From IMG/VR virus record IMGVR_UViG_651053023_000006: a stretch of DNA of 19,487 bases; one strand, 5' to 3'. This document shows positions 1 to 19,487 of the stretch, one piece after another. Origin of the DNA: a virus. Taxonomy: Duplodnaviria > Heunggongvirae > Uroviricota > Caudoviricetes. The notes under the pieces are model-generated. The model did not search any database. It saw nothing but the letters and a program-made list of their open reading frames with translations, and was not told where the DNA came from. How positions within the stretch are numbered: the first letter of the stretch is position 1; each line of letters opens with the position of its first letter. The position numbers were made by a program, and so were the translations under genes.

Positions 1-1119
1 TCAAATAACCAACTTAACCCATTCCTGACCTCGAGTATCGTTATAGCGATCGGTGGTTGCCTGGACTTTATGTCCTAGTAATGTTTTTGTATCGATACCC
101 TGTGCACGGTACAGCCGTTCTGATAGAGAGCGTTGTTCATGAAATGTTGGCGGAGTTTTTCCTGCTGGTGGAATTATCCCAGCCAGATCCCGTGCTTTGG
201 CAAAGTAGTCGCTCAGGTTGTCTTTACTCATCGGCTTCGGTTGTTTCTGGTGCCGACTATGGATTAGATATGGACTTAATATTCTGTCTCGGCACCCATC
301 AATAACTTCTTTTAACGTTATCCCAATGGCATCACAGCGTAGTGTAAGCGGTAACGCCAGACGCATTCCGGTTTTTCCCTGGGTGATATGCAAATGTTCG
401 TTCCACACATCTGAAAAACGCATGTGGTAAATGTCATCACGGCGCTGACCAGTAACAATCGCAAGAAGCATTGCGTTACGGATAAAGTGTTTTTCTGGCG
501 TTGCGTTGTAAATTTTTTGCCAGTCTTCCAGGGTGAGTCTGGCTCTGGTTACTTTAGGGATCGGTTTACGGGTGGCCTCCGGAGGATTCCATCCAGGAGG
601 AACTTCCCCTGCATGCTGTGCTTCTTTATAAATATCAACCCATAATCCACGATTTACTCTCGCTGTGCTGACCATGTCTTTATCCAGCCACTCATCCAGT
701 ATTAATGCAAAGTCTCTTACTTCCAGTTCTTTCAATGGGTGGTTTCCCAGACGGGAAACCAGATATGCAGCCATTCTGGCTTTTTCTTTGTGAGTTGTAG
801 CTGCAATATCTCCATTTTTCAGTCGCGTGTCCTGTATTTTCAGATATCGATCAACCCATGCCTTTAATCTGATACCCCGACGCGTTGTTGCTGACGGACT
901 TTCATCAATTTTGCGCATGAAATATTCAGCCTCTGCTGCAGCTATTCGCTGATTGGCTGTGGAAGCGATTTTTTCTGCCTTACCTTTGTCTGTTCCGAGC
1001 CCGTGAAATTTTCCAGTCACAGGGTTTTTATACTGGTAGTAAACTCTGCCAGTTCTGCGATCAAATTTTTCGTAAAGTCCGGCTACGTCAGTGCTGTTTT
1101 TTCGTGGCCTCGGTGACAT
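1..1119 (-). CDS. int: Phage integrase, tyrosine recombinase (lambda Int family)
   Basis: 372-aa ORF with ATG at 1117-1119 and stop at 1-3. The C-terminal region (PPTFHEQRSLSERLY, LLGHK, RYNDTRGQEW) parallels the catalytic region of lambda Int as I remember it. Start overlaps the upstream xis-like ORF, as in lambda. Confidence 0.9.
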   Translation of the reverse strand: MSPRPRKNSTDVAGLYEKFDRRTGRVYYQYKNPVTGKFHGLGTDKGKAEKIASTANQRIAAAEAEYFMRKIDESPSATTRRGIRLKAWVDRYLKIQDTRLKNGDIAATTHKEKARMAAYLVSRLGNHPLKELEVRDFALILDEWLDKDMVSTARVNRGLWVDIYKEAQHAGEVPPGWNPPEATRKPIPKVTRARLTLEDWQKIYNATPEKHFIRNAMLLAIVTGQRRDDIYHMRFSDVWNEHLHITQGKTGMRLALPLTLRCDAIGITLKEVIDGCRDRILSPYLIHSRHQKQPKPMSKDNLSDYFAKARDLAGIIPPAGKTPPTFHEQRSLSERLYRAQGIDTKTLLGHKVQATTDRYNDTRGQEWVKLVI

Positions 1120-1357
1120 GAGTTAAAATCTCCTTCAGTGCATCATCATCGCCAGTATGAATTTCCGGCGCAATTCCTGTTTCACCAGGTCCAACAAATA
1201 CTGCTCGGCGATCTATCAGCCAACGCCCACGAATTTTTTGTGGTCTTGGAACGATGTATCCTAGTTTTCCGTATTTCACCAGGGTAGTGTTTGTTATTGG
1301 GAGACTGAACCGTTTTGGCTTCCACTCATCGAGCGTTATCAGGTACTGTTCGCTCAT
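1088..1357 (-). CDS. xis: Excisionase (Xis-like)
   Basis: Small ORF directly upstream of int and overlapping its start. The track start at 1366 is GTG; I prefer ATG at 1355-1357, which has GGAG about 9 nt upstream. N-terminus (YLITLDEW...) resembles lambda Xis (YLTLQEW...). Confidence 0.6.
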   Translation of the reverse strand: MSEQYLITLDEWKPKRFSLPITNTTLVKYGKLGYIVPRPQKIRGRWLIDRRAVFVGPGETGIAPEIHTGDDDALKEILTHVTEATKKQH

Positions 1358-1418
1358 GGCTATCACTCCGGAACGCGCCAGTTGCAGAATACCAACGACA
1401 ACTGGCGACGGTTGAACA

Positions 1419-3284
1419 TTAAAAATCAGCCTGACTCGGGATCAGTTTTTGCCAGATAGCTGAAACGTATTTTGCCTGGTAACGAGCGTCATCAAGTGCA
1501 TTATGGCGCTCACCTTCGAATGGAATAGCCGTTCTGGCATCGAAGTCTATGGCTTTCCCCAGCTCAACGATTGTGCGTACATCGCGATCGTTGTAGTAAC
1601 GCCACGGGCAGGGGATCCCCTGCCGTTCGTATGAACGGCGCAAAATCGTGTTGTCGAAGTTGGCTCCATTTCCCCAGACCTGAACAAAAAATTCACCGGA
1701 GTTTTCGTCGATAAATTCTCGCAATTGTAACAGTGCATCATCTAACGGGATTTCATCGGTCATAATGGCAGATTGCGCTTCGCGTGATTGCTTCAGCCAC
1801 CATTTAATGGTGTTCCGATCAATGACTCCGCCAGCAGTTTCCAGATCGATAGTCTTACTAAATTCCGGTCCCATATCTCCGGTTTGCGGATCGAAAAATA
1901 TTGCACCTATTGAGATAACCGGGGCATCAGGATTTTTTCCCATGGTTTCGAGGTCGATCATTAGATGGTCACACGTCCTGCTGGTGGATGTGATTTCGTG
2001 ATGACCGTTCATCTTAATTGAGTGATCTGCCGCCTCGCCAGTTTCATTATCGCTGGCGTGGTCCTGAGCGCTGCCAGCATTCTCCTTGTGTGGATGTTCA
2101 GCGCCTTCCATTTTCTCCGGATCGTTTTCCTGAACTTCAACCTGATTCTCTTCATCGAATGTTTCCTGGTATGTTGCGTCGCCCATCACCGCGCCACAAT
2201 CAGGGCAGTTGCCGCCACCGCTCTGACCGCAGGCGGTGCAGACTTTTTCCGCTTCCTGTTGCGCTACTGGCTCAGGTTGTTTTGTTTCCGGCTCGTTTTG
2301 TAACGCATTTGGGCTGTTTTGTTCCGCTTTCTGGTCGTTCTGTTCCGTTTCTTGCTGGTTCTGGTTCACAGAATCGCGGGTTTCAATCCCCTTCACCCAT
2401 TTCGGATCATTCGGGTCGCTAATCCCTGCAACAAATTCTCCGCGAGAGGCAGCAAGCAGTTCATTAGCGTCAGGCTGGCTGATATTGGCTGCCTGCATAA
2501 TTTTGTTTACTTCGTCAGCGGTAACTTTTACCGGCTCTGGTTGTGCGGTCGTGTCAGATGCACCAGTATTTTGTTGTGAGCCTGAGTATGTACCGTTTTT
2601 GCGGGCAAAATATTCTTCTTTCGTGATTTCAGTAGCCCCTGCAGCCAGCGCCTTATTCAGACCAGAAAGTTTGTTTGCACGACCATATTTTTCGCCATCC
2701 TTATCGGTGAAAAGGAAGTAGAACGGCCCCTCACGCTCTACAGATGGTTCAGTTTCCAGCGTGCTTTCATTTTTTTGGGTATCAGATACTTCAGTTTCCA
2801 CTGCATCAGTTTGTGCTGCTGACGGCTGGAGAATATCAGCAGCGTTCTGGTCTGTTTCTTCATCCTCAAACACGCCCTTTGTCGCCAGGTATTCAGTGAT
2901 GTATTTGTTCAGTGCTACGGGATCTTTGTGAATGTCGATCGGACGCTCACGGACAAGGCCAAAAATAGTCTGACGGTCGTAGCGGACGGCATCGGGTTGT
3001 TTGCGCATTGATGCGGAAATGCGCTTCCAGTCTTCGCGATCTTTGTCGATAACTTCATTGTTTCTGGCTAACCAGCAACGCGCGCCAGATTCGGTTTTAA
3101 ACGTTTTGCTTTTGGTATATGTCATCGCGGTGAACGTACCGTCCTGGTTGGGGAACACGCCGCATACCAGAGATTCGTTGTTGCCAAGATCGATAGTATC
3201 CATGCTGACCTCATTTCCCCTTAACGCCGGGGTAGCGGAACAAAAACCTGCTGCATAGTTATTAAAGTTGAACCCTGCCGTCAT
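1419..3284 (-). CDS. Phage exonuclease, C-terminal DnaQ-like DEDDh 3'-5' exonuclease domain with acidic N-terminal region and CxxC...CxxC zinc ribbon
   Basis: 621-aa ORF. C-terminal motifs read in the translation: IDLETMG (Exo I), NGANFD (Exo II), HNALDDA (Exo III). Zinc ribbon [16 protein letters not shown]. Start is ambiguous: ATG at 3282-3284, or ATG at 3201-3203 which has GAGG 7 nt upstream. Confidence 0.7.
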
Positions 3285-3374
3285 GTTCTTACGCCTCGGG
3301 CTGGCTACTTAACCCCTGACCACTGCCTGGTAACTCGAAGTATTGCCCTGCATTCTGTGGGGCGGGGTGGGTTG

Positions 3375-3425
3375 GTATTTTTAGTTTAATAAACATTAAA
3401 CTTAAGTCAAGTAAAAACTAAACCA
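3375..3425. promoter_or_regulatory. Candidate left operator region (OL-like) with inverted TAGTTTA / ACTAAAC motifs
   Basis: Sequence TAGTTTAATAAACATTAAACTTAAGTCAAGTAAAAACTAAACC. Its reverse complement shares ACTTGACTTAA and TTTATTAAAC-ACTAAA with the regulator-cro intergenic region at 4390-4430. Confidence 0.35.
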
Positions 3426-3494
3426 CGGGGCGTAACAAACACAACGCTTTTGATAAAGTCGTTGCGGTTGTTATGTTTCTATTGGTAGTGAAAG

Positions 3495-3773
3495 TTAGGG
3501 AAACTGGCGTCTTGCGTGGATCACGTTTACTACTTCAACGCTTGATGTTGTTACGCGGTATAGAATTATATAGTTAGGGTGGGCTACAATCTCACGCAAG
3601 CCAGGTACTCTGTCGCTTGGTGGGTATAAATACGGATGTTCGGATAACGGCAGCACACAACCCCTTAATCGCTGCCATAAGCGTTCAGCCGCATCTATGT
3701 CGAAACGAGCAATATAGCTAGTTATATCATCTAGGTCGGTATCTGCGCTTTCAAGCCATAACACGGGTAACAT
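3495..3773 (-). CDS. parE2: ParE-family type II toxin (ParE2-like)
   Basis: Track ORF trimmed to the internal ATG at 3771-3773, giving 92 aa. Typical ParE pattern (DLDDI...YRV...EVVNVIHARR). Start overlaps the stop of the upstream antitoxin (3775-3777). Confidence 0.75.
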   Translation of the reverse strand: MLPVLWLESADTDLDDITSYIARFDIDAAERLWQRLRGCVLPLSEHPYLYPPSDRVPGLREIVAHPNYIILYRVTTSSVEVVNVIHARRQFP

Positions 3774-3774
3774 T

Positions 3775-3966
3775 TTACTGCTTGCTCCGTTCCTTGCGCA
3801 TTTTAGCAAAGCGTTCTGCCATTCTGCGCTCAACTTCGTCATGGGGAATTGCTGGGCGCGGATCTGCAAGGCTCGTTGCTACTTTCGCACGCAGCCATTC
3901 GTTGTAACTGTTTTCTTGTTCAATGGTTTCAAATTCAGAAACCATTGGTGAAAGGGCTCTATTCAT
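3775..3966 (-). CDS. paaA2: Antitoxin of ParE toxin (PaaA2-like, 63 aa)
   Basis: ATG at 3964-3966 with AGGAGG-type RBS on the coding strand (GGAGGAAACATG). 63 aa (MNRALSPMVSEFETIEQENSYNEWLRAK...) immediately upstream of and coupled to the ParE gene. Size and sequence match my recollection of PaaA2 from the E. coli O157 paaR2-paaA2-parE2 module. Confidence 0.65.
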   Translation of the reverse strand: MNRALSPMVSEFETIEQENSYNEWLRAKVATSLADPRPAIPHDEVERRMAERFAKMRKERSKQ

Positions 3967-3986
3967 GTTTCCTCCGGTTTTATAAC

Positions 3987-4358
3987 TCAGGCGCGGCGGC
4001 ATTTTTGCGCCGCAATCCATCTCGCTATGAGATCTTCCATTGATTCTTTTTTCTGCTTTAACTCGCTGATTATCTGGCGTTGCTCATCCTCAGGGAAGGC
4101 TGAAAAAATCTGCAATAATTCCAGTTGATTAGACGTTAACCCTGCATGTGGTGGAGAAACTTCCGGTTGTTCTGCGTATTCCGCATCCAGATACCCTTCC
4201 GGCATCCCGTATGTTTGCTCTATTCTTCTGGCAGCCTTTTCTCCAAACGAGGCCCTCCCACTCATTAGTTGAGATAGGTAGCTCTTCTCTTTGGGTGGCA
4301 GAGTTTTATCTTTAAACCACTCCTTGAGACGTAAACGGCGAATTTCTTTTTTTTGCAT
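3987..4358 (-). CDS. paaR2: HTH transcriptional regulator in the prophage repressor (CI) position, PaaR2-like
   Basis: Track ORF starts at GTG 4421; I prefer ATG at 4356-4358 (123 aa). It lies divergent to the cro-like gene and is first in an operon with the antitoxin and toxin. There is no SD before the ATG, which would fit a leaderless mRNA. Confidence 0.6.
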   Translation of the reverse strand: MQKKEIRRLRLKEWFKDKTLPPKEKSYLSQLMSGRASFGEKAARRIEQTYGMPEGYLDAEYAEQPEVSPPHAGLTSNQLELLQIFSAFPEDEQRQIISELKQKKESMEDLIARWIAAQKCRRA

Positions 4359-4359
4359 G

Positions 4360-4455
4360 TGGTAATTATCTTTAGTAATCACTAAACAAGCAAATACTTG
4401 ACTTAATGGTTTATTAAACACTAAACTCGCAAAAAAACACTAAACCGAGGAAGGT
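4360..4455. promoter_or_regulatory. Divergent promoter/operator region (OR-like) between regulator and cro-like gene
   Basis: Three direct copies of CACTAAAC (4379-4386, 4419-4426, 4437-4444). Candidate rightward promoter TTGACT (4397-4402), 17-nt spacer, TAAACT. The cro-like gene has a strong RBS (GAGGAAGG). Confidence 0.4.
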
Positions 4456-4758
4456 ATGACATTAAAAGAGTTTATTAAATCATTGAGGGTTGGTGATGCT
4501 AAGAAATTCGCGGCCAGACTTGGTGTATCGCCATCTTACTTATCGCAAATGGCGTCTGGACGAGCAGCTATATCTCCAACCCGCGCCCTTATGATCGAAT
4601 CTGCGACGGAAGGCCAAGTAAGTAGGGCGGAGCTACGACCCCATGATTGGGAGCTTATTTGGCCTGAGTATGCGAGCGGCATTCGTTTGGGGCAAACACA
4701 TGTAGTTCATGCTGAAGGTGATTGTAGTGCATGCTTATCTGATGGAGTTGATTCATGA
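4456..4758 (+). CDS. Cro/YdaS-like HTH regulator
   Basis: 100-aa ORF, ATG at 4456, with an HTH segment (FAARLGVSPSYLSQMASGRAAISPTRAL). Divergent from the repressor-like gene. Its stop overlaps the next start as ATGA at 4755-4758. Confidence 0.7.
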   Translation: MTLKEFIKSLRVGDAKKFAARLGVSPSYLSQMASGRAAISPTRALMIESATEGQVSRAELRPHDWELIWPEYASGIRLGQTHVVHAEGDCSACLSDGVDS

Positions 4759-5179
4759 AAATCAAGCATGAACACATCCGCATGGCGATGAATGCCTGGG
4801 CGCGTCCTGATGGCGAAAAAGTTCCAGCAGCTGAAATAACCCGGGCTTATTTTGAGCTTGGTATGACGTTCCCAGAGCTATATGACGACAGGCATCCGGA
4901 AGCCCTGGCTCGCAATACTCAGAAAATTTTCCGCTGGGTGGAGAAAGACACCCCTGATGCGGTTAAAAAATTCAGGCGCTGTTACCGGCGATCGAAAAGG
5001 CAATGCCACCTCTGCTGGTGGCCCGAATGCGCAGCCACAGTTCAGCCTATTTTCGGGAGCTGGTGGAGATGCGGGAACGACTGGTGAGAGACGCTGATGA
5101 TTTTGTCGCAGTGGCGATCGCTGGTTTCAATCAGATGAATCGTGGTGGTCCGGCGGGAAATGCCGTGGTGATGCACTAA
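4755..5179 (+). pseudogene. cII/YdaT-like regulator gene interrupted by a frameshift at an A6 run (4965-4970)
   Basis: Frame 1 from ATG 4755 stops at 5087. The frame shifted by -1 after the A6 run reads cleanly to TAA at 5177-5179 (...IQALLPAIEKAMPPLLVARMRSHSSAYFRELVEMRERLVRDADDFVAVAIAGFNQMNRGGPAGNAVVMH). A single extra A would give one ORF of about 141 aa. Confidence 0.5.
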
Positions 5180-5202
5180 AAGCACGGTGTTCGGAGTTTT
5201 TT

Positions 5203-6150
5203 ATGAGCAGCAAGCTTCATGGTCTTGTCTGGGAAGGGTGTGCCTTCACCGGCATGATCTTATCCAGGGTGGCAGTTATGGCTCGCCTTGCAGATTACAG
5301 CAATGACGAAGGTGTGTCATGGCCTGCAGTGGAGACCATTCGTCGTCAGATTGGGGCAAAGAGTGAATCAACGGTTAAAGCTGCGATAGCAGAACTGGAA
5401 AAGAACGGCTGGCTGACGAAGGAGGAACGTAAGGTCGGTGGGCGTAATGAAAGCAATATCTACCGTCTTAATGTGGAAAAACTCGAAGCAGCAGCAGCGG
5501 CAGCGCGTGAGGCATATAAACCGAAAAGAAAAATTAGCCAGGCAAAAAATGACCCGTCAAATATTGACCCCTCAACGGTTGACCCGTCAAATTTTGATGG
5601 ATCAACCGTTGATAAAAAACAGCCGGTTAGGGGGGCGATGGTTGGCCCCGATCCGTCAGTATTAAAACCTGATCCGTCAGATAAAAGATCTTTTCGTCCG
5701 GACGCTTCGCAACCGGACCCGCAGACGGCTGAACAGGATTTTTTAACCCGACACCCTGACGCGGTTGTGTTCAGTGCGAAAAAACGCCAGTGGGGCAGCC
5801 AGGAGGATTTAGCGTGTGCGCAGTGGATCTGGGGACGAATCGTGAGTCTTTACGAGCAGGCTGCCAGCGATGATGGCGAAATCATGCGACCGAAAGAACC
5901 CAACTGGACTGCATGGGCCAATGATGTGCGCACAATGCGGATGCTGGATGGCAGAACTCACAGACAAATTTGCGAAATGTTTGGTCGGGTACAGCGGGAT
6001 CCATTCTGGGTAAAAAACGTCATGAGCCCGTCAAAGCTTCGCGAAAAATGGGATGAGCTGGTTATTCGTCTGGGGCGTTCGCCTGTACAGCGTTGCGTGA
6101 ATCACATTTCTGAACCGGACACCGAAATTCCGCCGGGATTCAGGGGGTAA
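5203..6150 (+). CDS. Replication initiator, lambda O-like, with iteron-encoded linker
   Basis: 315-aa ORF with GGAG RBS. N-terminal winged-helix-like segment. The central peptide repeats (DPSNIDPSTVDPSNFDGSTVD...PDPSVLKPDPSD) are encoded by DNA iterons. It is followed by a DnaC-like loader gene. Confidence 0.7.
   Translation: MSSKLHGLVWEGCAFTGMILSRVAVMARLADYSNDEGVSWPAVETIRRQIGAKSESTVKAAIAELEKNGWLTKEERKVGGRNESNIYRLNVEKLEAAAAAAREAYKPKRKISQAKNDPSNIDPSTVDPSNFDGSTVDKKQPVRGAMVGPDPSVLKPDPSDKRSFRPDASQPDPQTAEQDFLTRHPDAVVFSAKKRQWGSQEDLACAQWIWGRIVSLYEQAASDDGEIMRPKEPNWTAWANDVRTMRMLDGRTHRQICEMFGRVQRDPFWVKNVMSPSKLREKWDELVIRLGRSPVQRCVNHISEPDTEIPPGFRG
5548..5690. repeat. Iteron array inside the O-like gene (candidate ori)
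   Basis: Repeated TGACCCGTCAA-type units (ATGACCCGTCAAAT, TTGACCCCTCAAC, TTGACCCGTCAAAT, GGATCAACCGTTGAT, CGATCCGTCAGTA, TGATCCGTCAGAT), each with partial dyad symmetry, followed by an A/T-richer stretch. Confidence 0.5.
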
Positions 6151-6156
6151 CGAAGC

Positions 6157-6903
6157 ATGAAAAATATTGCGACAGGCGGTGTTCTTGAACGCATCCGTAA
6201 GCTGGCTCCGCAGCATGTAACCGCGCCATACCGAACAGTGGACGAGTGGCGCGAGTGGCAACTTGCAGAAGGCCAGAAGCGTTGCGAGGAGATCAACCGC
6301 CAGAATCGTCAGTTGCGGGTGGAAAAAATTCTGAATCGCTCCGGCATCCAGCCGTTGCACCGCAAGTGCTCGTTTGCGAATTACCAGGTGCAGAATGACG
6401 GCCAGCGATACGCGTTGAGCCAGGCGAAATCCATCGCCGATGAACTGATGACCGGATGCACAAATTTCGCATTCAGCGGAAAACCTGGTACCGGGAAAAA
6501 CCACTTAGCGGCGGCTATCGGGAATCGCCTGCTGAAAGATGGCCAGACAGTGATTGTGGTTACCGTGGCTGATGTCATGAGTGCTCTACACGCCAGCTAT
6601 GACGACGGGCAATCAGGCGAAAAATTTTTGCGGGAACTGTGCGAAGTGGATCTGCTGGTTCTTGATGAAATTGGTATTCAGCGCGAGACGAAAAACGAGC
6701 AGGTGGTACTGCACCAGATTGTTGATCGCCGGACAGCGTCGATGCGCAGCGTGGGGATGCTGACAAACCTGAACTATGAGGCCATGAAAACATTGCTCGG
6801 CGAGCGGATTATGGATCGCATGACCATGAACGGCGGGCGCTGGGTGAATTTTAACTGGGAGAGCTGGCGCCCGAATGTTGGTCAGCCAGGTATTGAGAAG
6901 TAA
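6157..6903 (+). CDS. DnaC-like helicase loader (phage P / YdaV-like AAA+ ATPase)
   Basis: 248 aa. Walker [14 protein letters not shown] and Walker [19 protein letters not shown]. Immediately downstream of the O-like gene. Confidence 0.85.
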
Positions 6904-6925
6904 TTTTTACCGGGAGGAAATTTTA

Positions 6926-7696
6926 ATGGAGACCGTTTTTGACGCACTGAAAGCGATGGGAAAAGCCACGTCGGTAGAGCTGGCTGCGCGACTTGATATC
7001 AGTCGTGAAGAAGTACTGAACGAGCTGTGGGAACTGAAAAAGGCTGGCTTCGTTGATAAAAGCGTATACACCTGGCGTGTGGCTGGCGAAGGTGAATCAG
7101 GGGTAGCCGAAGAGCAGCCAGCACAATCTGAAGTACAGGATGTGCTAACCAGGGAGGTCGAACGAAAAGTTACCGCTGACATGATGATTGAGTTTATCGG
7201 TCAGGAGGGAGCTAAAACGTGTGAGGAACTGGCGGGTAAGTTCGGTGTCAGCACTCGCAAGGTTGCTTCCACGCTGGCGGTAGTAACCGCAACGGGGCGG
7301 CTGGCACGCGTAAACCAGAACGGTAAATTTCGCTACTGCATACCGGGCGATAATTTACCAGCAGAGCCGAAAGCTGCATTGGTAGCGGAAACTGATGGTA
7401 AAGCCTTTCCTCAGCCAGCAAGTGTTGCGTTACCAGTACAGGAAGCTGCAACACAGGAAGATATTAAAACAGAAACTGTGGCGGACATTGTGCAGTCGCT
7501 GCCATCGTTCACTGAAACACGAGCTGATGGCCTGATTTTACCATCGCTGCATATGGCAAACCGCGAACTGCGCCGGGCGAAAAGTCATGCCCAGAAGTGG
7601 GAGCGAGTTTGCGCCGCGCTGCGGGAGCTGAACAAGCACCGGGATATTGTCCGACAGATTGTCGATTCCTCCAGTCGTATTGTGCCGGAAAAGTGA
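6926..7696 (+). CDS. Hypothetical phage protein with two winged-helix-like segments
   Basis: Track ORF trimmed to ATG 6926, which has a GGGAGGA RBS. Two similar segments ([30 protein letters not shown] and [30 protein letters not shown]). Confidence 0.55.
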
Positions 7697-7712
7697 TTCC
7701 TGGGGAGGGCTT

Positions 7713-8168
7713 ATGGCAAAAGTATTTACACAGGAAGAGCGAGAAAAAATTAAAGGGCAGGTTGTTGAGCTGGTACGCCAGAGCGGGCGCGAGACGTTAC
7801 GGCAACTGGAAGCGAAAACTGGTGCGACAAGATATCTGATGAGTGTTATCGCCAGAGAGCTGGTTGCCAGTGGCGATGTATATAACTCTGGCTACGGGTT
7901 ATTCCCGTCTGAACAGGCTCGTAAGGACTGGCAAAACGCCCGCAAAAAACTCTCAAGGGCAAATCTGAAGAAACCATCTGTGGTTGATCCGGACCTTATC
8001 TGGTCATTACCAGACGGAGAAATGCGTCGCTACGATAGGCGCCTGAATATAATCTGTCGCGAGTGCCGGAAGAGCGAAGCTATGCAGCGTGTACTGGCAT
8101 TTTACCAGAATGGTTTTCGAGAGACATTCGGTGAACAGGTTGTGCATGAGGGAAATCATGGCGCTTAG
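7713..8168 (+). CDS. Hypothetical phage protein (N-terminal HTH-like segment)
   Basis: Track ORF trimmed to ATG 7713, which has a GGGGAGGG RBS. 151 aa. No catalytic motif recognised. Confidence 0.55.
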   Translation: MAKVFTQEEREKIKGQVVELVRQSGRETLRQLEAKTGATRYLMSVIARELVASGDVYNSGYGLFPSEQARKDWQNARKKLSRANLKKPSVVDPDLIWSLPDGEMRRYDRRLNIICRECRKSEAMQRVLAFYQNGFRETFGEQVVHEGNHGA

Positions 8169-8278
8169 GCAATTGTGTAGACGCGTTGACGGTCGAAAGC
8201 ATAGGAGGGTTGATTGATCGTTCTAGTTATGCTGTCAGAGCGAAAGCGCAGGAACTGGGTATCAATAGGATGTTAAGA

Positions 8279-8287
8279 GGGGGGGGG
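8279..8287. repeat. G9 homopolymer tract separating two ORF fragments
   Basis: Nine consecutive G read directly in the sequence. The upstream fragment ends ...INRMLRGGGL and stops at TAA 8291-8293. The downstream frame encodes YNQSKKHPQSDIELVRKLHQCGVPRRDIAVKREMSLGMINQYVYFDRRAHEV and stops at 8445-8447. Confidence 0.9.
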
Positions 8288-8595
8288 TTATAACCAATCA
8301 AAAAAACATCCGCAAAGCGATATTGAGCTAGTGCGGAAGCTTCATCAGTGTGGAGTTCCCCGCCGTGATATCGCTGTAAAACGCGAAATGTCCTTGGGCA
8401 TGATTAATCAGTACGTTTATTTCGACAGGAGAGCGCATGAAGTTTGACATCTAGACAACTGGGGGAGCGCTGAAAACGTTCTTAATTGATGTTGGATTCG
8501 CTTTACATACTGAACTGTTTGGCTGAAAGACACGGTAGTATCACCAATCAAGGTGCTTTTGATAAACGCTTGTGTGTTTGTTTTTTAATCCATTG

Positions 8596-8624
8596 TTGAC
8601 AACTAGGTTAGTTTTCCATATCAT
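8596..8624 (+). promoter_or_regulatory. Candidate sigma70 promoter for the ParA-like gene
   Basis: TTGACA (8596-8601), 17-nt spacer, TATCAT (8619-8624), about 30 nt upstream of ATG 8655. Confidence 0.5.
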
Positions 8625-8654
8625 CAATAAAAGTGTAAAACTAATGGTGGCGAT

Positions 8655-9701
8655 ATGACTAGTGAATCAAATGTTAATGCTCTGATAGAGCGTCAATTCG
8701 AAGTTGCTGACGGTAATGTAAGAAGTCTTAATTTGCCGAAATATGATAAATATACAGTATGTAATTTACGGGGAGGCATTGGTAAGACATCTTTAACTTT
8801 TAATCTGTCATATTTGGCGGATAACGCATTAATCGTGGATACGTGCCCGCAAGGAAATTTATCATATTTTTTTGACAATAATTATGCATCTTCGTCTAGC
8901 ACAACTGCAAATGACCTCTTAATGCCTTATTTTGTTCCAGGGCTTGGATTTGCAACGCGTGCTGCAAAGCTAGTATCATCAACTAATGCTTGGTTTGCGG
9001 GCAAGAATAACTATTTTATTCAATCTGATAGTCAACTTTATCTTCTACCTACGCAAATGGCGAATGCTCTGGCTCAAGCCAGAACAATTTCTGGGGCTAC
9101 TCAGCAGGTTGTTATTGATACAATTCTTTTTTCTCTGAAGAAAGAAATAGCCAGAGAAATGGTTGAAACTGGTACTACAAAAGCGTTAATTGATACATCA
9201 CCTTTTTTCTCTGGAGCGACGCATTTATCTTGGCATGCAACAGATGCTTTAATAGTTCCAGTGAGGACAGATCAGCAATCGATTAATTCATTAAGATTAC
9301 TTATTGATACTCTGACTAAACCAACATCAGAATTTAGAAAGATAATGCCGTCTGATGGCCATACACCAAAAATTCAGATGGTGGTTATTACCCATTGCGG
9401 ATGGTCAACAGTGGCAGGAGCAAGGAATAAACCAAATCAACAGACAAAAATGTACATCGAAGCTGTAAGAGAGGTAATTCGACAAAATATTAGTAATTTT
9501 ACAACAGATGATCCTAATAATCACATTGTGATTCTTGATGATTTTCTGGGTAGTGGCAGAATGTCAAGTGCTAAGTCTAAACCATTAGAGTTGTTAAATC
9601 CAGGAGATGCAATGACTGTGAATAGAGTTAGGACATCCGTGAATTTATCTGTTAACAAAATAAAAAATGAATTAAAGTTCATTCACAACTCCATATGGTA
9701 A
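8655..9701 (+). CDS. ParA/MinD-superfamily P-loop ATPase with atypical deviant Walker A (Arg replaces the signature Lys)
   Basis: 348 aa. Motifs: YTVCNLRGGIGKTSLTFNLSYL (deviant Walker A, R for K), LIVDTCPQGNLS (compare ParA LLIDLDPQGN), ALIDTSPFFSG ... DALIVPVRTDQQSINSL (Walker B region). About 30-aa N-terminal and about 60-aa C-terminal extensions. Region is visibly AT-rich. Confidence 0.8.
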   Translation: MTSESNVNALIERQFEVADGNVRSLNLPKYDKYTVCNLRGGIGKTSLTFNLSYLADNALIVDTCPQGNLSYFFDNNYASSSSTTANDLLMPYFVPGLGFATRAAKLVSSTNAWFAGKNNYFIQSDSQLYLLPTQMANALAQARTISGATQQVVIDTILFSLKKEIAREMVETGTTKALIDTSPFFSGATHLSWHATDALIVPVRTDQQSINSLRLLIDTLTKPTSEFRKIMPSDGHTPKIQMVVITHCGWSTVAGARNKPNQQTKMYIEAVREVIRQNISNFTTDDPNNHIVILDDFLGSGRMSSAKSKPLELLNPGDAMTVNRVRTSVNLSVNKIKNELKFIHNSIW

Positions 9702-9858
9702 ATGACATTTTATTTGAATAATCTGGATTGATAATTATTGTTACATTAATTGTTATTAATTCTAAATAATCCTATCGTTCTTCAGGATGAGATAATTTAT
9801 ATTTATTTGTGTTGTGATTTTTTGAATTTATTTAGGTTTATGAACTGTTTTAGATGAA

Positions 9859-9978
9859 ATGAATCATGAATACGAAATTGTTGCGGTACTGATAACGAGG
9901 AAAGACCTCTGCGAGGTACGAATCCGAACCGGCCAGACGGAGGTCGCTGTCTTCACAGCTTACGAACCTGAGGAGTAA
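9859..9978 (+). pseudogene. hok/gef-family type I toxin remnant, 5'-truncated
   Basis: 39-aa frame MNHEYEIVAVLITRKDLCEVRIRTGQTEVAVFTAYEPEE. The C-terminal 28 residues match the conserved Hok/Gef/RelF tail (LTRKxLCEx[RH]xRxGxxEVAxFxAYE). The N-terminal transmembrane helix is missing and no hydrophobic stretch is encoded upstream in any frame. GC-rich hairpins and a terminator follow, as in hok mRNA 3' regions. Confidence 0.6.
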
Positions 9979-10046
9979 GAGACCAGGCGAGGGAGAAATC
10001 CCTCGCCACCTCTGATGTGTCAGGCATCCTCAACGCACCCGCACTT

Positions 10047-10069
10047 AACCCGCTTCGGCGGGTTTTTTA
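10047..10069 (+). terminator. Rho-independent terminator (hok-remnant 3' end)
   Basis: ACCCGC-TTCG-GCGGGT hairpin (10048-10063) followed by T6. A strong GGCGAGGGA-GAAA-TCCCTCGCC hairpin lies upstream at 9986-10007. Confidence 0.7.
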
Positions 10070-10116
10070 TTGGTTGACAAAATTATGAATATGCACCAAT
10101 ATCTTGGTTGACAAAA
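10070..10116 (+). promoter_or_regulatory. Candidate promoter/operator with two direct TTGGTTGACAAAA repeats
   Basis: TTGGTTGACAAAA at 10070-10082 and 10104-10116. Each contains TTGACA. Located between the terminator and the start of the downstream two-gene operon. Confidence 0.4.
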
Positions 10117-10151
10117 GTCGTTTTTTGCACGGATTAGGCGGAGAAGTGTCT

Positions 10152-10745
10152 ATGCAGAACCATCCATTCCCTTGGGAGTTCTTTCCTGAGTTAACAGAGG
10201 AGCGTTTAACCATTATAGCTGAGGAGTTGCTCAGGATACAGGATATTACTCATGAGTTATTGTCATCGCCCTATGATGATAATTACACTCGTGGTGGTTG
10301 TACATTTGGGCGTCAGCGGCAGGCGTTGCTACAAATGTGCGTACGAAAGACATATGACTGGTTAAGACTACTTAATCCTGGCATGGATCTTACGTTTTCA
10401 ATTGGGAATGTCCCTATTCGTTTCTTTACTGATGACGCAGATAACCCCAAGAAACGCGGTTTTTTCAAAAGAAATGATGCTGATCGACTCTTTGAGTCAG
10501 AGGAGACTACTCCAACTATGCATCGCTTTGTGGTTGAAAAGCCTGAATTTGAAGGCGAGGGTGGTAGAGTCATTTTTAATGGCTATAACGTGTTTGGTGA
10601 GATCGTGTCAACTTGGACATATGGTGCGGACCGTGTTGTTATGCTGAACTCTGTCGATGATGTACCTCCAGCACCGGTACCTATCGAACTAGAACCTATC
10701 AGTGCGTCTAAGACTGAGAAGGAAAAGAAACAAAATAGCAAATAG
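10152..10745 (+). CDS. Hypothetical protein (197 aa), first gene of a two-gene operon
   Basis: Track ORF starts at TTG 10104; I prefer ATG 10152 with GGAG about 9 nt upstream. AT-rich codon usage. No family motif recognised. Stop TAG at 10743-10745 is 10 nt before the next start. Confidence 0.65.
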   Translation: MQNHPFPWEFFPELTEERLTIIAEELLRIQDITHELLSSPYDDNYTRGGCTFGRQRQALLQMCVRKTYDWLRLLNPGMDLTFSIGNVPIRFFTDDADNPKKRGFFKRNDADRLFESEETTPTMHRFVVEKPEFEGEGGRVIFNGYNVFGEIVSTWTYGADRVVMLNSVDDVPPAPVPIELEPISASKTEKEKKQNSK

Positions 10746-10755
10746 TGGGTGAAAT

Positions 10756-11877
10756 GTGTTTAACGGTACTAATTTAAGACTTGCTCGTCTGTATCACGAG
10801 CTATCTCTGGAGCAGGTTGCTGAGAAGGTTGAAAAAACACGCCAGTATGTACAGCGACTGGAGTCTGGTTCAGCTACTCCATCCCCAGAGCTTATAAATA
10901 AATTAGCCGAGGTTTTGCGCGTGAAGCCCGCCTTTTTCGAAGGGCAGGAACATTCTCCTGTTAATGAAGAGATTGTACATTTTCGTAAACGCGCCTCGAC
11001 AAGGATGTCAACGAAGCTATCAACACTCGCTAAGGCTGAGTTTTATCGTCGTTTTATTGATGTATTTGAAGATAACCTTAATTTGTCACCTGTTCGATTT
11101 CCTGAATTTCGTGTCCATACACAAGAAGATATCGAGCGAGCGGCAGAAAAATGTCGTATTGAGTGGGGCTTAGGCTTTGGCCCAATTGAAAATATGACTC
11201 GCCTTGCCGAGAAACTTGGGGCGTTTGTTACTTCATTTGACTCCGTTTCGGATGAAGTAGATGCACTGTCTGTTCCTCTACGAAGGCCTTTTATTGTTCG
11301 AAATACAGCTAAAAATTCACCTTGTAGGCAACGCTTTGATATTGCTCATGAGGTTGCCCATTTGATTCTTCATGAAGGAATTTCTACTGGGGATAGATTA
11401 ACTGAATCCCAGGCAAACCGTTTTGCCTCTGCTCTGTTGCTTCCCAGAACGTCGATGGCGAAATATTTTCCAAGACCTGTGGGGGGGAGGATAAATTGGC
11501 AGGGACTAAGCCAATTTAAGTTGACATGGAAAGTAAGTAAGGCTGCCATTGTTTACAGGGCTCATCAATTAGGACTTTTGACTGATGAGCAGTACAGAAC
11601 TGCATTTATGGGGTTGAAACGGAAAGGGGAAGCTATTGATGAAAAAGAAGATTATCTAATCCCTCATGAGCGTCCTGAGTTATTCCGTCGGGCTTTATCG
11701 TTTTTATTTGAAGAGTTAGGATACGACCCACAGCGTATAGCTGATGAAATGGATATAGAAGTGGACATTTTTTATGAGTTAGTAGGAGATGATCTTCCTG
11801 CGGTTCATGAACTGCCAGGAAGTGGTGATGTTGTTTCACTACAATCTTACCGAACTCTTAGAGGCAAAATTCACTAG
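10756..11877 (+). CDS. XRE-family HTH fused to ImmA/IrrE-type zinc metallopeptidase (COG2856-like)
   Basis: GTG start at 10756. N-terminal HTH (LRLARLYHELSLEQVAEKVEKTRQYVQRLESG...ELINKLAEVL). Central HEXXH motif (FDIAHEVAHLILHE) in the arrangement typical of ImmA/IrrE peptidases. 373 aa. Confidence 0.75.
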   Translation: MFNGTNLRLARLYHELSLEQVAEKVEKTRQYVQRLESGSATPSPELINKLAEVLRVKPAFFEGQEHSPVNEEIVHFRKRASTRMSTKLSTLAKAEFYRRFIDVFEDNLNLSPVRFPEFRVHTQEDIERAAEKCRIEWGLGFGPIENMTRLAEKLGAFVTSFDSVSDEVDALSVPLRRPFIVRNTAKNSPCRQRFDIAHEVAHLILHEGISTGDRLTESQANRFASALLLPRTSMAKYFPRPVGGRINWQGLSQFKLTWKVSKAAIVYRAHQLGLLTDEQYRTAFMGLKRKGEAIDEKEDYLIPHERPELFRRALSFLFEELGYDPQRIADEMDIEVDIFYELVGDDLPAVHELPGSGDVVSLQSYRTLRGKIH

Positions 11878-11881
11878 GCAT

Positions 11882-11904
11882 AACCCGCTTCGGCGGGTTT
11901 TTTG
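11882..11904 (+). terminator. Rho-independent terminator, identical hairpin to 10047-10069
   Basis: ACCCGC-TTCG-GCGGGT followed by T6, starting 5 nt after the stop at 11875-11877. Confidence 0.7.
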
Positions 11905-11978
11905 TTTTACGTATTCTGGTTTACAATCTACAGGCTAGCCTGAACAACTGGCACCTGCTGCGCCAGCAGAGAAAACCG

Positions 11979-12251
11979 ATGGCGCACAATACCAAACATC
12001 ACAATTCTGATACCGACCTTGCCAGCTGGCACGGGCGGCGTTCTCATACATTCAAATATGACTGGTACCAGCATGCCCCATGCACTGAAGAACAGGCCGA
12101 ATGGCTGATTCAGAACTACCGCAGGCGTGGGTACGACTTTCAGAAAGACCTCAGCCCTGACTTCCGACACTGGATAATTTCTGTCAGGCTCCCTTATTCC
12201 GAACGCCCACCGCGTCCGTCCCGCACATTCCAGCAACGCATCTGGAGGTAA
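11979..12251 (+). CDS. Hypothetical small protein (Rem-like by position)
   Basis: 90-aa ORF, ATG at 11979. Its stop TAA (12249-12251) sits next to the GGAGG RBS and GTG start of the downstream DUF968 gene. Gene order resembles rem-ydfU-Q in Qin-type prophages. Confidence 0.45.
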   Translation: MAHNTKHHNSDTDLASWHGRRSHTFKYDWYQHAPCTEEQAEWLIQNYRRRGYDFQKDLSPDFRHWIISVRLPYSERPPRPSRTFQQRIWR

Positions 12252-12252
12252 C

Positions 12253-13308
12253 GTGCGGGTATTACTTCGACCTGTTCTGGTGCCGGAACTTGGGGTGGTT
12301 ATCGTTAAGCCAGGTCGTGAATCCATGCAGGTATTCCATAACGGCAGAGTGCTGGTTGAACCGGAGCCAAAAAGCATGCGCGGTCTGCCGTCCGGGGTCG
12401 TTCCTGCCGTTCGCCAGCCGCTGGCGGAAGACAAATCTCTGCTGCCATTTTTCAGCGATGAGCGGGTGATTCGTGCTGCCGGCGGCGCTGGTGCACTGTC
12501 TGACTGGCTCCTGCGTCATGTTAAATCCTGCCAGTGGCCACACGGCGATTATCATCACAGCGAAACCGTTATTCACCGTTATGGTACCGGCGCAATGGTG
12601 TTGTGCTGGCACTGCGACAACCAGCTGCGTGACCAGACATCCGAATCACTCGAGCAACTTGCTCATCAAAACCTGTCAGCATGGATGATTGACGTCATAC
12701 ACCATGCAATGAATGGCACGCAGGAGCGGGAATTATCGCTGGCTGAATTATCTTGGTGGGCAACCATAAATAACGTAGCGGACGCACTACCGGAGACGGT
12801 ATTACGTCGTTCGCTGGGATTGCGCGCGGAAAAAATTCGCTCAGTATACCGCGAGAGCGACATCGTGCCGGGAGAGCAGACCGCCACCAGCATACTGAAG
12901 CAGCGCACAAAAAATCTTGCGCCGCTGCCTCACGCCCACCAGCAAAACCCGCCACAGGAAAAGACAGTGGTCAGCATTGCCGTTGATCCGGAGTCACCGG
13001 CTCAGTATCTCCAGCGCCAGAAACCACAACGGGAAGAGATGCCTGTATACACGCGCTGGGTAAAAACGCAGAAATGCATGACGTGCGGTAATCAGGCAGA
13101 TGATCCGCATCACATCATTGGTCATGGACTGGGAGGGATGGGAACAAAGGCTGACGATTTGTTTGTTATTCCATTGTGCCGTAAATGTCATAACGAACTG
13201 CACACCGGGGTAAAAGATTTTGAAGAAAAACACGGCAGCCAGCTGTTGTTGCTGATTCGTTTTTTAATGCACGCGAGAAATTCGGGTGTCCTGAAGTGGA
13301 AAGCATAA
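12253..13308 (+). CDS. DUF968 (YdfU-like) prophage protein with C-terminal HNH/zinc-finger-like motif
   Basis: 351 aa, GTG start with GGAGG upstream. C-terminal CMTCGN...HHIIGHG...CRKCHNELH cysteine/histidine cluster. Stop TAA is adjacent to the rusA ATG. Confidence 0.65.
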   Translation: MRVLLRPVLVPELGVVIVKPGRESMQVFHNGRVLVEPEPKSMRGLPSGVVPAVRQPLAEDKSLLPFFSDERVIRAAGGAGALSDWLLRHVKSCQWPHGDYHHSETVIHRYGTGAMVLCWHCDNQLRDQTSESLEQLAHQNLSAWMIDVIHHAMNGTQERELSLAELSWWATINNVADALPETVLRRSLGLRAEKIRSVYRESDIVPGEQTATSILKQRTKNLAPLPHAHQQNPPQEKTVVSIAVDPESPAQYLQRQKPQREEMPVYTRWVKTQKCMTCGNQADDPHHIIGHGLGGMGTKADDLFVIPLCRKCHNELHTGVKDFEEKHGSQLLLLIRFLMHARNSGVLKWKA

Positions 13309-13674
13309 ATGACCGAACGCATAGAATTTGTTTTGCCTTACCCGCCAACGGTGAACACCTACTGGCGACGTCGTGGCAGCACATATTTTGTATCAAAAGC
13401 CGGTGAGCGTTATCGCCGTGATGTGGCGCTAATTGTTCGCCAGCAGCGGCTGAAATTAAACCTGTCCGGACGGCTGGCGATAAAGGTGATTGCAGAGCCA
13501 CCGGATAAACGTCGTCGTGACCTGGACAATATCCTGAAAGCACCACTGGATGCGCTGACGCATGCCGGACTACTCATAGACGACGAGCAGCTTGATGAAA
13601 TCAATATTGTGCGCGGTCAGCTCGTTCCTGGTGGGCGGCTGGGGATAAAAATCACAGAATTGGAGTGCGCATGA
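13309..13674 (+). CDS. rusA: RusA-family Holliday junction resolvase
   Basis: 121 aa. PYPPTVNTYW and RRRDLDN motifs match the RusA pattern (PWPPSNNRYY, RRRDLDN). Stop overlaps the Q-like start as ATGA. Confidence 0.85.
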   Translation: MTERIEFVLPYPPTVNTYWRRRGSTYFVSKAGERYRRDVALIVRQQRLKLNLSGRLAIKVIAEPPDKRRRDLDNILKAPLDALTHAGLLIDDEQLDEINIVRGQLVPGGRLGIKITELECA

Positions 13675-14360
13675 ATAACCAGTATTTACAGTTTGTGCGC
13701 GAGCAGCTCATTATCGCCACCGCTGATTTGAGTGGGGCAACAAAAGGTCAGCTTGAAGCCTGGCAGGAGAATGCCATGTTTGATACAGGGCGTTACAGGC
13801 GTAAAAAAATCCGGTACCGCGATGAAGTGACTGGAAAAATGATAACGCGGGATAATCCACCAATCCCGGGAAAACAATCACTGGCGAAAGGCTCATCAAT
13901 TGCCCTGGTCAGCCCGGTTGAGTTTTCGACATCATCATGGCGGCGGGCTGTGCTGTCTCTTGAAGAGCATCATAAAGCCTGGTTGTTGTGGTGTTACGGC
14001 GGAAACATTTGCTGGGAGCATCAGATCGCGATAACACAGTGGGCGTGGAACGAATTTAATACTCAATCCGGTACCAGAAAAATTGCAGGGAAAACGCAGG
14101 AACGCCTGAAAAAATTAATCTGGCTGGCGGCGCAGGCAGTAAAAGCAGAACTTTTTGGTGGGGAAGGTTATGAATACCAGGAGCTGGCATTACTGGCGGG
14201 AGTGACAACTAAAAACTGGTCCAAAACATTTACTCGTCACTGGGTTGCAATGAAACACATTTTTTACCGACTGGATAGTGGGGCTTTATTGTTTGTAATG
14301 AGAACGCGTTCAAAACAAAAGGCGGCATTTTCAAAGCAAAGTGTTGCAAAAGTAGATTGA
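13671..14360 (+). CDS. Q-like late antiterminator (candidate)
   Basis: 229-aa ORF (ATG 13671, GGAG RBS) in the canonical position after rusA and before a promoter, tRNA and terminator. The family call rests mainly on position and size. Confidence 0.5.
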   Translation: MNNQYLQFVREQLIIATADLSGATKGQLEAWQENAMFDTGRYRRKKIRYRDEVTGKMITRDNPPIPGKQSLAKGSSIALVSPVEFSTSSWRRAVLSLEEHHKAWLLWCYGGNICWEHQIAITQWAWNEFNTQSGTRKIAGKTQERLKKLIWLAAQAVKAELFGGEGYEYQELALLAGVTTKNWSKTFTRHWVAMKHIFYRLDSGALLFVMRTRSKQKAAFSKQSVAKVD

Positions 14361-14532
14361 AAGGCATATATTTTATGCAAATCTGATATTTTGCCGATTT
14401 TGTACGTGATGGCAAAAGCAAACAAAACCCGCCCAAATGTGGTTTTTTTTGTGCCACTTATCTCGGATAGACATGGTGAATGCGCTGGTGGAGGAAGTAA
14501 GGGTGATTTTTAACCAGGTGATTTTTGAATGC

Positions 14533-14561
14533 TTGCAACATTGATTTTGTAACGTTATTAT
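14533..14561 (+). promoter_or_regulatory. Strong sigma70-like promoter directly upstream of the tRNA
   Basis: TTGCAA (14533-14538), 17-nt spacer, TATTAT (14556-14561). The tRNA 5' end is at 14571. Confidence 0.5.
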
Positions 14562-14570
14562 CCTGCGCCC

Positions 14571-14646
14571 GGCCCTTTAGCTCAGTGGTGAGAGCGAGCG
14601 ACTCATAATCGCTTGGTCGTTGGTTCAAACCCAACAGGGGCCACCA
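14571..14646 (+). tRNA. tRNA with CAU anticodon, Ile2 (lysidine) type by similarity to ileX; tRNA-Met not formally excluded
   Basis: 76 nt including CCA. Acceptor stem GGCCCTT/AGGGGCC. Anticodon stem AGCGA/TCGCT with loop CTCATAA (U33, CAT, A37). T arm GTTGG-TTCAAAC-CCAAC. Closely resembles E. coli tRNA-Ile2 as I remember it. Confidence 0.9.
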
Positions 14647-14657
14647 TATACAACAAA

Positions 14658-14693
14658 GGGTTAGCTAATAAATCAGCTAACCCTTTTTCTTTT
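14658..14693 (+). terminator. Rho-independent terminator downstream of the tRNA
   Basis: 9-bp stem GGGTTAGCT/AGCTAACCC with an 8-nt loop, followed by TTTTTCTTTT. Confidence 0.6.
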
Positions 14694-14704
14694 GCCTTTG
14701 AATT

Positions 14705-14727
14705 GGGTCAGGTAATGGGTCAGGTAA
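14705..14727. repeat. Tandem direct repeat GGGTCAGGTAA x2
   Basis: GGGTCAGGTAATGGGTCAGGTAAG read directly, at the junction between the tRNA terminator and the island. Confidence 0.6.
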
Positions 14728-14745
14728 GCTTTTTCTCCATCTGAC

Positions 14746-15591
14746 TCAGATGGCTGATAGTTGCCCCGGATAATGCTTCGCAATGATGTCATTTAGCCGA
14801 TCAACCAGTTCCGGTTTTCTGAACGTGATGTGCGCGGAGCCCTTCTTAAAGTATCTGATGCTGAACATCTCATCTTCATAGCTCTCTTTACCCTGAACAG
14901 ACTGAATGTGATCATCCAGACGAATAGTGATGTTTTCCCGGTTGTCGGGGATCGGTTTGCCGCTGAACAGATGCAGCATTCTTTCCAGGTCGGCAAGTCG
15001 ATCGGCCTGTTGCCCGGTGATAAGATGAAACCCCCACCGGTCCCACCTCACCAGGTTGTTGACGATAATTTTACTGCTAAATTTGCAGGGGCAATTGGTT
15101 TTGTAATTCCAGCTCAGCCCTCTGAAGACGTTGATCACCCCTCGCTCAAACACCTCATCCTTATTCTGGTGCAGTTGTTCAAATGTGCTCAGAATGTTCG
15201 CTTCACTGATTTCCGGAAAATTATCGTACTCCAGTGACCGGTACCATGTATCACGGGCCTGCGCATCCATTAATGACAGCATCCCGGAACGTTGCATCAG
15301 ATCACGCCAGAGTTCGCGATCAAGATTGTGTGTGATGGCTTTCATTGCCGTTTCAGGTTTCTCCATGAGCCAGCAGCCACAGCGAAAATCCTGTTTCATC
15401 GCCCAGCCCAGTGCGGTTTTACCGCCAATACTTTCTGTCATTGCTGAGATTTCAGCCAGTTGCCGGATAAGTGTGTCGATTTGCAGCAGTGAACTCTTTC
15501 GTACAGCCAGAATGTGGCGGATACTGGTTGAGCAGATAACGTCCGTATGCCCGTTGACAACTTCCGGACGGGAGGCTGTGATATCAGACAT
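14746..15591 (-). CDS. Conserved hypothetical protein, distal gene of a CP4-type island
   Basis: 281-aa ORF, ATG at 15589-15591 with AGGA upstream. Context: downstream of a cbtA/cbeA-type module. Confidence 0.6.
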   Translation of the reverse strand: MSDITASRPEVVNGHTDVICSTSIRHILAVRKSSLLQIDTLIRQLAEISAMTESIGGKTALGWAMKQDFRCGCWLMEKPETAMKAITHNLDRELWRDLMQRSGMLSLMDAQARDTWYRSLEYDNFPEISEANILSTFEQLHQNKDEVFERGVINVFRGLSWNYKTNCPCKFSSKIIVNNLVRWDRWGFHLITGQQADRLADLERMLHLFSGKPIPDNRENITIRLDDHIQSVQGKESYEDEMFSIRYFKKGSAHITFRKPELVDRLNDIIAKHYPGQLSAI

Positions 15592-15675
15592 AATCGATAT
15601 TCCTTTTTGCAGATAAATGAAAACGCCAGCCCTGTTCAGGCTGGCGTCAGTGGAATGAAGTCTGGTGAGTAAGAC

Positions 15676-15873
15676 TCACCGGTTCTGTTGCAGAAGCTGC
15701 AGTTGGCGCAGGGTATGGATATCTTCCCTGGCCTGTTCAATGCAGGGCAGCAGTGCTGCCGAATCCATTTTATCCTCATCGTTGTCGAAGATAATTCCGG
15801 ATTCGCAGTCGATATTGTTCTGTAGCCACGCAATCAGAATATCCAGCGCCGTTTCTGTGGTTAATGATTCCAT
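15676..15873 (-). CDS. Small conserved hypothetical protein (about 65 aa)
   Basis: Track ORF 15676-16110 overlaps the upstream gene out of frame. Only the part from ATG 15871-15873 (MESLTTETALDILIAWLQNN...) is non-overlapping. Confidence 0.45.
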   Translation of the reverse strand: MESLTTETALDILIAWLQNNIDCESGIIFDNDEDKMDSAALLPCIEQAREDIHTLRQLQLLQQNR

Positions 15874-15892
15874 ACTGTGTCTTTTGTCCAGG

Positions 15893-16381
15893 TTACCAGT
15901 TGAAGGTGGGTAAACCCGGCAGGCATTCAGCGCTGGCATCCAGGTGAATGAGACTGACGCCATAACGCCGGATGAGTGTGACAACCAGACGACGGAATGT
16001 TTTTGACAGGCCCAGACGTTTAAGTTGCAGAACCGGGTATGACCACGCATCGGTACGTAACAGATATCCGCTACCGGTAAAATGAATCCATTCTGATTCG
16101 CCGAAGTCACTGGTCTGGTGTGACAGCGAGTACAACCAGGCGTTGTCTGTTTCCGTGATATGTGCGGTGCTGCAGCGTATACCGCTCAGGGCAGCGGAGG
16201 GTGGCATGCTGTCAGTTGCGGTCCGGTCAGATTCATCAACAACACGAAGGGAGTAGCCATTGTCGCAGGCCACGTTAATCAGTTCAGCAAGATTAACACC
16301 ATCGACGTCAACGACAATGCGCCCCATGTTCAGTGCCTGCACGTTAATGCTGTCGGCTTCCAGCGTCAGGGCCAGTTTCAT
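15893..16381 (-). CDS. YeeW-like hypothetical protein
   Basis: 162 aa. Its ATG (16379-16381) overlaps the stop of the upstream toxin gene as ATGA. Confidence 0.55.
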   Translation of the reverse strand: MKLALTLEADSINVQALNMGRIVVDVDGVNLAELINVACDNGYSLRVVDESDRTATDSMPPSAALSGIRCSTAHITETDNAWLYSLSHQTSDFGESEWIHFTGSGYLLRTDAWSYPVLQLKRLGLSKTFRRLVVTLIRRYGVSLIHLDASAECLPGLPTFNW

Positions 16382-16755
16382 TGTTTCGCCCCCGGATGTT
16401 TACCCAAGATAATGTTATTTACCGTTCTGTAATTGTCGCGGGCCATCAGGCCGGTTGCCCGGCGGGTCCGGAGGATATCAATACTGTTTATTAACTGAGA
16501 GCGGGTACAGGTGCTGAACCCCGGCTGGTCGGTTCGTACCAGTGCGTATTTTTCCACGAGAAAGTTCACCGCATCGCACAGTGAAATGCCTGCCTCAATA
16601 TGCTGCTCAATCACACGTTCATCGGCAAACGGTGTGTCATTCAGCGTGAGGCCGTAATGCTGGTCCAGCAGTCGGGTGAGCAGTATCTGCCAGATGGTGA
16701 CGGGAGACGGGCAGCGCGATGCCTCCCGTACATGCGTGTCGGGTAATGTTTTCAT
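16378..16755 (-). CDS. cbtA: CbtA-family type IV toxin (YeeV/YkfI/YpjF family)
   Basis: Track ORF trimmed to ATG 16753-16755 (125 aa, MKTLPDTHVREASRCPSPVTIWQILLTRLLDQHYGLTLNDTPFADERVIEQHIEAGISL...). Lies downstream of a CbeA-like antitoxin. Paralog assignment is uncertain. Confidence 0.8.
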   Translation of the reverse strand: MKTLPDTHVREASRCPSPVTIWQILLTRLLDQHYGLTLNDTPFADERVIEQHIEAGISLCDAVNFLVEKYALVRTDQPGFSTCTRSQLINSIDILRTRRATGLMARDNYRTVNNIILGKHPGAKQ

Positions 16756-16844
16756 ACTGAAGATTTTCCTGATATGCAGAGATGAAAAATGGAAAAGTGG
16801 CGTGGTGAAAACACCAGGCCGGAGCAGAAGGTTATTCTGGAGAG

Positions 16845-17213
16845 TTACTTTTTCGTTTCGGGCGTCGGATAAACAGCCATATAAACGTAGCCACAACTGC
16901 CGAGGGTGTCGGCTTCGCAGGTCAGCCCTTTTGCATACAGTGTCACGGTATGCTGATGGCGGGGGCTGAGTTCACCGCTGGTGAGCATGAGCTCCAGTTG
17001 TTTCATCAGCAGCGGAAAGGCCTGGTCCAGGTGGTACGAATCCGCGTCGCTGAACCGGCCTCTGATACCGGCGCGGTCTGCAAGGTAATGCAACCGGTTA
17101 CCCTCCTGCACCAGACGTGCACCGAAACAGGGCGTCACGGAGCAGGGTAGCCCCCACCAGGGGCGGTCGTTGTTATCGTCGGGATGCGTTGTCCCGGGGA
17201 GTGTGTCTGACAC
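16845..17213 (-). CDS. cbeA: CbeA-family antitoxin (YeeU/YfjZ/YafW family)
   Basis: 122 aa, GTG start at 17211-17213 with GAGGA 8 nt upstream. MSDTLPGTT...PWWGLPC...RLHYLADRAGIRG... matches the family as I remember it. Confidence 0.8.
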   Translation of the reverse strand: MSDTLPGTTHPDDNNDRPWWGLPCSVTPCFGARLVQEGNRLHYLADRAGIRGRFSDADSYHLDQAFPLLMKQLELMLTSGELSPRHQHTVTLYAKGLTCEADTLGSCGYVYMAVYPTPETKK

Positions 17214-17292
17214 GATAAAATCCTCACAGAAAATTGGTTAAGAATGGTCCGGTGGTGGCGATAATTCTGCTCTTCTGAATGCCTTTCCAGAC

Positions 17293-17514
17293 TCAGTTCA
17301 GGGTGACGCTCATCAGCCGGACATACGGACCAAAACTGTCCTTACGGCGTTCGGCAAACACGGCAAGAACGCCGGGAATATCCTGCACTTCACGACCGGT
17401 ATACGCCTCAGCACCGCCGTGCCAGCGGTATTTACCGGTACAGAACGGAAAAAGACGGGATGCAGGATGCTGACGGTGAATACGCATGGCTTCACCACAG
17501 GTGATGATTTTCAT
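17293..17514 (-). CDS. yeeT: YeeT-family small protein (DUF987)
   Basis: 73 aa (MKIITCGEAMRIHRQHPASRLFPFCTGKYRWHGGAEAYTGREVQDIPGVLAVFAERRKDSFGPYVRLMSVTLN), nearly identical in pattern to YeeT as I remember it. Confidence 0.8.
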   Translation of the reverse strand: MKIITCGEAMRIHRQHPASRLFPFCTGKYRWHGGAEAYTGREVQDIPGVLAVFAERRKDSFGPYVRLMSVTLN

Positions 17515-17600
17515 GAGAATAGTCCTCCTGAATGTGAAAGTAAGAAACAGCTGAGAAAGAGAAACTGAAGTGATATGAAGGTGATTGTGACGGTGACGGG

Positions 17601-18077
17601 TTAAAGCAGACCGTGTTCCGCAAAGGAGAAAACCTGGCTGCCACCGATTATCAGATGGTCCGGCACCCGGATGTCAACCAGGGCCAGTGCCTGTACCAGA
17701 CGTTCCGTAATAAGGCGGTCAGCCTTACTGGGTGTGACTTCACCGGACGGATGATTGTGTGCCAGTACCACGGCAGCGGCATTGTGGTGCAGGGCGCGTT
17801 TAATCACCTCCCGGGGATGGACTTCCGTGCGGTTGATGGTGCCTGTGAAGAGGGTTTCACCGGCAATCAGCTGATTCTGGTTGTTCAGATACAGCACCCG
17901 GAACTCTTCCCGCTCCAGTCCTGCCATGTTCAGAATCAGCCATTCCCGTGCCGCATGCGTGGAGGTGAAGGCCACACCGGGTTCATGAAGATGGCGGTCC
18001 AGGGTTTTCAGGGCCCGCTGAATGAGGCTGCGCTCACCGGGCGTCATCTCTCCTGGCAGAAAGGAAAGCTGTTGCAT
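17601..18077 (-). CDS. RadC-like JAB/MPN domain protein (YeeS/YfjY/YkfG family)
   Basis: Track ORF starts at GTG 18182; I prefer ATG 18075-18077 (158 aa). JAMM-like HNHPSGEVTPSKAD motif. Confidence 0.75.
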   Translation of the reverse strand: MQQLSFLPGEMTPGERSLIQRALKTLDRHLHEPGVAFTSTHAAREWLILNMAGLEREEFRVLYLNNQNQLIAGETLFTGTINRTEVHPREVIKRALHHNAAAVVLAHNHPSGEVTPSKADRLITERLVQALALVDIRVPDHLIIGGSQVFSFAEHGLL

Positions 18078-18091
18078 TGTTCCGGCCCCTT

Positions 18092-18577
18092 TCAGTCGAT
18101 GATGCGCATAATGGCGCTGCATTCCGGATGCTGCAGGGCGTAGTCCCGCAGACGGTAATAATGAACCGTCATGGCATAACACTCCGTACGACAGGCGTGA
18201 TGGCTGTATGTCATCAGACAGGCTGCAATGCCGGCGGCTTCCGGGCTCATTTCAGCGCGGTTACCGTTCATGGCATTGAACAGTACCCATGTTTCGTCAT
18301 CATCGTCATCCGGTTCGGGTGCCATAAATGCCCCTCCGTTATTCAGTGTGTACAGATTCCAGATACCACCGCAGTAGTCTTCACACAGACGGTCCATCCA
18401 GCCGAAGATACGGGGCTCCAGGGTCACCCACTGTGGGATGAGGCCAAAATGCTGCGGCCAGAAGCTGATACGTTGTTCATCAGGGACGAGGCTGGCAACC
18501 AGCTGAGGCTGGTTATTCCCTGATGCAGTGGTTACGGAAACAGAAGGTGTGGTTGAATTATGCGAAACGGTTGTCAT
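18092..18577 (-). CDS. Antirestriction protein (KlcA/ArdB-like, YfjX family)
   Basis: 161 aa, ATG 18575-18577 with AGGA RBS. Acidic patch (EPDDDDDE). Position between DUF932 and RadC-like genes is typical of CP4-type islands. Confidence 0.7.
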   Translation of the reverse strand: MTTVSHNSTTPSVSVTTASGNNQPQLVASLVPDEQRISFWPQHFGLIPQWVTLEPRIFGWMDRLCEDYCGGIWNLYTLNNGGAFMAPEPDDDDDETWVLFNAMNGNRAEMSPEAAGIAACLMTYSHHACRTECYAMTVHYYRLRDYALQHPECSAIMRIID

Positions 18578-18668
18578 GAGATTATTCCTTATAAAAAGTA
18601 AATGAATGGAAGAATGCCTGGGGGAAGGGACAGACGTGAGTCAGGGCTGCACTTTCAGGGAAACAGCA

Positions 18669-19487
18669 TCAGCGCATGCTCTCCAGCAGCGTTTCTGCCA
18701 TCACCCACAATGCGCGATTGAGCTTAATGTCCGTGTCGATGCTGTGAATGGCACGGGTGTGGATACGTTTTCCTTTAGCGCTGCGACCGGAAATCCCGCC
18801 TTTCAGCATATTTTCCTGGATGGTCTGATAAGCACTCCACAGGTCCTTACCGTAATCCTCCCGGCGTCGTGGCGTCAGAATGTCGGCGGTGGTGACGGGC
18901 TGATGTTCGTCACCATAACGGTAATTCAGTGCCGCCTGTGCCAGCGCCTGGCGTGCCGGTGGCGGTAAGACCAGAGACTGCATGGCATCACGCTTTTCCT
19001 CAATCCGGTCAAACACGCCCACCACCTCGTAAGCCCCTTCAATGACTCTGTCCACCACATTTCCCCGGTGTGGAACACTCACTTCCCCCAGAGACTGACC
19101 ACAGACGCAGCCGTTCTGGCAGACGAACCTGAAGTAACCCGGCAGCATCTGGTAGCTGGAGGTACCGTCATGGGAGTTCAGCAGGATGATTTCAGGGACA
19201 TGTTGTCCGTTTATCTCCCCGTCACGGCGCAGACGCAGCATGTGTCTGGTGTATCCCCGGCGGCCCGGGTCGCGCACGCGGGTCTGGCAGGCGAAGAATG
19301 GCTGAAAACCTTCCCGCTGCAGGTTTTCCAGTACGGTGATGGTGGGAATGTACGCATAGCGTTCACTACGGGAGGTATGCCGGTCTTCCCCAAAAATACT
19401 GGGTACATAGTGCATCAGTTCTTCGTGTGTCAGCGGACGGTCACGGCGTATCTGGTTTACATGACCAAAACGACTTGCTAATCGCAT
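18669..19487 (-). CDS. DUF932 family protein (YfjQ/YafZ-like)
   Basis: 272-aa ORF. Its ATG is the last three bases of the window (19485-19487), so the CDS appears complete but its upstream region is not visible. Confidence 0.7.
   Translation of the reverse strand: MRLASRFGHVNQIRRDRPLTHEELMHYVPSIFGEDRHTSRSERYAYIPTITVLENLQREGFQPFFACQTRVRDPGRRGYTRHMLRLRRDGEINGQHVPEIILLNSHDGTSSYQMLPGYFRFVCQNGCVCGQSLGEVSVPHRGNVVDRVIEGAYEVVGVFDRIEEKRDAMQSLVLPPPARQALAQAALNYRYGDEHQPVTTADILTPRRREDYGKDLWSAYQTIQENMLKGGISGRSAKGKRIHTRAIHSIDTDIKLNRALWVMAETLLESMR

Follow-up and report, generated by a model that had tools for sequence, protein, structure and literature searches.

The region 3377-4455 of the viral DNA analysed here (hereafter the window, a single stretch of 19,487 bp) is very probably the immunity switch of a CP-933P-type lambdoid prophage, in which the repressor PaaR2, the regulator YdaS and the palindromes of a right (OR) and a left (OL) operator region make up a bistable scheme. 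The operator sets are already known and not new: they are the published right and left operators of the switch formed by PaaR2 and the Cro-like YdaS, studied in CP-933P (Sp12) of E. coli O157:H7 by EMSA, DNase I footprinting, 5' RACE and gfp fusions (Jurenas et al. 2021, mBio; PMC8630535). The first-pass annotation had proposed OR-like and OL-like sets serving one repressor, which agrees with the footprints and with the repression of PL933P published for the same DNA. That proposal is thus correct, though not novel; since the switch was already dissected experimentally, the finding mainly amounts to published operators being recovered by a sequence-only reading. The switch decides the silence of a prophage widespread in E. 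coli and also sets the expression of the embedded ParE toxin module, the module being found in the viable phage Evi and in about 590 of the 5,426 complete genomes. This copy contributes a natural variant, in which the toxic dicF-dicB-ydfD cassette is deleted and PL directly drives the fused ydfA-exonuclease ORF, followed by xis and int.

The identity with the published system was established by primer mapping. Twenty of the 24 EDL933-derived primers of PMC8630535 map to the window without any mismatch, including all those used for PR, PRM, PL, PRE, EMSA and RACE; the EMSA primers FL1 and FL2 are exact matches, as are both PL primers (3377-3398 and 3474-3494). The published fragments correspond, with 0 mismatches, to 4358-4455 and 3377-3494, and the cloned PR fragment to 4358-4431. 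Outside the primers, the comparison of about 27 nt in OR and 59 nt in the PL fragment relied only on a Shiga toxin-producing (STEC) relative, L004, which has an EDL933-type left flank and stands in for EDL933 beside the published primers; OR and OL are identical between this relative and the window. The primer R-CP933P-Sal has no match in the window, which marks a mosaic boundary near 3214: left of about this position, the window carries ydfA whereas the EDL933-type flank has a different, unannotated ORF.

The paaR2-ydaS intergenic region (4359-4455) is 97 bp long, as published, and it is this region that was footprinted by both proteins, over about 78 bp by PaaR2 and over 27 and 32 bp by YdaS (PMC8630535). 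The same study gave GTTTAGTAA as the consensus of the OR repeats, reported a 45- to 100-fold repression of the promoters by PaaR2 and YdaS, and described, beyond parE2, PL933P with OL1-3, whose -35 and -10 are identical to those of PR and which both proteins repress about 100-fold. The evidence on OL came from a reporter assay, and the exact sequences contacted by PaaR2 and YdaS were left open, direct and inverted repeats being both possible (PMC8630535). Binding by the two proteins and repression of PR, PRM and PL should hold for the window as they do for EDL933 DNA (PMC8630535), given that binding, the PR and PRM starts and the repression of all three promoters were demonstrated on identical published DNA. 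The features of the region are listed in Table 1.

Table 1. Genes, promoters, operator sites and other elements of the switch and its surroundings, in window coordinates.
Feature	Position	Strand	Basis
In-frame YdfA-exonuclease fusion, first ORF after PL	1419..3203	-	Pfam DUF1391 and Rv2179c-like exonuclease domain
PL (PL933P)	3383..3410	-	Promoter scan: TTGACT 3410-3405, 16-nt spacer, TAAACT 3388-3383
OL palindrome, GTTTAATAAACATTAAAC	3384..3401		12/14 match; over PL spacer and -10; inside PL933P reporter fragment 3377-3494
OL palindrome, GTCAAGTAAAAACTAAAC	3406..3423		12/14 match; over and upstream of PL -35
Stable hairpin between parE2 stop and PL	3433..3473	-	Fold z-score -3.2; 2/200 shuffles fold as well
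parE2, toxin, 92 aa	3495..3773	-	Pfam ParE_toxin; PDB 5CW7 ParE2, E 7e-60, residues 1-92
paaA2, antitoxin, 63 aa	3775..3966	-	Pfam PF21217 PaaA2, E 1e-19
paaR2, CI-like repressor, 123 aa, N-terminal HTH domain, no peptidase domain	3987..4358	-	PHROG 5736, transcriptional regulator
PRM (PRM933P)	4358..4393	-	Hexamers read from sequence
OR palindrome proximal to paaR2 (IR1 of PMC8630535), CTTTAGTAATCACTAAAC	4370..4387		13/14 match to GTTTAGT-N4-ACTAAAC
PR (PR933P), drives ydaS-ydaT	4398..4427	+	Promoter scan: TTGACT 4398-4403, 18-nt spacer, TAAACT 4422-4427
OR palindrome distal to paaR2 (IR3), GTTTATTAAACACTAAAC	4409..4426		13/14 match
IR4, lone right half-site (third CACTAAAC, 4438-4445)	4428..4445		Left half 1/7, right half 7/7
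ydaS, Cro-like regulator, 100 aa	4456..4758	+	Pfam YdaS_toxin, HTH_3; PDB 8C7K, E 7e-63, residues 1-100
YdaT high-affinity site OM, TTGATTCATGAAAATCAA	4748..4765		Exact match to TTGATT-N6-AATCAA
ydaT (CII analogue), frameshifted	4755..5087	+	One A lost in A7 run near 4964

PaaR2 is identical over residues 1-65 to the protein of PDB 7NKV/8C3K ('Phage repressor protein CI') and starts with MQKKE as in PMC8630535; it is these 65 residues that its identity to the published protein covers. A Pfam search with the 123-aa protein gave no domain match, so that the S24 autopeptidase of lambda-type repressors was not detected, in line with the published protein, which has no peptidase motif and does not respond to mitomycin C (PMC8630535). 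The predicted mass of PaaR2-His6 is 15,195 Da for the allele of the window and 15,123 Da for the E66G allele of the STEC relative, compared to the reported 15,081 Da; this mismatch indicates that the window and published alleles differ somewhere outside residues 1-65, for instance by a change such as E66G. The paaA2-parE2 pair follows paaR2 immediately and is encoded on the same strand. On the other side, the PDB entry matched by YdaS is titled 'Phage antirepressor protein Cro'.

It had been noticed that CACTAAAC occurs three times between the repressor gene and ydaS. The repeat is real, with all copies within 66 bp, and a search of the whole window finds exactly three (4380-4387, 4419-4426 and 4438-4445) where 0.58 would be expected; the second copy had been placed correctly, the first and third one base too low. 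CACTAAAC is the sole 8-mer of the window with at least three non-overlapping copies inside 70 bp, and any such cluster appears in no more than 3 of 300 windows shuffled by dinucleotides and 4 of 5000 shuffled versions of the intergenic region (97 bp, 31% GC). The inverted pair reported left of the toxin gene is also present (TAGTTTA at 3382-3388, ACTAAAC at 3417-3423), as are the strings common to both regions in opposite orientation, at 3384-3423 on the left: TACTTGACTTAA (4395-4406) is 100% complementary to 3402-3413, and TTTATTAAAC (4410-4419) is complementary to 3384-3393.

The conserved unit is an 18-bp palindrome, GTTTAGT-N4-ACTAAAC, of which CACTAAAC is the right half-site. With up to 3 mismatches, this palindrome is found in the whole window only at 3384 and 3406 (OL) and at 4370 and 4409 (OR), that is 4 matches against 0.64 expected, a number reached in none of 200 shuffles. 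The first two copies of CACTAAAC are the right halves of the proximal and distal OR palindromes, TTTATTAAAC is the left half of the distal one, and the third copy stands alone as a half-site, which the comparison of loci shows to be particular to this lineage; the lack of conservation of the left half of IR2 and IR4 was already noted (PMC8630535). ACTTGACTTAA, another shared string, is mainly the common -35 hexamer TTGACT and its flanks, that is a promoter element and not an operator.

The palindromes are arranged on divergent promoters, PR and PRM being both overlapped by operators and a distal set lying on PL, which is the lambda-type organization. The proximal OR palindrome fills the spacer of PRM and lies within the published PaaR2/YdaS footprint probe, the distal one overlaps PR at its spacer and -10, and the IR4 half-site covers the predicted PR start region. 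PRM is composed of a -35 TTGCTT (reverse complement of 4388-4393), a 17-nt spacer and a -10 GATAAT (reverse complement of 4365-4370); its +1 is the A of the paaR2 ATG (4358), so that the mRNA is leaderless, 5' RACE together with the N-terminal protein sequence (MQKKE) having placed the start of paaR2 transcription at the start codon, and 5' RACE having also mapped that of ydaS (PMC8630535). The hexamers of PR and PL are identical in the promoter scan (TTGACT/TAAACT), and PL is predicted to start near 3376.

Four close relatives, one of them the viable phage Evi, show no variation in OR or OL, which makes covariation uninformative among them; the comparison was based instead on 27 loci of many genera, whose PaaR2 homologues have 44-76% identity. 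Two palindromes lie upstream of the repressor gene in 24 of these loci, mostly at -29 and -67, and one to three more lie downstream in 25 of them, from +445 to +2293; altogether 91 matches are counted, against 8.4 in shuffles. The counterpart of the proximal OR palindrome is at the same place in most loci, -29 from the repressor ATG, that of the distal one is at -67/-68, and OL pairs are spaced by 22-24 bp, as compared to 22 bp between the starts of the two OL palindromes of the window. The OR-plus-OL layout recurs in 24-26 of the 27 loci.

These data bear on three other explanations of the repeats. The shared strings could be nothing but duplicated sigma-70 elements (-35 TTGACT/-10 TAAACT), the repeats being recognised by no common repressor; it is true that TACTTGACTTAA, the longest shared word, contains the -35, that CACTAAAC overlaps the PR -10 TAAACT and that PR and PL have the same hexamers. 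However, the palindrome at 4370-4387 sits in the PRM spacer, outside any -35 or -10 of PR or PL, the positions of the palindromes are conserved in 24-26 of the 27 diverged loci, and the footprints and 45- to 100-fold repression are published (PMC8630535), all of which makes this explanation extremely unlikely. That the repeats would instead be operators for autoregulation of the toxin-antitoxin (TA) pair by the PaaA2-ParE2 complex is hardly credible. They do flank a type II pair, and such pairs usually autoregulate, but the 63-aa PaaA2 matches the PaaA2 'stability determinant' family only and has no DNA-binding domain (see also PMC8630535), and OR and OL are also retained at homologous loci that lack TA genes altogether.

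In the third explanation, the recognition unit would be a head-to-tail direct repeat along which the proteins array on one face of the DNA, formed either by the three CACTAAAC copies, whose starts are 39 and 19 bp apart, or by the pseudo-symmetric OR1-OR3 of the paper (about 24 nt; 4371-4394, 4410-4433), the 24-nt copies being 83% identical; PMC8630535 leaves both readings open. Yet the third CACTAAAC half-site is found in 0 of the 27 homologous loci, the extension past the palindrome is likewise absent in 27 of 27, and both palindromes are kept; the OL sites are palindromic; and the better and poorer halves of the distal OR palindrome are swapped between E. coli and the homologues, as expected for a symmetric site. 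We consider direct repeats very improbable as the recognition unit, and rejected them, like TA autoregulation sites, on the evidence from the homologous loci, OL and PaaA2.

With the palindromes taken as the operators, the switch very probably works as follows. PaaR2 is the CI-like repressor, with the paaA2-parE2 TA pair behind it on the same transcript, and YdaS is the Cro analogue, both binding 18-bp palindromes of the GTTTAGT-N4-ACTAAAC type. In OR, these would be the site in the spacer of the leaderless PRM (4370-4387), the one over the PR spacer and -10 (4409-4426) and the half-site over the PR start (4438-4445); in OL, about 1 kb to the left and beyond parE2, 3384-3401 and 3406-3423 would cover PL. 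At a low PaaR2 level, PR and PL are repressed and PRM is stimulated, and at a high level PRM is shut off too; YdaS binds in the opposite order to PaaR2, resulting in a bistable switch. Which repeat each protein contacts, looping between OL and OR by octameric PaaR2 and the start site of PL are points of this scheme that we infer.

PL had also been said to read straight into the exonuclease gene, with no N-like gene in between. This is literally the case here, as the result of a 2.35-kb deletion by which dicF, dicB and ydfD were lost and ydfA became joined to the exonuclease gene. In the fusion ORF, YdfA (DUF1391; about residues 1-49) is joined to residues 277-823 of an 823-aa prophage exonuclease, and PHROGs 751 and 2082 match residues 1-49 and 48-594, respectively, the latter over profile positions 277-823 of 823; alignment to two relatives (L001 and L003) places the junction at 3055-3063. 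Intact relatives have ydfA, a 121-aa ORF, DicF, dicB and ydfD between PL and the exonuclease gene, with no N-like gene annotated among them. In the window, neither an N antiterminator gene nor nutL was found directly after PL, the ydfA (DUF1391) fusion being the first ORF. The 173-nt PL leader matches no Rfam family, even at E up to 5, and a put- or nut-like RNA in it was considered and dropped, as its fold is no better than that of shuffles (z +1.17). In this copy, transcription from PL would thus run through the 173-nt leader into the ydfA-exonuclease fusion, xis and int. Upstream of PL, the hairpin at 3433-3473 may be the end or a stabiliser of the paaR2 operon transcript; a terminator scan called no leftward terminator between parE2 and PL, this hairpin included.

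Compared to CP-933P of EDL933 (PMC8630535), the window has the same genes in the same order, the same 97-bp intergenic region and an identical PaaR2 DNA-binding domain; it differs by E66 in the PaaR2 linker, instead of G66 in the STEC allele, by the frameshifted ydaT and by the 2.35-kb deletion downstream of PL. With lambda CI/Cro, it shares the divergent repressor and cro genes, operators over PR and PRM, a second set on the leftward promoter beyond the repressor operon, a leaderless repressor mRNA, stimulation of PRM by low-dose repressor and accessory genes in the position of rexAB. Unlike lambda, PaaR2 belongs to an unrelated fold family without a RecA-cleavable peptidase domain, the operators are 18-bp palindromes (two full and additional degenerate ones at OR, two at OL) instead of three 17-bp sites of another sequence, OL and OR are about 1.0 kb apart instead of 2.3 kb, and PL is followed by no N gene or nut site. 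The Qin prophage, with DicA/DicC and the dicBp-ydfABC-dicF-dicB operon (Ragunathan et al. 2023; PMC10448788), resembles the intact relatives in its leftward operon (ydfA, DicF sRNA, dicB, ydfD) and in the action of its immunity repressor at the PL-equivalent promoter, but has the DicA repressor and other operators, whereas the window has the dicF-dicB-ydfD cassette deleted. The Rac system (RacR/YdaS/YdaT) also has a Cro-like YdaS and a CII-like YdaT opposite the repressor gene; however, YdaS and YdaT of CP-933P share only 26% and 31% identity with their Rac counterparts (PMC8630535), and Rac has no TA pair and a repressor, RacR, that is unrelated to PaaR2.

One possibility, which we hold to be somewhat more probable than its contrary, is that phage repressors with a PaaR2-type N-terminal domain form a broad family with GTTTAGT-N4-ACTAAAC as its common operator code. 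This family may be characterized by palindromes near -29 and -67 relative to the start of the repressor gene and by one to three further copies on the leftward promoter, and may span Enterobacterales and some Burkholderiales. Some distant PaaR2 homologues carry a CI-like form of about 210 aa, and the C-terminal domain may be interchangeable between the short PaaR2 type and this longer one, the latter apparently with an S24 peptidase; the interval between repressor and OL may be a variable cargo slot, of which paaA2-parE2 is just one occupant. We did not find such a family-wide operator picture in the literature searched on this switch; it extends a known system and is not a new kind. If true, many heterologous prophages would be co-immune or cross-regulating.

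Finally, on the rightward side, the OM site defined in PMC9986795 is present at the ydaS-ydaT border, and ydaT is truncated after residue 72 by a 1-nt deletion, the intact gene ending at 5180. This deletion may be genuine or may stem from a sequencing error in the homopolymer; with the frameshift, this copy may lack an active CII-like branch of the circuit.

The region is the paaR2-paaA2-parE2 / ydaS-ydaT immunity region of cryptic prophage CP-933P, and its switch system is already known and not new. The module is widespread: among 5,426 complete E. coli genomes, about 590 contain at least 80% of window 3200-4800, and it is also present, at 98.7% identity, in the viable phage Evi.

Genes, promoters and published fragments placed on the window
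Feature	Position	Strand	Basis
YdfA::exonuclease(277-823), in-frame ORF	1419-3203	-	product of deletion
Published PL reporter fragment	3377-3494		placed by primers
PL	TTGACT 3410-3405, 16 nt, TAAACT 3388-3383	-	promoter scan
parE2	3495-3773	-	ParE_toxin; PDB 5CW7, E 7e-60
paaA2	3775-3966	-	Pfam PaaA2
paaR2, 123-aa regulator	3987-4358	-	residues 1-65 identical to PDB 7NKV/8C3K 'Phage repressor protein CI'
Published PR/PRM reporter fragment	4358-4431		placed by primers
Published EMSA probe	4359-4455		placed by primers
PRM	TTGCTT (reverse complement of 4388-4393), 17 nt, GATAAT (reverse complement of 4365-4370)	-	read from sequence
PR	TTGACT 4398-4403, 18 nt, TAAACT 4422-4427	+	promoter scan
ydaS	4456-4758	+	PDB 8C7K 'Cro', E 7e-63
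ydaT	from 4755	+	YdaT_toxin

Repeats are present above chance expectation at both the right operator set (OR, around the paaR2-ydaS intergenic region) and the left one (OL, beyond parE2). CACTAAAC has only three copies in the 19.5-kb window, all at OR (4380-4387, 4419-4426 and 4438-4445; 0.58 expected), and is its sole 8-mer with three non-overlapping copies inside 70 bp; shuffling produces such a cluster 3 times in 300 for the window and 4 times in 5000 for the AT-rich 97-bp intergenic region. The first-pass annotation had counted these copies correctly between the regulator and the cro-like gene, but had placed the first and third one base too low. The inverted pair that it described left of the toxin is found at 3382-3388 (TAGTTTA) and 3417-3423 (ACTAAAC), as are the two strings common to both regions in opposite orientation, TACTTGACTTAA (4395-4406 vs 3402-3413, 100% complementary) and TTTATTAAAC (4410-4419 and 3384-3393).

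When the window is searched for the palindrome GTTTAGT-N4-ACTAAAC, with up to three mismatches tolerated, only four matches are obtained, at 4370-4387, 4409-4426, 3384-3401 and 3406-3423 (0.64 expected; four reached in 0/200 shuffles). CACTAAAC is the right half of both OR palindromes, its third copy being a lone half-site (right half 7/7, left half 1/7), and TTTATTAAAC forms the left half of two palindromes, the distal one at OR and the -10-proximal one at OL. ACTTGACTTAA is mostly the -35 common to PR and PL, plus flanks. The centres of OR and OL are about 1.0 kb apart.

The proposal that these are OR-like and OL-like operator sets for one repressor is supported by published experiments. The 97-bp intergenic fragment is shifted by PaaR2 and by YdaS; protection from DNase I covers about 78 bp of it with PaaR2 and 27 + 32 bp with YdaS (Jurenas et al., 2021; PMC8630535). 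The protected region contains 18-bp inverted repeats IR1-IR4 with half-site consensus GTTTAGTAA, the left half not being conserved in IR2 and IR4, as well as pseudo-symmetric 'operators' OR1-3 (PMC8630535). PR and PRM starts were mapped by 5' RACE, with the PRM +1 at the paaR2 ATG (window 4358) and a leaderless paaR2 mRNA; beyond parE2, PL933P has the same -35/-10 as PR933P, bears operators OL1-3 and is repressed about 100-fold by PaaR2 and YdaS (PMC8630535). Twenty of the 24 EDL933-derived primers of that study match the window without mismatch, including every promoter, EMSA and RACE primer, and L004, a STEC relative whose left flank is of the EDL933 type, does not differ from the window anywhere in OR or in 3377-3423. 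The EMSA, footprinting and 5' RACE suggested as checks have therefore already been done on this sequence, and they support the proposed reading.

A species-representative genome scan yielded 27 loci with a PaaR2 homologue (44-76% identity; in Xenorhabdus, Photorhabdus, Arsenophonus, Yersinia, Erwinia, Enterobacter, Raoultella, Morganella, Massilia, Mycoavidus and others). Two palindromes lie upstream of the repressor gene in 24/27 loci, mostly at -29 and -67 (-29 and -68 in the window), and one to three more lie downstream of the repressor operon in 25/27, at +445 to +2293 and, when multiple, mostly spaced by 22-24 bp. They total 91, against 8.4 in shuffles, and the back-to-back -35 block AAGCAAATACTTGAC is conserved too. 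A third half-site past the distal OR palindrome is found in none of the 27 loci; the copy at 4438-4445 is lineage-specific. These comparative data point to the palindromes as the unit that is conserved. The repressor-to-OL DNA ranges from nothing to unrelated ORFs, which fits paaA2-parE2 being cargo in the rexAB position, as discussed previously (PMC8630535).

In the distal OR palindrome (4409-4426), the better and poorer half-sites are swapped between E. coli and the homologues (e.g. L019 2434-2451): GTTTATTAAACACTAAAC stands in E. coli where other loci have GTTTAGTGTTTAATAAAC on the same strand, with the -10 TAAACT in both. In six loci (L019, L020, L023, L026, L028 and L029; repressor gene at 2501 onwards, 2152 in L020), the PaaR2 N-terminal domain belongs to homologues of 209-222 aa, whose C-terminal half looks, by eye, like a CI/LexA-type S24 peptidase. 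As the same palindromes are found there at OR and OL, the C-terminal domains that accompany the DNA-binding domain and its operators appear to be interchangeable.

Leftward transcription from PL was proposed to read straight into the exonuclease gene without an N-like gene. This is literally true in the window, though secondary. The ETEC4090 prophage (L003, adjoining potC) matches window 1-3063 at 99.8% and 3055-9421 at 99.7%, and its 3652-6000 is missing, a 2.35-kb deletion whose junction (3055-3063) shows 9 bp of microhomology. The first 275 codons (5' third) of the 823-aa exonuclease gene, ydfD, dicB, DicF (Rfam match, L003 5123-5174), a 121-aa ORF and the ydfA stop codon are lost. The junction is found in 0/5,426 complete E. 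coli genomes and in one IMG/VR contig (UViG_2531839662_000017, L032), matching window 1-14360 at 99.9%. Since relatives lacking the deletion carry DicF, dicB, ydfD and ydfA, their PL operon is like the Qin dicBF operon (PMC10448788); they likewise have no annotated N-like gene. A put-like RNA, looked for in the 173-nt PL leader, was unsupported. A stable hairpin (3433-3473, minus strand; z -3.2) lies in the stretch from the parE2 stop codon to the PL -35. It is not followed by a clean U-tract and was not called in the terminator scan; the paaR2-paaA2-parE2 transcript may be terminated or stabilised by it, cf. t_imm of lambda.

On the right, the YdaT site OM (TTGATT-N6-AATCAA; PMC9986795) lies at 4748-4765. 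In ydaT, the gene for the CII analogue, an A7 run (4959-4964) is one A short, and the resulting frameshift truncates the product after residue 72; A7 and an intact YdaT of 141 aa are kept in the window's closest relatives, L003 and L032. The missing A may reflect either a genuine inactivation or a sequencing error in the homopolymer.

A mosaic boundary lies at about 3214, just upstream of ydfA, leftward of which the EDL933-type, Evi and L004 flanks differ from the window. Window 3200-3378, to about the PL start, is common to phages with unrelated immunity regions, which places the exchange of the immunity cassette between about 3378 and the ydaT region. Elsewhere, the prophage contains a tRNA-Met (CAT) gene (14571-14646, plus strand; ARAGORN and Rfam), 9884-10042 shares 95.6% identity with the hokD (type I toxin) region of another closely related prophage (L001), and a GG insertion relative to L003 (8279-8280) is also present in L032.

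Follow-up and report, generated by a model that had tools for sequence, protein, structure and literature searches.

An immunity region of a lambda-like Escherichia coli prophage carrying the known paaR2-paaA2-parE2 module, with PaaR2 as its probable CI-analogue repressor

The closest described counterpart of the locus analysed here is the paaR2-paaA2-parE2 locus of CP-933P, a cryptic prophage of E. coli O157:H7 EDL933 (Sp12 in strain Sakai), which was studied by Jurenas et al. (mBio 2021; PMC8630535) and had first been described as a three-component toxin-antitoxin (TA) system (Hallez 2010, as cited in PMC8630535). The three genes are co-transcribed (PMC8630535), and the start of the transcript from PRM was mapped by 5' RACE to the ATG of paaR2, which is translated without a leader, as confirmed by N-terminal sequencing (MQKKE). 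The 97-bp region upstream of paaR2 was analysed by EMSA and DNase I footprinting, in which PaaR2 protected 78 bp and YdaS 65 bp, and gfp reporters indicated that PaaR2 represses both PR933P, the promoter of ydaS-ydaT, and PL933P, which is located beyond parE2, while PRM933P is autoregulated, being activated at low and repressed at high levels of PaaR2 (PMC8630535). YdaT activated a PRE-like promoter, so that YdaS and YdaT behave like Cro and CII, and bistability was demonstrated for the PaaR2/YdaS pair (PMC8630535). The TA pair is addictive, since the locus stabilises an unstable plasmid and gives post-segregational killing; in single cells it was transcribed in both the RAE2-on and the ydaST-on states, with no SOS signal or ParE2 activation in either of them, and CP-933P did not respond to mitomycin C (PMC8630535). 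The authors suggested that the TA pair had been inserted into an immunity region (PMC8630535), and in a later study paaA2-parE2 was described as replacing rexA-rexB, and PaaR2 as replacing CI of lambda (Prolic-Kalinsek et al., 2023; PMC9986795).

As judged from its sequence, the segment at 3495-4358 of the window (i.e., the whole stretch of 19,487 nucleotides of viral DNA analysed) is this known module of lambda-like E. coli prophages, published in 2021. Three co-oriented open reading frames of 123, 63, and 92 amino acids occupy its minus strand, with the coordinates and lengths given in the original prediction. The first is paaR2 (4358..3987; ATG at 4358, TGA at 3989-3987), coding for the CI-analogue repressor, followed after 20 nt by paaA2 (3966..3775; ATG at 3966, TAA at 3777-3775), coding for an antitoxin without a DNA-binding domain, and after a single nucleotide by parE2 (3773..3495; ATG at 3773, stop codon at 3497-3495), coding for a toxin of the ParE family. 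The 20-nt spacer contains the motif GGAGG at 3975-3971 ahead of the paaA2 start codon. The tight coupling of the last two genes is as predicted, but not the proposed overlap of toxin start and antitoxin stop: the junction reads TAA-A-ATG, with a one-base spacer at 3774. The start codons of the longest mechanically called reading frames (GTG 4421 and TTG 3869) were dropped, the ATG codons being in agreement with the experimentally determined N-termini of the proteins.

The likeness to the O157 module that had been expected was borne out by sequence searches against the PDB, which returned 100% identity for ParE2, PaaA2, and the N-terminal domain of PaaR2. ParE2 belongs to the Pfam family ParE_toxin (PF05016, E 1.9e-16), is identical in 92/92 positions to PDB entries 5cw7_B/5cze, and has the same sequence, with zero changes, in O157:H7, in the prophage of the porcine strain ETEC4090, and in phage Evi. 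PaaA2 contains the PaaA2 domain (PF21217, E 1e-19) as its sole domain and equals the copy of the O157:H7 chromosome (L003), its residues 2-63 being 100% identical to PDB 3zbe/5cw7, the crystallised E. coli O157:H7 protein. PaaR2 consists of an N-terminal HTH domain and a C-terminal helical oligomerisation domain, without an S24 domain; its residues 1-65 show 100% identity to PDB 7nkv/8c3k, which carry the depositors' title 'Phage repressor protein CI', and the entire protein matches its O157:H7 counterpart in 121/123 positions, both differences (E66G, V67G) being located in the linker. The identification of PaaR2 rests on these PDB identities and on the literature, because a Pfam search with the 123-aa protein gave no match, to S24 or any other family, and PADLOC gave none for PaaR2, PaaA2, or ParE2. 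All components of the three-component system are thus present, namely a ParE-fold toxin of about 92 aa, a PaaA2-type antitoxin, and an upstream co-oriented gene for an HTH regulator. The toxicity of ParE2, its neutralisation by PaaA2, and the resulting addiction have been published for identical proteins (PMC8630535) and may, on the strength of this identity, be expected in the source strain as well. The module and its intergenic region occur in 594 of 5,426 complete E. coli genomes, with at least 99% identity in 579 of them; the corresponding RefSeq labels are 'hypothetical protein' for paaR2, 'transcriptional regulator' for ydaS, and 'toxin YdaT family protein' for ydaT.

The OR region between paaR2 and ydaS (4359..4455) comprises 97 bp, is identical base for base (100%) to that of O157:H7 (L003), and contains a leftward PRM, predicted to give a leaderless transcript, and a rightward PR together with repeated operators. 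A hexamer scan assigned a PR-type promoter to the plus strand (TTGACT at 4398-4403, 18 nt, TAAACT at 4422-4427), while inspection of the minus strand revealed PRM as TTGCTT (4393-4388), a 17-nt spacer, and GATAAT (4370-4365), separated from the paaR2 ATG by the 6 nt taccac. There is no Shine-Dalgarno sequence ahead of this ATG, as had been noticed before, and its absence together with a -10 hexamer ending 6 nt before the start codon fits a leaderless paaR2 mRNA, as far as this can be read from the sequence. The region further contains a 24-nt direct repeat (4371-4394/4410-4433). Downstream of parE2, a leftward PL-type promoter with OL operators (3383..3424, minus strand) represents the counterpart of the published PL933P/OL1-3; it reads TTGACT-16 nt-TAAACT (3410..3383) and thus uses the same hexamers as PR. 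The two regions share an inverted repeat, with arms at 3384-3407 and 4396-4419 and agreement in 12/12 positions for 3402-3413 with 4395-4406. Half-sites resembling the published motif GTTTAGTAA are found in OL at 3384-3394 and 3406-3423 and also cluster in OR; their significance lies only in this grouping, since the GTTTAGTAA half-site is not enriched over the window (54 matches, 45 expected). A divergent repressor/cro gene pair around a short multi-operator region and a second OL/PL set beyond the repressor operon, as in lambdoid switches, are therefore both present. In a sliding comparison, the segment from about 3214 to 4813 is common to the window, O157:H7, and phage Evi at 96-100% identity, and beyond it identity drops to about 66-90%. 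A conserved cassette between divergent flanks is commonly seen in lambdoid immunity regions, which are mosaic in character.

The cro-like gene from which the operon had been described to diverge is ydaS (4456..4758, plus strand), located 97 bp from paaR2 and coding for a Cro analogue of 100 aa. YdaS matches the Pfam families YdaS_toxin and HTH_3 (a match to P22_Cro is weak and lies under the Pfam cut-off), retrieves PDB 8c7k, 'Phage antirepressor protein Cro' (E 6.9e-63), and agrees with the O157:H7 protein (L003) in 99/100 positions, the one difference being A37T. At the ydaS/ydaT junction, in the PRE region, TTGATTCATGAAAATCAA (4748..4765, plus strand) exactly matches the published high-affinity operator OM of YdaT, TTGATTN6AATCAA (PMC9986795). 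The motif occurs once in the 19.5 kb, which is within chance expectation for this pattern, and OM is therefore identified by its position at the junction. The following gene for the CII analogue, ydaT (4755..5180, plus strand), is frameshifted: a homopolymer at about 4965-4970 contains A6, where ETEC4090 and phage Evi have A7, and the frame shifts after residue 72 or so, giving a reading frame that ends at 5087, while the correct frame resumes in an ORF at 5003..5179. The alignment of the product to PDB 3c4r/8bt1 accordingly ends at residue ~75. Since a YdaT variant consisting of residues 1-96 without the tetramerisation domain fails to bind DNA (PMC9986795), the allele of the window is predicted to be inactive. 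Either the A6 run is real, in which case the gene for the CII analogue would be a pseudogene, or it reflects a sequencing error in the homopolymer; as the sequence stands, the window retains the operator and a frameshifted gene for the CII-type activator.

Taken together, the region is best regarded as an immunity switch that belongs to a lambda-like prophage of E. coli and is of the CP-933P/Sp12 kind, with PaaR2 as the CI-analogue repressor co-transcribed with a TA pair, a reading to which we assign a probability of about 93% and which none of the observations contradicts. PaaR2 would be made from a leaderless mRNA starting at its own ATG, occupy the operator repeats of OR (97 bp) as well as the second set, OL, beyond parE2, repress the rightward ydaS-ydaT promoter and the leftward PL, and autoregulate PRM. 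The genes paaA2 and parE2 would be read from the same mRNA, downstream of paaR2, and take the place that rexA-rexB have in lambda. Because PaaA2 lacks a DNA-binding domain, transcription of the pair should depend on the switch proteins of the phage, and, the antitoxin being labile, ParE2 would be set free in cells that lose the cassette, an addiction stabilising the immunity region. The gene order, the identity to characterised proteins and operators, and the promoter and operator motifs come from the present analysis, and DNA binding, repression, leaderless translation, bistability, and plasmid stabilisation from published work on identical or near-identical sequences. The same behaviour in the prophage of the window and retention of the immunity region as the natural role of the TA pair appear plausible on this basis.

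That a TA pair is placed under a phage lysis-lysogeny switch is already published with experiments. The proposal that the TA regulator is the prophage repressor, or also acts as such, is likewise supported and had been published for a near-identical sequence (PMC8630535), and its predicted repression of the rightward cro promoter is covered by the gfp reporters on PR933P, the intergenic region of the window being 100% identical. The suggested wiring of toxin expression to lysogeny holds only in part: in the published single-cell data, the pair is transcribed in both switch states and the toxin is activated in neither, so that toxin activity is only weakly coupled to lysogeny.

As in lambda (cI-rexA-rexB, OR/OL, cro, cII), the repressor and cro genes diverge from a short region with several operators, a second operator set is located at PL, and accessory genes are co-transcribed behind the repressor; the repressor mRNA, leaderless in lambda, is probably so in this system as well, and the promoter at the cro/cII junction is the target of an activator resembling CII. 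However, the components differ. No sequence similarity between PaaR2 and lambda CI was detected in the comparisons made, PaaR2 lacks the S24 autocleavage domain and is reported to be octameric (PMC8630535), and its switch is reported to contain four inverted repeats and three pseudosymmetric operators, whereas lambda has three operators (PMC8630535). In addition, YdaT shows a POU-type fold rather than the CII fold (PMC9986795), and the cargo is a ParE-type TA pair here, but RexAB in lambda. PaaR2 should be regarded as a CI analogue and not as a RecA-inducible CI, because it has no S24 autocleavage domain. With classical two-gene parDE systems of type II, the locus shares the ParE-fold toxin, a small labile antitoxin, tight gene coupling, and post-segregational killing. 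It is distinguished from them by an antitoxin without a DNA-binding domain and the lack of autoregulation by the TA complex, control of transcription having passed to a repressor encoded separately upstream and to phage regulators resembling Cro and CII (PMC8630535).

Gene order and spacing are the same as in CP-933P, OR is identical, and PL/OL and the YdaT operator are conserved, but the prophage of the window is not CP-933P. The backbone is different, the flanks being only about 66-90% identical to those of O157, and the window shows the frameshifted ydaT and lacks 2,350 bp of the PL operon. The closest relative is the prophage of the porcine strain ETEC4090, which is 99% identical over positions 1-14646 of the window, adjoins potC, and has a different integrase; the O157 prophage adjoins ynfA. 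None of the complete E. coli genomes covers 80% or more of the window. The 2,350-bp deletion was recognised relative to ETEC4090, has its junction at 3055-3063, and takes out ydfD, dicB, two small genes, and the N-terminus of an exonuclease, so that the host-killing dicB region is gone from the window. It results in a 621-aa fusion ORF (1419-3284) directly downstream of PL, which combines DUF1391 with the C-terminal part of an Rv2179c-like 3'-5' exonuclease, and its junction has no exact match among species-representative genomes. At the other end, a tRNA gene follows Q at 14571-14646 (anticodon CAT, of the Ile2 type in RefSeq), and homology to the ETEC4090 prophage stops at its 3' end. Past this tRNA, in the remainder of the segment at 14571-19487 of the window, the end of a CP4-type island occurs in place of the lysis genes, with DUF4942, DUF5983/YeeW, CbtA toxin, CbeA antitoxin, DUF987, RadC, an antirestriction protein, and DUF932. 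The tRNA-Ile/DUF4942 junction exists in other E. coli, but the arrangement of Q, tRNA, and island was found in 0 of 5,426 complete genomes, which suggests either that two tRNA copies have recombined or that the assembly is chimeric. The frameshift in ydaT, the deletion in the PL operon, and the Q/tRNA region running into an unrelated island make a decaying, non-inducible prophage probable, and the maintenance of lysogeny that had been ascribed to the locus may be vestigial in this copy. An intact immunity/TA core inside a decayed element fits the published idea of stabilisation without proving it.

Between the replication genes and Q, the same prophage also carries a Rosmer anti-phage pair (window 10104-11877), which consists of RmrT (213 aa; PADLOC E 7e-93) and RmrA (373 aa; HTH_3 and Peptidase_M78, E 4e-201). 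The copy of RmrA in the window may be the intact one, because the corresponding region of ETEC4090 is annotated as two CDS. A gene for a ParA-family ATPase (348 aa, AAA_31) is located upstream of this pair at 8655-9701.

The alternative that survives best, although it appears unlikely, is that a TA pair in the position of rexAB would serve mainly as a device for abortive infection or superinfection exclusion and not as an addiction module. It draws on gene order and on co-transcription with the repressor as known for rexAB in lambda (PMC9986795), which is an analogy only, and on the Rosmer pair of the same prophage, which makes defence cargo plausible. However, PADLOC matches none of the three proteins of the module, and the published support refers to post-segregational killing and plasmid stabilisation, with no activation of the toxin under the conditions tested (PMC8630535).

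Far less probable is the view that PaaR2 represents only the dedicated third component of the TA system, i.e., the DNA-binding module of a 'split antitoxin', with the true prophage repressor encoded elsewhere. The first description as a three-component TA system (Hallez 2010, as cited in PMC8630535), the antitoxin without a DNA-binding domain, and the missing S24 domain of PaaR2 would all agree with it. It conflicts with the published footprints and reporters, according to which PaaR2 represses PR and PL (PMC8630535), and with the gene content of the window. Lack of operator binding or repression on the cro side together with a separate CI-like repressor outside the window, or inactivating changes in the toxin, had been named beforehand as observations that would speak against PaaR2 in this role, and neither was encountered; among the window ORFs of at least 190 aa, no other CI-like or S24 protein is present, and ParE2 is unchanged. 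The sole other protein combining an HTH domain with a protease domain, the 373-aa HTH and Peptidase_M78 protein at 10756-11877, was considered as a second repressor and rejected, since it is RmrA of the Rosmer system, with RmrT encoded upstream.

The relatives of PaaR2 also argue against a dedicated TA regulator. Homologues with 44-76% identity were found in 27 other species of a bacterial collection with one genome per species, the hosts including Xenorhabdus, Photorhabdus, Arsenophonus, Morganella, Yersinia, Raoultella, and Enterobacter. PaaA2 or ParE2 were detected within 3 kb at 0 of the 27 loci (tblastn, E<=1e-3, with ORF inspection in a subset of the loci), a procedure that very divergent toxins may escape, while a divergent YdaS homologue is kept at 21 of them and a YdaT homologue at many. 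In four of these homologues, from Yersinia aleksiciae, Acerihabitans, Mycoavidus, and a Neisseriaceae genome (L019 3001-3633, L028 3001-3630, L023 3001-3657, and L030 2965-3624), a PaaR2-like N-terminal domain with 45-64% identity is followed by Peptidase_S24; the N-terminal domain of PaaR2 is 58% identical to that of the Yersinia repressor (E 9e-31). An N-terminal HTH domain followed by Peptidase_S24 is the classical architecture of CI and LexA. The distribution of S24 indicates, at the level of sequence comparison, a swapping of domains between RecA-cleavable and non-cleavable repressors sharing one DNA-binding domain. Because the TA-free relatives mostly keep YdaS and some carry S24, PaaR2 is placed among phage repressors rather than dedicated TA regulators, and the comparison supports the view that it is primarily a phage repressor, the TA pair probably being cargo added in Escherichia, which accords with the insertion suggested by Jurenas et al. 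(PMC8630535).

Among viral contigs, all loci with a PaaR2 of 98-100% identity carry the TA pair, except for two contigs that end before its position. In addition, 11 IMG/VR loci (L084-L093 and L095) represent a four-gene variant with a 71-74% identical regulator of 123 aa and 89-96% identical PaaA and ParE proteins, in which a second PaaR-like paralogue is encoded between regulator and antitoxin (for example, L084 3001-4313). This paralogue of 131 aa combines a canonical HTH_3 N-terminal domain with the shared C-terminal domain (37% identity over 76 aa). Since the YdaS partner of this variant is only 62-76% identical, it probably represents a different immunity specificity with nearly the same TA pair. 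In Escherichia, the TA pair (89-100% identical) would then be combined with two or more heteroimmune sets of regulators, of which one has an extra PaaR-like paralogue.

The module is also carried by phage Evi (LR597642), known here from its sequence record, whose 40-kb genome contains annotated terminase, portal, capsid, tail, and lysis genes and is apparently complete; the record contains no other annotated repressor. An intact, 100% identical parE2 is present in this genome (L002 6196-6474; about 24917-25195 of the record) but is left unannotated, and paaA2 and paaR2 are labelled there as hypothetical protein and putative regulator.

Least probable of all is an inert remnant, with intact-looking genes having lost expression or function in a decayed prophage, as the frameshift in ydaT, the 2,350-bp deletion in the PL operon, and the island replacing the late genes after the tRNA might suggest, since versions with identical proteins and operators have proved active in experiments, the core at ~3214-4813 is conserved at 96-100% across the window, O157, and Evi with flanks of only 66-90%, and at least 99% identity is kept in 579 genomes.

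With PaaR2 regarded as the CI-analogue repressor of the prophage, the main value of the analysis is the correct annotation of genes that are labelled otherwise in RefSeq and, in the case of parE2, left unannotated in the phage Evi record. Beyond this, it adds PaaR2 homologues without a TA pair and others bearing S24, the four-gene variant, the occurrence of the module in a phage genome that looks complete, and an intact core in a decayed prophage, all of which are refinements of a known system that could guide work on TA cargo as a stabilising element of immunity regions. These observations may tentatively be joined to the effect that PaaR2/YdaS constitutes an independent type of phage immunity, and that a TA cargo, gained only in the Escherichia lineage by a CI derivative lacking S24, enforces retention of the immunity core; we consider this combined proposal possible rather than established. 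If it is true, the module of phage Evi would be a working lysogeny switch with an induction route other than RecA, and an intact TA-linked core between decayed flanks would be natural evidence for its retention during prophage decay.

Follow-up and report, generated by a model that had tools for sequence, protein, structure and literature searches.

A one-nucleotide shortfall in an A tract breaks the reading frame of the CII-like regulator gene ydaT in a CP-933P-type prophage: mutation or homopolymer error

In the immunity region of a lambdoid prophage, the gene that occupies the place of a lysis-lysogeny regulator is divided between two reading frames, raising the question of whether it was inactivated by mutation, misread at a homopolymer during sequencing or assembly, or is expressed through a programmed slip. 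The gene, ydaT, lies on the plus strand at positions 4755-5179 of the 19,487-nucleotide stretch of DNA analysed here (the window), and measures 425 nt versus the 426 nt of intact genes. The original prediction described it as a cII/YdaT-like gene broken by a frameshift at an A6 run, with mutation or homopolymer error ranked as likely and a programmed slip as unlikely; this ranking holds, all tests for a slip being negative.

The open reading frame begins at ATG 4755-4757 and, in frame 0, continues for 110 codons to TGA 5085-5087. The codons at the junction are GTT (4962-4964, V70), AAA (4965-4967, K71), AAA (4968-4970, K72), and TTC (4971-4973). The translation of this ORF (4755-5087) comprises YdaT residues 1-72 and 38 out-of-frame residues, FRRCYRRSKRQCHLCWWPECAATVQPIFGSWWRCGNDW, among which are five Cys and five Trp (26% C+W). 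In the -1 frame, a TAA at 4964-4966 precedes an open segment that runs from AAA 4967 to TAA 5177-5179 (4967-5179, plus strand) and reads K-IQALLPAIEKAMPPLLVARMRSHSSAYFRELVEMRERLVRDADDFVAVAIAGFNQMNRGGPAGNAVVMH; it corresponds to YdaT residues 72/73-141, namely what remains of helix 4, together with helix 5, the hinge, and helix 6, the tetramerisation helix, with helix boundaries taken from PMC9986795. The A run spans exactly 4965-4970, is the sole homopolymer at the frame junction and the longest in the gene, and in alignments marks the site where the window is 1 nt short of the A7 of intact alleles. The minus strand of 4755-5179 contains no gene-like ORF. All coordinates of the predicted Cys/Trp-rich tail, from ATG 4755 to a stop at 5087, are therefore correct, as is the claim of a coherent -1 frame after the A6 run, which aligns to YdaT residues 73-141 in the structures 3c4r and 8bt1. 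The further claim that one added A restores an ORF of about 141 aa agrees with the A7 relatives, which encode exactly 141 aa.

The identity of the gene follows from the restored protein. With one A added, the product is WP_000693861.1, exact copies of which occur on 133 contigs, and it matches PDB entries 3c4r (E 2e-87, residues 1-141) and 8bt1, the YdaT of CP-933P (E 2e-79, residues 2-141). Because the restored protein matches both structures over its full length, the broken-frame pattern is not a product of chance. In Pfam, the restored protein scores 39.2 bits against PF06254 (cut-off 21), whereas the 110-aa product as written scores 19.7 bits and falls below the cut-off. An intact family member would carry in a single frame the POU-like HTH domain (residues 3-90) and helix 6 (approximately residues 96-124); the window frame departs from YdaT once residue 72 is passed, and the window thus holds either a pseudogene or a miscalled copy of a YdaT family member.

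Two findings would have spoken against the prediction: conservation of the frame-0 product as written, or a downstream frame devoid of homologues. Neither was obtained: among 5.8 billion protein clusters, none had a word in common with the frame-0 tail, and the downstream frame showed homology to residues 73-141 of YdaT. Likewise, neither the 110-aa nor the 58-aa product has an exact entry in a collection of 15 billion proteins, which thus contains no second, independently assembled copy of this allele.

Alignment to intact homologues, which had been proposed as a check, placed A7 in the homologues and A6 in the window. Against ETEC1732 and E24377A, the ydaT alignment contains a single gap, located in the A run, and both relatives have A7 and 426 nt (141 aa plus stop); E24377A is a Sanger-era strain. 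The ETEC1732 gene is otherwise identical to that of the window (425/425, zero substitutions), and ETEC4090 ydaT is likewise identical save for the one A missing from the window. A megablast search with positions 4700-5250 matched 3290 of 5426 complete E. coli genomes, and in the four best of these (porcine ETEC from Belgium), 551 query bases aligned to 552 subject bases at 99.8% identity. The feature beneath the best matches is annotated as a "toxin YdaT family protein".

The genes surrounding ydaT are arranged in two divergent groups, with parE2, paaA2, and paaR2 transcribed leftward (minus strand) and ydaS, ydaT, an O-like gene, and a DnaC-like gene transcribed rightward (plus strand). The region is a CP-933P-type immunity region as described in PMC8630535. 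Immediately upstream of ydaT, ydaS (4456-4758, plus strand, 100 codons; Pfam YdaS_toxin and HTH_3) overlaps its start by 4 nt, and the exact YdaS protein of the window was found on at least 1000 contigs; its role as a Cro analogue has been reported (PMC8630535). The paaR2-type repressor gene, the CI analogue, lies at 3987-4358 (minus strand; 123 aa from ATG 4358) at the same offset-corrected coordinates as a 372-nt CDS of ETEC4090. A Pfam search with its product gave no match, and its position and role are those described in PMC8630535. Further leftward are paaA2 (3775-3966, minus strand; Pfam PaaA2, E 1.7e-19) and parE2 (3495-3773, minus strand; Pfam ParE_toxin, E 4.8e-16), a pair (3495-3966) co-transcribed with paaR2, whose assignment agrees with the RefSeq annotation of relatives; paaA2-parE2 is the true toxin-antitoxin pair of the region. 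Downstream of ydaT, both the O-like replication gene (5203-6150, plus strand; Pfam HTH_36) and the DnaC/IstB-like gene (6157-6903, plus strand; Pfam IstB_IS21) are intact.

The regulatory sites in this region are also preserved. The OM palindrome, TTGATTCATGAAAATCAA, at 4748-4765 spans the ydaS stop and the ydaT start, and it is the only exact match in the window to the YdaT operator motif TTGATTN6AATCAA, for which 0.09 matches are expected by chance. This motif and its location at the end of ydaS have been footprinted (PMC9986795). A candidate for the rightward early promoter is the sigma-70-like promoter at 4398-4427. An Rfam scan of the window reported a tRNA at 14571 only. Taken together, the PF06254 match, the two PDB matches, the location of the gene after ydaS and ahead of the replication genes, and the intact operator uphold the assignment as cII/YdaT-like; sequence, context, and operator support membership of the gene in the YdaT family as a putative functional analogue of lambda CII.

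A second slippage-prone tract is present in the same immunity region: the T8 at 4347-4354 on the plus strand is an A8 in codons 2-4 of paaR2, which starts ATG CAA AAA AAA GAA. In ETEC1732, this run is one A shorter, and the annotated CDS encodes 118 aa versus 123 aa.

Comparison with characterized regulators clarifies both the likeness and the defect. The restored protein matches CP-933P YdaT (8bt1, from E. coli O157:H7) and the CFT073-type homologue (3c4r) nearly end to end, and the window shares with CP-933P the gene order parE2-paaA2-paaR2 / ydaS-ydaT-O and a TTGATTN6AATCAA site at the ydaS/ydaT junction. Unlike CP-933P YdaT, the window gene breaks frame after Lys72, leaving part of helix 4 and helices 5 and 6 out of frame. 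Lambda CII has the same role and position, being encoded behind cro in the rightward early operon and activating the leftward establishment promoter of the repressor operon (PMC8630535), yet the two proteins are unrelated in sequence and fold, YdaT being composed of a POU-like HTH and a tetramerising helix (PMC9986795). The YdaT of the Rac prophage in E. coli K-12 belongs to the same Pfam family (PF06254), occupies the same place after ydaS, and is the source of the "toxin YdaT" annotation; its identity to CP-933P YdaT is only ~31% (PMC8630535). Published experiments have been used to make the case for YdaS and YdaT being analogues of Cro and CII rather than a toxin-antitoxin pair (PMC8630535). 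The "toxin" name is a historical misnomer, and the label is disputed.

Could the two frames be joined by recoding? Programmed or leaky expression, by a -1 slip of tRNA-Lys on AAA AAA or by transcriptional slippage, would provide useful full-length YdaT. Slippage by -1 at the A run would yield the wild-type sequence ...V-K-K-I-Q-A..., and the geometry is permissive in that the -1 frame opens only at 4967; moreover, tRNA-Lys is slippery on A runs. An A6 tract is, however, shorter than the runs known to support appreciable RNA-polymerase slippage, and homologues encode the protein in a single frame with A7, i.e., the split arrangement is not conserved. The context GTT AAA AAA TTC (T AAA AAA T) contains no slippery heptamer of the X XXY YYZ type in the zero frame and would permit perfect re-pairing of the A-site tRNA only. 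An SD-like element was absent 10-14 nt upstream of the A run, the nearest GGAG being >20 nt upstream, and no frameshift-type element was found at ydaT with Rfam.

As for a downstream stimulatory structure, the check recommended for a programmed slip, the 90 nt at 4971-5060 fold with a minimum free energy of -27.3 kcal/mol versus -27.8 +/- 3.2 for shuffled sequences (z = 0.17), so that nothing beyond shuffled expectation was detected and such a slip stays unlikely. In an exact-pattern scan of IMG/VR, the A7 20-mer was found on at least 120 contigs, the A6 19-mer on one, and the A8 form on none. The extra A is present in all 95 aligned relatives, most of which were retrieved by the A7 pattern and hence do not constitute an independent sample. 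The dnaX site (A AAA AAG) and the A6G/A7 sites of IS elements share with ydaT an A-rich lysine run where a -1 slip gives a sensible product; unlike these sites, ydaT in the window lacks an X XXY YYZ heptamer, an SD-like stimulator, a downstream structure, and a conserved two-frame layout. A programmed -1 frameshift was rejected, with heptamer, SD-like element, structure, Rfam, and conservation all negative, and useful recoding of any kind is considered extremely improbable. Trace -1 read-through that regenerates wild-type YdaT is conceivable.

The same lesion was found outside the window. An A6 23-mer matched an IMG/VR prophage contig, which is identical to E. coli C8, and a gut metagenome contig of low coverage (1.7; OQER01008646); among GTDB representatives, it matched none. 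A search of the 5426 complete E. coli genomes seeded with two A6-only 37-mers identified A6 ydaT in two, E. coli C8 and E. coli E3, against a rough denominator of 1136-1544 genomes with window-type ydaT. Both genes are annotated as "frameshifted" by PGAP: RG30_RS09310 in C8 (NZ_CP010125.1; 24644-25068 of L129) and ACVX3V_RS11215 in E3 (NZ_CM130010.1; 1306-1730 of L131). They share with the window the change from A7 to A6 at the same codons and the length of 425 nt, and differ from it in being other alleles (~85-92% nucleotide identity) with other repressor, cro, and replication neighbours. Three alleles in three different immunity regions indicate independent hits on one tract, and the occurrence of the lesion in C8 and E3 as well marks the A7 tract as a recurrent weak point. 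The C8 prophage has a near-identical counterpart in PapM-36-2 that carries A7, and across 13.4 kb at 99.93% identity, that A is the sole indel between them.

Two further genes of the C8 prophage are annotated as "frameshifted"; one of these, the TraR/DksA gene, is in the same state in PapM-36-2 and is thus either inherited or an effect of the annotation model. The metagenome contig (1930-2289) carries an E3-type ydaT allele with A6 together with further homopolymer deletions (T4 to T3, C4 to C2) and appears to be an error-rich assembly, indicating that the ydaT A tract is easily undercalled.

Recurrence invites the reading that loss of ydaT is selected at a hot spot, or that the tract acts as a crude phase switch, with the change from A7 to A6 silencing a gene to the benefit of the host or locking the immunity switch. 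The same lesion on three alleles in three immunity regions (window, C8, and E3) and its status as the only indel in 13.4 kb between C8 and PapM-36-2 are in line with this reading, as is the reported harm caused by overexpressed YdaS/YdaT-type regulators (PMC8630535). The frequency is nevertheless tiny (2 of 5426 complete genomes; 1 versus at least 120 contigs in IMG/VR), and each case could equally reflect neutral decay or assembly error. Contingency loci typically have tracts of at least 8-9 nt, with ON and OFF lengths both common, a pattern that ydaT does not show: its ON tract is 7 nt, a 6-7-nt tract is short for such a locus, and IMG/VR holds no A8 form. Selected loss or phase switching is accordingly rated as very unlikely. 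The fuller proposal, in which A7 would be a recurrent and possibly selected off-switch in at least three prophage lineages, locking repression or removing a harmful regulator while slippage on A6 leaves a trickle of full-length YdaT, fares marginally better and is still quite improbable.

The choice lies chiefly between a true mutation and a consensus error. For the former, one A:T pair would have been dropped from A7 by ordinary replication slippage in a CP-933P-type lambdoid prophage, and this unprogrammed frameshift would make ydaT a true pseudogene in a decaying element, a conclusion to which we assign an even chance of being correct. The same prophage shows genuine structural decay, so a ydaT pseudogene would be unsurprising; a deletion of ~2.36 kb and a replaced late region are lesions that base-calling error cannot produce. 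The alternative is that ydaT is intact in the strain, with A7, and that one base of this 7-base homopolymer was missed in the consensus, a serious possibility to which we give a little less than an even chance. An artefact would fit a 1-nt deficit at the longest homopolymer of the gene, with no accompanying substitution relative to ETEC1732. It would also fit the rarity of the A6 state, a singleton for the window allele (found in that allele in 0 of 5426 complete E. coli genomes, with the allele unique among these and the 15 billion proteins), which counts against a real lesion. Assemblies of this prophage family often disagree in homopolymer length (G9/G7, T8/T7, G7/G6, and T8/T7), and the low-coverage metagenome contig described above combines A6 with other homopolymer deletions. 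The exact O-like protein of the window is on record on one contig only, and the integrase and DUF968 protein of the window have AEJ accessions (AEJ55921, AEJ55933), which may point to a source assembly from about 2011, possibly pyrosequenced.

Against an artefact, in addition to the structural decay, no other frameshift was found among ~30 other genes of the window, despite 43 other runs of at least 6 nt, including A7, T8, and G9, none of which breaks a gene. The ydaT A tract is also the sole indel that sets the window apart from all aligned relatives, although a single isolated error would be compatible with this pattern. At 11481-11487, moreover, the gene is intact in the window and split in ETEC4090. 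This G7 lies in ORF 10756-11877, which encodes a 373-aa XRE/ImmA-IrrE protein with exact copies on 693 contigs; the G6 at the equivalent position in ETEC4090 divides the gene into pieces of 245 aa and 118 aa, and homopolymer frameshifts thus occur in reference relatives too. In intergenic DNA, run lengths vary among close relatives at 8279-8287 (G9 versus G7) and 14443-14450 (T8 versus T7); of the few relatives aligned, approximately half have the same G9 and T8 lengths as the window, so that these runs look polymorphic rather than window-specific.

If the lesion is real, its consequence can be predicted from the published structure, in which recognition helix 3 comprises residues 50-63, a rigid POU-like domain spans residues 3-90, a hinge occupies residues 96-99, and helix 6 assembles into an antiparallel bundle of four helices that generates a tetramer (PMC9986795). 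Translation from ATG 4755 would produce YdaT residues 1-72 and 38 nonsense residues, retaining helices 1-3 with the recognition helix. The break lies within the DNA-binding domain, midway through helix 4, so that the second half of this helix would be lost along with helix 5, the hinge, and the entire helix 6. Even the published YdaT 1-96 fragment is a monomer that fails to shift operator DNA (PMC9986795), and for this reason the product as written should be inactive, neither binding the operator nor activating a PRE-like promoter. In CP-933P, YdaT activates such a promoter (PRE933P), which drives paaR2-paaA2-parE2 (PMC8630535). YdaT provides an establishment function, so repression in a resident prophage should persist in its absence, presumably upheld by a PRM-like promoter. 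In a resident prophage that is defective, as this one already is on other grounds, losing ydaT should be neutral. The original prediction that a genuine lesion would disable the regulator thus stands with respect to the product, predicted to be inactive from the YdaT 1-96 data, and is refined with respect to its effect: the role lost would be that of establishment, and the resident prophage would not be destabilised.

A real lesion would therefore represent loss of the establishment regulator as a further decay step in an already crippled element, in which case the appropriate annotation is a frameshifted ydaT pseudogene in place of a 110-aa protein and a 58-aa ORF. An artefact would instead mark a homopolymer error in the source assembly. 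In both cases, the A7 tract at codons 71-73 is a weak spot of the ydaT family, and because the lesion recurs on independent alleles, frameshifted ydaT calls merit a read-level check before a biological reading. The significance beyond annotation is small, and the finding is of a known kind: RefSeq annotation already records the identical lesion, and the structure, operator, and CII-like role of YdaT have been published.

The rearrangements elsewhere in the prophage affect both flanks. Relative to ETEC4090, ~2.36 kb are absent between 9-bp repeats (microhomology), with the junction at ~3055-3063 within a gene at 1419-3284 (minus strand). The deletion fuses a DUF1391 gene in frame to the 3′ part of an exonuclease gene, yielding a 621-aa protein with DUF1391 (residues 29-75) and an Rv2179c-like exonuclease domain (residues 440-611). 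The lost segment carried dicB, ydfD, and two small genes. The exact 621-aa fusion protein was absent from a public gene-position index. On the other flank, similarity to lambdoid prophages reaches precisely to the 3′ end of a tRNA carried by the phage at 14571-14646 (anticodon CAT; tRNA-Ile in relatives), the late region is replaced over 14647-19487, and from the tRNA start onward the window matches a CP4-like island. This junction possibly arose by integration of the island into the phage tRNA copy, by recombination or inversion between tRNA copies, or by a misjoin. The island encodes DUF4942, DUF957, DUF5983, a CbtA/YeeU toxin-antitoxin system, DUF987, a JAB/RadC-like protein, an antirestriction protein, and DUF932, and in other E. 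coli it adjoins the chromosomal ileX, next to mug-rpoD.

What the first reader, a model, noticed from the sequence alone, without database searches (positions are those of the whole stretch)
8186..8447. G9 homopolymer splits a small HTH-like ORF
Seen in sequence: a run of nine G (8279-8287) separates a fragment ending ...AKAQELGINRMLRGGGL from a downstream frame encoding ...SDIELVRKLHQCGVPRRDIAVKREMSLGMINQYVYF, which resembles a Hin/resolvase-type HTH. With eight G the two fuse into one ORF of roughly 55-85 aa. Established knowledge: G-runs this long are rare in enterobacterial genomes and prone to slipped-strand mispairing. Inference: either an ON/OFF slippage switch for a small DNA-binding protein just upstream of the cargo island, or a sequencing artefact or decayed gene.
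Basis: partly seen in the sequence, partly recalled or inferred. Interest (0 to 1): 0.45.

Follow-up and report, generated by a model that had tools for sequence, protein, structure and literature searches.

The report
Variable G-run in decayed prophage gene
A run of nine G's really does break a small prophage DNA-binding gene, and its length differs between sister prophages, but the gene had already lost its proper start, so this is most likely ordinary gene decay at a slippery spot and not an evolved on/off switch.

Summary
G9 sits at 8279-8287 and separates two fragments of one small gene; G8 fuses them into an 86-aa ORF. That exact 86-aa product exists in public E. coli and Salmonella assemblies.

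Near-identical copies of this cassette carry G6TT, G7TT (the commonest), G8TT, G9T, G9TT (this window and at least two other assemblies), G11T, G12T and G5ATT. The window's own 650-bp haplotype carries G7, G8 and G9. So the tract is a real indel hotspot, and G9 here is not a private sequencing error.

The gene belongs to a family of about 105-aa proteins with two helix-turn-helix domains (phrog_323). Other family members read R-G-D-Y at the tract site and have no G run.

In the whole DUF977-linked clade the gene has further damage:
- It has lost the conserved N-terminal helix.
- Its Shine-Dalgarno-preceded ATG (8158) is thrown out of frame by an extra base near 8172.
- The only in-frame start (TTG 8186) has no ribosome-binding site.
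- Amino-acid change on this branch looks relaxed (14 nonsynonymous to 5 synonymous).

Copies sampled without regard to the ORF are almost all out of frame, and one worldwide ETEC haplotype keeps G7 in 14 of 15 copies.

Verdict: a decaying gene remnant with a slippage-prone homopolymer. This window carries a +1 (off) allele. Low interest.

The parts
8279..8287 (+). G9 homopolymer, followed by TT at 8288-8289. It is a +1 allele of a length-polymorphic tract.
   Evidence: Alleles G6TT, G7TT, G8TT, G9T, G9TT, G11T, G12T and G5ATT occur in near-identical copies. Other family members read CGG GGT GAT TAT (R-G-D-Y) at this site.
8186..8293 (+). 5' fragment of the small two-HTH gene. It is a 35-codon ORF from TTG to TAA, covering helices 2-3 of the N-terminal domain plus the linker.
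   Evidence: alignment to intact homologues. SD pairing before TTG 8186 is only -2.4 kcal/mol at a spacing of 15 nt.
8276..8447 (+). 3' fragment in the +1 frame, open from 8276 to stop codon TGA 8445-8447. It encodes the C-terminal three-helix HTH domain.
   Evidence: frame translation. AlphaFold gives helices 44-55, 60-66 and 71-79 with pLDDT 71-85 in the 87-aa fused form. The equivalent domain in the intact 105-aa homologue has pLDDT around 88-93 over most of its length.
8158..8217 (+). Vestigial native start. ATG 8158 has an SD (GAGGG, 5-nt spacing) and overlaps the DUF977 stop. It now opens a 19-codon out-of-frame ORF (MALRQLCRRVDGRKHRRVD*).
   Evidence: The ATG lines up with the ATG of the MILRQCAGT... 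start of intact homologues.
8170..8175 (+). Site of one extra base (CAATTG against CAG-TG in intact homologues). It puts ATG 8158 out of frame with the gene body.
   Evidence: The exact flanking string containing CAATTG was found in every tract-bearing copy checked for it, L001-L037. An extra base is also present in the ETEC1748 remnant.
7713..8168 (+). Upstream DUF977 gene. Its 3' end replaces the part of the small gene that encodes the conserved N-terminal W..E...LR helix; the junction lies near 8150.
   Evidence: PGAP annotation of L001/L002 mapped onto the window, plus alignments.
8596..8624 (+). Sigma-70 promoter-like site (TTGACA-17-TATCAT, 11 of 12) in front of the ParA-family cargo gene. 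It marks the downstream edge of the remnant region.
   Evidence: This is a consensus match only.
8655..9701 (+). ParA-family (AAA_31) gene, the first gene of the cargo downstream. It was used as an anchor for sampling tract alleles without regard to the ORF.

Best explanation
The region 8158-8447 is the remnant of a small prophage gene for a DNA-binding protein with two helix-turn-helix domains. The gene sits behind the replication and DUF977 genes of a lambdoid prophage.

In this DUF977-linked lineage the gene first lost its 5' end and the reading frame from its native ATG. The linker codons R-G-D-Y then changed by substitution and by gain of one codon into a G8 run. Such a run is prone to strand slippage during replication, and it has since drifted to G6, G7, G9, G11 and G12 in different hosts.

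The window carries the +1 allele G9TT, which stops translation at TAA 8291-8293. The frame toggling is real at the DNA level. It is best read as neutral indel drift in a dispensable, probably untranslated ORF, not as a maintained phase-variation switch.

Shown: the tract polymorphism, the in-frame alleles, the two further 5' lesions, and the absence of the tract from the wider family. Inferred: slippage as the mutational mechanism, the lack of expression, and neutrality.
For: - Intact homologues of 93-105 aa lie in the same position in many lambdoid prophages and in phage D6 and ~90-kb E. coli plasmids. 586 of 5426 complete E. coli genomes hold a copy covering at least 80% of the region.
- The family matches phrog_323 at E 3.5e-14, and 583 cluster representatives match at E <= 1e-3.
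- Nearly all of the 40 aligned members, most of them about 100-120 aa, carry an N-terminal W..E...LR helix. This is helix 8-17 of the AF2 model, mean pLDDT 83. The window clade lacks it because the DUF977 3' end abuts at about 8150.
- The codons LRQCAGT after the ATG differ among intact homologues almost only at third positions, so they are coding there. In the window an extra base puts this ATG out of frame. The exact flanking string containing the extra base was found in all tract-bearing copies checked (L001-L037).
- TTG 8186 has no usable SD: -2.4 kcal/mol at spacing 15, against -6.1 at spacing 5 for ATG 8158.
- ETEC1748 holds a further-eroded DUF977-linked remnant. It has the same junction and keeps the ancestral CGG GGT GAC at the tract site. 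The 5' truncation therefore predates the G tract.
- Branch-specific changes are 5 synonymous to 14 nonsynonymous on the window branch, against 8 to 5 on the pPEC399_3 plasmid (L003) branch (Fisher p = 0.07).
- There are eight tract alleles but only one SNP inside the ORF among 33 copies. The window haplotype itself carries G7, G8 and G9.
- Copies sampled without regard to the ORF are almost all out of frame. Among complete genomes, 12 are G7 and 1 is G6. In IMG/VR and metagenomes, 4 are G7, 1 is G6, 1 is G9TT and 1 is G11T. The 7 places shown from the ParA anchor are 4 G7, 1 G9TT, 1 G8 and 1 G5ATT, and 11 similar places were not read.
- The ParA product is listed in 826 index blocks, the exact 86-aa in-frame product in 44.
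- PGAP calls no CDS here in the two G7 RefSeq genomes whose annotation was read in full.
Against: - Pairwise dN/dS between the repaired window ORF and intact homologues is still 0.20-0.30, against 0.12-0.24 among intact ones. Most of its history was therefore under purifying selection, and any inactivation is recent.
- The branch test is not significant (p = 0.07).
- Apart from the tract, the 86-codon ORF has no stop or other indel in any of the copies compared. The clade is so young (one SNP) that this says little.
- In-frame alleles are not rare in absolute numbers: the index lists P0011 in 44 blocks, and G8TT and G9T are two distinct in-frame alleles.
- Re-initiation at TTG 8186, 18 nt after the DUF977 stop, cannot be excluded. 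A product with a single intact HTH domain might retain some activity.
Confidence: 0.75

Rival explanations
1. The tract is a true contingency locus. Slipped-strand mispairing in the G run reversibly switches a small HTH regulator, translated from TTG 8186 by coupling to DUF977 termination. This would give prophage-carrying cells heritable ON and OFF subpopulations, perhaps affecting the cargo genes downstream.
For: - In-frame and out-of-frame lengths both occur on the same 650-bp haplotype (G7, G8, G9).
- Two independent in-frame alleles exist, G8TT and G9T.
- The exact ON product is found in E. coli and Salmonella assemblies with different replication and immunity modules.
- The ORF is otherwise intact, and the C-terminal HTH domain folds with pLDDT 71-85.
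- Pairwise dN/dS is 0.2-0.3.
- TTG 8186 lies 18 nt after the DUF977 stop codon.
Against: - There is no SD at TTG 8186; the native ATG is out of frame; helix 1 of the N-terminal domain is lost.
- The N-terminal part of the truncated product models poorly, with pLDDT 46-55.
- The tract is absent from every other family member examined. It arose after the 5' truncation.
- The ETEC haplotype, with isolates from six or more countries, has G7 in 14 of 15 copies. That argues for slow change, not fast switching.
- Copies sampled without regard to the ORF are about 95% OFF.
- The sister assemblies that differ by G8/G7 also differ by a non-homopolymer indel, so that case may be assembly error.
Confidence: 0.13
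2. The G9 in this window is a sequencing or assembly error at a homopolymer, and the real allele is G8 (intact ORF) or G7.
For: - Homopolymers are error-prone on several sequencing platforms (general knowledge).
- CP122775 and CP122784, sister assemblies, differ by G8/G7 and by another 1-nt indel.
- L039 also has A6 instead of A7 nearby.
- A second G7 run at 11481 reads G6 in two assemblies from one project.
Against: - G9TT is also found in L030, an IMG/VR contig that is 99.90% identical to the window over 14.4 kb but not identical (13 mismatches). It is also found in L039 (CP098955), with 4 similar places not shown.
- G7TT is reproduced in more than 12 independent complete genomes.
- G8TT and G9T are reproduced in many draft assemblies.
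Confidence: 0.06
3. The frameshift is compensated during expression, by transcriptional slippage of RNA polymerase on the G run or by ribosomal frameshifting. A full-length protein would then be made whatever the tract length.
For: Long homopolymers can cause RNA polymerase slippage, and recoding at runs is known for other genes (general knowledge). All observed tracts are at least 6 nt long.
Against: - In E. coli transcriptomes, slippage insertions prevail in runs of A and T (abstract of PMC5574713), not G.
- The alleles include in-frame, +1 and -1 states. No single programmed shift would serve them all.
- The tract is not conserved in the family.
- With G9TT a TAA stop follows the run at once.
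- The initiation problem at the 5' end remains.
Confidence: 0.03

Closest known systems
Homopolymeric-tract phase variation (contingency loci) of Neisseria, Haemophilus, Campylobacter and Bordetella
   Same: A poly-G run inside a coding region. Changes of one base toggle the reading frame. Both ON and OFF lengths are found among close relatives, even on one haplotype.
   Different: - The gene has lost its native start and N-terminal helix.
- The tract is a recent, lineage-specific accident and is absent from homologues.
- The length is stably inherited across a global ETEC haplotype.
- Most copies are OFF.
- No switching rate or phenotype is known.
Frameshifted pseudogenes in cryptic or mosaic lambdoid prophages of E. 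coli
   Same: Intact homologues exist elsewhere; there are several frame-disrupting lesions; PGAP calls no CDS in the two RefSeq genomes read in full; a related remnant is more eroded (L045).
   Different: One lesion lies in an unusually long G run. It is therefore reversible in principle and is highly polymorphic, with eight alleles against one SNP.
phrog_323 ('transcriptional regulator, D5-like'), the small prophage proteins that PGAP names 'DNA-binding protein', as in phage D6 and O157:H7 prophages
   Same: Sequence membership: E 3.5e-14 for the repaired product and 2.9e-24 for the plasmid homologue. The two three-helix domains are joined by a linker carrying a conserved G-[DE]-x-H motif. 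The gene sits in the same position after the replication, DUF1627 and DUF977 genes.
   Different: The window copy lacks helix 1. Its linker motif is changed to G-G-G-Y-N, and it is frameshifted. The family's function has not been tested, as far as my searches show.
Bipartite HTH DNA-binding domains (Tc3/Mos1 transposase N-terminal domains, Pax paired domain, Myb repeats) and the Tn3/Hin resolvase HTH
   Same: Foldseek's top hits for the intact homologue model are mostly two-HTH or single-HTH DNA binders: 1u78 Tc3, 6pax and 1k78 Pax, 5cy1 Tn3 resolvase, 7s03 SETMAR.
   Different: No match reaches E <= 0.001, and whole-model TM scores are 0.3-0.44. Pfam HTH_7 is below its threshold. This is a fold-class resemblance, not family membership.

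Membership tests
Simple-sequence-repeat contingency (phase-variable) locus | Repeat tract whose length differs among very close relatives | tested here: met
   Eight alleles (G6TT, G7TT, G8TT, G9T, G9TT, G11T, G12T, G5ATT) occur among copies at least 98.5% identical. G7, G8 and G9 share the window's haplotype.
Simple-sequence-repeat contingency (phase-variable) locus | The ON length gives a complete, expressible gene (start signal, full domain set) | tested here: not met
   The ON ORF starts at TTG 8186 without an SD (-2.4 kcal/mol, spacing 15). The native ATG is out of frame. The conserved N-terminal helix is missing. Expression itself was not measurable.
Simple-sequence-repeat contingency (phase-variable) locus | High-frequency reversible switching within a clone (read-level or colony-level heterogeneity) | not testable with these tools
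   No reads were available. Indirectly, 14 of 15 copies of the ETEC haplotype keep G7, which argues for slow change.
Simple-sequence-repeat contingency (phase-variable) locus | Tract maintained by selection (conserved in orthologues or recurrently restored) | tested here: not met
   Other family members read R-G-D-Y (CGG GGT GAT TAT) with no run. One copy has the run interrupted (G5ATT).
Frameshifted pseudogene / gene remnant | Intact homologues exist, and the local copy is disrupted relative to them | tested here: met
   Intact 93-105-aa homologues were found. The window copy has a 5' truncation, a +1 base near 8172 and the +1 G tract.
Frameshifted pseudogene / gene remnant | Relaxed selective constraint on the lineage | tested here: inconclusive
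   The window branch has 5 synonymous to 14 nonsynonymous changes, the L003 plasmid branch 8 to 5; Fisher p = 0.07. Pairwise dN/dS is 0.20-0.30 against 0.12-0.24 among intact copies.
phrog_323 small two-HTH prophage regulators | Significant profile match over both domains | tested here: met
   hmmscan E 3.5e-14, residues 1-84 of the repaired product on profile positions 165-248. The profile search recovers 583 representatives.
Hin/resolvase HTH (Pfam HTH_7, PF02796) | Score at or above Pfam's gathering threshold | tested here: not met
   13.5 and 14.3 bits against a cut-off of 23.8. Foldseek hits to the Tn3 resolvase HTH have E of 0.25 or more.
Programmed recoding site (transcriptional slippage or ribosomal frameshift) | One fixed out-of-frame arrangement with a conserved slippery run across homologues | tested here: not met
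   Alleles are in-frame, +1 and -1. The run is absent from homologues.

The most novel reading that the evidence does not exclude
The G tract could be a working homopolymer switch in E. coli, where such switches are hardly known. It would turn on a truncated one-and-a-half-domain HTH protein made by termination-reinitiation after DUF977. Alternatively it would change translation-dependent read-through into the ParA cargo. Either way, prophage-carrying lineages would be bet-hedging the control of a cargo or defence island.
Probability: 0.07. Interest if true: 0.6.

Novelty: new member of a known kind. Interest (0 to 1): 0.2.

Why it matters
Mainly for annotation and quality control. This locus will flip between 'DNA-binding protein', 'hypothetical protein' and no call depending on a homopolymer length, and it is a place where long-read assemblies may disagree. 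It is also a small, clean example of how a homopolymer can arise by substitution inside a disabled gene and then become the fastest-changing site of a prophage cassette (eight alleles against one SNP). If the minority reading were true, it would be a rare case of simple-repeat phase variation in E. coli. Nothing found here favours that reading.

Tried and rejected
- I looked up the short OFF-state peptides (34-48 aa) and the vestigial upstream ORF by exact sequence, hoping to count OFF alleles. None is in the collection, because gene callers do not call them (one search failed on a 19-aa entry).
- A pattern scan of genome contigs (one genome per species) gave 0 hits.
- The metagenome scan added only one new copy.
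- NCBIfam gave no family.
- Pfam gave only sub-threshold HTH hits.
- The phage collection holds only phage D6.
- Foldseek against the PDB gave no match at E <= 0.001.
- Two literature searches found nothing on this locus or on poly-G switching in E. coli prophages.
- An Rfam search of 7500-10800 found nothing in 8150-8650, so an RNA-gene reading of the region was dropped.
- I checked whether A6 in L039 compensates for G9TT. It does not, because the TAA stop precedes the A run.
- I considered the G8/G7 difference between CP122775 and CP122784 as evidence of recent switching. I rejected it because the pair also differs by a non-homopolymer indel.

Full report
**1. The observation**

The sequence at 8278-8290 is A-G9-TT, so the G run lies at 8279-8287 as reported. 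ORF 8186-8293 (TTG start) ends ...AKAQELGINRMLRGGGL*. A second frame is open from 8276 to 8447 and encodes ...GGGYNQSKKHPQSDIELVRKLHQCGVPRRDIAVKREMSLGMINQYVYFDRRAHEV*. Removing one G fuses them into an 86-codon ORF. Shuffles of the window give 0.10 G9/C9 runs, with 14 of 200 shuffles holding at least one. The run alone is only mildly unusual; the comparative data below make it a real feature.

**2. What the gene is**

The window is part of a mosaic lambdoid prophage. The order is YdaS/YdaT-like genes, replication genes, DUF1627, DUF977, this region, then a ParA-family gene and further cargo.

Intact homologues of 93-105 aa lie in the same position in many E. coli prophages. They also occur in ~90-kb E. 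coli plasmids and in phage D6, annotated 'DNA-binding protein' or 'hypothetical protein'. 586 of 5426 complete E. coli genomes hold a copy covering at least 80% of the region.

- The repaired product matches phrog_323 ('transcriptional regulator, D5-like') at E 3.5e-14.
- A profile search finds 583 cluster representatives at E <= 1e-3.
- Pfam gives only sub-threshold HTH hits (HTH_7 13.5 bits against 23.8), and NCBIfam gives none.

An AlphaFold model of an intact 105-aa member (mean pLDDT 83) shows two three-helix domains, at 8-44 and 62-102, joined by a linker at 45-61. Foldseek returns no significant match. Its top hits are mostly bipartite or single HTH DNA binders: Tc3 and Mos1 transposase N-terminal domains, Pax paired domain, Tn3 resolvase HTH. 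The tract site corresponds to the linker motif R-G-D-Y-H. Its glycine is nearly invariant in the family.

**3. The tract is polymorphic**

| Sample | How anchored | Tract alleles |
|---|---|---|
| 13 close relatives (98.5-99.7%) in complete RefSeq E. coli genomes | DNA match | 12 G7TT, 1 G6TT |
| Pattern scans of IMG/VR and metagenomes | DNA pattern | 4 G7TT, 1 G6TT, 1 G9TT (L030), 1 G11T (L034) |
| Contigs carrying the linked ParA protein, 7 places shown (11 similar places not read) | Neighbouring gene | 4 G7TT, 1 G9TT (L039), 1 G8TT, 1 G5ATT |
| Exact 86-aa fused product (P0011) | ORF product (biased to in-frame) | 7 G8TT and 3 G9T among the 10 loci fetched |
| One Logan contig | ORF product | G12T, also in frame |

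- P0011 is in public collections under E. coli and Salmonella accessions, and the index lists it in 44 blocks.
- G9T is a synonymous GGT to GGG change.
- Outside the tract, the 33 aligned copies differ at a single site inside the ORF (8193 T/C) and have no other indel.
- The window's own 650-bp haplotype carries G7, G8 and G9.

The tract is therefore by far the most mutable site of the cassette. The window's G9TT is an inherited allele shared with L030 and L039, not a private error. L030 is 99.90% identical to the window over 14.4 kb but not identical.

Some differences between assemblies may still be errors. The sister assemblies CP122775 and CP122784 differ by G8/G7 and also by a non-homopolymer indel.

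**4.

*Missing N-terminal helix.* Nearly all of the 40 aligned family members begin with a conserved W..E...LR helix, which is helix 1 of the first domain. In the window clade the 3' end of DUF977 abuts at about 8150, and this helix is gone.

*Native start out of frame.* The remaining native start, ATG 8158, has a good SD (GAGGG, -6.1 kcal/mol, spacing 5). It aligns with the ATG of the MILRQCAGT... start of intact homologues. Those codons vary among homologues almost only at third positions, so they are translated there. In the window one extra base (CAATTG against CAG-TG) puts this ATG out of frame, giving a 19-codon dead-end ORF. The exact flanking string containing the extra base was found in every tract-bearing copy checked for it, L001-L037.

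*No usable alternative start.* The only in-frame start for the body is TTG 8186, which has no usable SD (-2.4 kcal/mol at spacing 15). TTG 8210 has a strong SD but zero spacing. The truncated 87-aa form models poorly in its N-terminal part (pLDDT 46-55), while the C-terminal domain is confident.

**5. Order of events**

A further-eroded DUF977-linked remnant in ETEC1748 shares the same junction with DUF977 and the extra base. At the tract site it still reads CGG GGT GAC (R-G-D), and its 3' half has been replaced by different cargo. The 5' truncation therefore predates the G tract.

The tract arose within an already damaged gene, by GGT to GGG, GAT to GGT and gain of one GGG codon.

Parsimony counts at sites invariant in three outgroups give 5 synonymous and 14 nonsynonymous changes on the window branch. 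The pPEC399_3 plasmid (L003) branch has 8 and 5 (Fisher p = 0.07). This is suggestive of relaxed constraint but not significant. Pairwise dN/dS is 0.20-0.30, against 0.12-0.24 among intact copies, so any inactivation is evolutionarily recent.

**6. Switch or drift?**

For a switch:
- ON and OFF alleles share one haplotype.
- There are two distinct in-frame alleles.
- The ORF is otherwise intact.

Against a switch:
- The missing start signals and domain helix.
- The absence of the tract from the rest of the family.
- An interrupted tract in one copy (G5ATT).
- The near-fixation of G7 in an ETEC haplotype sampled from the USA, Mexico, Viet Nam, Guinea-Bissau, Bangladesh, Japan and Indonesia (14 of 15 copies).
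- The scarcity of in-frame alleles in copies sampled without regard to the ORF: 1 of 27 copies read. These copies are not independent, and a few records recur between samples.
- The ParA product is listed in 826 index blocks, the in-frame product in 44.

Recoding by transcriptional slippage is unlikely. In E. coli, slippage insertions prevail at A and T runs (abstract of PMC5574713). The alleles also span all three frames.

**7. Conclusion**

This is a decaying remnant of a two-HTH prophage regulator gene. A substitution-born G run in it has become an indel hotspot, and the window carries the +1 allele. I give this reading a probability of about 0.75, a maintained phase switch about 0.13, a sequencing artefact in this window about 0.06, and recoding about 0.03.

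The finding is real but ordinary. Its practical value is for annotation and as a homopolymer check for assemblies. Two literature searches found no description of this locus.

Noticed in passing
window 11481-11487 (inside ORF 10756-11877, +): A second G run (G7) lies inside the 373-aa HTH_3/Peptidase_M78 gene. It reads G6 in L001 (ETEC4090) and L021 (CP122775), splitting the gene into 245 + 118 aa. It reads G7 in 12 other copies. Both G6 assemblies come from one project, so this may be an assembly error or a shared allele.
   Followed up: partly
window 9987-10068 (+): A sub-threshold match to the isrK Hfq-binding sRNA family: 31.2 bits against a gathering score of 50, E 3.6e-4, over the full model length. 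It lies next to where relatives carry a Hok/Gef remnant.
   Followed up: no
window 8596-8624 (+): A near-consensus sigma-70 promoter-like site (TTGACA-17-TATCAT, 11 of 12) about 30 nt upstream of the ParA-family ATG at 8655. A weak terminator-like hairpin sits at 8463-8483, just after the remnant's stop. This suggests the cargo has its own promoter.
   Followed up: no
window 8448-8654 and downstream; L026, L028, L044, L045: The site after DUF977 and the remnant is a cargo-exchange point. Here it holds ParA plus the HTH/M78 gene. L026, L028 and L044 hold ParA plus a Fic-domain gene. ETEC1748 (L045) holds an ATP-binding protein plus a STAS-like domain protein, and there the remnant is cut further.
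   Followed up: partly
L039 (CP098955.1), equivalent of window 8300-8306: This G9TT copy also has A6 instead of A7 in the nearby A run. All 32 other copies have A7. It is either further decay or a homopolymer error in the assembly.
   Followed up: no
L001 and L002 (RefSeq annotation between DUF977 and ParA): The locus-tag numbering skips one tag exactly at the remnant (RS15500 to RS15490, and RS17185 to RS17175), yet no feature is listed there. An earlier gene or pseudogene call seems to have been dropped.
   Followed up: no

Follow-up and report, generated by a model that had tools for sequence, protein, structure and literature searches.

RosmerTA is an anti-phage toxin-antitoxin system (Millman et al. 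2022, bioRxiv 10.1101/2022.05.11.491447; Ernits et al. 2023, PMC10440598). In the system of Millman et al. 2022 a delta-rmrA mutant was not transformable (10.1101/2022.05.11.491447), and the toxin RmrT of Gordonia phage Kita depolarises membranes (PMC10440598). A second point of reference is ParI, an orphan ParA from a genomic island of P. putida KT2440, which, according to the account given in a citing article, destabilises IncP-7 plasmids (Miyakoshi et al. 2012, cited in PMC8544851).

The locus considered here lies in a window of 19,487 nt, a Caudoviricetes record (IMGVR_UViG_651053023_000006), between a replication module (O-like, DnaC-like, DUF1627 and DUF977/Ren-like genes) on the left and ydfU-rusA-Q on the right (Table 1). 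With a probability of roughly 0.8 we read it as a composite of two independently acquired accessory cassettes (morons), which occupy adjacent sub-slots flanking hokD in a Rac/Qin-type lambdoid prophage. Like the moron cassettes and defence hotspots of other temperate phages (the lambda nin region; P2/P4) it carries self-contained promoter-gene-terminator units of deviant composition, and its cargo, toxin-antitoxin (TA) and defence candidates included, differs between conserved backbone genes. Unlike in other moron hotspots, the hokD terminator is doubled at the border of the RosmerTA cassette and moves with it. The P2/P4 defence hotspots of temperate phages were reportedly the subject of Rousset et al. 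2022. A description of the double slot delimited by DUF977, hokD and orf90 was not found in the searchable literature.

Table 1 Features of the locus, with their positions in the window and the supporting evidence.
Feature	Position	Strand	Evidence
DUF977 / Ren-like gene, left backbone anchor of slot 1	7713..8168	+	Pfam DUF977 4.8e-27; phrog_142 Ren-like 5.4e-46; DUF977 annotation in ETEC4090
Small HTH-type ORF broken by poly-G tract (G9, ~8278-8286)	8186..8447	+	two frames in window
Insert 1, ParA-like moron module, GC 0.348	8448..9883	+	13/5,426 E. coli genomes; right edge = onset of hokD homology (junction alignment)
Sigma-70-like promoter of ParA-like gene, TTGACA-17-TATCAT	8596..8624	+	11/12 consensus match
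Solitary ParA-fold ATPase, 348 aa	8655..9701	+	Pfam AAA_31 8.4e-10; phrog_164 2.8e-30
5'-truncated hokD remnant, 39-aa ORF; true hokD homology from ~9884	9859..9978	+	Pfam HOK_GEF, profile positions 14-42 of 42 only
hokD mRNA 3' stem and intrinsic terminator, copy 1 (hairpin 10047-10064 and T-run)	9987..10070	+	terminator scan; direct repeat D1
Insert 2, RosmerTA cassette including 3' terminator copy; GC 0.429; repeat spacing 1835 bp	about 10069..11903	+	junction alignments against empty and rem-bearing sites
RosmerTA promoter region, two direct copies of TTGGTTGACAAAA	10070..10116	+	repeat D8; -35 and putative RmrA operator
rmrT, RosmerTA toxin, 197 aa, no Pfam domain	10152..10745	+	PADLOC RmrT PDLC03929 5.5e-93, positions 1-197 of 198
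rmrA, RosmerTA antitoxin	10756..11877	+	PADLOC RmrA PDLC03943 4.3e-201, positions 1-368 of 370
Intrinsic terminator, copy 2, hairpin identical to hokD terminator	11882..11905	+	terminator scan; runs into native backbone that follows the single terminator of empty sites
orf90, right backbone anchor, directly 5' of ydfU	11979..12251	+	phrog_1212 1.1e-36; 71% identity to K-12 unnamed 92-aa ORF upstream of ydfU

Base composition and the hokD remnant

The GC content across positions 8460-11910 is 0.403, as compared with 0.518 in the left flank (4456-8168) and 0.513 in the right flank (11906-14360), confirming the AT-rich shift that the sequence-only reading had noticed by eye. The drop falls into two tiers, the ParA module at 8448-9883 (GC 0.348) and the RosmerTA cassette at 10071-11881 (GC 0.429). 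When compared with equal-length windows elsewhere in the 19.5-kb stretch the shift was significant, and both inserts were lower than every other window, by about -5.0 SD for the ParA module (controls: mean 0.503, SD 0.031, minimum 0.446, n = 264) and about -2.5 SD for the RosmerTA cassette (mean 0.502, SD 0.029, minimum 0.454, n = 248). GC3 values are 0.264 for the ParA-like gene, 0.324 for rmrA and 0.399 for rmrT, against 0.47-0.63 for most flanking genes. The AT-rich stretch is split by a 187-bp remnant of prophage backbone (9884-10070, GC 0.561) comprising the 3' half of hokD and its terminator.

The junction alignment reveals that the first ~20-25 codons of hokD are missing, so that no full-length Hok (about 50 aa) with an N-terminal transmembrane segment is encoded; RefSeq likewise treats the gene as a pseudogene without N-terminus. 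The 3' half of hokD, the mRNA 3' stem and the terminator are almost identical to those of intact hokD loci; hokD/sok (relF) of Qin differs in possessing the N-terminal part as well as mok and sok. The region of the first terminator copy is identical in intact hokD loci and gives a weak isrK-like Rfam match (31 bits). The Rfam sok model (RF01794) scored 118.6 bits in an intact locus (L002) and had no match in the window between 9600 and 10150 or between 8000 and 12400; the sok/mok part of a hok/sok type I TA locus is absent. By these comparisons mok and sok are deleted and hok/sok is dead in the window.

Variable sub-slots of the prophage backbone

The backbone DUF977 ... hokD ... orf90-ydfU-rusA-Q is common among 5,426 complete E. 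coli genomes. Elsewhere slot 1 contains RelBE, ParDE with HNH, PDC-S15, PDC-S39/DUF7380, DUF5677, QueH, an alpha/beta hydrolase, a methyltransferase, Paa or DUF551/DUF4014 sets. Slot 2 is elsewhere empty, extended by ~300 bp or ~670 bp, or occupied by rem or one of two RosmerTA variants. Unrelated cargo is therefore found at one backbone position of related prophages, as expected for a moron hotspot, and the slot is highly variable and often carries TA or defence-candidate cargo. This agrees with the sequence-only reading, which had proposed a variable inter-module slot for such cargo and an accessory insertion of AT-shifted DNA between the replication module and ydfU-rusA-Q. Besides their deviant composition the inserts have signals of their own, namely a predicted promoter (8596-8624) and predicted terminators (10047 and 11882). 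The backbone order resembles the relBE-hokD-rem-ydfU order of Qin, and the equivalent place in K-12 Qin indeed carries relBE-hokD, as the sequence-only reading had stated. In contrast to Qin, relBE of the window resides in the immunity region and not beside hokD, and RosmerTA takes the position that rem has in K-12, the window having no rem there.

On the left side, homology with most E. coli prophages stops near position 8108. The small HTH-type ORF that follows gives an intact 87-aa frame once one G is removed from its poly-G tract, which is G7 in ETEC4090; its frame break reflects either a pseudogene or a homopolymer sequencing error. In ~900 genomes a small 'DNA-binding protein' gene is ~70-77% identical to this ORF at the nucleotide level. 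On the insert 1 side nothing past 8447 had a match in other E. coli genomes, and no E. coli genome compared showed slot 1 of the window's exact lineage as it was before the insertion. On the right side, the ORF directly upstream of ydfU had been called rem. This assignment was rejected, as orf90 gave no alignment to K-12 Rem and is instead a homologue of the unnamed 92-aa gene preceding ydfU.

The RosmerTA cassette and the order of events

Downstream of the hokD remnant, rmrT and rmrA form a toxin-first two-gene operon; both lie on the same strand, 10 nt apart, with a predicted promoter region in common on the 5' side and a terminator on the 3' side. RmrA combines an N-terminal XRE HTH (Pfam HTH_3, residues 7-61, 1.5e-12) with an M78/ImmA-IrrE Zn-peptidase domain (Peptidase_M78, residues 151-269, 8.4e-17), which contains the HExxH motif HEVAH at residues 198-202 (nt 11347-11361). 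It also matches the NCBIfam spr1629-family repressor/antitoxin model (4e-51), under the cutoff of that model. Judged by these domains, the partner toxin RmrT and the full-length PADLOC matches of both proteins, the module is a complete RosmerTA, an already described defence TA. Prophage carriage is likewise common to it and to other RosmerTA systems (PMC10440598), and the pair, known here from sequence alone, shows no essential difference from the family. Of the two modules that the sequence-only reading took to be novel, only the ParA-like one stands as uncharacterised. The RmrT subtype of the window is without domain annotation, and a predicted fold that is weakly similar to PD-(D/E)xK nucleases hints that it may be such a nuclease. 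An alignment shows the promoter architecture with its copies of TTGGTTGACAAAA also in front of the divergent Tritos RosmerTA, and the repeats are a putative operator for RmrA. Two terminator copies are present in every RosmerTA locus of the window type, and a single one in empty, rem or Tritos loci. In one locus (L004) the cassette, together with its terminator copy, is recombined onto a different downstream backbone. For neither insertion was a recombinase, an IS element or, this terminator repeat aside, a target-site duplication found.

The ParA module was detected in 13 of the 5,426 complete E. coli genomes (0.24%), always chromosomal and 100% identical, and RosmerTA in 22 (0.4%) with at least 99.6% identity; such rare cargo does not occupy a conserved core position. 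Judged from strain names the 13 genomes are largely related ETEC isolates and may stem from one or two acquisitions. All 13 are included in the 22, and the modules, both of them AT-shifted, are neighbours, as would be expected for one contiguous foreign island acquired in a single event, the model implicit in the sequence-only reading. This model is effectively refuted: the 187-bp backbone remnant separates the modules, their GC contents are unequal, and the taxonomic ranges of the ParA-like family and RosmerTA are very different. Furthermore, RosmerTA occurs without the ParA module in nine genomes; eight of these could be assessed, and all eight have an intact hokD directly upstream, with identical spacing, in loci that belong to at least three different prophage backbones. 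The junctions and these genomes argue for two independent inserts, one to the left and one to the right of hokD, that arrived at different times, and the proposed island had also omitted the truncated hokD still inside it. Because the genomes with RosmerTA only retain an intact hokD, RosmerTA preceded the ParA module.

With respect to the age of the cargo, the low GC could be an intrinsic property of the genes or the mark of an old resident, rather than of recent horizontal acquisition. In 84 of 87 loci the flanks have a higher GC content than the ParA-like gene (mean difference, gene minus flanks, -0.10). The gene also follows the GC of its host (r = 0.71), so that low GC belongs to the family as such and is a weak clock for this insert. 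We nevertheless consider such an explanation improbable for the cassettes, since both are rare at the frequencies given above, (nearly) identical between genomes and found on different backbones; between prophages, the backbone DNA shared around them reaches no more than ~87-91% identity. The recent acquisition proposed earlier is thus supported by rarity and identity and not, for the ParA-like gene, by composition.

Comparison of the loci shows two steps. The RosmerTA cassette, in which rmrT and rmrA are bordered by a promoter region belonging to the cassette and by a second hokD-type terminator, entered the T-run of the hokD terminator, where K-12 Qin has rem and most prophages have nothing. 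Later, in one sub-lineage, the interval from the DUF977 gene to the middle of hokD was replaced by the small HTH ORF and the promoter-bearing ParA-like gene, a replacement that removed sok, mok and the 5' part of hokD and thereby inactivated hok/sok. In the lysogen each cassette would be transcribed from its own sigma-70 promoter, the ParA transcript probably stopping at the retained hokD terminator. As for the RosmerTA family, the HTH/Zn-peptidase antitoxin RmrA would restrain RmrT and probably regulate its own expression via the repeated TTGGTTGACAAAA motif, and phage infection would free RmrT, so that the infection is aborted.

The solitary ParA-like ATPase

The AF2 model of the ATPase (pLDDT 79.6) gave Soj (2bek), ParA2 (7npe) and McdA (6non) as best Foldseek matches, with TM ~0.7 over the target, and PADLOC returned no significant match. 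The fold is thus that of canonical ParA, Soj, MinD and McdA, with which the protein also shares Walker A and Walker B-like motifs. It differs from them in its low identity (14-19%), in ~100 extra residues and in the Walker A motif, which is invariably NLRGGIGKTSL in the family alignment, an Arg replacing the signature Lys. Moreover, it has neither a partner gene nor a conserved adjacent DNA site. The family members (342-350 aa) are 51-67% identical across many phyla and nearly isolated by sequence, with 179 matches at E<=1e-3 among 1.84 billion representatives.

In an Enterobacter copy the DNA homology extends from exactly 8596 to the stop codon at 9702. A generic promoter scan found 8 sites versus 9.7 expected in shuffled sequence, i.e. 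no excess, and the only persuasive candidate is the 11/12 match that coincides with this onset of cross-genus homology. Nothing in the flanking DNA is conserved outside promoter and ORF in comparison with the Enterobacter copy, and no tandem or inverted repeat array adjoins the gene in the window. The gene seems to move as promoter plus ORF.

It is conceivable that the protein is a decaying, functionless passenger in E. coli, given that the family is without known function and that its gene lies next to two that are damaged, namely the HTH ORF with its frameshift and hokD, which is truncated. This is highly improbable, as all 13 genomes have an undamaged ORF, the catalytic motifs do not vary from phylum to phylum and the promoter is conserved; furthermore, 96% amino acid versus 83.6% nucleotide identity between the Enterobacter and window copies indicates strong purifying selection.

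A true partition or maintenance ATPase, which would for instance stabilise an excised or plasmid-like form of the carrier element, deserves more weight. ICEs of several families encode ParA/Soj-like maintenance proteins, and the fold of the window protein fits. In Enterobacter the gene is the first one at the edge of an integrative element with TrbL and NikA, and in Massilia and Ralstonia phage RsoM1USA an integrase is nearby. Of a ParABS system, however, only the fold with its deviant Walker A is present; an adjacent parB or centromere-like site and typical residence on plasmids or near chromosomal origins are not. Among 77 loci neither a ParB-like partner nor another conserved neighbour could be found, the most frequent flanking family occurring in 6 of them, and since conservation is limited to promoter and ORF there is no shared centromere site. 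Only 5 of 72,556 plasmids carry the gene, and these also hold a classical 214-aa ParA with a small downstream ORF. Beyond plasmids it occurs in prophages, at ICE edges and beside transposons or TA genes, and the Burkholderia and Desulfovibrio copies have small TA-type genes around them and no visible element backbone. Altogether a partition role appears unlikely.

The closest parallel is ParI, likewise a ParA-family ATPase that lacks a partner and belongs to the accessory cargo of an integrated mobile element. The likeness is one of genomic context; no P. putida KT2440 locus was among the 80 ParA-like loci retrieved. Members of the window family are 342-350 aa long, bear Arg where the signature Lys would stand, and are spread over many phyla with little divergence. 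After this parallel we tentatively favour, as a guess on which we would not insist, that the ParA-like ATPase may act as a competition or defence factor against other mobile elements. Always solitary, carried on mobile elements and little diverged across phyla, the ParA-like family is the interesting residue of this region.

Two AT-rich segments between the replication genes and Q

According to the sequence-only reading, the stretch 8460-11910 forms an AT-rich cargo island, and the sliding GC profile together with the GC content of the individual segments revealed a strong shift at these coordinates. The GC content amounts to 0.518 in the replication-side flank (4456-8168) and 0.513 in the ydfU-rusA-Q flank (11906-14360), and is 0.403 over 8460-11910. 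Thereby, the drop proceeds in two tiers, with values of 0.348 for 8448-9883 (GC3 of its gene 0.264) and 0.429 for 10071-11881 (GC3 of its two genes 0.399 and 0.324). Other windows of equal length in the 19.5-kb window have a mean GC content of ~0.50 (SD 0.03), with minima of 0.446 and 0.454 for the two lengths; at roughly -5 and -2.5 SD, the two segments are thus more AT-rich than any of these windows. The 187-bp segment between them (9884-10070) has a GC content of 0.561, so that the AT-rich stretch is not continuous, and comparison with other loci resolves the proposed single island into two insertions, a ParA module and a RosmerTA cassette (see table). With respect to the age of the first insertion the GC content is uninformative, as in 84 of 87 loci the ParA-like gene is poorer in GC than the DNA around it (mean difference -0.10; correlation with host GC, r = 0.71) and AT-richness is therefore a trait of the family.

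Features of the region from the DUF977 gene to the genes upstream of Q (window coordinates)
Feature	Position	Remarks
DUF977/Ren-like gene	7713-8168	
Small HTH-type ORF	8186-8447	interrupted by G9 tract (~8278-8286)
Near-consensus promoter	8596-8624	TTGACA-17-TATCAT
ParA-like ORF, 348 aa	8655-9701	Pfam AAA_31, phrog_164
AT-rich spacer, ~160 bp	directly after ParA-like ORF	
hokD remnant, 39-aa ORF	9859-9978	matches C-terminal two-thirds only of Hok/Gef profile
hok mRNA 3' stem and intrinsic terminator	10047-10070	terminator copy 1
TTGGTTGACAAAA, two copies	10070 and 10104	
rmrT	10152-10745	
rmrA	10756-11877	XRE HTH and M78 Zn-peptidase with HEVAH
Terminator copy 2	11882-11905	hairpin identical to copy 1; 26-nt direct repeat, 1835 bp apart
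90-aa ORF	11979-12251	followed by ydfU (DUF968), rusA and Q

The 90-aa ORF had been called rem; it gave no alignment to Rem and shares 71% identity with an unnamed 92-aa gene upstream of ydfU in K-12. In the HTH-type ORF the poly-G tract comprises nine residues in the window and seven in ETEC4090, an E. coli genome with an annotated, largely collinear prophage; eight would restore an 87-aa protein, and the difference could be due to phase variation or to a homopolymer sequencing error. A joint arrival of this ORF and the ParA gene as one unit is unsupported, since the Enterobacter copy matches the window from 8596 onward only and the two genes differ in GC content (0.466 versus 0.348).

Relative to the ETEC4090 prophage, with which it is otherwise collinear, the window is missing ~2.35 kb at ~3055-3063, corresponding to the ydfD-dicB region; beyond the tRNA at 14571-14646 (anticodon CAT), the two have diverged entirely.

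Junctions, loss of hokD and order of the insertions

The junctions were analyzed by aligning the window (alignments A1 and A2) with an intact hokD-RosmerTA locus, an empty site and K-12 Qin. Homology to hokD starts only at ~9884, roughly 20-25 codons into the gene, and everything upstream, comprising the mok leader, the hok start and the sok region, has been replaced; the Rfam sok family matches the intact locus with 118.6 bits and gave no match in the window. The remnant is annotated by RefSeq as a pseudogene without N-terminus. Hok toxicity requires the N-terminal membrane segment, and hence the remnant should be inert; with sok, the antitoxin RNA has been lost as well.

The left edge of the RosmerTA cassette directly follows the T-run of the hokD terminator (A1, A2), and its right edge is a second copy of this terminator, which runs on into the native downstream sequence. 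Empty sites contain the terminator in a single copy, and in K-12 rem is located at the same point. Two copies were present in all five window-type RosmerTA loci examined, and in the comparison locus L004 another backbone variant follows the right-hand copy, both of which indicate that cassette and terminator travel together. Terminator duplication as a general feature of cassettes at this site was rejected, as the RosmerTA variant of phage Tritos and the rem-bearing loci possess a single copy.

No RNA family exceeded the Rfam threshold in the island; isrK-like and rsmX-like matches were below the gathering score. With 31 bits against a gathering score of 50, the isrK match covers the hokD 3' stem and terminator both in the window (9987-10068) and in the intact hokD-RosmerTA locus L002 (4913-4994), and a weaker second sub-threshold copy ends on terminator copy 2. 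The isrK match, present with truncated and with intact hokD, probably reflects a shared stem-plus-terminator shape.

Of 5,426 complete E. coli genomes, 4,862 contain parts of the backbone 7600-12700, and only 13 contain at least 80% of it. The ParA module (8460-9870) was detected in exactly those 13, with 100% identity, and nowhere else among the 5,426 E. coli genomes, and the RosmerTA cassette in 22 of them (at least 99.6% identity), all 13 ParA carriers included. Except for one genome in which the locus is cut by the record origin, the nine genomes with RosmerTA only could be assessed, and all eight contain intact hokD immediately upstream of the cassette at identical spacing. Consequently, RosmerTA was acquired first, and the ParA module was added later in one sub-lineage. 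The eight genomes represent at least three prophage backbones, differing in Q type and in the cargo upstream of hokD, so that the hokD-RosmerTA-orf90 block (orf90 being the 90-aa ORF) must have moved between prophages by recombination. As many carriers are ETEC by strain name, the 13 may stem from one or very few events. At the level of sequence comparison, two insertions of known order, the loss of hok/sok and defined cassette boundaries are thus shown. The locus provides a clean natural example of a cassette arriving at the cost of a resident TA system and, furthermore, of a terminator hairpin travelling as a cassette border.

A double variable slot and its RosmerTA cassette

Two exchange points can be distinguished, slot 1 between the DUF977 gene and hokD and slot 2 between the hokD terminator and orf90. 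Slot 1 contains RelBE in K-12 Qin, ParDE with an HNH gene in another locus, a 444-aa protein matching the PADLOC candidate PDC-S15 (1.2e-98) in phage Tritos, and elsewhere a DUF7380 protein matching PDC-S39 (8.4e-103). Further slot 1 cargo comprises DUF5677, QueH, an alpha/beta hydrolase, a SAM methyltransferase, the Paa adhesin, small DUF551/DUF4014 gene sets and an unannotated two-gene operon. Slot 2 is usually empty (match span ~535-541 bp); its other states are an additional ~300 bp, rem (~375 bp), ~670 bp or RosmerTA. The Tritos slot 2 carries a different RosmerTA, whose RmrA is 32% identical to that of the window and whose promoter architecture is similar; between the two RmrT proteins no similarity was detectable. 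With RelBE, ParDE, PDC-S15, PDC-S39 and RosmerTA among the varied occupants elsewhere, the assumption that this site commonly accommodates TA and defence cargo is supported by the data. The searchable literature on a hotspot with hokD, prophage and defence cargo yielded nothing directly relevant.

The PDC-S15- and PDC-S39-matching cargo and, in Tritos, the divergent RosmerTA after hokD are located at 970-2304 and 3428-5184 of L027 (phage Tritos, OV696610) and at 930-2717 of L029. The two-gene operon (310 aa, WP_000556394, and 184 aa) is found in L002 at 2839-4322 (minus strand) and in L111-L115; it occupies slot 1 in no fewer than six prophages with RosmerTA, several of them in strains named ETEC, gave no PADLOC match and is considered a cargo candidate. 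Mapping of the ETEC4090 annotation placed a RelE/ParE-family toxin and a RelB antitoxin beside the repressor region of the window (~3495-3966, minus strand), i.e. a relBE-type pair in the immunity region that does not adjoin hokD as in K-12 Qin.

Both proteins of the second module gave full-length PADLOC matches, RmrT to PDLC03929 (308 bits, 5.5e-93) and RmrA to PDLC03943 (666 bits, 4.3e-201). RosmerTA was defined by Millman et al. (bioRxiv 10.1101/2022.05.11.491447), whose delta-rmrA mutant was not transformable, and Ernits et al. (2023, PMC10440598) described RmrA as an HTH-ImmA protease antitoxin partnered with diverse RmrT toxins and validated one phage-encoded system. The module, initially taken to be novel, is therefore a known system. 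The RmrT subtype of the window is restricted to Enterobacterales and Aeromonas (80 clusters). Its AlphaFold model (pLDDT 80.9) displays two long helices, a six-stranded sheet and a disordered tail, and its invariant residues D94, D95 and E129 are weakly compatible with a PD-(D/E)xK-like nuclease. In the lysogen, RosmerTA would be expressed from its own promoter, with RmrA presumably repressing the operon via the repeated TTGGTTGACAAAA motif and neutralising RmrT until phage infection, upon which RmrT would abort the infection.

The G7 run at 11475-11481 inside rmrA is one base shorter in ETEC4090, splitting RmrA into two annotated ORFs, and probably also in 2011EL-1370-2 (1805-bp match, matching annotation). 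If real, the shortening truncates the antitoxin in these strains with rmrT retained; an assembly error would explain it equally.

Overall, the region is well explained as ordinary lambdoid prophage cargo consisting of a known defence TA system, an orphan ATPase and a dead hok/sok. Of the cargo-island interpretation, the location of cargo in a variable TA/defence slot held, and a single acquisition and the novelty of RosmerTA did not. The remaining interest lies in the ParA-like family and the precisely bounded double slot.

The solitary ParA-like ATPase

The AF2 model of the ParA-like protein (pLDDT 79.6, pTM 0.84) was assigned to the ParA/Soj/McdA fold by Foldseek against the PDB (TM ~0.7 over the target, 14-19% identity), the protein being ~100 residues longer than these structures. 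The Walker A motif NLRGGIGKTSL is invariant in the family and differs from the ParA type by an Arg in place of the signature Lys; the length is uniform (342-350 aa). NCBIfam and PDB sequence searches gave P-loop-level matches and nothing specific, and PADLOC only marginal, spurious ones (PRTase, ShosT; E>=1e-4).

Copies from the Enterobacter cloacae complex are 96% identical and those from Yersinia 73%; values of 51-67% extend over Proteobacteria, Firmicutes, Bacteroidetes, Cyanobacteria, Planctomycetes, Spirochaetes and other phyla (Desulfovibrio, Mariprofundales, Magnetococcales, Burkholderia, Lachnospiraceae, Selenomonas, Clostridium, Paenibacillus, Bacteroidetes, Pseudanabaena, Thermoguttaceae, Synergistaceae, Leptospira, Caldilinea and others). 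The family is rare, with 96 relatives among 185,579 species representatives (~0.05%). Among 1.84 billion 50%-identity representatives, 179 matched at E<=1e-3 and 30 at E<=1e-30, in essence a single cluster matching over the full length, accompanied by a moderate number of full-length relatives with ~29-45% identity. Such conservation across phyla argues for an interaction with something universal, for example DNA or a conserved host machine; it would not be explained by a lineage-specific ParB.

Clustering of all ORFs within 3 kb at 77 loci unveiled no partner gene, the largest neighbour family covering at most six loci. Its contexts are mobile or accessory. Neighbours include ParE/PaaA2, HicA-like or CbtA/CbeA genes, and one copy marks the border of an Enterobacter integrative element, immediately following proA. 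Other copies adjoin an integrase, adjoin a resolvase accompanied by Tn3 and IS elements, or lie between coupling protein and relaxase in a gut conjugative element. In the P2-like Ralstonia phage RsoM1USA (L026, 3959-5005) a 34.5%-identical homologue lies between attP and the genome end and adjoins a DUF3800 gene. Furthermore, the DNA homology to the Enterobacter copy extends exactly from the promoter -35 to the stop codon (83.6% nucleotide versus 96% protein identity), and blastn detected no conserved non-coding flank beyond the promoter. Promoter plus ORF thus form the transferable unit, under purifying selection; that the gene is a decaying, functionless passenger is very improbable. It would be expressed in the lysogen from its own promoter, the transcript presumably ending at the retained hokD terminator.

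Mobile contexts of this kind raise the question of a maintenance ATPase for the carrying element. Plasmid carriage is confined to 5 of 72,556 plasmids, those with a classical ParA of their own, and we regard this function as rather unlikely. In small Aeromonas plasmids (L024, L025) the long ParA-like gene stands alongside a separate classical ParA and a small ORF.

We tentatively favor, at a probability of roughly 30%, an undescribed single-gene system directed against competing elements or phages, the remaining weight beyond competition, maintenance and passenger readings lying on other functions. A single-gene system is allowed by the missing partner, the mobility of promoter plus ORF, the TA and defence candidates in the cargo slots elsewhere, and the high cross-phylum identity yet sparse presence. 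The ATPase might, for example, poison partition or DNA positioning, or elicit an abortive response that depends on ATP. By analogy with ParI, it possibly serves in competition with, or defence against, other mobile elements: this orphan ParA, encoded by a P. putida island, disturbs IncP-7 plasmid partition (Miyakoshi et al. 2012, as cited in PMC8544851). Apart from this precedent, the searchable literature on ParA-like anti-phage systems contained nothing directly relevant.

The DUF977/hokD/orf90-ydfU region offers two precisely bounded exchange points, at which E. coli prophages could be mined for new cargo in their thousands; the occupants already include several PADLOC candidates as well as genes without annotation. 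The compact, always-solitary ParA-like family, conserved across phyla, provides a single gene that is tractable for assays of defence or of competition between elements.

Follow-up and report, generated by a model that had tools for sequence, protein, structure and literature searches.

A hokD-type remnant, very probably dead and moved by recombination, at the right end of a ParA-like cargo block in an Escherichia coli lambdoid prophage

[quoted passage not shown] Relative to hokD, our locus keeps codons 19 to 51, the stop codon, the hairpin of the 3' untranslated region (UTR), the fbi element, and the terminator, but it lacks codons 1 to 18, the start codon, and the ribosome-binding site. Relative to hok/sok, it keeps the 3' half of the mRNA, with the terminator and the fbi element that in an intact relative (L002) pairs with tac, but tac, ucb, and mok are absent, as are the Sok gene and its target. 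E. coli has many disabled hok loci. Pedersen and Gerdes are said to have described, in 1999, inactivated chromosomal hok loci in E. coli K-12, reportedly including a Qin hokD without a sok region. Our locus resembles these in that a rearrangement has disabled it. At K-12 hokD, too, the Rfam sok model found no match, but a full 51-codon open reading frame (ORF) is kept there behind relE, whereas in our locus the cut runs through the ORF, at codon 19. Moreover, the locus can be set beside the morons and mosaic boundaries of lambdoid phages. It sits between two exchangeable cargo units, one ParA-like and the other RosmerTA, in the region from the replication genes to Q, and its conserved sequence coincides with recombination breakpoints, as at lambdoid mosaic boundaries. 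Unlike a moron, however, it is not a cargo gene and reads as a scar and a homology patch between cargo units.

The locus lies in a stretch of 19,487 nucleotides, analyzed whole and called the window below, that is part of an E. coli lambdoid prophage. Its closest record is the porcine enterotoxigenic strain ETEC4090, with 99.3% identity over 75%. We consider it highly likely that positions 9877-9978 are a dead, 5'-truncated hokD-type remnant whose junction with the DNA to its left is older than the prophage and was moved by recombination. The features are collected in Table 1.

Table 1. Features of the hok remnant and its surroundings, in window coordinates
Feature	Position	Strand	Basis
ParA-like cargo cassette, left of the remnant	8584..9703	+	Limits from L012-L017
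AT-rich spacer in place of the hok 5' half, 175 bp	9702..9876	+	GC content; always joined to the hok remnant where found
Chimeric 39-aa ORF: 6 junction-derived codons (MNHEYE) in frame with the hok remnant	9859..9978	+	ORF list
Hok remnant proper: hokD-type codons 19-51 and TAA stop	9877..9978	+	Homology start, L002 alignment, RefSeq pseudogene
Junction-proximal zone, read as coming from another hok allele	9877..9892	+	Mismatch lists; L009 and L025 identical here
Hok 3' UTR: perfect 9-bp hairpin 9986-10007, fbi element ~10023-10043	9979..10046	+	Inverted repeat
Predicted Rho-independent terminator of hok mRNA, AACCCGC-UUCG-GCGGG and U6	10047..10068	+	Terminator scan (10047-10064, T-run to 10068)

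How much of Hok is left can be read from the chimeric ORF (9859..9978, plus strand), whose translation is MNHEYEIVAVLITRKDLCEVRIRTGQTEVAVFTAYEPEE. Residues 7 to 35 match the Pfam profile HOK_GEF (PF01848) with an E value of 2.8e-16 and 59.3 bits, against a cutoff of 22 bits. The match spans only positions 14 to 42 of the 42 in the profile, and the intact HokD of L002 spans positions 1 to 42. The C-terminal domain with its LCE motif, one hallmark of Hok/Gef proteins, is present, and ...TRKDLCEVRIRTGQTEVAVFTAYEPEE is the same as in HokD. The other hallmark, an N-terminal transmembrane helix in a protein of about 50 amino acids, is missing together with profile positions 1 to 13, and six hydrophobic residues (IVAVLI) are all that is left of the old helix. 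At the DNA level, window positions 9877-10150 are 97.8 to 98.5% identical to loci annotated as hokD in other E. coli strains, with E values of about 1e-130, much more than chance would give, and 9877-10068 is 95 to 98% identical to the hokD of E. coli strains 401651, 504239, and K-12. The Hok/Gef tail and the 5' truncation of a hokD-type gene that a first-pass annotation of this DNA had proposed are thus borne out by the profile and the alignments. The same annotation had the transmembrane N terminus replaced by AT-rich DNA encoding no hydrophobic segment. The replacement is real, as the spacer has a GC content of 21.7% against 55.7% for 9877-10068 and the upstream frames contain stops, but the hydrophobic IVAVLI of the helix survives. 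Because codons 1 to 18, which held most of the helix, are gone along with the start codon and the ribosome-binding site, no Hok toxin is possible; a hok/sok system is likewise out of the question. We note that the locus is already known. RefSeq labels the equivalent span in strain 99-3165 (L001, 10228-10329) a pseudogene, "Hok/Gef family protein, incomplete, missing N-terminus," and the locus is an ordinary hok pseudogene recognized in public annotation.

What the locus has lost is seen by comparison with L002, where a complete hok/sok region lies 5' of hokD and the Rfam sok model (RF01794), for which L002 is the positive control, scores 103.9 bits at L002 5800-5949. In the window, that model has no match in 9500-10300 at an E value of up to 10 and none window-wide at the gathering score. 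Alignment with the intact relative has the whole hok 5' region exchanged for other DNA, with neither tac/ucb nor the mok frame and its ribosome-binding site in the window. The tac pattern had 0 matches in the window with up to three mismatches, and the fbi element is therefore orphaned. In L002, tac and fbi form a duplex of -35.7 kcal/mol that closes the predicted full-length fold, whereas the best duplex of the window fbi with the upstream 500 nt reaches only -16.3 kcal/mol. Gone, in sum, are the promoter, tac/ucb and mok, Sok with its target, and the beginning of the toxin gene, from its ribosome-binding site and start codon through 18 codons of the transmembrane helix. Two ways in which a working locus might have been overlooked had been raised at the outset, and both came back empty. 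One was an intact Hok rebuilt across a frameshift. We reject it because all three forward frames of 9702-9858 contain stop codons and because no further HOK_GEF positions were gained from a 35-aa ORF (9750..9857), whether by itself or joined to the remnant, or from a second hydrophobic stretch in a different upstream frame. The other was that the AT-rich DNA contains an antisense element like sok. We reject it on the lack of an Rfam sok match and on promoter-like sites at the level of shuffled sequence (3 found against 2.7 expected). The sole minus-strand promoter-like site in the spacer faces away from the remnant.

Where hok begins is a matter of a few codons. When 9650-10150 was compared by megablast with 5,426 complete E. 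coli genomes, hokD-annotated loci aligned rightward from window 9877 or 9884, and no hok allele in those genomes matched left of 9877, including in more sensitive searches around the junction. Position 9877 aligns with L002 6001, which is nucleotide 55 of its hokD ORF (5947..6102), and the cut therefore lies just after codon 18. Similarity to hok ends at 9876/9877, inside the interval of about 9860 to 9880 in which the breakpoint had been expected. The first few codons are unusual, however. The remnant differs from L002 hokD at six positions, four of which (9882, 9883, 9887, and 9892) crowd the junction-proximal zone, with two in the other 176 nt. The breakpoint might be placed instead at 9892/9893, with 9877-9892 being donor DNA that resembled hok and served as microhomology. 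Unbroken identity to hokD begins only at 9893, T9882 and A9892 were absent from every intact allele retrieved, and the exact 23-mer at issue (ATTGTTGCGGTACTGATAACGAGG) occurs in no intact allele among viral contigs. We nonetheless regard this placement as unlikely. One of the four changes is silent and three exchange one hydrophobic residue for another (IVTALV to IVAVLI), as a working hok allele would show, and G9883 and T9887 are also found in an intact hok allele of Salmonella (P0012/L030; VVVAVLVTRKDL). Moreover, 13 interspersed matches in 17 positions are far above chance and an unusual form for microhomology. Because the changes keep hydrophobicity and two of them occur in the intact Salmonella allele, we read 9877-9892 as what appears to be genuine hok sequence from another allele, with the breakpoint at 9876/9877.

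How widely the junction is spread bears on its age. The same junction of ParA-like block and truncated hok was found in 13 of the 5,426 E. coli genomes, in six IMG/VR contigs, and in two metagenome contigs, one of them identical in sequence to the IMG/VR contig from which L009 derives. It also occurs in prophages of Salmonella enterica, where a 39-aa protein (P0001; MNHEYEIVAVLITRKDLCEVRIRTGQTEVAVFVDYVSEK), recovered by a protein search with a 44-aa in-frame extension of the 39-aa ORF, is present on 15 contigs. With the window and its RosmerTA cargo as the reference, the Salmonella enterica contig L025 (GCA_012451725.1) has no mismatch over 8400-9954 and 16 differences from 9955 on, and continues downstream into a gene for a 59-aa protein and a Fic gene. 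Contig L009 is about 99.8% identical over 7755-9933, has 14 to 15 differences in about 140 nt from 9934, and has no cargo downstream, only a Qin-like continuation. The mismatch-free stretch of L025, about 1.55 kb long, covers the ParA-like gene and the spacer and continues across the junction for 78 nt into the remnant. Identity of 100% over that length implies that the ParA block would have passed between Salmonella and E. coli prophages, and so between genera, very recently. One junction is joined to three hok 3' alleles and three right-hand neighbors (window, L025, and L009). Because it is found with different 3' alleles and different downstream cargo, the junction appears to predate the arrangement in the window and to be an older fossil spread by crossovers inside the remnant. 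The window remnant itself is, judging by its mismatches, a mosaic, with the junction-associated allele reaching at least 9892 and canonical hokD beyond it; all alleles are identical within 9893-9933.

The ParA-like module might instead have entered the relBE-hokD operon of this very prophage, an operon arranged as in Qin, and have deleted relBE and the 5' part of hok in situ, in which case the edge of a recent acquisition by this lineage would be marked by the remnant. In K-12 Qin, relE is directly upstream of hokD, and the ParA-module junction is rare in E. coli, at 13 of 5,426 genomes. The relatives point elsewhere, however. L002 and L003 share the replication and DUF977 region with the window on the left and everything from 9877 or 9884 on the right, including the same downstream RosmerTA genes. 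Between these common flanks they have nin-region genes and the 5' half of hok/sok, and the window has a disrupted small DNA-binding gene, the solitary ParA-like gene, and AT-rich flanks. Upstream of hok in L002 and L003 there is no relBE, the place being taken by nin-region genes, and the full hok/sok 5' region is there with Sok; relE abuts hokD only in K-12 Qin. That Salmonella and L009 have the same junction joined to hok 3' alleles and downstream modules unlike those of the window also argues against an event in situ, and the clustering of four of the six hokD differences in 9877-9892 indicates that the junction-proximal part is not the canonical hokD allele of the prophage. An insertion into the prophage's own operon is therefore very unlikely. 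Two ideas of the first-pass annotation fall with it. The loss of a relBE-like pair is contradicted by the complete hok/sok 5' region and upstream nin-region genes of L002 and L003. Deletion of the hok 5' part by the ParA-like module survives in that the ParA gene with its AT-rich flanks takes the place of that part in comparison with the relatives, but the deletion was not made in this prophage, as the junction recurs in Salmonella and L009.

We favor an older junction that has moved between prophages, a history most simply explained by one illegitimate join and later homologous crossovers in the conserved remnant. AT-rich DNA travelling with a solitary ParA-like gene would have been joined to codon 19 of a hok gene by illegitimate recombination. 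The join would have deleted about 200 nt of the hok locus, including the 5' end of hok mRNA, mok, Sok, the start codon, and 18 codons, and its product would have made neither a membrane-inserting toxin nor an antitoxin. The block of ParA, spacer, and truncated hok would then have passed from one lambdoid prophage to another in E. coli and Salmonella, and crossovers in the remnant would have linked it to different hok 3' alleles and downstream cargo. The crossover that produced the window would lie between 9893 and about 9933. The conserved 190 bp is probably also a homology patch for module exchange.

Whether the chimeric ORF does anything may be asked, as the three alleles (those of the window, L009, and Salmonella P0001) all have it open and starting with ATG, which leaves a small chance that its product is functional, for instance as a soluble C-terminal domain of Hok with a modulating effect on other toxins of the family. 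We think this highly improbable. The ATG at 9859 has no Shine-Dalgarno-like sequence ahead of it when 9840-9861 is read directly, and the ORF is for that reason probably not translated. The helix is down to six hydrophobic residues. Moreover, an open ORF is expected anyway in recent recombinants, in which each 3' part comes from a working allele, and copies so nearly identical say nothing about selection.

The structured DNA after the ORF belongs to hok. Stem-loops and a terminator had been noticed there and, after some hesitation over a noncoding RNA, ascribed to hok, and the 9-bp hairpin at 9986-10007 and the terminator at 10047-10064 agree with that. Fbi and terminator are both present, and 9979-10068 has 1 to 4 differences from the three intact hokD loci compared. 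The RNA of 9877-10075 folds at -79.6 kcal/mol, with a z score of -4.3 relative to shuffles. There is next to no chance that an IsrK-type small RNA is independently encoded at 9981-10068: Rfam isrK (RF01394) does match 9987-10068 (31.2 bits, E value of 8.7e-5), but this falls short of the gathering score of 50, a similar weak match (30.5 bits) lies at the 3' end of the intact hokD in L002, the true isrK of L002 (80 bits) sits elsewhere, downstream of Q, and the plus strand has no promoter-like site ahead of the 3' region. The isrK of Gifsy-1 lies between Q and an antirepressor-like gene, and hok is unmentioned in the paper that describes it (PMC4825925). We dismiss the match as a generic hairpin and terminator, and the structured region is the hok 3' UTR. 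On the subject of isrK itself, L002 10219-10418 (plus strand), just 3' of Q, matches isrK, C4 antisense RNA (67.9 bits), and the a1/b1 target of the latter (50.2 bits). In the corresponding part of the window, after Q, a tRNA at 14571-14643 gives the only Rfam match that the window has at the gathering score.

The block to the left of the remnant looks like mobile cargo. The ParA-like gene (8655-9701, plus strand) encodes 348 amino acids matching Pfam AAA_31 and PHROG 164 (ParA-like). The core of its cassette, 8584-9703, recurs in phage contigs L012-L017 at 82% nucleotide identity, with different neighbors and no adjoining hok. That homology stops at 9703, and the spacer from 9704 to 9876 is not common to them. 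In the E. coli genomes and the viral and metagenome collections, every occurrence of the spacer was with the same hok junction, and none was found in the phage and plasmid collections. No donor of the spacer without hok was found, as pattern scans of viral and metagenome sequences gave only contigs with the same junction and a scan of genome contigs with ParA gave only a relative of 59% identity. The ParA-like gene itself looks like mobile cargo rather than a partition gene. The ATPase is solitary, having no ParB-like partner, and the gene is present in only 13 of the 5,426 E. coli genomes. Genes about 70% identical to it are found on small Aeromonas plasmids, one of which also has a separate conventional parA. 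A known defense protein was considered and rejected, as PADLOC matches were weak only, with E values of 1e-4 or worse. To the left of the cassette, ORFs 8186..8293 and 8331..8447 (plus strand) when taken as a pair, are similar (74 to 78% DNA identity) to a gene for a small DNA-binding protein in P1/D6-like phage-plasmids. They are parted by stop codons 3' of a run of nine G residues (8279-8287), a run that has three fewer G residues in L009, and 8186-8447 is probably a gene disrupted at a slippery homopolymer.

The separation of the ParA-like gene from its right-hand neighbor is a likely remaining use of the hok 3' end. A promoter-like site precedes the gene at 8596-8624 with 11 of 12 positions matching, and scans over 8400-10300 found no terminator-like site between 8484 and 10047, so that the one at 10047 is the first 3' of the gene. 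Because a strong promoter-like site is followed by no earlier terminator-like site, the predicted hok terminator at 10047-10068 probably ends ParA-like transcripts and shields the RosmerTA operon. RosmerTA (RmrT/RmrA) is an anti-phage TA defense family (PMC10440598). In the window it occupies 10152-11877 (plus strand), with PADLOC E values of 5.5e-93 for RmrT and 4.3e-201 for RmrA. RmrA combines Pfam HTH_3 with Peptidase_M78, so that the order of toxin and then antitoxin with a helix-turn-helix and an ImmA/IrrE-type peptidase is that of RosmerTA. The same module is also found next to intact hokD. The first-pass annotation took the remnant for the left edge of the acquisition, and this must be revised: it is the right edge of the ParA module. 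Just upstream of rmrT are two exact copies of TTGGTTGACAAAA, at 10070-10082 and 10104-10116, which may be an operator or promoter pair.

The terminator is also a repeated sequence. The 22-mer AACCCGCTTCGGCGGGTTTTTT at 10047-10068 has an exact second copy at 11882-11903, right after the rmrA stop codon, and a pair also flanks the unrelated cassette of the 59-aa and Fic genes in Salmonella (L025, 5190 and 6030); the cargo-free sites of K-12 and L009 have one copy. RosmerTA (1.8 kb) and the 59-aa and Fic cassette (0.84 kb) start at the same nucleotide after the hok terminator. Duplication of the terminator as a mechanism of cassette insertion is not supported, however. In a control scan of IMG/VR, 76 of 81 occurrences among the matches listed did not adjoin hok, and the contigs ranged from 30 to 67% GC. 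The 22-mer is a generic UUCG-loop phage terminator, and its repetition may be convergence. We think it unlikely that the conserved hok 3' end, with fbi and terminator, is a preferred anchor or insertion point that forms the left border of a lambdoid cargo slot in E. coli and Salmonella. If it were, terminator-targeted or terminator-duplicating acquisition of cassettes could be reflected here.

The remnant is of little importance in itself but is useful as a landmark, since it shows the ParA-like cargo block to end on the right at 9876/9877. Ultimately, its history indicates that short conserved remnants act as crossover points for the reshuffling of defense cargo, such as the RosmerTA and Fic cassettes, in the part of lambdoid prophages that lies between the replication genes and Q.

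Follow-up and report, generated by a model that had tools for sequence, protein, structure and literature searches.

Morons, as described by Juhala and colleagues and by Hendrix and colleagues in 2000, are reportedly autonomous promoter-gene-terminator units inserted between genes that neighbour each other in related phages, and the classical ones are said to have arrived by illegitimate recombination. In T4-type phages, stem-loop elements flank the variable accessory ORFs of promoter-early stem-loop (PeSL) cassettes (Arbiol et al. 2010, PMC2839356). These elements span about 100 bp including a promoter, one of them is left at the empty site of a sister genome, recombination between elements was proposed to insert or delete modules, and the resulting mini-circles were physically shown (PMC2839356). 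Phage Rad52-like recombinases were found to recombine short or diverged homologies between lambda and the defective prophages Qin, Rac and DLP12, and it is at such homologies that the mosaic joints of these lambdoid prophages form (De Paepe et al. 2014, PMC3945230). RosmerTA is a defence/toxin-antitoxin system in which the antitoxin is a Zn-peptidase and the toxin has no known function (Millman et al. 2022, bioRxiv 10.1101/2022.05.11.491447). RosmerTA cargo, morons and prophage defence hotspots are all already known; the joint at a shared terminator described below appears to be a new instance of regulatory-element-mediated module shuffling, within fairly ordinary phage modular evolution.

The window, i.e. 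the whole stretch of 19,487 nucleotides that was analysed, belongs to a lambdoid (lambda-like) E. coli prophage. It contains, in order, the prophage integrase (1-1119, minus strand, at the prophage end), an exonuclease-like gene, a YdaS-type regulator, replication genes, DUF1627, DUF977 and a ParA-like gene, followed by a hok remnant, a terminator, the rmrT-rmrA gene pair, a second terminator, a 90-aa ORF, DUF968, RusA and Q. Two exact copies of TAACCCGCTTCGGCGGGTTTTTT were located on the plus strand, at 10046-10068 and 11881-11903, 1835 bp apart and bracketing an insert of 1812 bp. Allowing up to three mismatches brought up no further copy of this 23-mer in the 19.5-kb window, and two matches were obtained in 0 of 200 dinucleotide-preserving shuffles. 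The repeat was extendable to 26 nt with 25 identical positions (10046-10071 against 11881-11906); the flanking sequence differed at once on both sides, and the common part amounted to the 20-26 nt terminator itself. The two stems (10047-10064 and 11882-11899) comprised seven pairs including an A/T extension, with a TTCG loop and a T-run behind them, and had predicted folding energies of -11.8 and -13.5 kcal/mol. Both copies were called intrinsic-terminator-like by terminator prediction, so that exact matches and fold predictions agreed with the sequence-only reading, which had described identical 23-bp repeats each forming a hairpin and T-run terminator. The Rfam scan of the whole window placed no hok/sok or other RNA family at the repeats, and its sole match was a tRNA at 14571-14643.

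The first copy (10046-10068, plus strand), hereafter the hok terminator, follows the 3' remnant of a hokD-type toxin locus (9877-10045, plus strand), in which the last codons run to 9978 and give way to the hok mRNA 3' region. The same terminator followed hok in 94 loci examined, with its 20-mer core exact in 92. The equivalent of 9877-9978 in an identical locus (L001) is annotated in RefSeq as an incomplete 'Hok/Gef family protein' missing its N-terminus, and the remnant aligned with intact hokD loci from about 9877-9884 on. The sequence-only reading was right in placing the upstream copy behind hok, which in this prophage is an N-terminally truncated remnant. To its left lies the ParA-like ATPase gene (8655-9701, plus strand; Pfam AAA_31/CbiA; annotated by RefSeq as 'ParA family protein' in L001 and L010, whose loci are identical), whose AT-rich tail reaches about 9876, with a GC content of 27-38% across 8400-9900. 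The ParA-like gene is a neighbouring cargo outside the bracketed module, and its arrival removed the 5' half of hok.

Between the repeats, rmrT (10152-10745) and rmrA (10756-11877) are co-oriented on the plus strand, 10 nt apart, in keeping with the two-gene operon proposed beforehand. The 197-aa product of rmrT matched the PADLOC toxin model RmrT PDLC03929 over residues 1-197 of 197 (E 5.5e-93), with no Pfam family found for this ORF. The 373-aa product of rmrA matched the antitoxin model RmrA PDLC03943 (E 4.3e-201) and combined an HTH domain (HTH_3, E 1.5e-12) with an ImmA/IrrE M78 zinc peptidase (Peptidase_M78, E 8.4e-17). Only these two proteins were encoded in the cargo, where Pfam and PADLOC searches found no transposase or integrase. 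The cargo was accordingly assigned from sequence as a RosmerTA (rmrT-rmrA) toxin-antitoxin/defence operon: it shares with this system the order of an unknown-fold toxin followed by an HTH and Zn-peptidase antitoxin, with full-length PADLOC matches, and no difference in gene content was detected. Its left end is formed by a 5' regulatory region (10070-10135, plus strand), the presumed promoter/operator, carrying two tandem conserved boxes of the form GGTTGACAAAA-N9-10-TGCAC at about 10072-10096 and 10106-10130. The TTGACA-containing boxes upstream of rmrT were kept in most RmrA-linked relatives, and a consensus promoter scan called no site there. At the right end, the hairpin and T-run of the second copy (11881-11903, plus strand), the putative crossover site, begin 3 nt past the rmrA stop codon. 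GC content was 42-46% inside 10050-11850, as against 50-57% from 11850 onward.

Immediately to the right lies a conserved block (11904-12251, plus strand), hereafter the A block, made up of a leader with CTGGTTTACAAT and the 90-aa ORF (11979-12251), and then the ydfU-like DUF968 gene (12253-13308, plus strand; Pfam DUF968, E 1.1e-63), the conserved right neighbour of the slot. The downstream gene had been taken for rem-like, a designation that had to be dropped: the 90-aa ORF showed no similarity to K-12 Rem and was instead 71% identical to an unnamed ORF upstream of ydfU in Qin.

HokD-type terminator loci amount to about 10,000 places in the 5,426 complete E. coli genomes, and hok and DUF968 were present without the cargo in thousands of other prophages. 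In empty sites the A block directly follows the hok terminator. In EDL933, one terminator stands between the 3' end of hok and the small ORF with its CTGGTTTACAAT leader, and a single terminator likewise separates hok and the small ORF in L027 and others. Strain CREC-2 is the exact empty-site counterpart of the window, with the same left and right flanks: its hok 3' end is followed by one TAACCCGCTTCGGCGGGTTTTTT and then by GTTTTACGTATTCTGGTTTACAAT, the right-hand allele of the window. Overall, 15 loci, EDL933, L027 and CREC-2 among them, had the hok terminator directly followed by the block of the 90-aa ORF and DUF968. An artificial empty-site sequence matched many genomes as one contiguous piece; the empty sites found with this query were those with an intact hok, and no record covered at least 80% of it as a near-isogenic, cargo-less prophage with the ParA-truncated hok, terminator and 90-aa ORF. 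The prediction that cargo-less prophages carry one terminator therefore held in EDL933, L027 and CREC-2. Together with the match between repeats and cargo boundaries, these single-terminator empty sites fit acquisition by recombination at the terminator, as the sequence-only reading had proposed; that part of the proposal is compatible with the data, whereas the insertion footprint that it postulated is not supported.

The origin of the second copy bears directly on this footprint. A perfect 23-bp direct repeat around a 1812-bp insert, with a single copy at empty sites, is the pattern that would be left if insertion itself had duplicated the hok terminator, as a target-site duplication or att-like footprint of transposition or site-specific integration. 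RmrA relatives with 70-88% identity were compared, drawn from IMG/VR contigs and from a set with one genome for each species. DNA homology between them and the window begins at 10070-10073, one to four bases past the first copy, and in the closest relative (L212) continues to 11900, through the second copy. L212 belongs to a different lambdoid phage that carries replication O, a DnaC-like gene and DUF1367, and its locus holds a single terminator-like hairpin, the one after rmrA (AACCCGCTTCGGCGGGTTTA). To the left of the boxes the sequence was different in every context, and no terminator-like hairpin was found there in the RosmerTA relatives. The same CCCGC-TTCG-GCGGG hairpin lies right after rmrA in hok-less relatives from Klebsiella, Yersinia, Enterobacter and other phages, in the form ATCCCGCTTCGGCGGGAT in many of them, ATCCCGCTTCGGCGGGATTTTTT in L214, L217, L220 and L223, CTCCCGCTTCGGCGGGATTTT in Yersinia and ATCCCGCTTTGGCGGGATTTT in Klebsiella oxytoca; in L224 it reads AACCCACTTCGGTGGGTTTTTTT, where CCCAC...GTGGG is a compensatory change. 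Since the hairpin follows rmrA in relatives without hok nearby, and does so with covariation, the second copy is the terminator that belongs to the RosmerTA cassette and was inherited along with it.

Duplication on insertion is accordingly regarded as extremely improbable, and a true target-site duplication as essentially excluded. The hairpin follows rmrA even in relatives lacking a hok-type terminator upstream, the cargo contains no transposase or integrase (the prophage integrase sits at 1-1119), and the repeat varies in length: it measures about 13 nt in L004, whose left copy breaks off inside the stem, and 22-26 nt elsewhere. The variable extent of the repeat, the absence of a recombinase in the cargo and the cassette-native second copy also led to the rejection of hairpin-targeting and att readings; target-site duplication, an att footprint, IS200/IS605-like elements, group II introns and integron attC sites were all discarded as candidates. 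Both suggestions of the sequence-only reading as to how the repeat arose, a direct-repeat footprint of the exchange or a hok terminator duplicated on insertion, are contradicted by a hairpin that already follows rmrA, and covaries with the cassette, where hok is absent. Its view of the repeats as the cargo boundaries stands, with homology to RosmerTA cassettes elsewhere running from about 10070 to about 11900.

The terminator sequence belongs to a generic and very common class. The exact 20-mer AACCCGCTTCGGCGGGTTTT was present in at least 120 IMG/VR stretches; among the 122 exact IMG/VR occurrences listed, 32 came after hok, while the 90 others lay behind the stop codons of unrelated genes in diverse phages. 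Of 5,426 E. coli genomes, 5,425 contained near-matches to a 30-nt probe, 41,288 in all and a median of 8 in each genome. Such a genome is expected to have several hundred intrinsic terminators or more. The sequence-only reading had named two findings that would count against it: a generic repeat, which is what was observed (median of 8 per genome), and the persistence of both copies in cargo-less prophages, which was not.

The units that border the terminator in the hok slot were also compared. Cargos following the hok terminator and ending in the same terminator included a divergent RosmerTA (L019, L030, L119; RmrT E 4.6e-25, RmrA E 6e-105) whose coding region had no DNA similarity to that of the window, a Phd-Doc pair carrying a Fic/DOC domain (L116, L107 and over 40 other loci), an HTH and ImmA-like peptidase gene with a small Zn-ribbon ORF (L086), and a lipoprotein gene (L004, with the truncated left copy). 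A RelE/HTH pair stacked behind Phd-Doc was counted as the fifth further cargo with the shared end terminator. The length of the repeat differed between cargos: L004 had about 13 nt, L116 and L086 had 22-23 nt, and the window had 23-26 nt. The hok terminator was directly followed by four resident blocks or one of five cargos, and six different blocks were found after the Phd-Doc terminator; in all these cases divergence fell within the T-run. Identical alleles of the A block followed the hok terminator, the Phd-Doc terminator and the terminator of the window's RosmerTA cassette. The latter was continued by either TTGTTTTACGTATTCTGG or GTTTTTTCTGAGCATCCTGG, both of which directly follow the hok terminator in empty sites, so that the right-hand allele of the window cassette is of two kinds, switching inside the terminator. 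Stacked cassettes, recognisable as an array of at least three terminators, were sought in all the loci fetched and found in none. The surveyed loci were found by searching for the terminator, RmrA and Doc, and these counts are therefore biased.

These patterns make it probable, though by no means certain, that the repeats are the terminators of two successive self-contained units and that their shared identity of 20-26 bp serves as a cassette crossover site. The setting would be an accessory slot in the nin region of a lambdoid prophage, holding head-to-tail autonomous cassettes (morons), with the 5'-truncated hokD locus as the first unit and the RosmerTA operon as the second. Both terminators would be of one generic class, a CCCGC-UUCG-GCGGG hairpin between an A-run and a U-run, and the second copy would resemble the hok terminator because of this common class. 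Recombination between terminators would add, delete or swap whole cassettes, which would account for the empty sites with one terminator and for the blocks joined at the T-run. Phage Rad52-type recombinases or RecA are candidate enzymes; no Red/RecT-type recombinase gene was identified among the window ORFs tested. A point against this reading is that 20-26 bp of identity is close to the minimum that homologous recombination needs to be efficient. The homologies reported for relaxed Rad52-like recombination are hundreds of bp long, compared with about 20-26 bp here (PMC3945230).

In support of a crossover at the terminator, the cargo begins and ends at the repeats, and no two relatives share a left flank. 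The main rival, considered unlikely, is that the terminators are convergent and have no role in recombination: units would be joined at random by illegitimate recombination, and survivors would be those keeping intact promoters and terminators, selection piling the breakpoints up at terminator ends. Illegitimate recombination and selection are reportedly how Hendrix and Juhala viewed morons. A generic sequence of which an E. coli genome has a median of 8 near-copies, and for which 90 of the 122 listed viral-contig occurrences are unrelated to hok, is what this rival would lead one to expect, and some occupants of the slot indeed lack a second terminator, namely rem in Qin, a 330-bp insert in L005 and an opposite-strand RelE/HTH in L003. 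However, at least 11 partners diverge within a few T residues past GCGGG and not at variable distances, empty sites are seamless, and five or six unrelated hok-adjacent cargos all use this one terminator, which accounts for about 8 of the several hundred or more expected per genome.

The left junction of the window cassette is a further point in favour of illegitimate joining. It reads GGGTTTTTT-A-TTGGTTGAC (T6-A-) and was identical in 17 of the 17 loci examined, so that a single founding event is likely. No homology of this junction to the left flank of any relative was detected; at least one event was therefore not terminator-to-terminator, and the founding event may have been illegitimate. 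The anatomy of the locus, the cassette limits, the empty sites, the native terminator, its generic sequence and the combinatorial junctions were established directly, and from them the junctions would have been made by homologous recombination inside the terminator, not by illegitimate joining and selection. The direction of the change (gain versus loss of the cassette) was likewise inferred.

A crossover between terminators could also proceed through a circular intermediate, as in PeSL cassettes: terminator-by-terminator recombination would excise the cassette with one terminator as a mini-circle, which would re-enter at any resident copy by a single crossover, the terminator acting as a portable integration site. 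A crossover between such a circle and the hok terminator would give exactly the observed terminator-cassette-terminator order with seamless flanks, and the T4-type phages provide a precedent (PMC2839356). The same Doc cassette and terminator were found in front of six different blocks, and terminator-type hairpins also follow Doc relatives in hok-less phages. Against this stands the hok 3' end at the left of all copies of the window's cassette, so that spread by ordinary flanking homology suffices, and in other contexts the relatives of RosmerTA lack a copy of the terminator upstream; a mini-circle origin is on these grounds very unlikely. The broader proposal that the AACCCGCTTCGGCGGGTTTT terminator is a portable recombination site, at which RosmerTA, Phd-Doc and HTH-ImmA cassettes are excised as terminator-bearing circles and re-integrated at resident copies by phage single-strand-annealing recombinases, is decidedly unlikely as well. 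If true, the portable site would serve both the lambdoid hok slot and unrelated enterobacterial phages, and would be the lambdoid equivalent of PeSL mini-circles as well as a tangible example of the 'linker sequence' model of phage modular evolution.

Read as two successive units with a shared crossover site, the locus resembles a moron in several respects. The cargo lies between hok and the block of the 90-aa ORF and DUF968, which directly adjoin each other in EDL933 and CREC-2; it ends in a terminator of its own (predicted, covarying) and a conserved TTGACA-containing upstream region, and its GC content of 42-46% is below the 50-57% found from 11850 onward. Unlike in a moron, the terminator of the window is common to the neighbouring unit and to other cargos, and coincides with every breakpoint. 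PeSL cassettes are the nearest analogue described, with a repeated element flanking variable modules, as in the hok slot, and a single copy at empty sites. The element here is, however, a terminator of 20-26 bp without the conservation of a promoter and stem-loop over about 100 bp, the setting is a lambdoid prophage, and the process is deduced from sequence comparison. The locus offers a clean, testable case for deciding between module boundaries made by short 'linker' recombination and those made by random illegitimate joining followed by selection, as one terminator of 20-26 bp lies between at least seven downstream blocks on one side and hok, two RosmerTA variants, Phd-Doc and further cargos on the other, and exact empty sites exist for comparison. 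The hok terminator also marks an accessory slot of E. coli lambdoid prophages in which defence and toxin-antitoxin cassettes can be sought.

The RosmerTA cargo of the window gave no match in the GenBank phage collection at distant sensitivity, and the comparison was therefore built on prophages and IMG/VR contigs. The cargo was present in 22 of the 5,426 complete E. coli genomes, with at least 99.6% identity, and lay between hok and DUF968 in all five genomic loci inspected.

In the window, the 5' half of hok, with its promoter region and its first ~30 codons, has been replaced by a gene encoding a ParA-like ATPase (8655-9701) and the very AT-rich tail of that gene (27-38% GC; region 8400-9880). 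Hok is therefore a pseudogene in this prophage, with its terminator retained. Strains Z1324SEC0014 and ETEC4090 shared this arrangement of ParA-like gene and truncated hok, but an intact hokD was present in other prophages with the RosmerTA cassette. In one viral contig (L203, about 420-520), just ~70 nt of hok remnant remained on the left side of the RosmerTA cassette, and therefore the 3' end of hok and its terminator travel with the cassette, even where hok is almost gone.

The slot following the hok terminator also housed a second, divergent RosmerTA cassette in three comparison loci (L019, 2815-4670; L030; L119). Its terminator-to-terminator spacing was 1835 bp, exactly that of the window cassette, and its coding regions showed no DNA similarity to those of the latter. 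The two genes of this divergent cassette overlap and encode proteins of 216 and 368 aa, lengths that differ from those of the window genes.

In phages lacking hok, a terminator with the exact AACCCGCTTCGGCGGGTTTT sequence or an altered loop was also present ~45 nt 3' of genes encoding Doc relatives (73-76% identity; comparison loci L293, L298, L300-L305, L308-L313). In L311 (1832 and 2990), a similar hairpin was found upstream of the Phd-Doc pair as well.

Upstream of rmrT, the window contained two GGTTGACAAAA-N9-10-TGCAC boxes arranged in tandem (10070-10135) with a 34-bp period. Most relatives, spanning Enterobacterales to Pseudomonas-level divergence, kept both boxes 5' of rmrT. The boxes probably serve as promoter and RmrA operator sites; a consensus promoter scan made no call at 10070-10135. 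Downstream, many RosmerTA relatives outside E. coli were followed, directly 3' of the rmrA terminator, by a conserved element in which TGCACAA motifs recur (e.g. CTGCACAATAGTGCACAAATTTGCACAATTTTTTTGATGC; L132, L133, L214, L216-L220, L223, L227, L230), suggesting a common and different mobile-element hotspot for the non-E. coli cassettes.

Elsewhere in the prophage, a tRNA gene (14571-14643; Rfam 71 bits) lies just 3' of the Q antiterminator gene and is followed by a DUF4942 gene on the opposite strand (14746-15591); this region after Q resembles a further accessory slot. In strain Z1324SEC0014, IS903B has inserted into the DUF968 gene adjoining the cassette and split it (L001, 11497-13678).

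Follow-up and report, generated by a model that had tools for sequence, protein, structure and literature searches.

A RosmerTA toxin-antitoxin moron inserted downstream of hokD in a defective lambdoid prophage

Layout and boundaries of the cassette

The window, that is, the whole 19,487-nucleotide stretch of viral DNA that was analyzed (IMG/VR record IMGVR_UViG_651053023_000006), carries two genes that were called as RmrT and RmrA of RosmerTA by HMMs in a check of the DefenseFinder/PADLOC type, which the initial annotation had proposed (Table 1). The make-up of the pair is that of RosmerTA, namely, an M78 antitoxin fused to an XRE helix-turn-helix (HTH) and an adjacent, co-oriented gene that fits the RmrT model. 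RefSeq lists the two products as "hypothetical protein" and "helix-turn-helix domain-containing protein", and these can now be renamed RmrT and RmrA of RosmerTA, respectively. The initial annotation had described two genes with a 10-nt gap, a repeat-bearing promoter region and their own terminator, and each of these was found in place, with the gap spanning exactly 10 nt (10746-10755). Its description of a self-contained, AT-rich unit was borne out by the base composition, the GC content being 43-45% over the unit versus 53-55% directly downstream.

Table 1. Features of the rmrTA cassette and its borders (positions in the window)
Feature	Position	Strand	Details
hokD 3' remnant (Hok/Gef pseudogene)	9877..9978	+	Annotated in RefSeq at the identical UMNF18 locus; source of the duplicated terminator
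Left hokD terminator copy	10046..10068	+	Hairpin 10047-10064 plus T-run; left boundary of the cassette; terminator scan and SE11 empty-site alignment
Putative promoter/operator unit 1, with GGTTGACAAA	10070..10103	+	-35 TTGACA 10074-10079; TGCA 10092-10095; putative -10 CAATAT 10097-10102, 17-nt spacer
Putative operator unit 2, with the second GGTTGACAAA (10106-10115)	10104..10137	+	TGCA 10126-10129; 34 bp past unit 1
rmrT, 197 aa	10152..10745	+	ATG start; GGAG 8 nt upstream; RefSeq WP_001179381.1
rmrA, 373 aa	10756..11877	+	GTG start; MFN... N-terminus agrees with homologues; RefSeq WP_000481765.1
Right terminator copy	11881..11903	+	Hairpin 11882-11899 plus T-run; ends the rmrTA operon; right boundary of the cassette

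The limits originally drawn for the unit, 10070-11905, coincide with an exact 1,835-bp insertion. This insertion is flanked by a 23-nt exact direct repeat, whose copies lie 1,835 bp apart at the positions of the two terminator copies in Table 1; the window contains two copies of its 18-nt core, versus zero expected by chance. The flanking repeat is the duplicated intrinsic terminator of hokD. In agreement with the earlier placement as prophage cargo next to hokD, the cassette lies directly downstream of that gene, and other carriers of the cassette have an intact hokD upstream. The locus is 100% identical to that of Escherichia coli UMNF18, in a lambdoid prophage, and the empty site was seen in syntenic prophages and aligned with E. 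coli SE11. The cassette is a moron carried by a defective lambdoid prophage, in whose early-right region it was inserted precisely 3' of the hokD terminator, and it provides a further example of a defense or toxin-antitoxin moron at the hokD-DUF968 junction in lambdoid prophages. The prophage of the window appears truncated past Q and a tRNA gene and may not be excisable. A megablast search with the cassette found zero matches among 50,697 phage records, and tblastn gave one weak match, in a Salmonella record.

The two genes and the tandem operator

The rmrT product matched the PADLOC RmrT model PDLC03929 over positions 1-197 of 198 (5.5e-93) and phrog_5786 (2.9e-92), while zero matches were obtained from Pfam and NCBIfam. 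The initial view that gene 1 belongs to no recognizable family therefore holds for the latter two collections but not for PADLOC/DefenseFinder and PHROG, in which models exist. A Pfam run on 68 members of the RmrT family found no consistent family, and the RmrT alignment profile had 0 matches at E<=10 among PDB sequences. The gene is the toxin of the Vmi480/E101_02645 family, whose single-domain architecture of ~195-215 aa and motifs DDNYTRG, RFFTDD..P.K.GFF and RFVVE it shares. HMM searching recovered 429 cluster representatives of the phrog_5786 family, and nearly all of the full-length ones among the matches listed were ~195-230 aa long. Residues D42, Y45, R54, R90, F92, D94, D95, P99, D111, R125, F126 and E129 are invariant in the RmrT alignment. 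E. coli alleles lie 1-3 aa apart, and the RmrT of the window has the wild-type T46, inside the conserved DDNYTRG.

The XRE-HTH::ImmA/IrrE fusion and the two Pfam families expected for it were recovered in the rmrA product, with HTH_3 at aa 7-61 (1.5e-12; nt 10774-10938) and Peptidase_M78, a Zn-peptidase, at aa 151-269 (8.4e-17; nt 11206-11562). Likewise, the HEVAH motif noted at the outset was located at aa 198-202 (nt 11347-11361; H198-E199-x-x-H202), together with E217. H198, E199, H202, H206 and E217 were invariant in 39 RmrA homologues, and the peptidase is predicted to be catalytically intact; the C-terminal region, aa ~300-373, was poorly conserved. RmrA matched PADLOC model PDLC03943 over positions 1-368 of 370 (4.3e-201), and the PHROGs of the pair are 5786 and 2439. 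RmrA shared 31% identity over 311 aa with the experimentally verified RmrA of E. coli OLC-716. Against the NCBIfam spr1629 model (NF052239), it scored 174.3 bits (E 4e-51), compared with an equivalog cut-off of 335, and by this measure it is related to spr1629 and not an equivalog of it. Among PDB sequences, RmrA matched generic HTH proteins only.

The initial annotation had suggested checking the conservation of the neighborhood. In 40 of the 42 genome loci, the toxin gene was followed immediately by a co-directional RmrA homologue, mostly with gaps of 5-16 nt, and the identities of RmrT and RmrA were correlated across loci (Spearman 0.86). Toxin and antitoxin are inherited as a unit.

Two stretches of the promoter region, 10070-10082 and 10104-10116, share the exact 13-nt direct repeat TTGGTTGACAAAA. 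The bipartite motif gGTTGACAAA-N9-ttTGCA was kept at the same position in 35 of 41 loci, with variable flanks, and the two units were 33-34 bp apart in 32 of 33 loci. The pattern occurred 36 times in 793 kb, and 35 of these occurrences were at -55 to -80 from rmrT. Unit 2 is bracketed by the predicted transcription start, near 10109, and the RBS GGAG (10140-10143). A generic sigma-70 consensus scan called no promoter at rmrTA because the -10 element is weak; we assigned one here because the motif is conserved across loci. The promoter and operator roles of the tandem motif are putative. This conserved tandem operator, two copies of GTTGACAAA-N9-TGCA overlapping the putative promoter, offers a concrete handle for experiments. 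The present analysis adds it to the description of the module, together with the toxin-first synteny, the invariant peptidase residues and a soluble toxin whose fold hints weakly at restriction endonucleases.

Published relatives of the module

The cassette is a genuine but already known toxin-antitoxin module, RosmerTA of the Vmi480/Vmi470 type. The novelty implied by the original label "unknown function" therefore does not stand, since the toxin family had already been modeled and the same E. coli module had been characterized genetically by Rousset et al. The proposed coupling of an Xre-HTH::ImmA/IrrE regulator to a toxic effector, as a candidate abortive-infection or defense module, fared better: the pair fits the RmrT and RmrA models, and published work shows toxin-antitoxin behavior both for this module and for its homologues.

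In E. coli E101 and, once transferred, in K-12, the E101_02645/E101_02644 module made clpP essential (Rousset et al., bioRxiv 10.1101/2020.05.25.114553; Nat Microbiol 2021), and this essentiality was suppressed by the toxin substitution T46S or by loss of the prophage (Rousset et al., 10.1101/2020.05.25.114553). The antitoxin E101_02644 is WP_000481765.1, the identical accession to RmrA of the window, and the prophage-borne toxin is likewise a 197-aa hypothetical protein in the same >=90% cluster. The toxin accessions differ (WP_001179380.1 versus WP_001179381.1), so that the proteins are at least one residue apart; judging from the allele spectrum, we infer that they are nearly identical. The E101 prophage excised, whereas that of the window may be incapable of doing so. 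In Vibrio mimicus, Vmi480 was lethal alone and neutralized when coexpressed from PBAD, and the antitoxin gene Vmi470 could not be deleted singly (Luo et al. 2015, PMC4671572). This pair resembles the one studied here in its toxin-first order with a 5-bp gap and in protein length and sequence (toxin, 198 aa and 33% as reported; antitoxin, 362 aa and 42%), but it is distant in sequence and resides on a mobilizable genomic island, MGIVmi1, rather than a lambdoid prophage.

The verified RosmerTA is that of E. coli OLC-716, for which phage defense has been shown and in which rmrA could not be deleted (Millman et al. 2022). There, too, the toxin gene comes first and is followed by an antitoxin of ~370 aa with XRE-HTH and M78 domains, and the order of secondary-structure elements in the model of its RmrT equals that in ours. 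The OLC-716 toxin is, however, 239 aa long versus 197 aa here, and its upstream region is without the GTTGACAAA-N9-TGCA operator. Comparison of the two RmrT families gave E>1 by BLASTP and a probability of 0.2-1.3% by hhalign (two comparisons). Homology with the verified RmrT was rejected as a claim, the similarity being confined to the shared order of elements with nothing significant at the sequence or profile level. The RosmerTA of Gordonia phage Kita also gives defense, and its RmrT-D5 depolarizes the membrane; the toxins of both defense-proven systems, OLC-716 and Kita, are unrelated to RmrT of the window. Our literature search found no published anti-phage test for this RmrT subtype, and the available part of the supplement text of Millman et al. 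contains no mention of UMNF18, TW10598 or TW11681.

Other Rosmer systems also point to Clp proteases. By Tn-seq, rmrA and clpX were essential in three RosmerTA-carrying Pectobacteriaceae strains. RipAB (Spr1630/Spr1629), a Rosmer-family toxin-antitoxin system of Streptococcus pneumoniae, depends on ClpX, and its toxin RipA blocks the DnaN sliding clamp (PMC12795458). RipAB shares with our module an antitoxin composed of XRE-HTH and ImmA-like parts and the unmasking of the toxin upon Clp loss (ClpX there, ClpP here), but it is chromosomal and linked to competence, and its toxin targets DnaN. In ImmR/ImmA (ICEBs1), DdrO/IrrE (Deinococcus) and CapH/CapP (CBASS), an M78 HEXXH peptidase is likewise combined with a promoter-controlling XRE HTH; there, however, the repressor is not fused to the protease, and what results is transcriptional derepression of other genes, whereas here one protein has both domains and its partner is a toxin that would be neutralized post-translationally. 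PD-lambda-2 (Vassallo et al. 2022) differs in having three genes, the first HigB-like and the third P4 beta-like, and in that its HTH-peptidase protein is itself toxic; PADLOC models gave no PD-lambda-2 match here.

Proposed mechanism and alternative explanations

Experiments on the E101 module and on Vmi480/Vmi470 have shown that the rmrT product is toxic unless restrained and that the rmrA product acts as the antitoxin. In E. coli, the host Clp protease helps hold the toxin in check, because the module makes ClpP essential. We consider it highly probable that the cassette is a RosmerTA moron; autorepression, neutralization at the protein level and an infection-triggered toxin are putative parts of its mechanism. 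The HTH of RmrA would bind the two conserved GTTGACAAA-N9-TGCA sites, which run into both the -35 element and the start of the transcribed region, so that binding would autorepress the operon. RmrA would also neutralize RmrT at the protein level, because homologues neutralize their toxins when the two are expressed together from promoters other than their own. Most likely, the toxin would be bound or cleaved and then handed to ClpXP/ClpAP, so that RmrA would serve as a type-VI-like proteolytic antitoxin. Phage infection or another insult might then inactivate RmrA or overload Clp, and the freed RmrT would arrest or kill the cell before the phage cycle is completed, which amounts to abortive infection. 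A role of the peptidase as the sensor, as in the initial annotation, is likewise something that we infer.

That the module serves purely for addiction or stabilization, or is a selfish toxin-antitoxin system that persists because its loss kills the cell, with no role in phage defense and with ClpP dependence as a side-effect, appears unlikely. The phenotypes reported for the module and its closest characterized homologue do comprise only toxicity, neutralization and conditional clpP essentiality; protection by tested Rosmer homologues was often narrow or absent, several of them protecting little or not at all; and the pneumococcal family member is tied to competence induction rather than defense. 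Yet excision of the E101 prophage was readily recovered as a suppressor, so the module does not stop the prophage from being lost. Moreover, the RosmerTA configuration defends in E. coli and in the Kita system, and relatives of the cassette occupy recognized anti-phage hotspots or islands, such as the P2 gpA-portal hotspot in Proteus and, in Aeromonas, an island with HNH, methyltransferase and helicase genes; others are on plasmids. We regard as highly improbable a switch of the ImmR/ImmA or CapH/CapP kind, in which a DNA-damage-activated peptidase cleaves the HTH to derepress transcription, as a control of the prophage or of nearby genes, and gene 1 is regulated cargo instead of a toxin. RmrA does fit the capP (2.8e-17) and capH (5e-10) models and falls in the M78/ImmA family, and the conserved operator suggests transcriptional control. 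That operator, however, precedes rmrT alone; throughout this family the HTH and the peptidase share one polypeptide (373 aa here), with no distinct repressor gene to serve as substrate, and the cassette lacks a small HTH gene; and the prophage has a separate regulator region of its own ~6 kb upstream. A prophage immunity or anti-repressor switch was rejected, given that otherwise syntenic prophages lack this accessory insertion and show the empty site, and that gene 1 homologues are toxins, lethal when expressed alone.

The preferred toxin-antitoxin reading leaves room for more than one kind of effector. RmrT was predicted to be soluble and acidic (pI 5.0), with no transmembrane segment or hydrophobic helix. 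Its AlphaFold model (pLDDT 82) has the order alpha-alpha-beta-beta-beta-loop-beta-beta-beta, and its last 30 residues form a polar, disordered tail (pLDDT <60). A fold search pointed weakly to restriction endonucleases, and a search of viral folds in BFVD returned nothing significant. RmrT is probably soluble and active in the cytoplasm, and it may be an effector that acts on nucleic acid through a restriction-endonuclease-like (PD-(D/E)xK-like) fold. There is a lesser, though still real, chance that RmrT instead depolarizes the membrane, like Kita RmrT-D5, or blocks DnaN, like RipA, and is not nuclease-like. No mechanisms other than these two have been reported for Rosmer toxins, and our module and RipAB share the dependence on ClpX/ClpP. 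Membrane action is made unlikely, however, by the absence of a hydrophobic helix, by the acidic pI and by a maximum 19-residue Kyte-Doolittle hydropathy of 0.82, and the polar, disordered C-terminus of RmrT is at odds with the transmembrane or hydrophobic C-terminal region of a membrane-depolarizing toxin. Clamp action is disfavored in that a search by eye found no convincing canonical clamp-binding motif in RmrT, and Rosmer toxins are diverse in sequence; the weak pointer to restriction endonucleases also speaks against both mechanisms. A ClpX degron was sought in RmrT by eye as well, with nothing convincing found. The fully specified scheme, in which RmrT would be a highly diverged, previously unrecognized PD-(D/E)xK-like effector sharing its fold with the verified RmrT, the M78 domain of RmrA together with ClpXP/ClpAP would continuously destroy the toxin, the RmrA HTH would repress at the tandem GTTGACAAA-N9-TGCA, and a phage would disable RmrA or saturate Clp, is quite doubtful when all of its parts are taken together. 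Besides the operator, a second experimental handle is provided by the toxin residues that never vary, among them the motif in which the T46S suppressor lies.

Composition and identity of the cassette

Inspection of the window located two genes in the same orientation, separated by exactly 10 nt, where the initial annotation had placed them, and the repeat-containing promoter region, the terminator and the AT-rich composition that it described (43–45% GC inside the unit versus 53–55% immediately 3′ of it) were likewise recovered. The fusion of an XRE helix-turn-helix (HTH) to an ImmA/IrrE peptidase that it had read in gene 2 was borne out by Pfam, which assigned the two expected domains, HTH_3 (aa 7–61) and Peptidase_M78/DUF955 (aa 151–269), with HEVAH at aa 198–202. 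Residues H198, E199, H202, H206 and E217, the last within an E-x2-A-N-x-F-A motif, were invariant among 39 homologues, and the C-terminal ~70 residues were poorly conserved.

Features of the window, with coordinates
Feature	Coordinates	Strand	Remarks
RelE/ParE-family toxin gene	3495–3773	−	RefSeq annotation; early-left region
Two small ORFs	3775–3966; 3987–4358	−	upstream of the RelE/ParE-family gene
Very AT-rich block	8400–9870		34–38% GC; in place of 5′ hokD
ParA-family ATPase gene	8655–9701	+	348 aa
Truncated Hok/Gef pseudogene	9877–9978	+	C-terminal part only (…RKDLCEVRIRTGQTEVAVFTAYEPEE)
23-nt exact direct repeat TAACCCGCTTCGGCGGGTTTTTT	at 10046 and 11881		spacing 1,835 bp
13-nt exact direct repeat TTGGTTGACAAAA	starts 10070 and 10104
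Unit 1	10070–10103		putative promoter: perfect −35 (10074–10079), 17-nt spacer, weak −10 CAATAT (10097–10102)
Unit 2	10104–10137		between predicted transcription start and ribosome-binding site
GGAG ribosome-binding site of gene 1	10140–10143	+
Gene 1 (rmrT)	10152–10745	+	197 aa; ATG start
Gene 2 (rmrA)	10756–11877	+	373 aa; GTG start; MFN... N terminus agrees with homologues
Terminator	11882–11899		GC-rich hairpin and T-run
tRNA gene	14571–14646	+	just 3′ of the Q antiterminator gene
CP4-like island segment	14746–19487	−	directly after the tRNA

Gene 1 matched nothing in Pfam or NCBIfam, in keeping with the earlier remark that it resembled no recognised family, but PADLOC-DB model PDLC03929 identified it as the toxin RmrT (5.5e-93, 1–197 of 198), and PHROGs placed it in phrog_5786 (unknown function). 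Gene 2 was called as the antitoxin RmrA by PDLC03943 (4.3e-201), with 13 further RmrA models, capP and capH also matching, and belongs to phrog_2439. [quoted passage not shown] 2022).

The closest known system is the E. coli E101 prophage toxin-antitoxin (TA) module, essentially the same locus, consisting of E101_02645 (WP_001179380.1, no predicted domain) and E101_02644 (WP_000481765.1). In its presence clpP is essential; the suppressors recovered either lacked the prophage or bore a T46S change in the toxin, and K-12 given the module became clpP dependent, except with T46S (Rousset et al., 10.1101/2020.05.25.114553). In RefSeq, the identical UMNF18 locus carries the very accession of E101_02644 as gene 2 and WP_001179381.1 as gene 1; the window toxin has T46, and E. 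coli toxin alleles lie 1–3 residues away from it. Vmi480 and Vmi470 of Vibrio mimicus, 33% and 42% identical to the E101 proteins (Rousset et al.), form the next closest system, with the same toxin and antitoxin families. Vmi480 is lethal alone, co-expressing Vmi470 from a single PBAD construct relieves the lethality, and Vmi470 could not be deleted on its own (PMC4671572). Given the PADLOC calls, the E101 accession identity and the Vmi480/Vmi470 data, the cassette is an already catalogued, partly characterised system, and we assign it with very high confidence to the RosmerTA type. The initial annotation reasoned soundly about the kind of module, a regulator coupled to an effector as a candidate defence system, but its view of an uncharacterised system gave way to the PADLOC/DefenseFinder scan and the literature.

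Compared with the verified RosmerTA of E. coli OLC-716, the antitoxin family and architecture are the same (RmrA, 31% identity), but the toxin sequence is unrelated: the 239-aa OLC-716 RmrT showed no significant similarity to the window RmrT by BLASTP or profile-profile comparison. RipAB of Streptococcus pneumoniae shares the architecture and the Clp link, with the window RmrA below the NCBIfam equivalog cut-off. ImmR/ImmA, DdrO/IrrE and CapH/CapP, in which the same domains sit on two proteins and the output is purely regulatory, are more distant, as is the three-gene PD-lambda-2.

The AlphaFold model of RmrT (pLDDT 82, pTM 0.74) comprises two long helices, a three-stranded sheet, a conserved loop, three more strands and a disordered polar tail. 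Modelled likewise, the OLC-716 RmrT family shows its secondary-structure elements in an identical order, in line with the fold that Ernits et al. noted as common to Rosmer toxins. A Kita-type membrane toxin is unlikely, because RmrT has no hydrophobic segment (maximum KD19 0.82); a nuclease-like toxin is conceivable, though we consider it improbable.

Conservation and carriers of the pair

The RmrT family comprises 80 clusters at 90% identity and 429 representatives at 50% identity; nearly all full-length proteins among the matches listed are stand-alone and of ~195–230 aa, and no consistent Pfam domain was found in the 68 members scanned. An RmrA homologue (42–77% identity) lies directly 3′ on the same strand in 40 of 42 loci from Gamma- and Betaproteobacteria, so that the gene order is conserved, the two exceptions being toxin fragments. 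Gaps are mostly 5–16 nt, and the identities of RmrT and RmrA covary across loci (Spearman 0.86).

Carriers of the pair are mobile or defence-rich. In Proteus mirabilis (loci L006–L008, 4001–5753), the pair (57% and 72% identity) occupies a P2-like prophage, flanked by the gpA replication gene on one side and the portal gene on the other; this position is presumably one of the P2 anti-phage hotspots, which Rousset et al. reportedly described in 2022. In Aeromonas veronii (loci L003–L005, 1–8609), it is preceded by a DNA_pol_A-domain protein and unknown genes and followed by an HNH-like protein, a SAM methyltransferase and a 1,732-aa DEAD/UvrD helicase fusion, a setting suggestive of a defence island that holds other systems as well. 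The pair also occurs on plasmids of Salmonella, Klebsiella, Pantoea, Providencia and Acinetobacter, and the Vibrio carrier is MGIVmi1 (PMC4671572).

Putative tandem operator and proposed mechanism

The bipartite motif gGTTGACAAA-N9-ttTGCA occurs in two copies upstream of rmrT, 33–34 bp apart, with flanks that are not conserved. Searching both strands of 793 kb of locus sequence for TTGAC[AG]-N26–29-T[TG]GAC gave 36 matches, 35 of them at −55 to −80 from rmrT, and the pattern preceded rmrT in 35 of 41 loci. The −35-like hexamer of unit 2, being 3′ of the predicted start, has no promoter role and yet is conserved, which argues for a protein-binding site; judged from sequence, its binder would most simply be the RmrA HTH. 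At some betaproteobacterial loci (L019, L020, L024), unit 2 includes a near-perfect palindrome, TTGACAA-TT-TTGTCA, replacing GTTGACAAA-N9-TGCA, which hints that RmrA may bind as a dimer with TGACAA as the half-site.

Vmi470 neutralises Vmi480 even from a foreign promoter (PMC4671572). The Clp protease is required to keep the E101 toxin harmless (Rousset et al., 10.1101/2020.05.25.114553), ClpX does so in RipAB and becomes dispensable upon antitoxin overexpression (PMC12795458), and rmrA and clpX are both essential in three RosmerTA-carrying Pectobacteriaceae strains. RmrA would be bifunctional in our model: the HTH would bind the tandem operator and autorepress the operon, and the part of the protein that contains the peptidase would neutralise RmrT. 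Unlike in classical type II systems, the toxin is switched on, not silenced, when Clp is lost; we therefore propose that RmrA probably cleaves RmrT or presents it for Clp degradation; phage infection would disable RmrA or overload Clp, and the toxin would fire. This RmrT subtype probably protects against some phages.

Insertion site and prophage setting

E. coli UMNF18 carries a stretch 100% identical to the window, which covers a lambdoid prophage integrated beside potC. The genes run from integrase and excisionase through a regulator/YdaT region, replication genes, DUF1627, DUF977, the ParA-family gene and a hokD remnant to the cassette, followed by a 90-aa ORF, DUF968, RusA, Q, the tRNA and the CP4-like segment. 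The repeat TAACCCGCTTCGGCGGGTTTTTT flanking the unit is the hokD terminator, and its 18-nt core occurs twice in the window versus 0 expected. In SE11, hokD, the 90-aa ORF, DUF968, RusA and Q follow one another with one terminator copy, at which the left and right flanks of the window join exactly. These repeat boundaries and the exact empty-site junction define the interval first delimited by the initial annotation as a discrete 1.8-kb moron. A synthetic empty-site query was matched over at least 80% of its length in 2,754 of 5,426 complete E. coli genomes; the cassette itself is rare (23 of the 5,426 at at least 99% identity, chromosomal in all), and its DNA had no match among 50,697 phage records.

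The terminator of the Hok/Gef pseudogene is the sequence duplicated at both cassette ends. The neighbouring ParA-family ATPase (Pfam AAA_31, 8.4e-10; phrog_164 ParA-like, 2.8e-30) is solitary, without parB, in the prophage cargo slot and gave only weak PRTase/ShosT matches in PADLOC. Among the 23 carrier genomes, 14 have its block as well as the cassette, while others have hokD intact in its place, and 94 E. coli plasmids carry segments ~85% identical to it. The RelE/ParE-family gene and the two small ORFs would be a second TA-like module of the same prophage. ARAGORN called the tRNA as tRNA-Met (CAT) versus tRNA-Ile in RefSeq; we take it to be probably a lysidine-modified tRNA-Ile2.

Because the CP4-like segment replaces the phage late region, the prophage is a remnant, in which the exo-like and ydaT genes, too, carry pseudogene annotations. 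The segment encodes DUF4942, DUF957, DUF5983, the CbtA toxin and YeeU antitoxin, DUF987, a JAB-domain protein, an antirestriction protein and DUF932, and the Cah autotransporter gene lies just past the window end in UMNF18.

Follow-up and report, generated by a model that had tools for sequence, protein, structure and literature searches.

The window, by which we mean the whole 19,487-nt stretch of IMG/VR record IMGVR_UViG_651053023_000006 analyzed here, opens with the left end of a lambdoid prophage, marked by an integrase gene on the minus strand (1-1119) whose product carries the Pfam domains Arm-DNA-bind_1 and Phage_integrase. Exactly the same integrase protein adjoins potC/potD in all four contexts shown (23 contigs were read), and in Escherichia coli ETEC4090 an integrase occupies the same spot beside potC; window positions 1-14646 are 99.3% identical to the potC-adjacent lambdoid prophage of that strain. 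The final phage protein gene is that of the antiterminator Q (13671-14360, plus strand; PF06323, E = 2.7e-92), preceded by genes for RusA and a DUF968 protein. In ETEC4090, the stretch downstream of Q begins with a cluster of tRNA-Ile, tRNA-Lys, tRNA-Thr, and tRNA-Gly, past which lie genes for holin, endolysin, and terminase; the prophage of ETEC1738 has the same layout. The identical Q protein is encoded on 10 other contigs, with lysis genes 3' of Q in every one of them (the tRNA cluster between Q and the lysis genes was looked at in three related prophages only). Neither lysis nor morphogenesis genes were found within the window among the open reading frames or by Pfam, in agreement with the original prediction, which had described the late genes as missing. 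A promoter-like site overlies the Q stop codon (14344-14372, plus strand; TTGCAA-17-TATATT, 9/12 matches to the consensus) and may be the phage late promoter. A weak hairpin with a U-run at about 14418-14452 was considered as an established tR' terminator and discarded, as it folds no better than shuffled sequences (z = -1.12).

The prophage part differs from its relatives in several details. Between the exonuclease and DUF1391 genes (1419-3284), about 2.3 kb is missing with respect to ETEC4090; the window lacks the ydfD, dicB, and DicF RNA region of that prophage, and DicF was undetected in it. The closest draft relative, L038, which was retrieved by exact look-up of the prophage integrase and is 99.87% identical over window positions 1-11118, carries at the exonuclease-DUF1391 position a 594-aa exonuclease-DUF1391 fusion gene. 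The YdaT-family gene (4755-5087) has a 1-base deletion at 4964 with respect to L038 and is 110 codons long, versus 141 in relatives, being either a pseudogene or the product of a sequencing error. Twelve substitutions relative to L038 are clustered within 350 nt of the replication-organiser gene (5277-5627), the remaining 11 kb showing one other substitution and a single 1-nt gap, and this cluster looks like a small recombination patch. Exact look-up of the window-specific 621-aa and 315-aa proteins returned no record, which for the 315-aa protein is attributable to the patch. A RelE/ParE-RelB toxin-antitoxin pair appears to lie upstream of the repressor region (3495-4020), according to ORF positions and the annotation of ETEC4090 and L038, and a ParA-like ATPase gene is located at 8655-9701.

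Downstream of Q, the original prediction had read a strong promoter, a complete Ile2-type tRNA with CCA, and a terminator, and all three were recovered. The promoter (14533-14561, plus strand) is of the sigma-70 type (TTGCAA-17-TATTAT, 9/12 matches to the consensus), and its -10 hexamer ends 9 nt before the tRNA. It is phage derived, being the same in the aligned prophages of ETEC1738 and ETEC4090, and it resembles the promoter of chromosomal ileX (TTGCGA-17-TATAAT). ARAGORN detects a single tRNA in the window, 76 nt long with anticodon CAT (14571-14646, plus strand), and Rfam model RF00005 scores it at 71.4 bits (gathering score 29). The label Met given by ARAGORN stems from the CAU anticodon alone; near-identical copies are annotated as tRNA-Ile by NCBI. 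The comparison with host ileX gave 68 of 76 identical positions, so that the gene is not identical to this host core tRNA. The acceptor pairs C4-G69 and C5-G68, which are TilS determinants, are present. By its sequence the tRNA is thus of the Ile2 type, with a body like those of ileX and ileY and unlike Met tRNAs; the CAU anticodon of tRNA-Ile2 reads AUA once it is modified to lysidine. The intrinsic terminator (14655-14696, plus strand) consists of a hairpin with a 12-bp stem (14655-14686) followed by TTTTTCTTTT; its folding energy is -17.4 kcal/mol (z = -5.16), and none of 200 shuffled sequences folds equally well.

The genes that follow are all on the minus strand, as had been stated, and belong to an island of the CP4 type. 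The first at the island end is a DUF4942 gene (14746-15591; Pfam E = 8e-69), followed by genes for a DUF957-like 65-aa protein (15636-15833), a DUF5983 protein (15893-16381), the toxin CbtA (16378-16755; PF06755, E = 4.6e-62), and the antitoxin CbeA/YeeU (16845-17213; PF06154, E = 2.8e-54), which forms a type IV toxin-antitoxin pair with CbtA. DUF987, RadC, antirestriction protein, and DUF932 genes occupy 17293-19487, and the island runs on beyond the end of the window. The order DUF4942, DUF5983, CbtA/CbeA, DUF987, RadC, antirestriction protein, DUF932 is that of a CP4-type module. The DUF4942, DUF5983, CbtA, CbeA, and antirestriction proteins were identified by Pfam in the window itself, and DUF987, RadC, and DUF932 were assigned through precomputed Pfam annotation of identical proteins in contigs L006-L013 (for DUF932, in L006, L002, and L004). 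Exact look-ups of the Q, DUF4942, and antirestriction proteins returned ordinary contexts only. Between the terminator and the first island gene, the motif GGGTCAGGTAA occurs twice in tandem (14705-14727, plus strand), versus 0.24 copies expected in the window. A 25-nt block holding GGGTCAGGTAA twice is present at both ends of the island of S115 and beside the integrase gene in EPSSH018 (both described below), suggesting that these repeats are candidate arm-type binding sites of the integrase.

The exact DUF4942 protein adjoins ileX (on the mug side) or ileY (on the csiD side) in 8 other contexts, and 437 of 5426 complete E. coli genomes have a tRNA-Ile directly before the DUF4942 end of an island of this family at ileX/ileY. 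In the contexts examined, the DNA upstream of the island is always chromosomal, either mug (ileX) or the csiD side (ileY), and the combination of phage DNA upstream with island DNA downstream was found in none of the complete E. coli genomes. Including the window, the same island end is therefore found at the same tRNA position in three 5' contexts, namely mug-ileX, csiD-side ileY, and phage Q. The literature counts both ileX and ileY among the sites where islands and phages insert (PMC7545054, PMC5539235, PMC4313913).

Comparison of the window with these two kinds of DNA revealed that the tRNA is a recombinant, made of a phage 5' half and an island 3' half. Positions 13472-14612 are 100% identical, with 0 mismatches, to the lambdoid prophage of ETEC1738, and positions 14598-19487 (4,890 nt) match with 0 mismatches the CP4-type island at chromosomal ileY of L006 (E. 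coli). Common to both matches, and thus to both parents, is only GCGACTCATAATCGC (14598-14612, plus strand) of the anticodon stem-loop, which constitutes the crossover interval. The part 14571-14597 is unambiguously phage, with phage-specific bases at tRNA positions 20, 26, and 27 (14590, 14596, and 14597); these are the only tRNA positions that differ from the ileY::island tRNA of L006, and upstream of the tRNA the window is unrelated to the ileY locus of that contig. The 3' half, TTGGTCGTTGGTTCAAACCCAACAGGGGCCACCA (14613-14646, plus strand), is supplied by the island and equals the L006 copy, as well as the S115 copy except at tRNA position 72. With respect to the phage parent, whose unrecombined tRNA reads GGCCCTTT...CGCCAGGTCGCTGG..., the window differs at tRNA positions 43, 44, 50, 60, 64, and 67 and is unrelated past the CCA. 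The two parental tRNAs share identity blocks of 19, 5, and 15 nt, and the island's own homology to the tRNA begins at 14600 (GACTCAT...), the boundary on the island side, CCTCAT joined to GACTCATAATCGC, being present in both S115 and EPSSH018. The crossover core, GCGA-CTCATAA-TCGC, is an inverted repeat around a 7-nt loop. The proposal that the tRNA is phage-borne is therefore correct for the promoter, the upstream DNA, and the 5' half (0 mismatches to ETEC1738) and incorrect for the 3' half, the terminator, and the downstream DNA, which are those of the island in L006.

These data bear directly on the alternative offered with the original prediction, in which the tRNA would be a host gene serving as the target of the island. 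The window tRNA is indeed the integration target of the island. A reading in which it is the host's ileX or ileY in its normal place, with the island inserted into it and the prophage merely adjacent, is hardly credible, even though neither the island end nor the tRNA 3' half differs from those at ileX/ileY. Over 1.1 kb of upstream DNA, which takes in the promoter and the 5' half of the tRNA, the window is identical to a prophage; the upstream regions of both ileX and ileY are unrelated to the window; and the prophage integrase is of the potC type, far from ileX/ileY. The post-Q spacer plus tRNA is contained in 292 records of the phage collection, mostly Stx-converting and other lambdoid phages, and none of these 292 contains the window sequence 3' of the tRNA.

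The missing late genes had been explained by a deletion or replacement, in which an intact phage tRNA would be followed by an unrelated island end brought in by illegitimate recombination. The absence of late genes from the window, their regular presence after the identical Q on the 10 other contigs, and the fact that this prophage already carries the ~2.3-kb deletion and a frameshift would all fit such an event, which we nevertheless regard as very unlikely. The tRNA is not an intact phage gene, as the six positions 43 to 67 listed above are of the island type; the junction sits exactly on the attachment core of the island and not at an arbitrary point; and with the island come the 3' half, terminator, and arm repeats that also accompany it at ileX/ileY. 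What the window holds is not a fully phage-sequence tRNA followed by other phage tRNAs and lysis genes, the six island-type substitutions of the 3' half being followed by island DNA.

The structure of an attachment junction of this island at its usual target can be read in S115, where a 38-kb island lies between ileX and nfeF/yqjH. At one end of it, a hybrid tRNA joins the 5' half of ileX to the island 3' half. The other end encodes a 438-aa integrase of the P4/CP4 type (Arm-DNA-bind_3, Phage_int_M, and Phage_integrase domains), past which comes the displaced native 3' half of ileX, beginning exactly at GACTCATAATCGC, and then the native terminator, of which the island terminator is the counterpart. 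The structures of the two ends imply that the island brings its own version of the tRNA from anticodon loop to 3' end, together with a look-alike terminator. At the integrase-distal junction, which is the one seen in the window, the target gene is likewise a hybrid whose 3' part comes from the element, and elsewhere this element is inserted into further copies of the target at an unchanged crossover point (437 genomes; L006-L013; S115). The S115 island also contains, amid IS fragments (L004 36738-38363), a chromosomal mcr-1.32 colistin-resistance gene and a PAP2 gene, as well as a cluster of methyltransferase, helicase, and GIY-YIG nuclease genes. In L007 and L011 (10946-11021), the hybrid tRNAs of ileY::island junctions end in ...CAGTGGTCACCA, which would leave the acceptor stem with a C-U mismatch and a G-U pair; these copies may therefore be damaged tRNAs.

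Two further explanations would produce a hybrid of the same sequence by other means. One is a RecA-dependent homologous recombination between the prophage tRNA and an island-occupied ileX or ileY, resulting in a large inversion or translocation with its breakpoint at the window tRNA. E. coli is known to undergo inversions mediated by prophages, and the window sequence is exactly what a crossover in the 15-nt identity block of the two tRNAs would yield. Efficient RecA recombination, however, requires roughly 20-30 bp, a length reached neither by the longest perfect match between the two tRNAs (19 nt) nor by the block used (15 nt). Moreover, the crossover would have to coincide by chance with the integrase core of ileX, ileY, and three other independent phage-tRNA junctions. 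These observations, and the arrangement in an O111:H8 genome given below, make this event improbable in our view. The other explanation is an assembly chimera, in which a prophage contig was joined to an ileX/ileY::island contig at the repeated tRNA. tRNA-Ile2 is indeed a multi-copy repeat, and the draft contig of the relative L038 ends at about window position 14565, just ahead of the tRNA. We give such an artifact very little credence, since the parents share at most 19 exact bases, and only 15 where the switch occurs, which is too short for k-mer or overlap assemblers, since the switch falls exactly within the biological crossover core, and since equivalent junctions are found in two complete genomes and one independent contig.

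The first of these junctions was found with a predicted reciprocal junction as query, in which the integrase end of S115 was followed by the 3' half of the phage tRNA and by the phage tRNA next to it. This query matched a single complete genome, EPSSH018, across the predicted join. Its junction consists of the integrase gene, the arm repeats, CCTCAT, then GACTCATAATCGC, then CAGGTCGCTGGTTCAAATCCAGCAAGGGCCACCA, that is, a 3' half of the phage type; there follow a tRNA-like sequence, tRNA-Arg, ISEc20, and genes for TerB, holin, lysozyme, Rz, and terminase, a late region that belongs to a lambdoid prophage at ompW. A prophage-borne target is thus seen once on the integrase side (EPSSH018) and in none of the 437 island-bearing complete genomes on the integrase-distal side. 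At the integrase-distal, DUF4942 end of the EPSSH018 island (L015 36779-46115), the island abuts an 8.9-kb gene for a TcdA/TcdB-type glycosyltransferase (LifA/Efa1-like). As no tRNA stands between this end and the glycosyltransferase gene, the junction must have been rearranged. The early region of this prophage has been replaced by IS1 and the glycosyltransferase gene.

An exact-pattern scan with the hybrid tRNA matched a further IMG/VR contig, L005. On its left side are the Q gene, a methylase gene, the promoter, and the 5' half of the tRNA, all from an O121-type prophage; on the right, the same 3' half as in the window is followed by a capsid-encoding, PICI-like satellite whose usual site is ileX. 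L005 is thus a second, independent hybrid with the same crossover interval. Because it combines O121-type prophage DNA with that of a satellite, it was rejected as proof that the window tRNA is a native phage allele. In the complete genome of an O111:H8 strain (7-58 72A), the satellite is fully nested, with both junctions in one prophage: the early genes of the prophage are followed by the hybrid tRNA, again with this crossover interval, the satellite of ~10 kb ending in its integrase gene, the displaced phage 3' half, two tRNA-Arg genes, and the late genes. The late genes of this prophage are displaced rather than deleted. Given that the two junctions lie ~10 kb apart in one prophage, this arrangement points to an insertion and not to an inversion. 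Taken together, insertion into a phage tRNA was seen in 1 of 5426 complete genomes for the CP4-type island and in one more for the second element, and this rarity indicates a secondary site. The exact hybrid-junction pattern was absent from species-representative genomes and metagenomes, and the reciprocal pattern from viral contigs and species-representative genomes. A homologue search with the integrase found cluster representatives, none of which could be linked to phage surroundings.

The CP4-type island and the PICI-like satellite were also compared with each other (L005 1714-1792; L042 14002-14080 and 22811-24238; L004 11093-12409). Both carry an identical 37-nt replacement tRNA 3' half, TTGGTCGTTGGTTCAAACCCAACAGGGGCCACCATAT, yet between their integrases there is hardly any relationship (21% identity over 147 aa, E = 0.006). 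Despite the common att core allele, their arm repeats differ, GGGTCAGGTAA in the CP4-type island and AGGATACC in the satellite.

From these observations, we consider it likely that the phage-borne tRNA-Ile2 gene acted as a secondary attB into which a CP4-type island integrated site-specifically. This reading is supported by the hybrid structure and its crossover interval, by the occurrence of this island at other attB sites, and by the reciprocal junction elsewhere. The usual target of the island is the anticodon loop in ileX and ileY, the chromosomal tRNA-Ile2 genes, and here the target would have been their phage-borne paralogue 3' of Q in a lambdoid prophage at potC. As the phage tRNA is paralogous to ileX down to the promoter, it offers the same core, and strand exchange would have taken place inside GACTCATAATCGC (14600-14612), presumably catalyzed by the island integrase. 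The product gene would have kept the phage promoter and the phage 5' half and gained the island 3' half and the island terminator, and for this reason the tRNA should stay functional. Consistent with this, the cloverleaf of the hybrid has 21 of 21 standard pairs (one of them G-U) and a 3' CCA end, and its Rfam score of 71.4 bits is close to those of the phage parent (72.5) and of the ileX/ileY hybrids (69.7-70.5); the hybrid transcription unit is probably complete and functional.

With a hybrid tRNA whose 3' half comes from a site-specifically integrated island, the island most likely splits the prophage and pushes the late genes away, so that in the genome from which the window derives these genes were probably displaced and not deleted. 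Deletion or replacement, as first proposed, is not the best reading, since the related insertions keep the phage 3' half, phage tRNAs, and lysis genes past the integrase end. A far junction should accordingly exist outside the window, where the island would end with a P4-like tyrosine integrase gene and a further copy of the arm repeats, next to the displaced 3' half of the phage tRNA; beyond this, the remaining phage tRNAs and then the genes for lysis and morphogenesis would be expected. Q and the late promoter would then be tens of kilobases from their target genes, with oppositely oriented island DNA in between. This orientation and the added length should block normal phage production unless the island excises first, and the prophage should thus be functionally crippled.

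The locus resembles several known systems and departs from each of them in some respect. Like the ileZ-argN-argO cluster of phage 933W and the tRNA-Ile-Lys-Thr-Gly clusters of the potC family, the tRNA has a post-Q position and its own promoter, and its 5' half and upstream DNA are identical to the prophage copies; unlike in these clusters, its 3' half is not that of a phage, and island DNA stands in place of the neighboring tRNAs and the lysis genes. With the CP4-type islands of ileX/ileY, which have a P4-like integrase, the window shares the gene module, the tRNA 3' half, the terminator, and the candidate arm repeats (L006 is 100% identical over 4.9 kb), but its target tRNA is in a prophage and not in the chromosome backbone. 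For tyrosine integrases that target tRNA genes, a sublocation in the anticodon loop, as well as an attP that includes a replacement sequence, was described by Williams (2002, NAR 30:866), as cited in PMC10111431. The window agrees with this scheme, with a crossover in a 7-nt loop flanked by a symmetrical stem and an attP extending from the tRNA loop to beyond the 3' end, and without mechanistic difference; the integrase gene of the island lies at the end with the displaced fragment and not beside the intact tRNA.

The nearest precedent that our limited literature search returned is that of helper-embedded PICIs, satellites integrated within late genes of a helper prophage (PMC10111431); the same paper already describes PICIs in tRNA-Ile2 genes, and the search found no report of an island or satellite attached at a prophage-borne tRNA. 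The island of the window is likewise nested site-specifically in a prophage, where it would part or interrupt late functions until excision, but its target is a tRNA gene and not a late protein gene, and this target is repaired by the replacement half. Neither satellite genes (primase, capsid/packaging, AlpA) nor a late protein-gene target was found in the window, the visible genes being those of a CP4-type island. Two other forms of nesting were observed in related phages. In the ETEC4090 prophage (L003 33533-40973), which among intact prophages is the closest relative of that in the window, the gene for the terminase large subunit is split by an element with its own integrase and with BRO-N, Icd-like, DUF4222, and DUF927 genes, which is the helper-embedded satellite configuration of PMC10111431. 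Several ~90-kb records of the phage collection (H142, LC567818.1) hold an Stx2a phage nested in a PPompW prophage with the same Q and a tRNA-Ile-Lys-Arg arrangement, another nesting form in this phage family.

In summary, this mechanism could have been foreseen from what is known of tRNA-targeted integration, the event is rare, and its practical value is modest. It accounts for an apparently truncated prophage without a deletion, and it means that tRNA genes carried by phages can serve chromosomal islands as attachment sites, placing one mobile element within another. As a broader and rather doubtful possibility, phage-borne tRNA-Ile2 genes might be recurrent secondary landing sites for ileX/ileY-targeting elements of at least two kinds, the CP4-type Ag43/CbtA island and the capsid-encoding PICI-like satellite, with integrases 21% identical. 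The selected consequence would be that Q and the late promoter are uncoupled from the genes for lysis and morphogenesis, that the prophage is disabled or held hostage, and that satellites gain a tRNA-mediated embedding in a potential helper. If this were general, calls of prophage completeness that rest on missing late genes may err where an island intervenes, draft assemblies breaking at a repeated tRNA would conceal such nesting, and phage tRNAs would put the phage that carries them at a disadvantage and would allow islands and satellites to silence prophages or couple to them.
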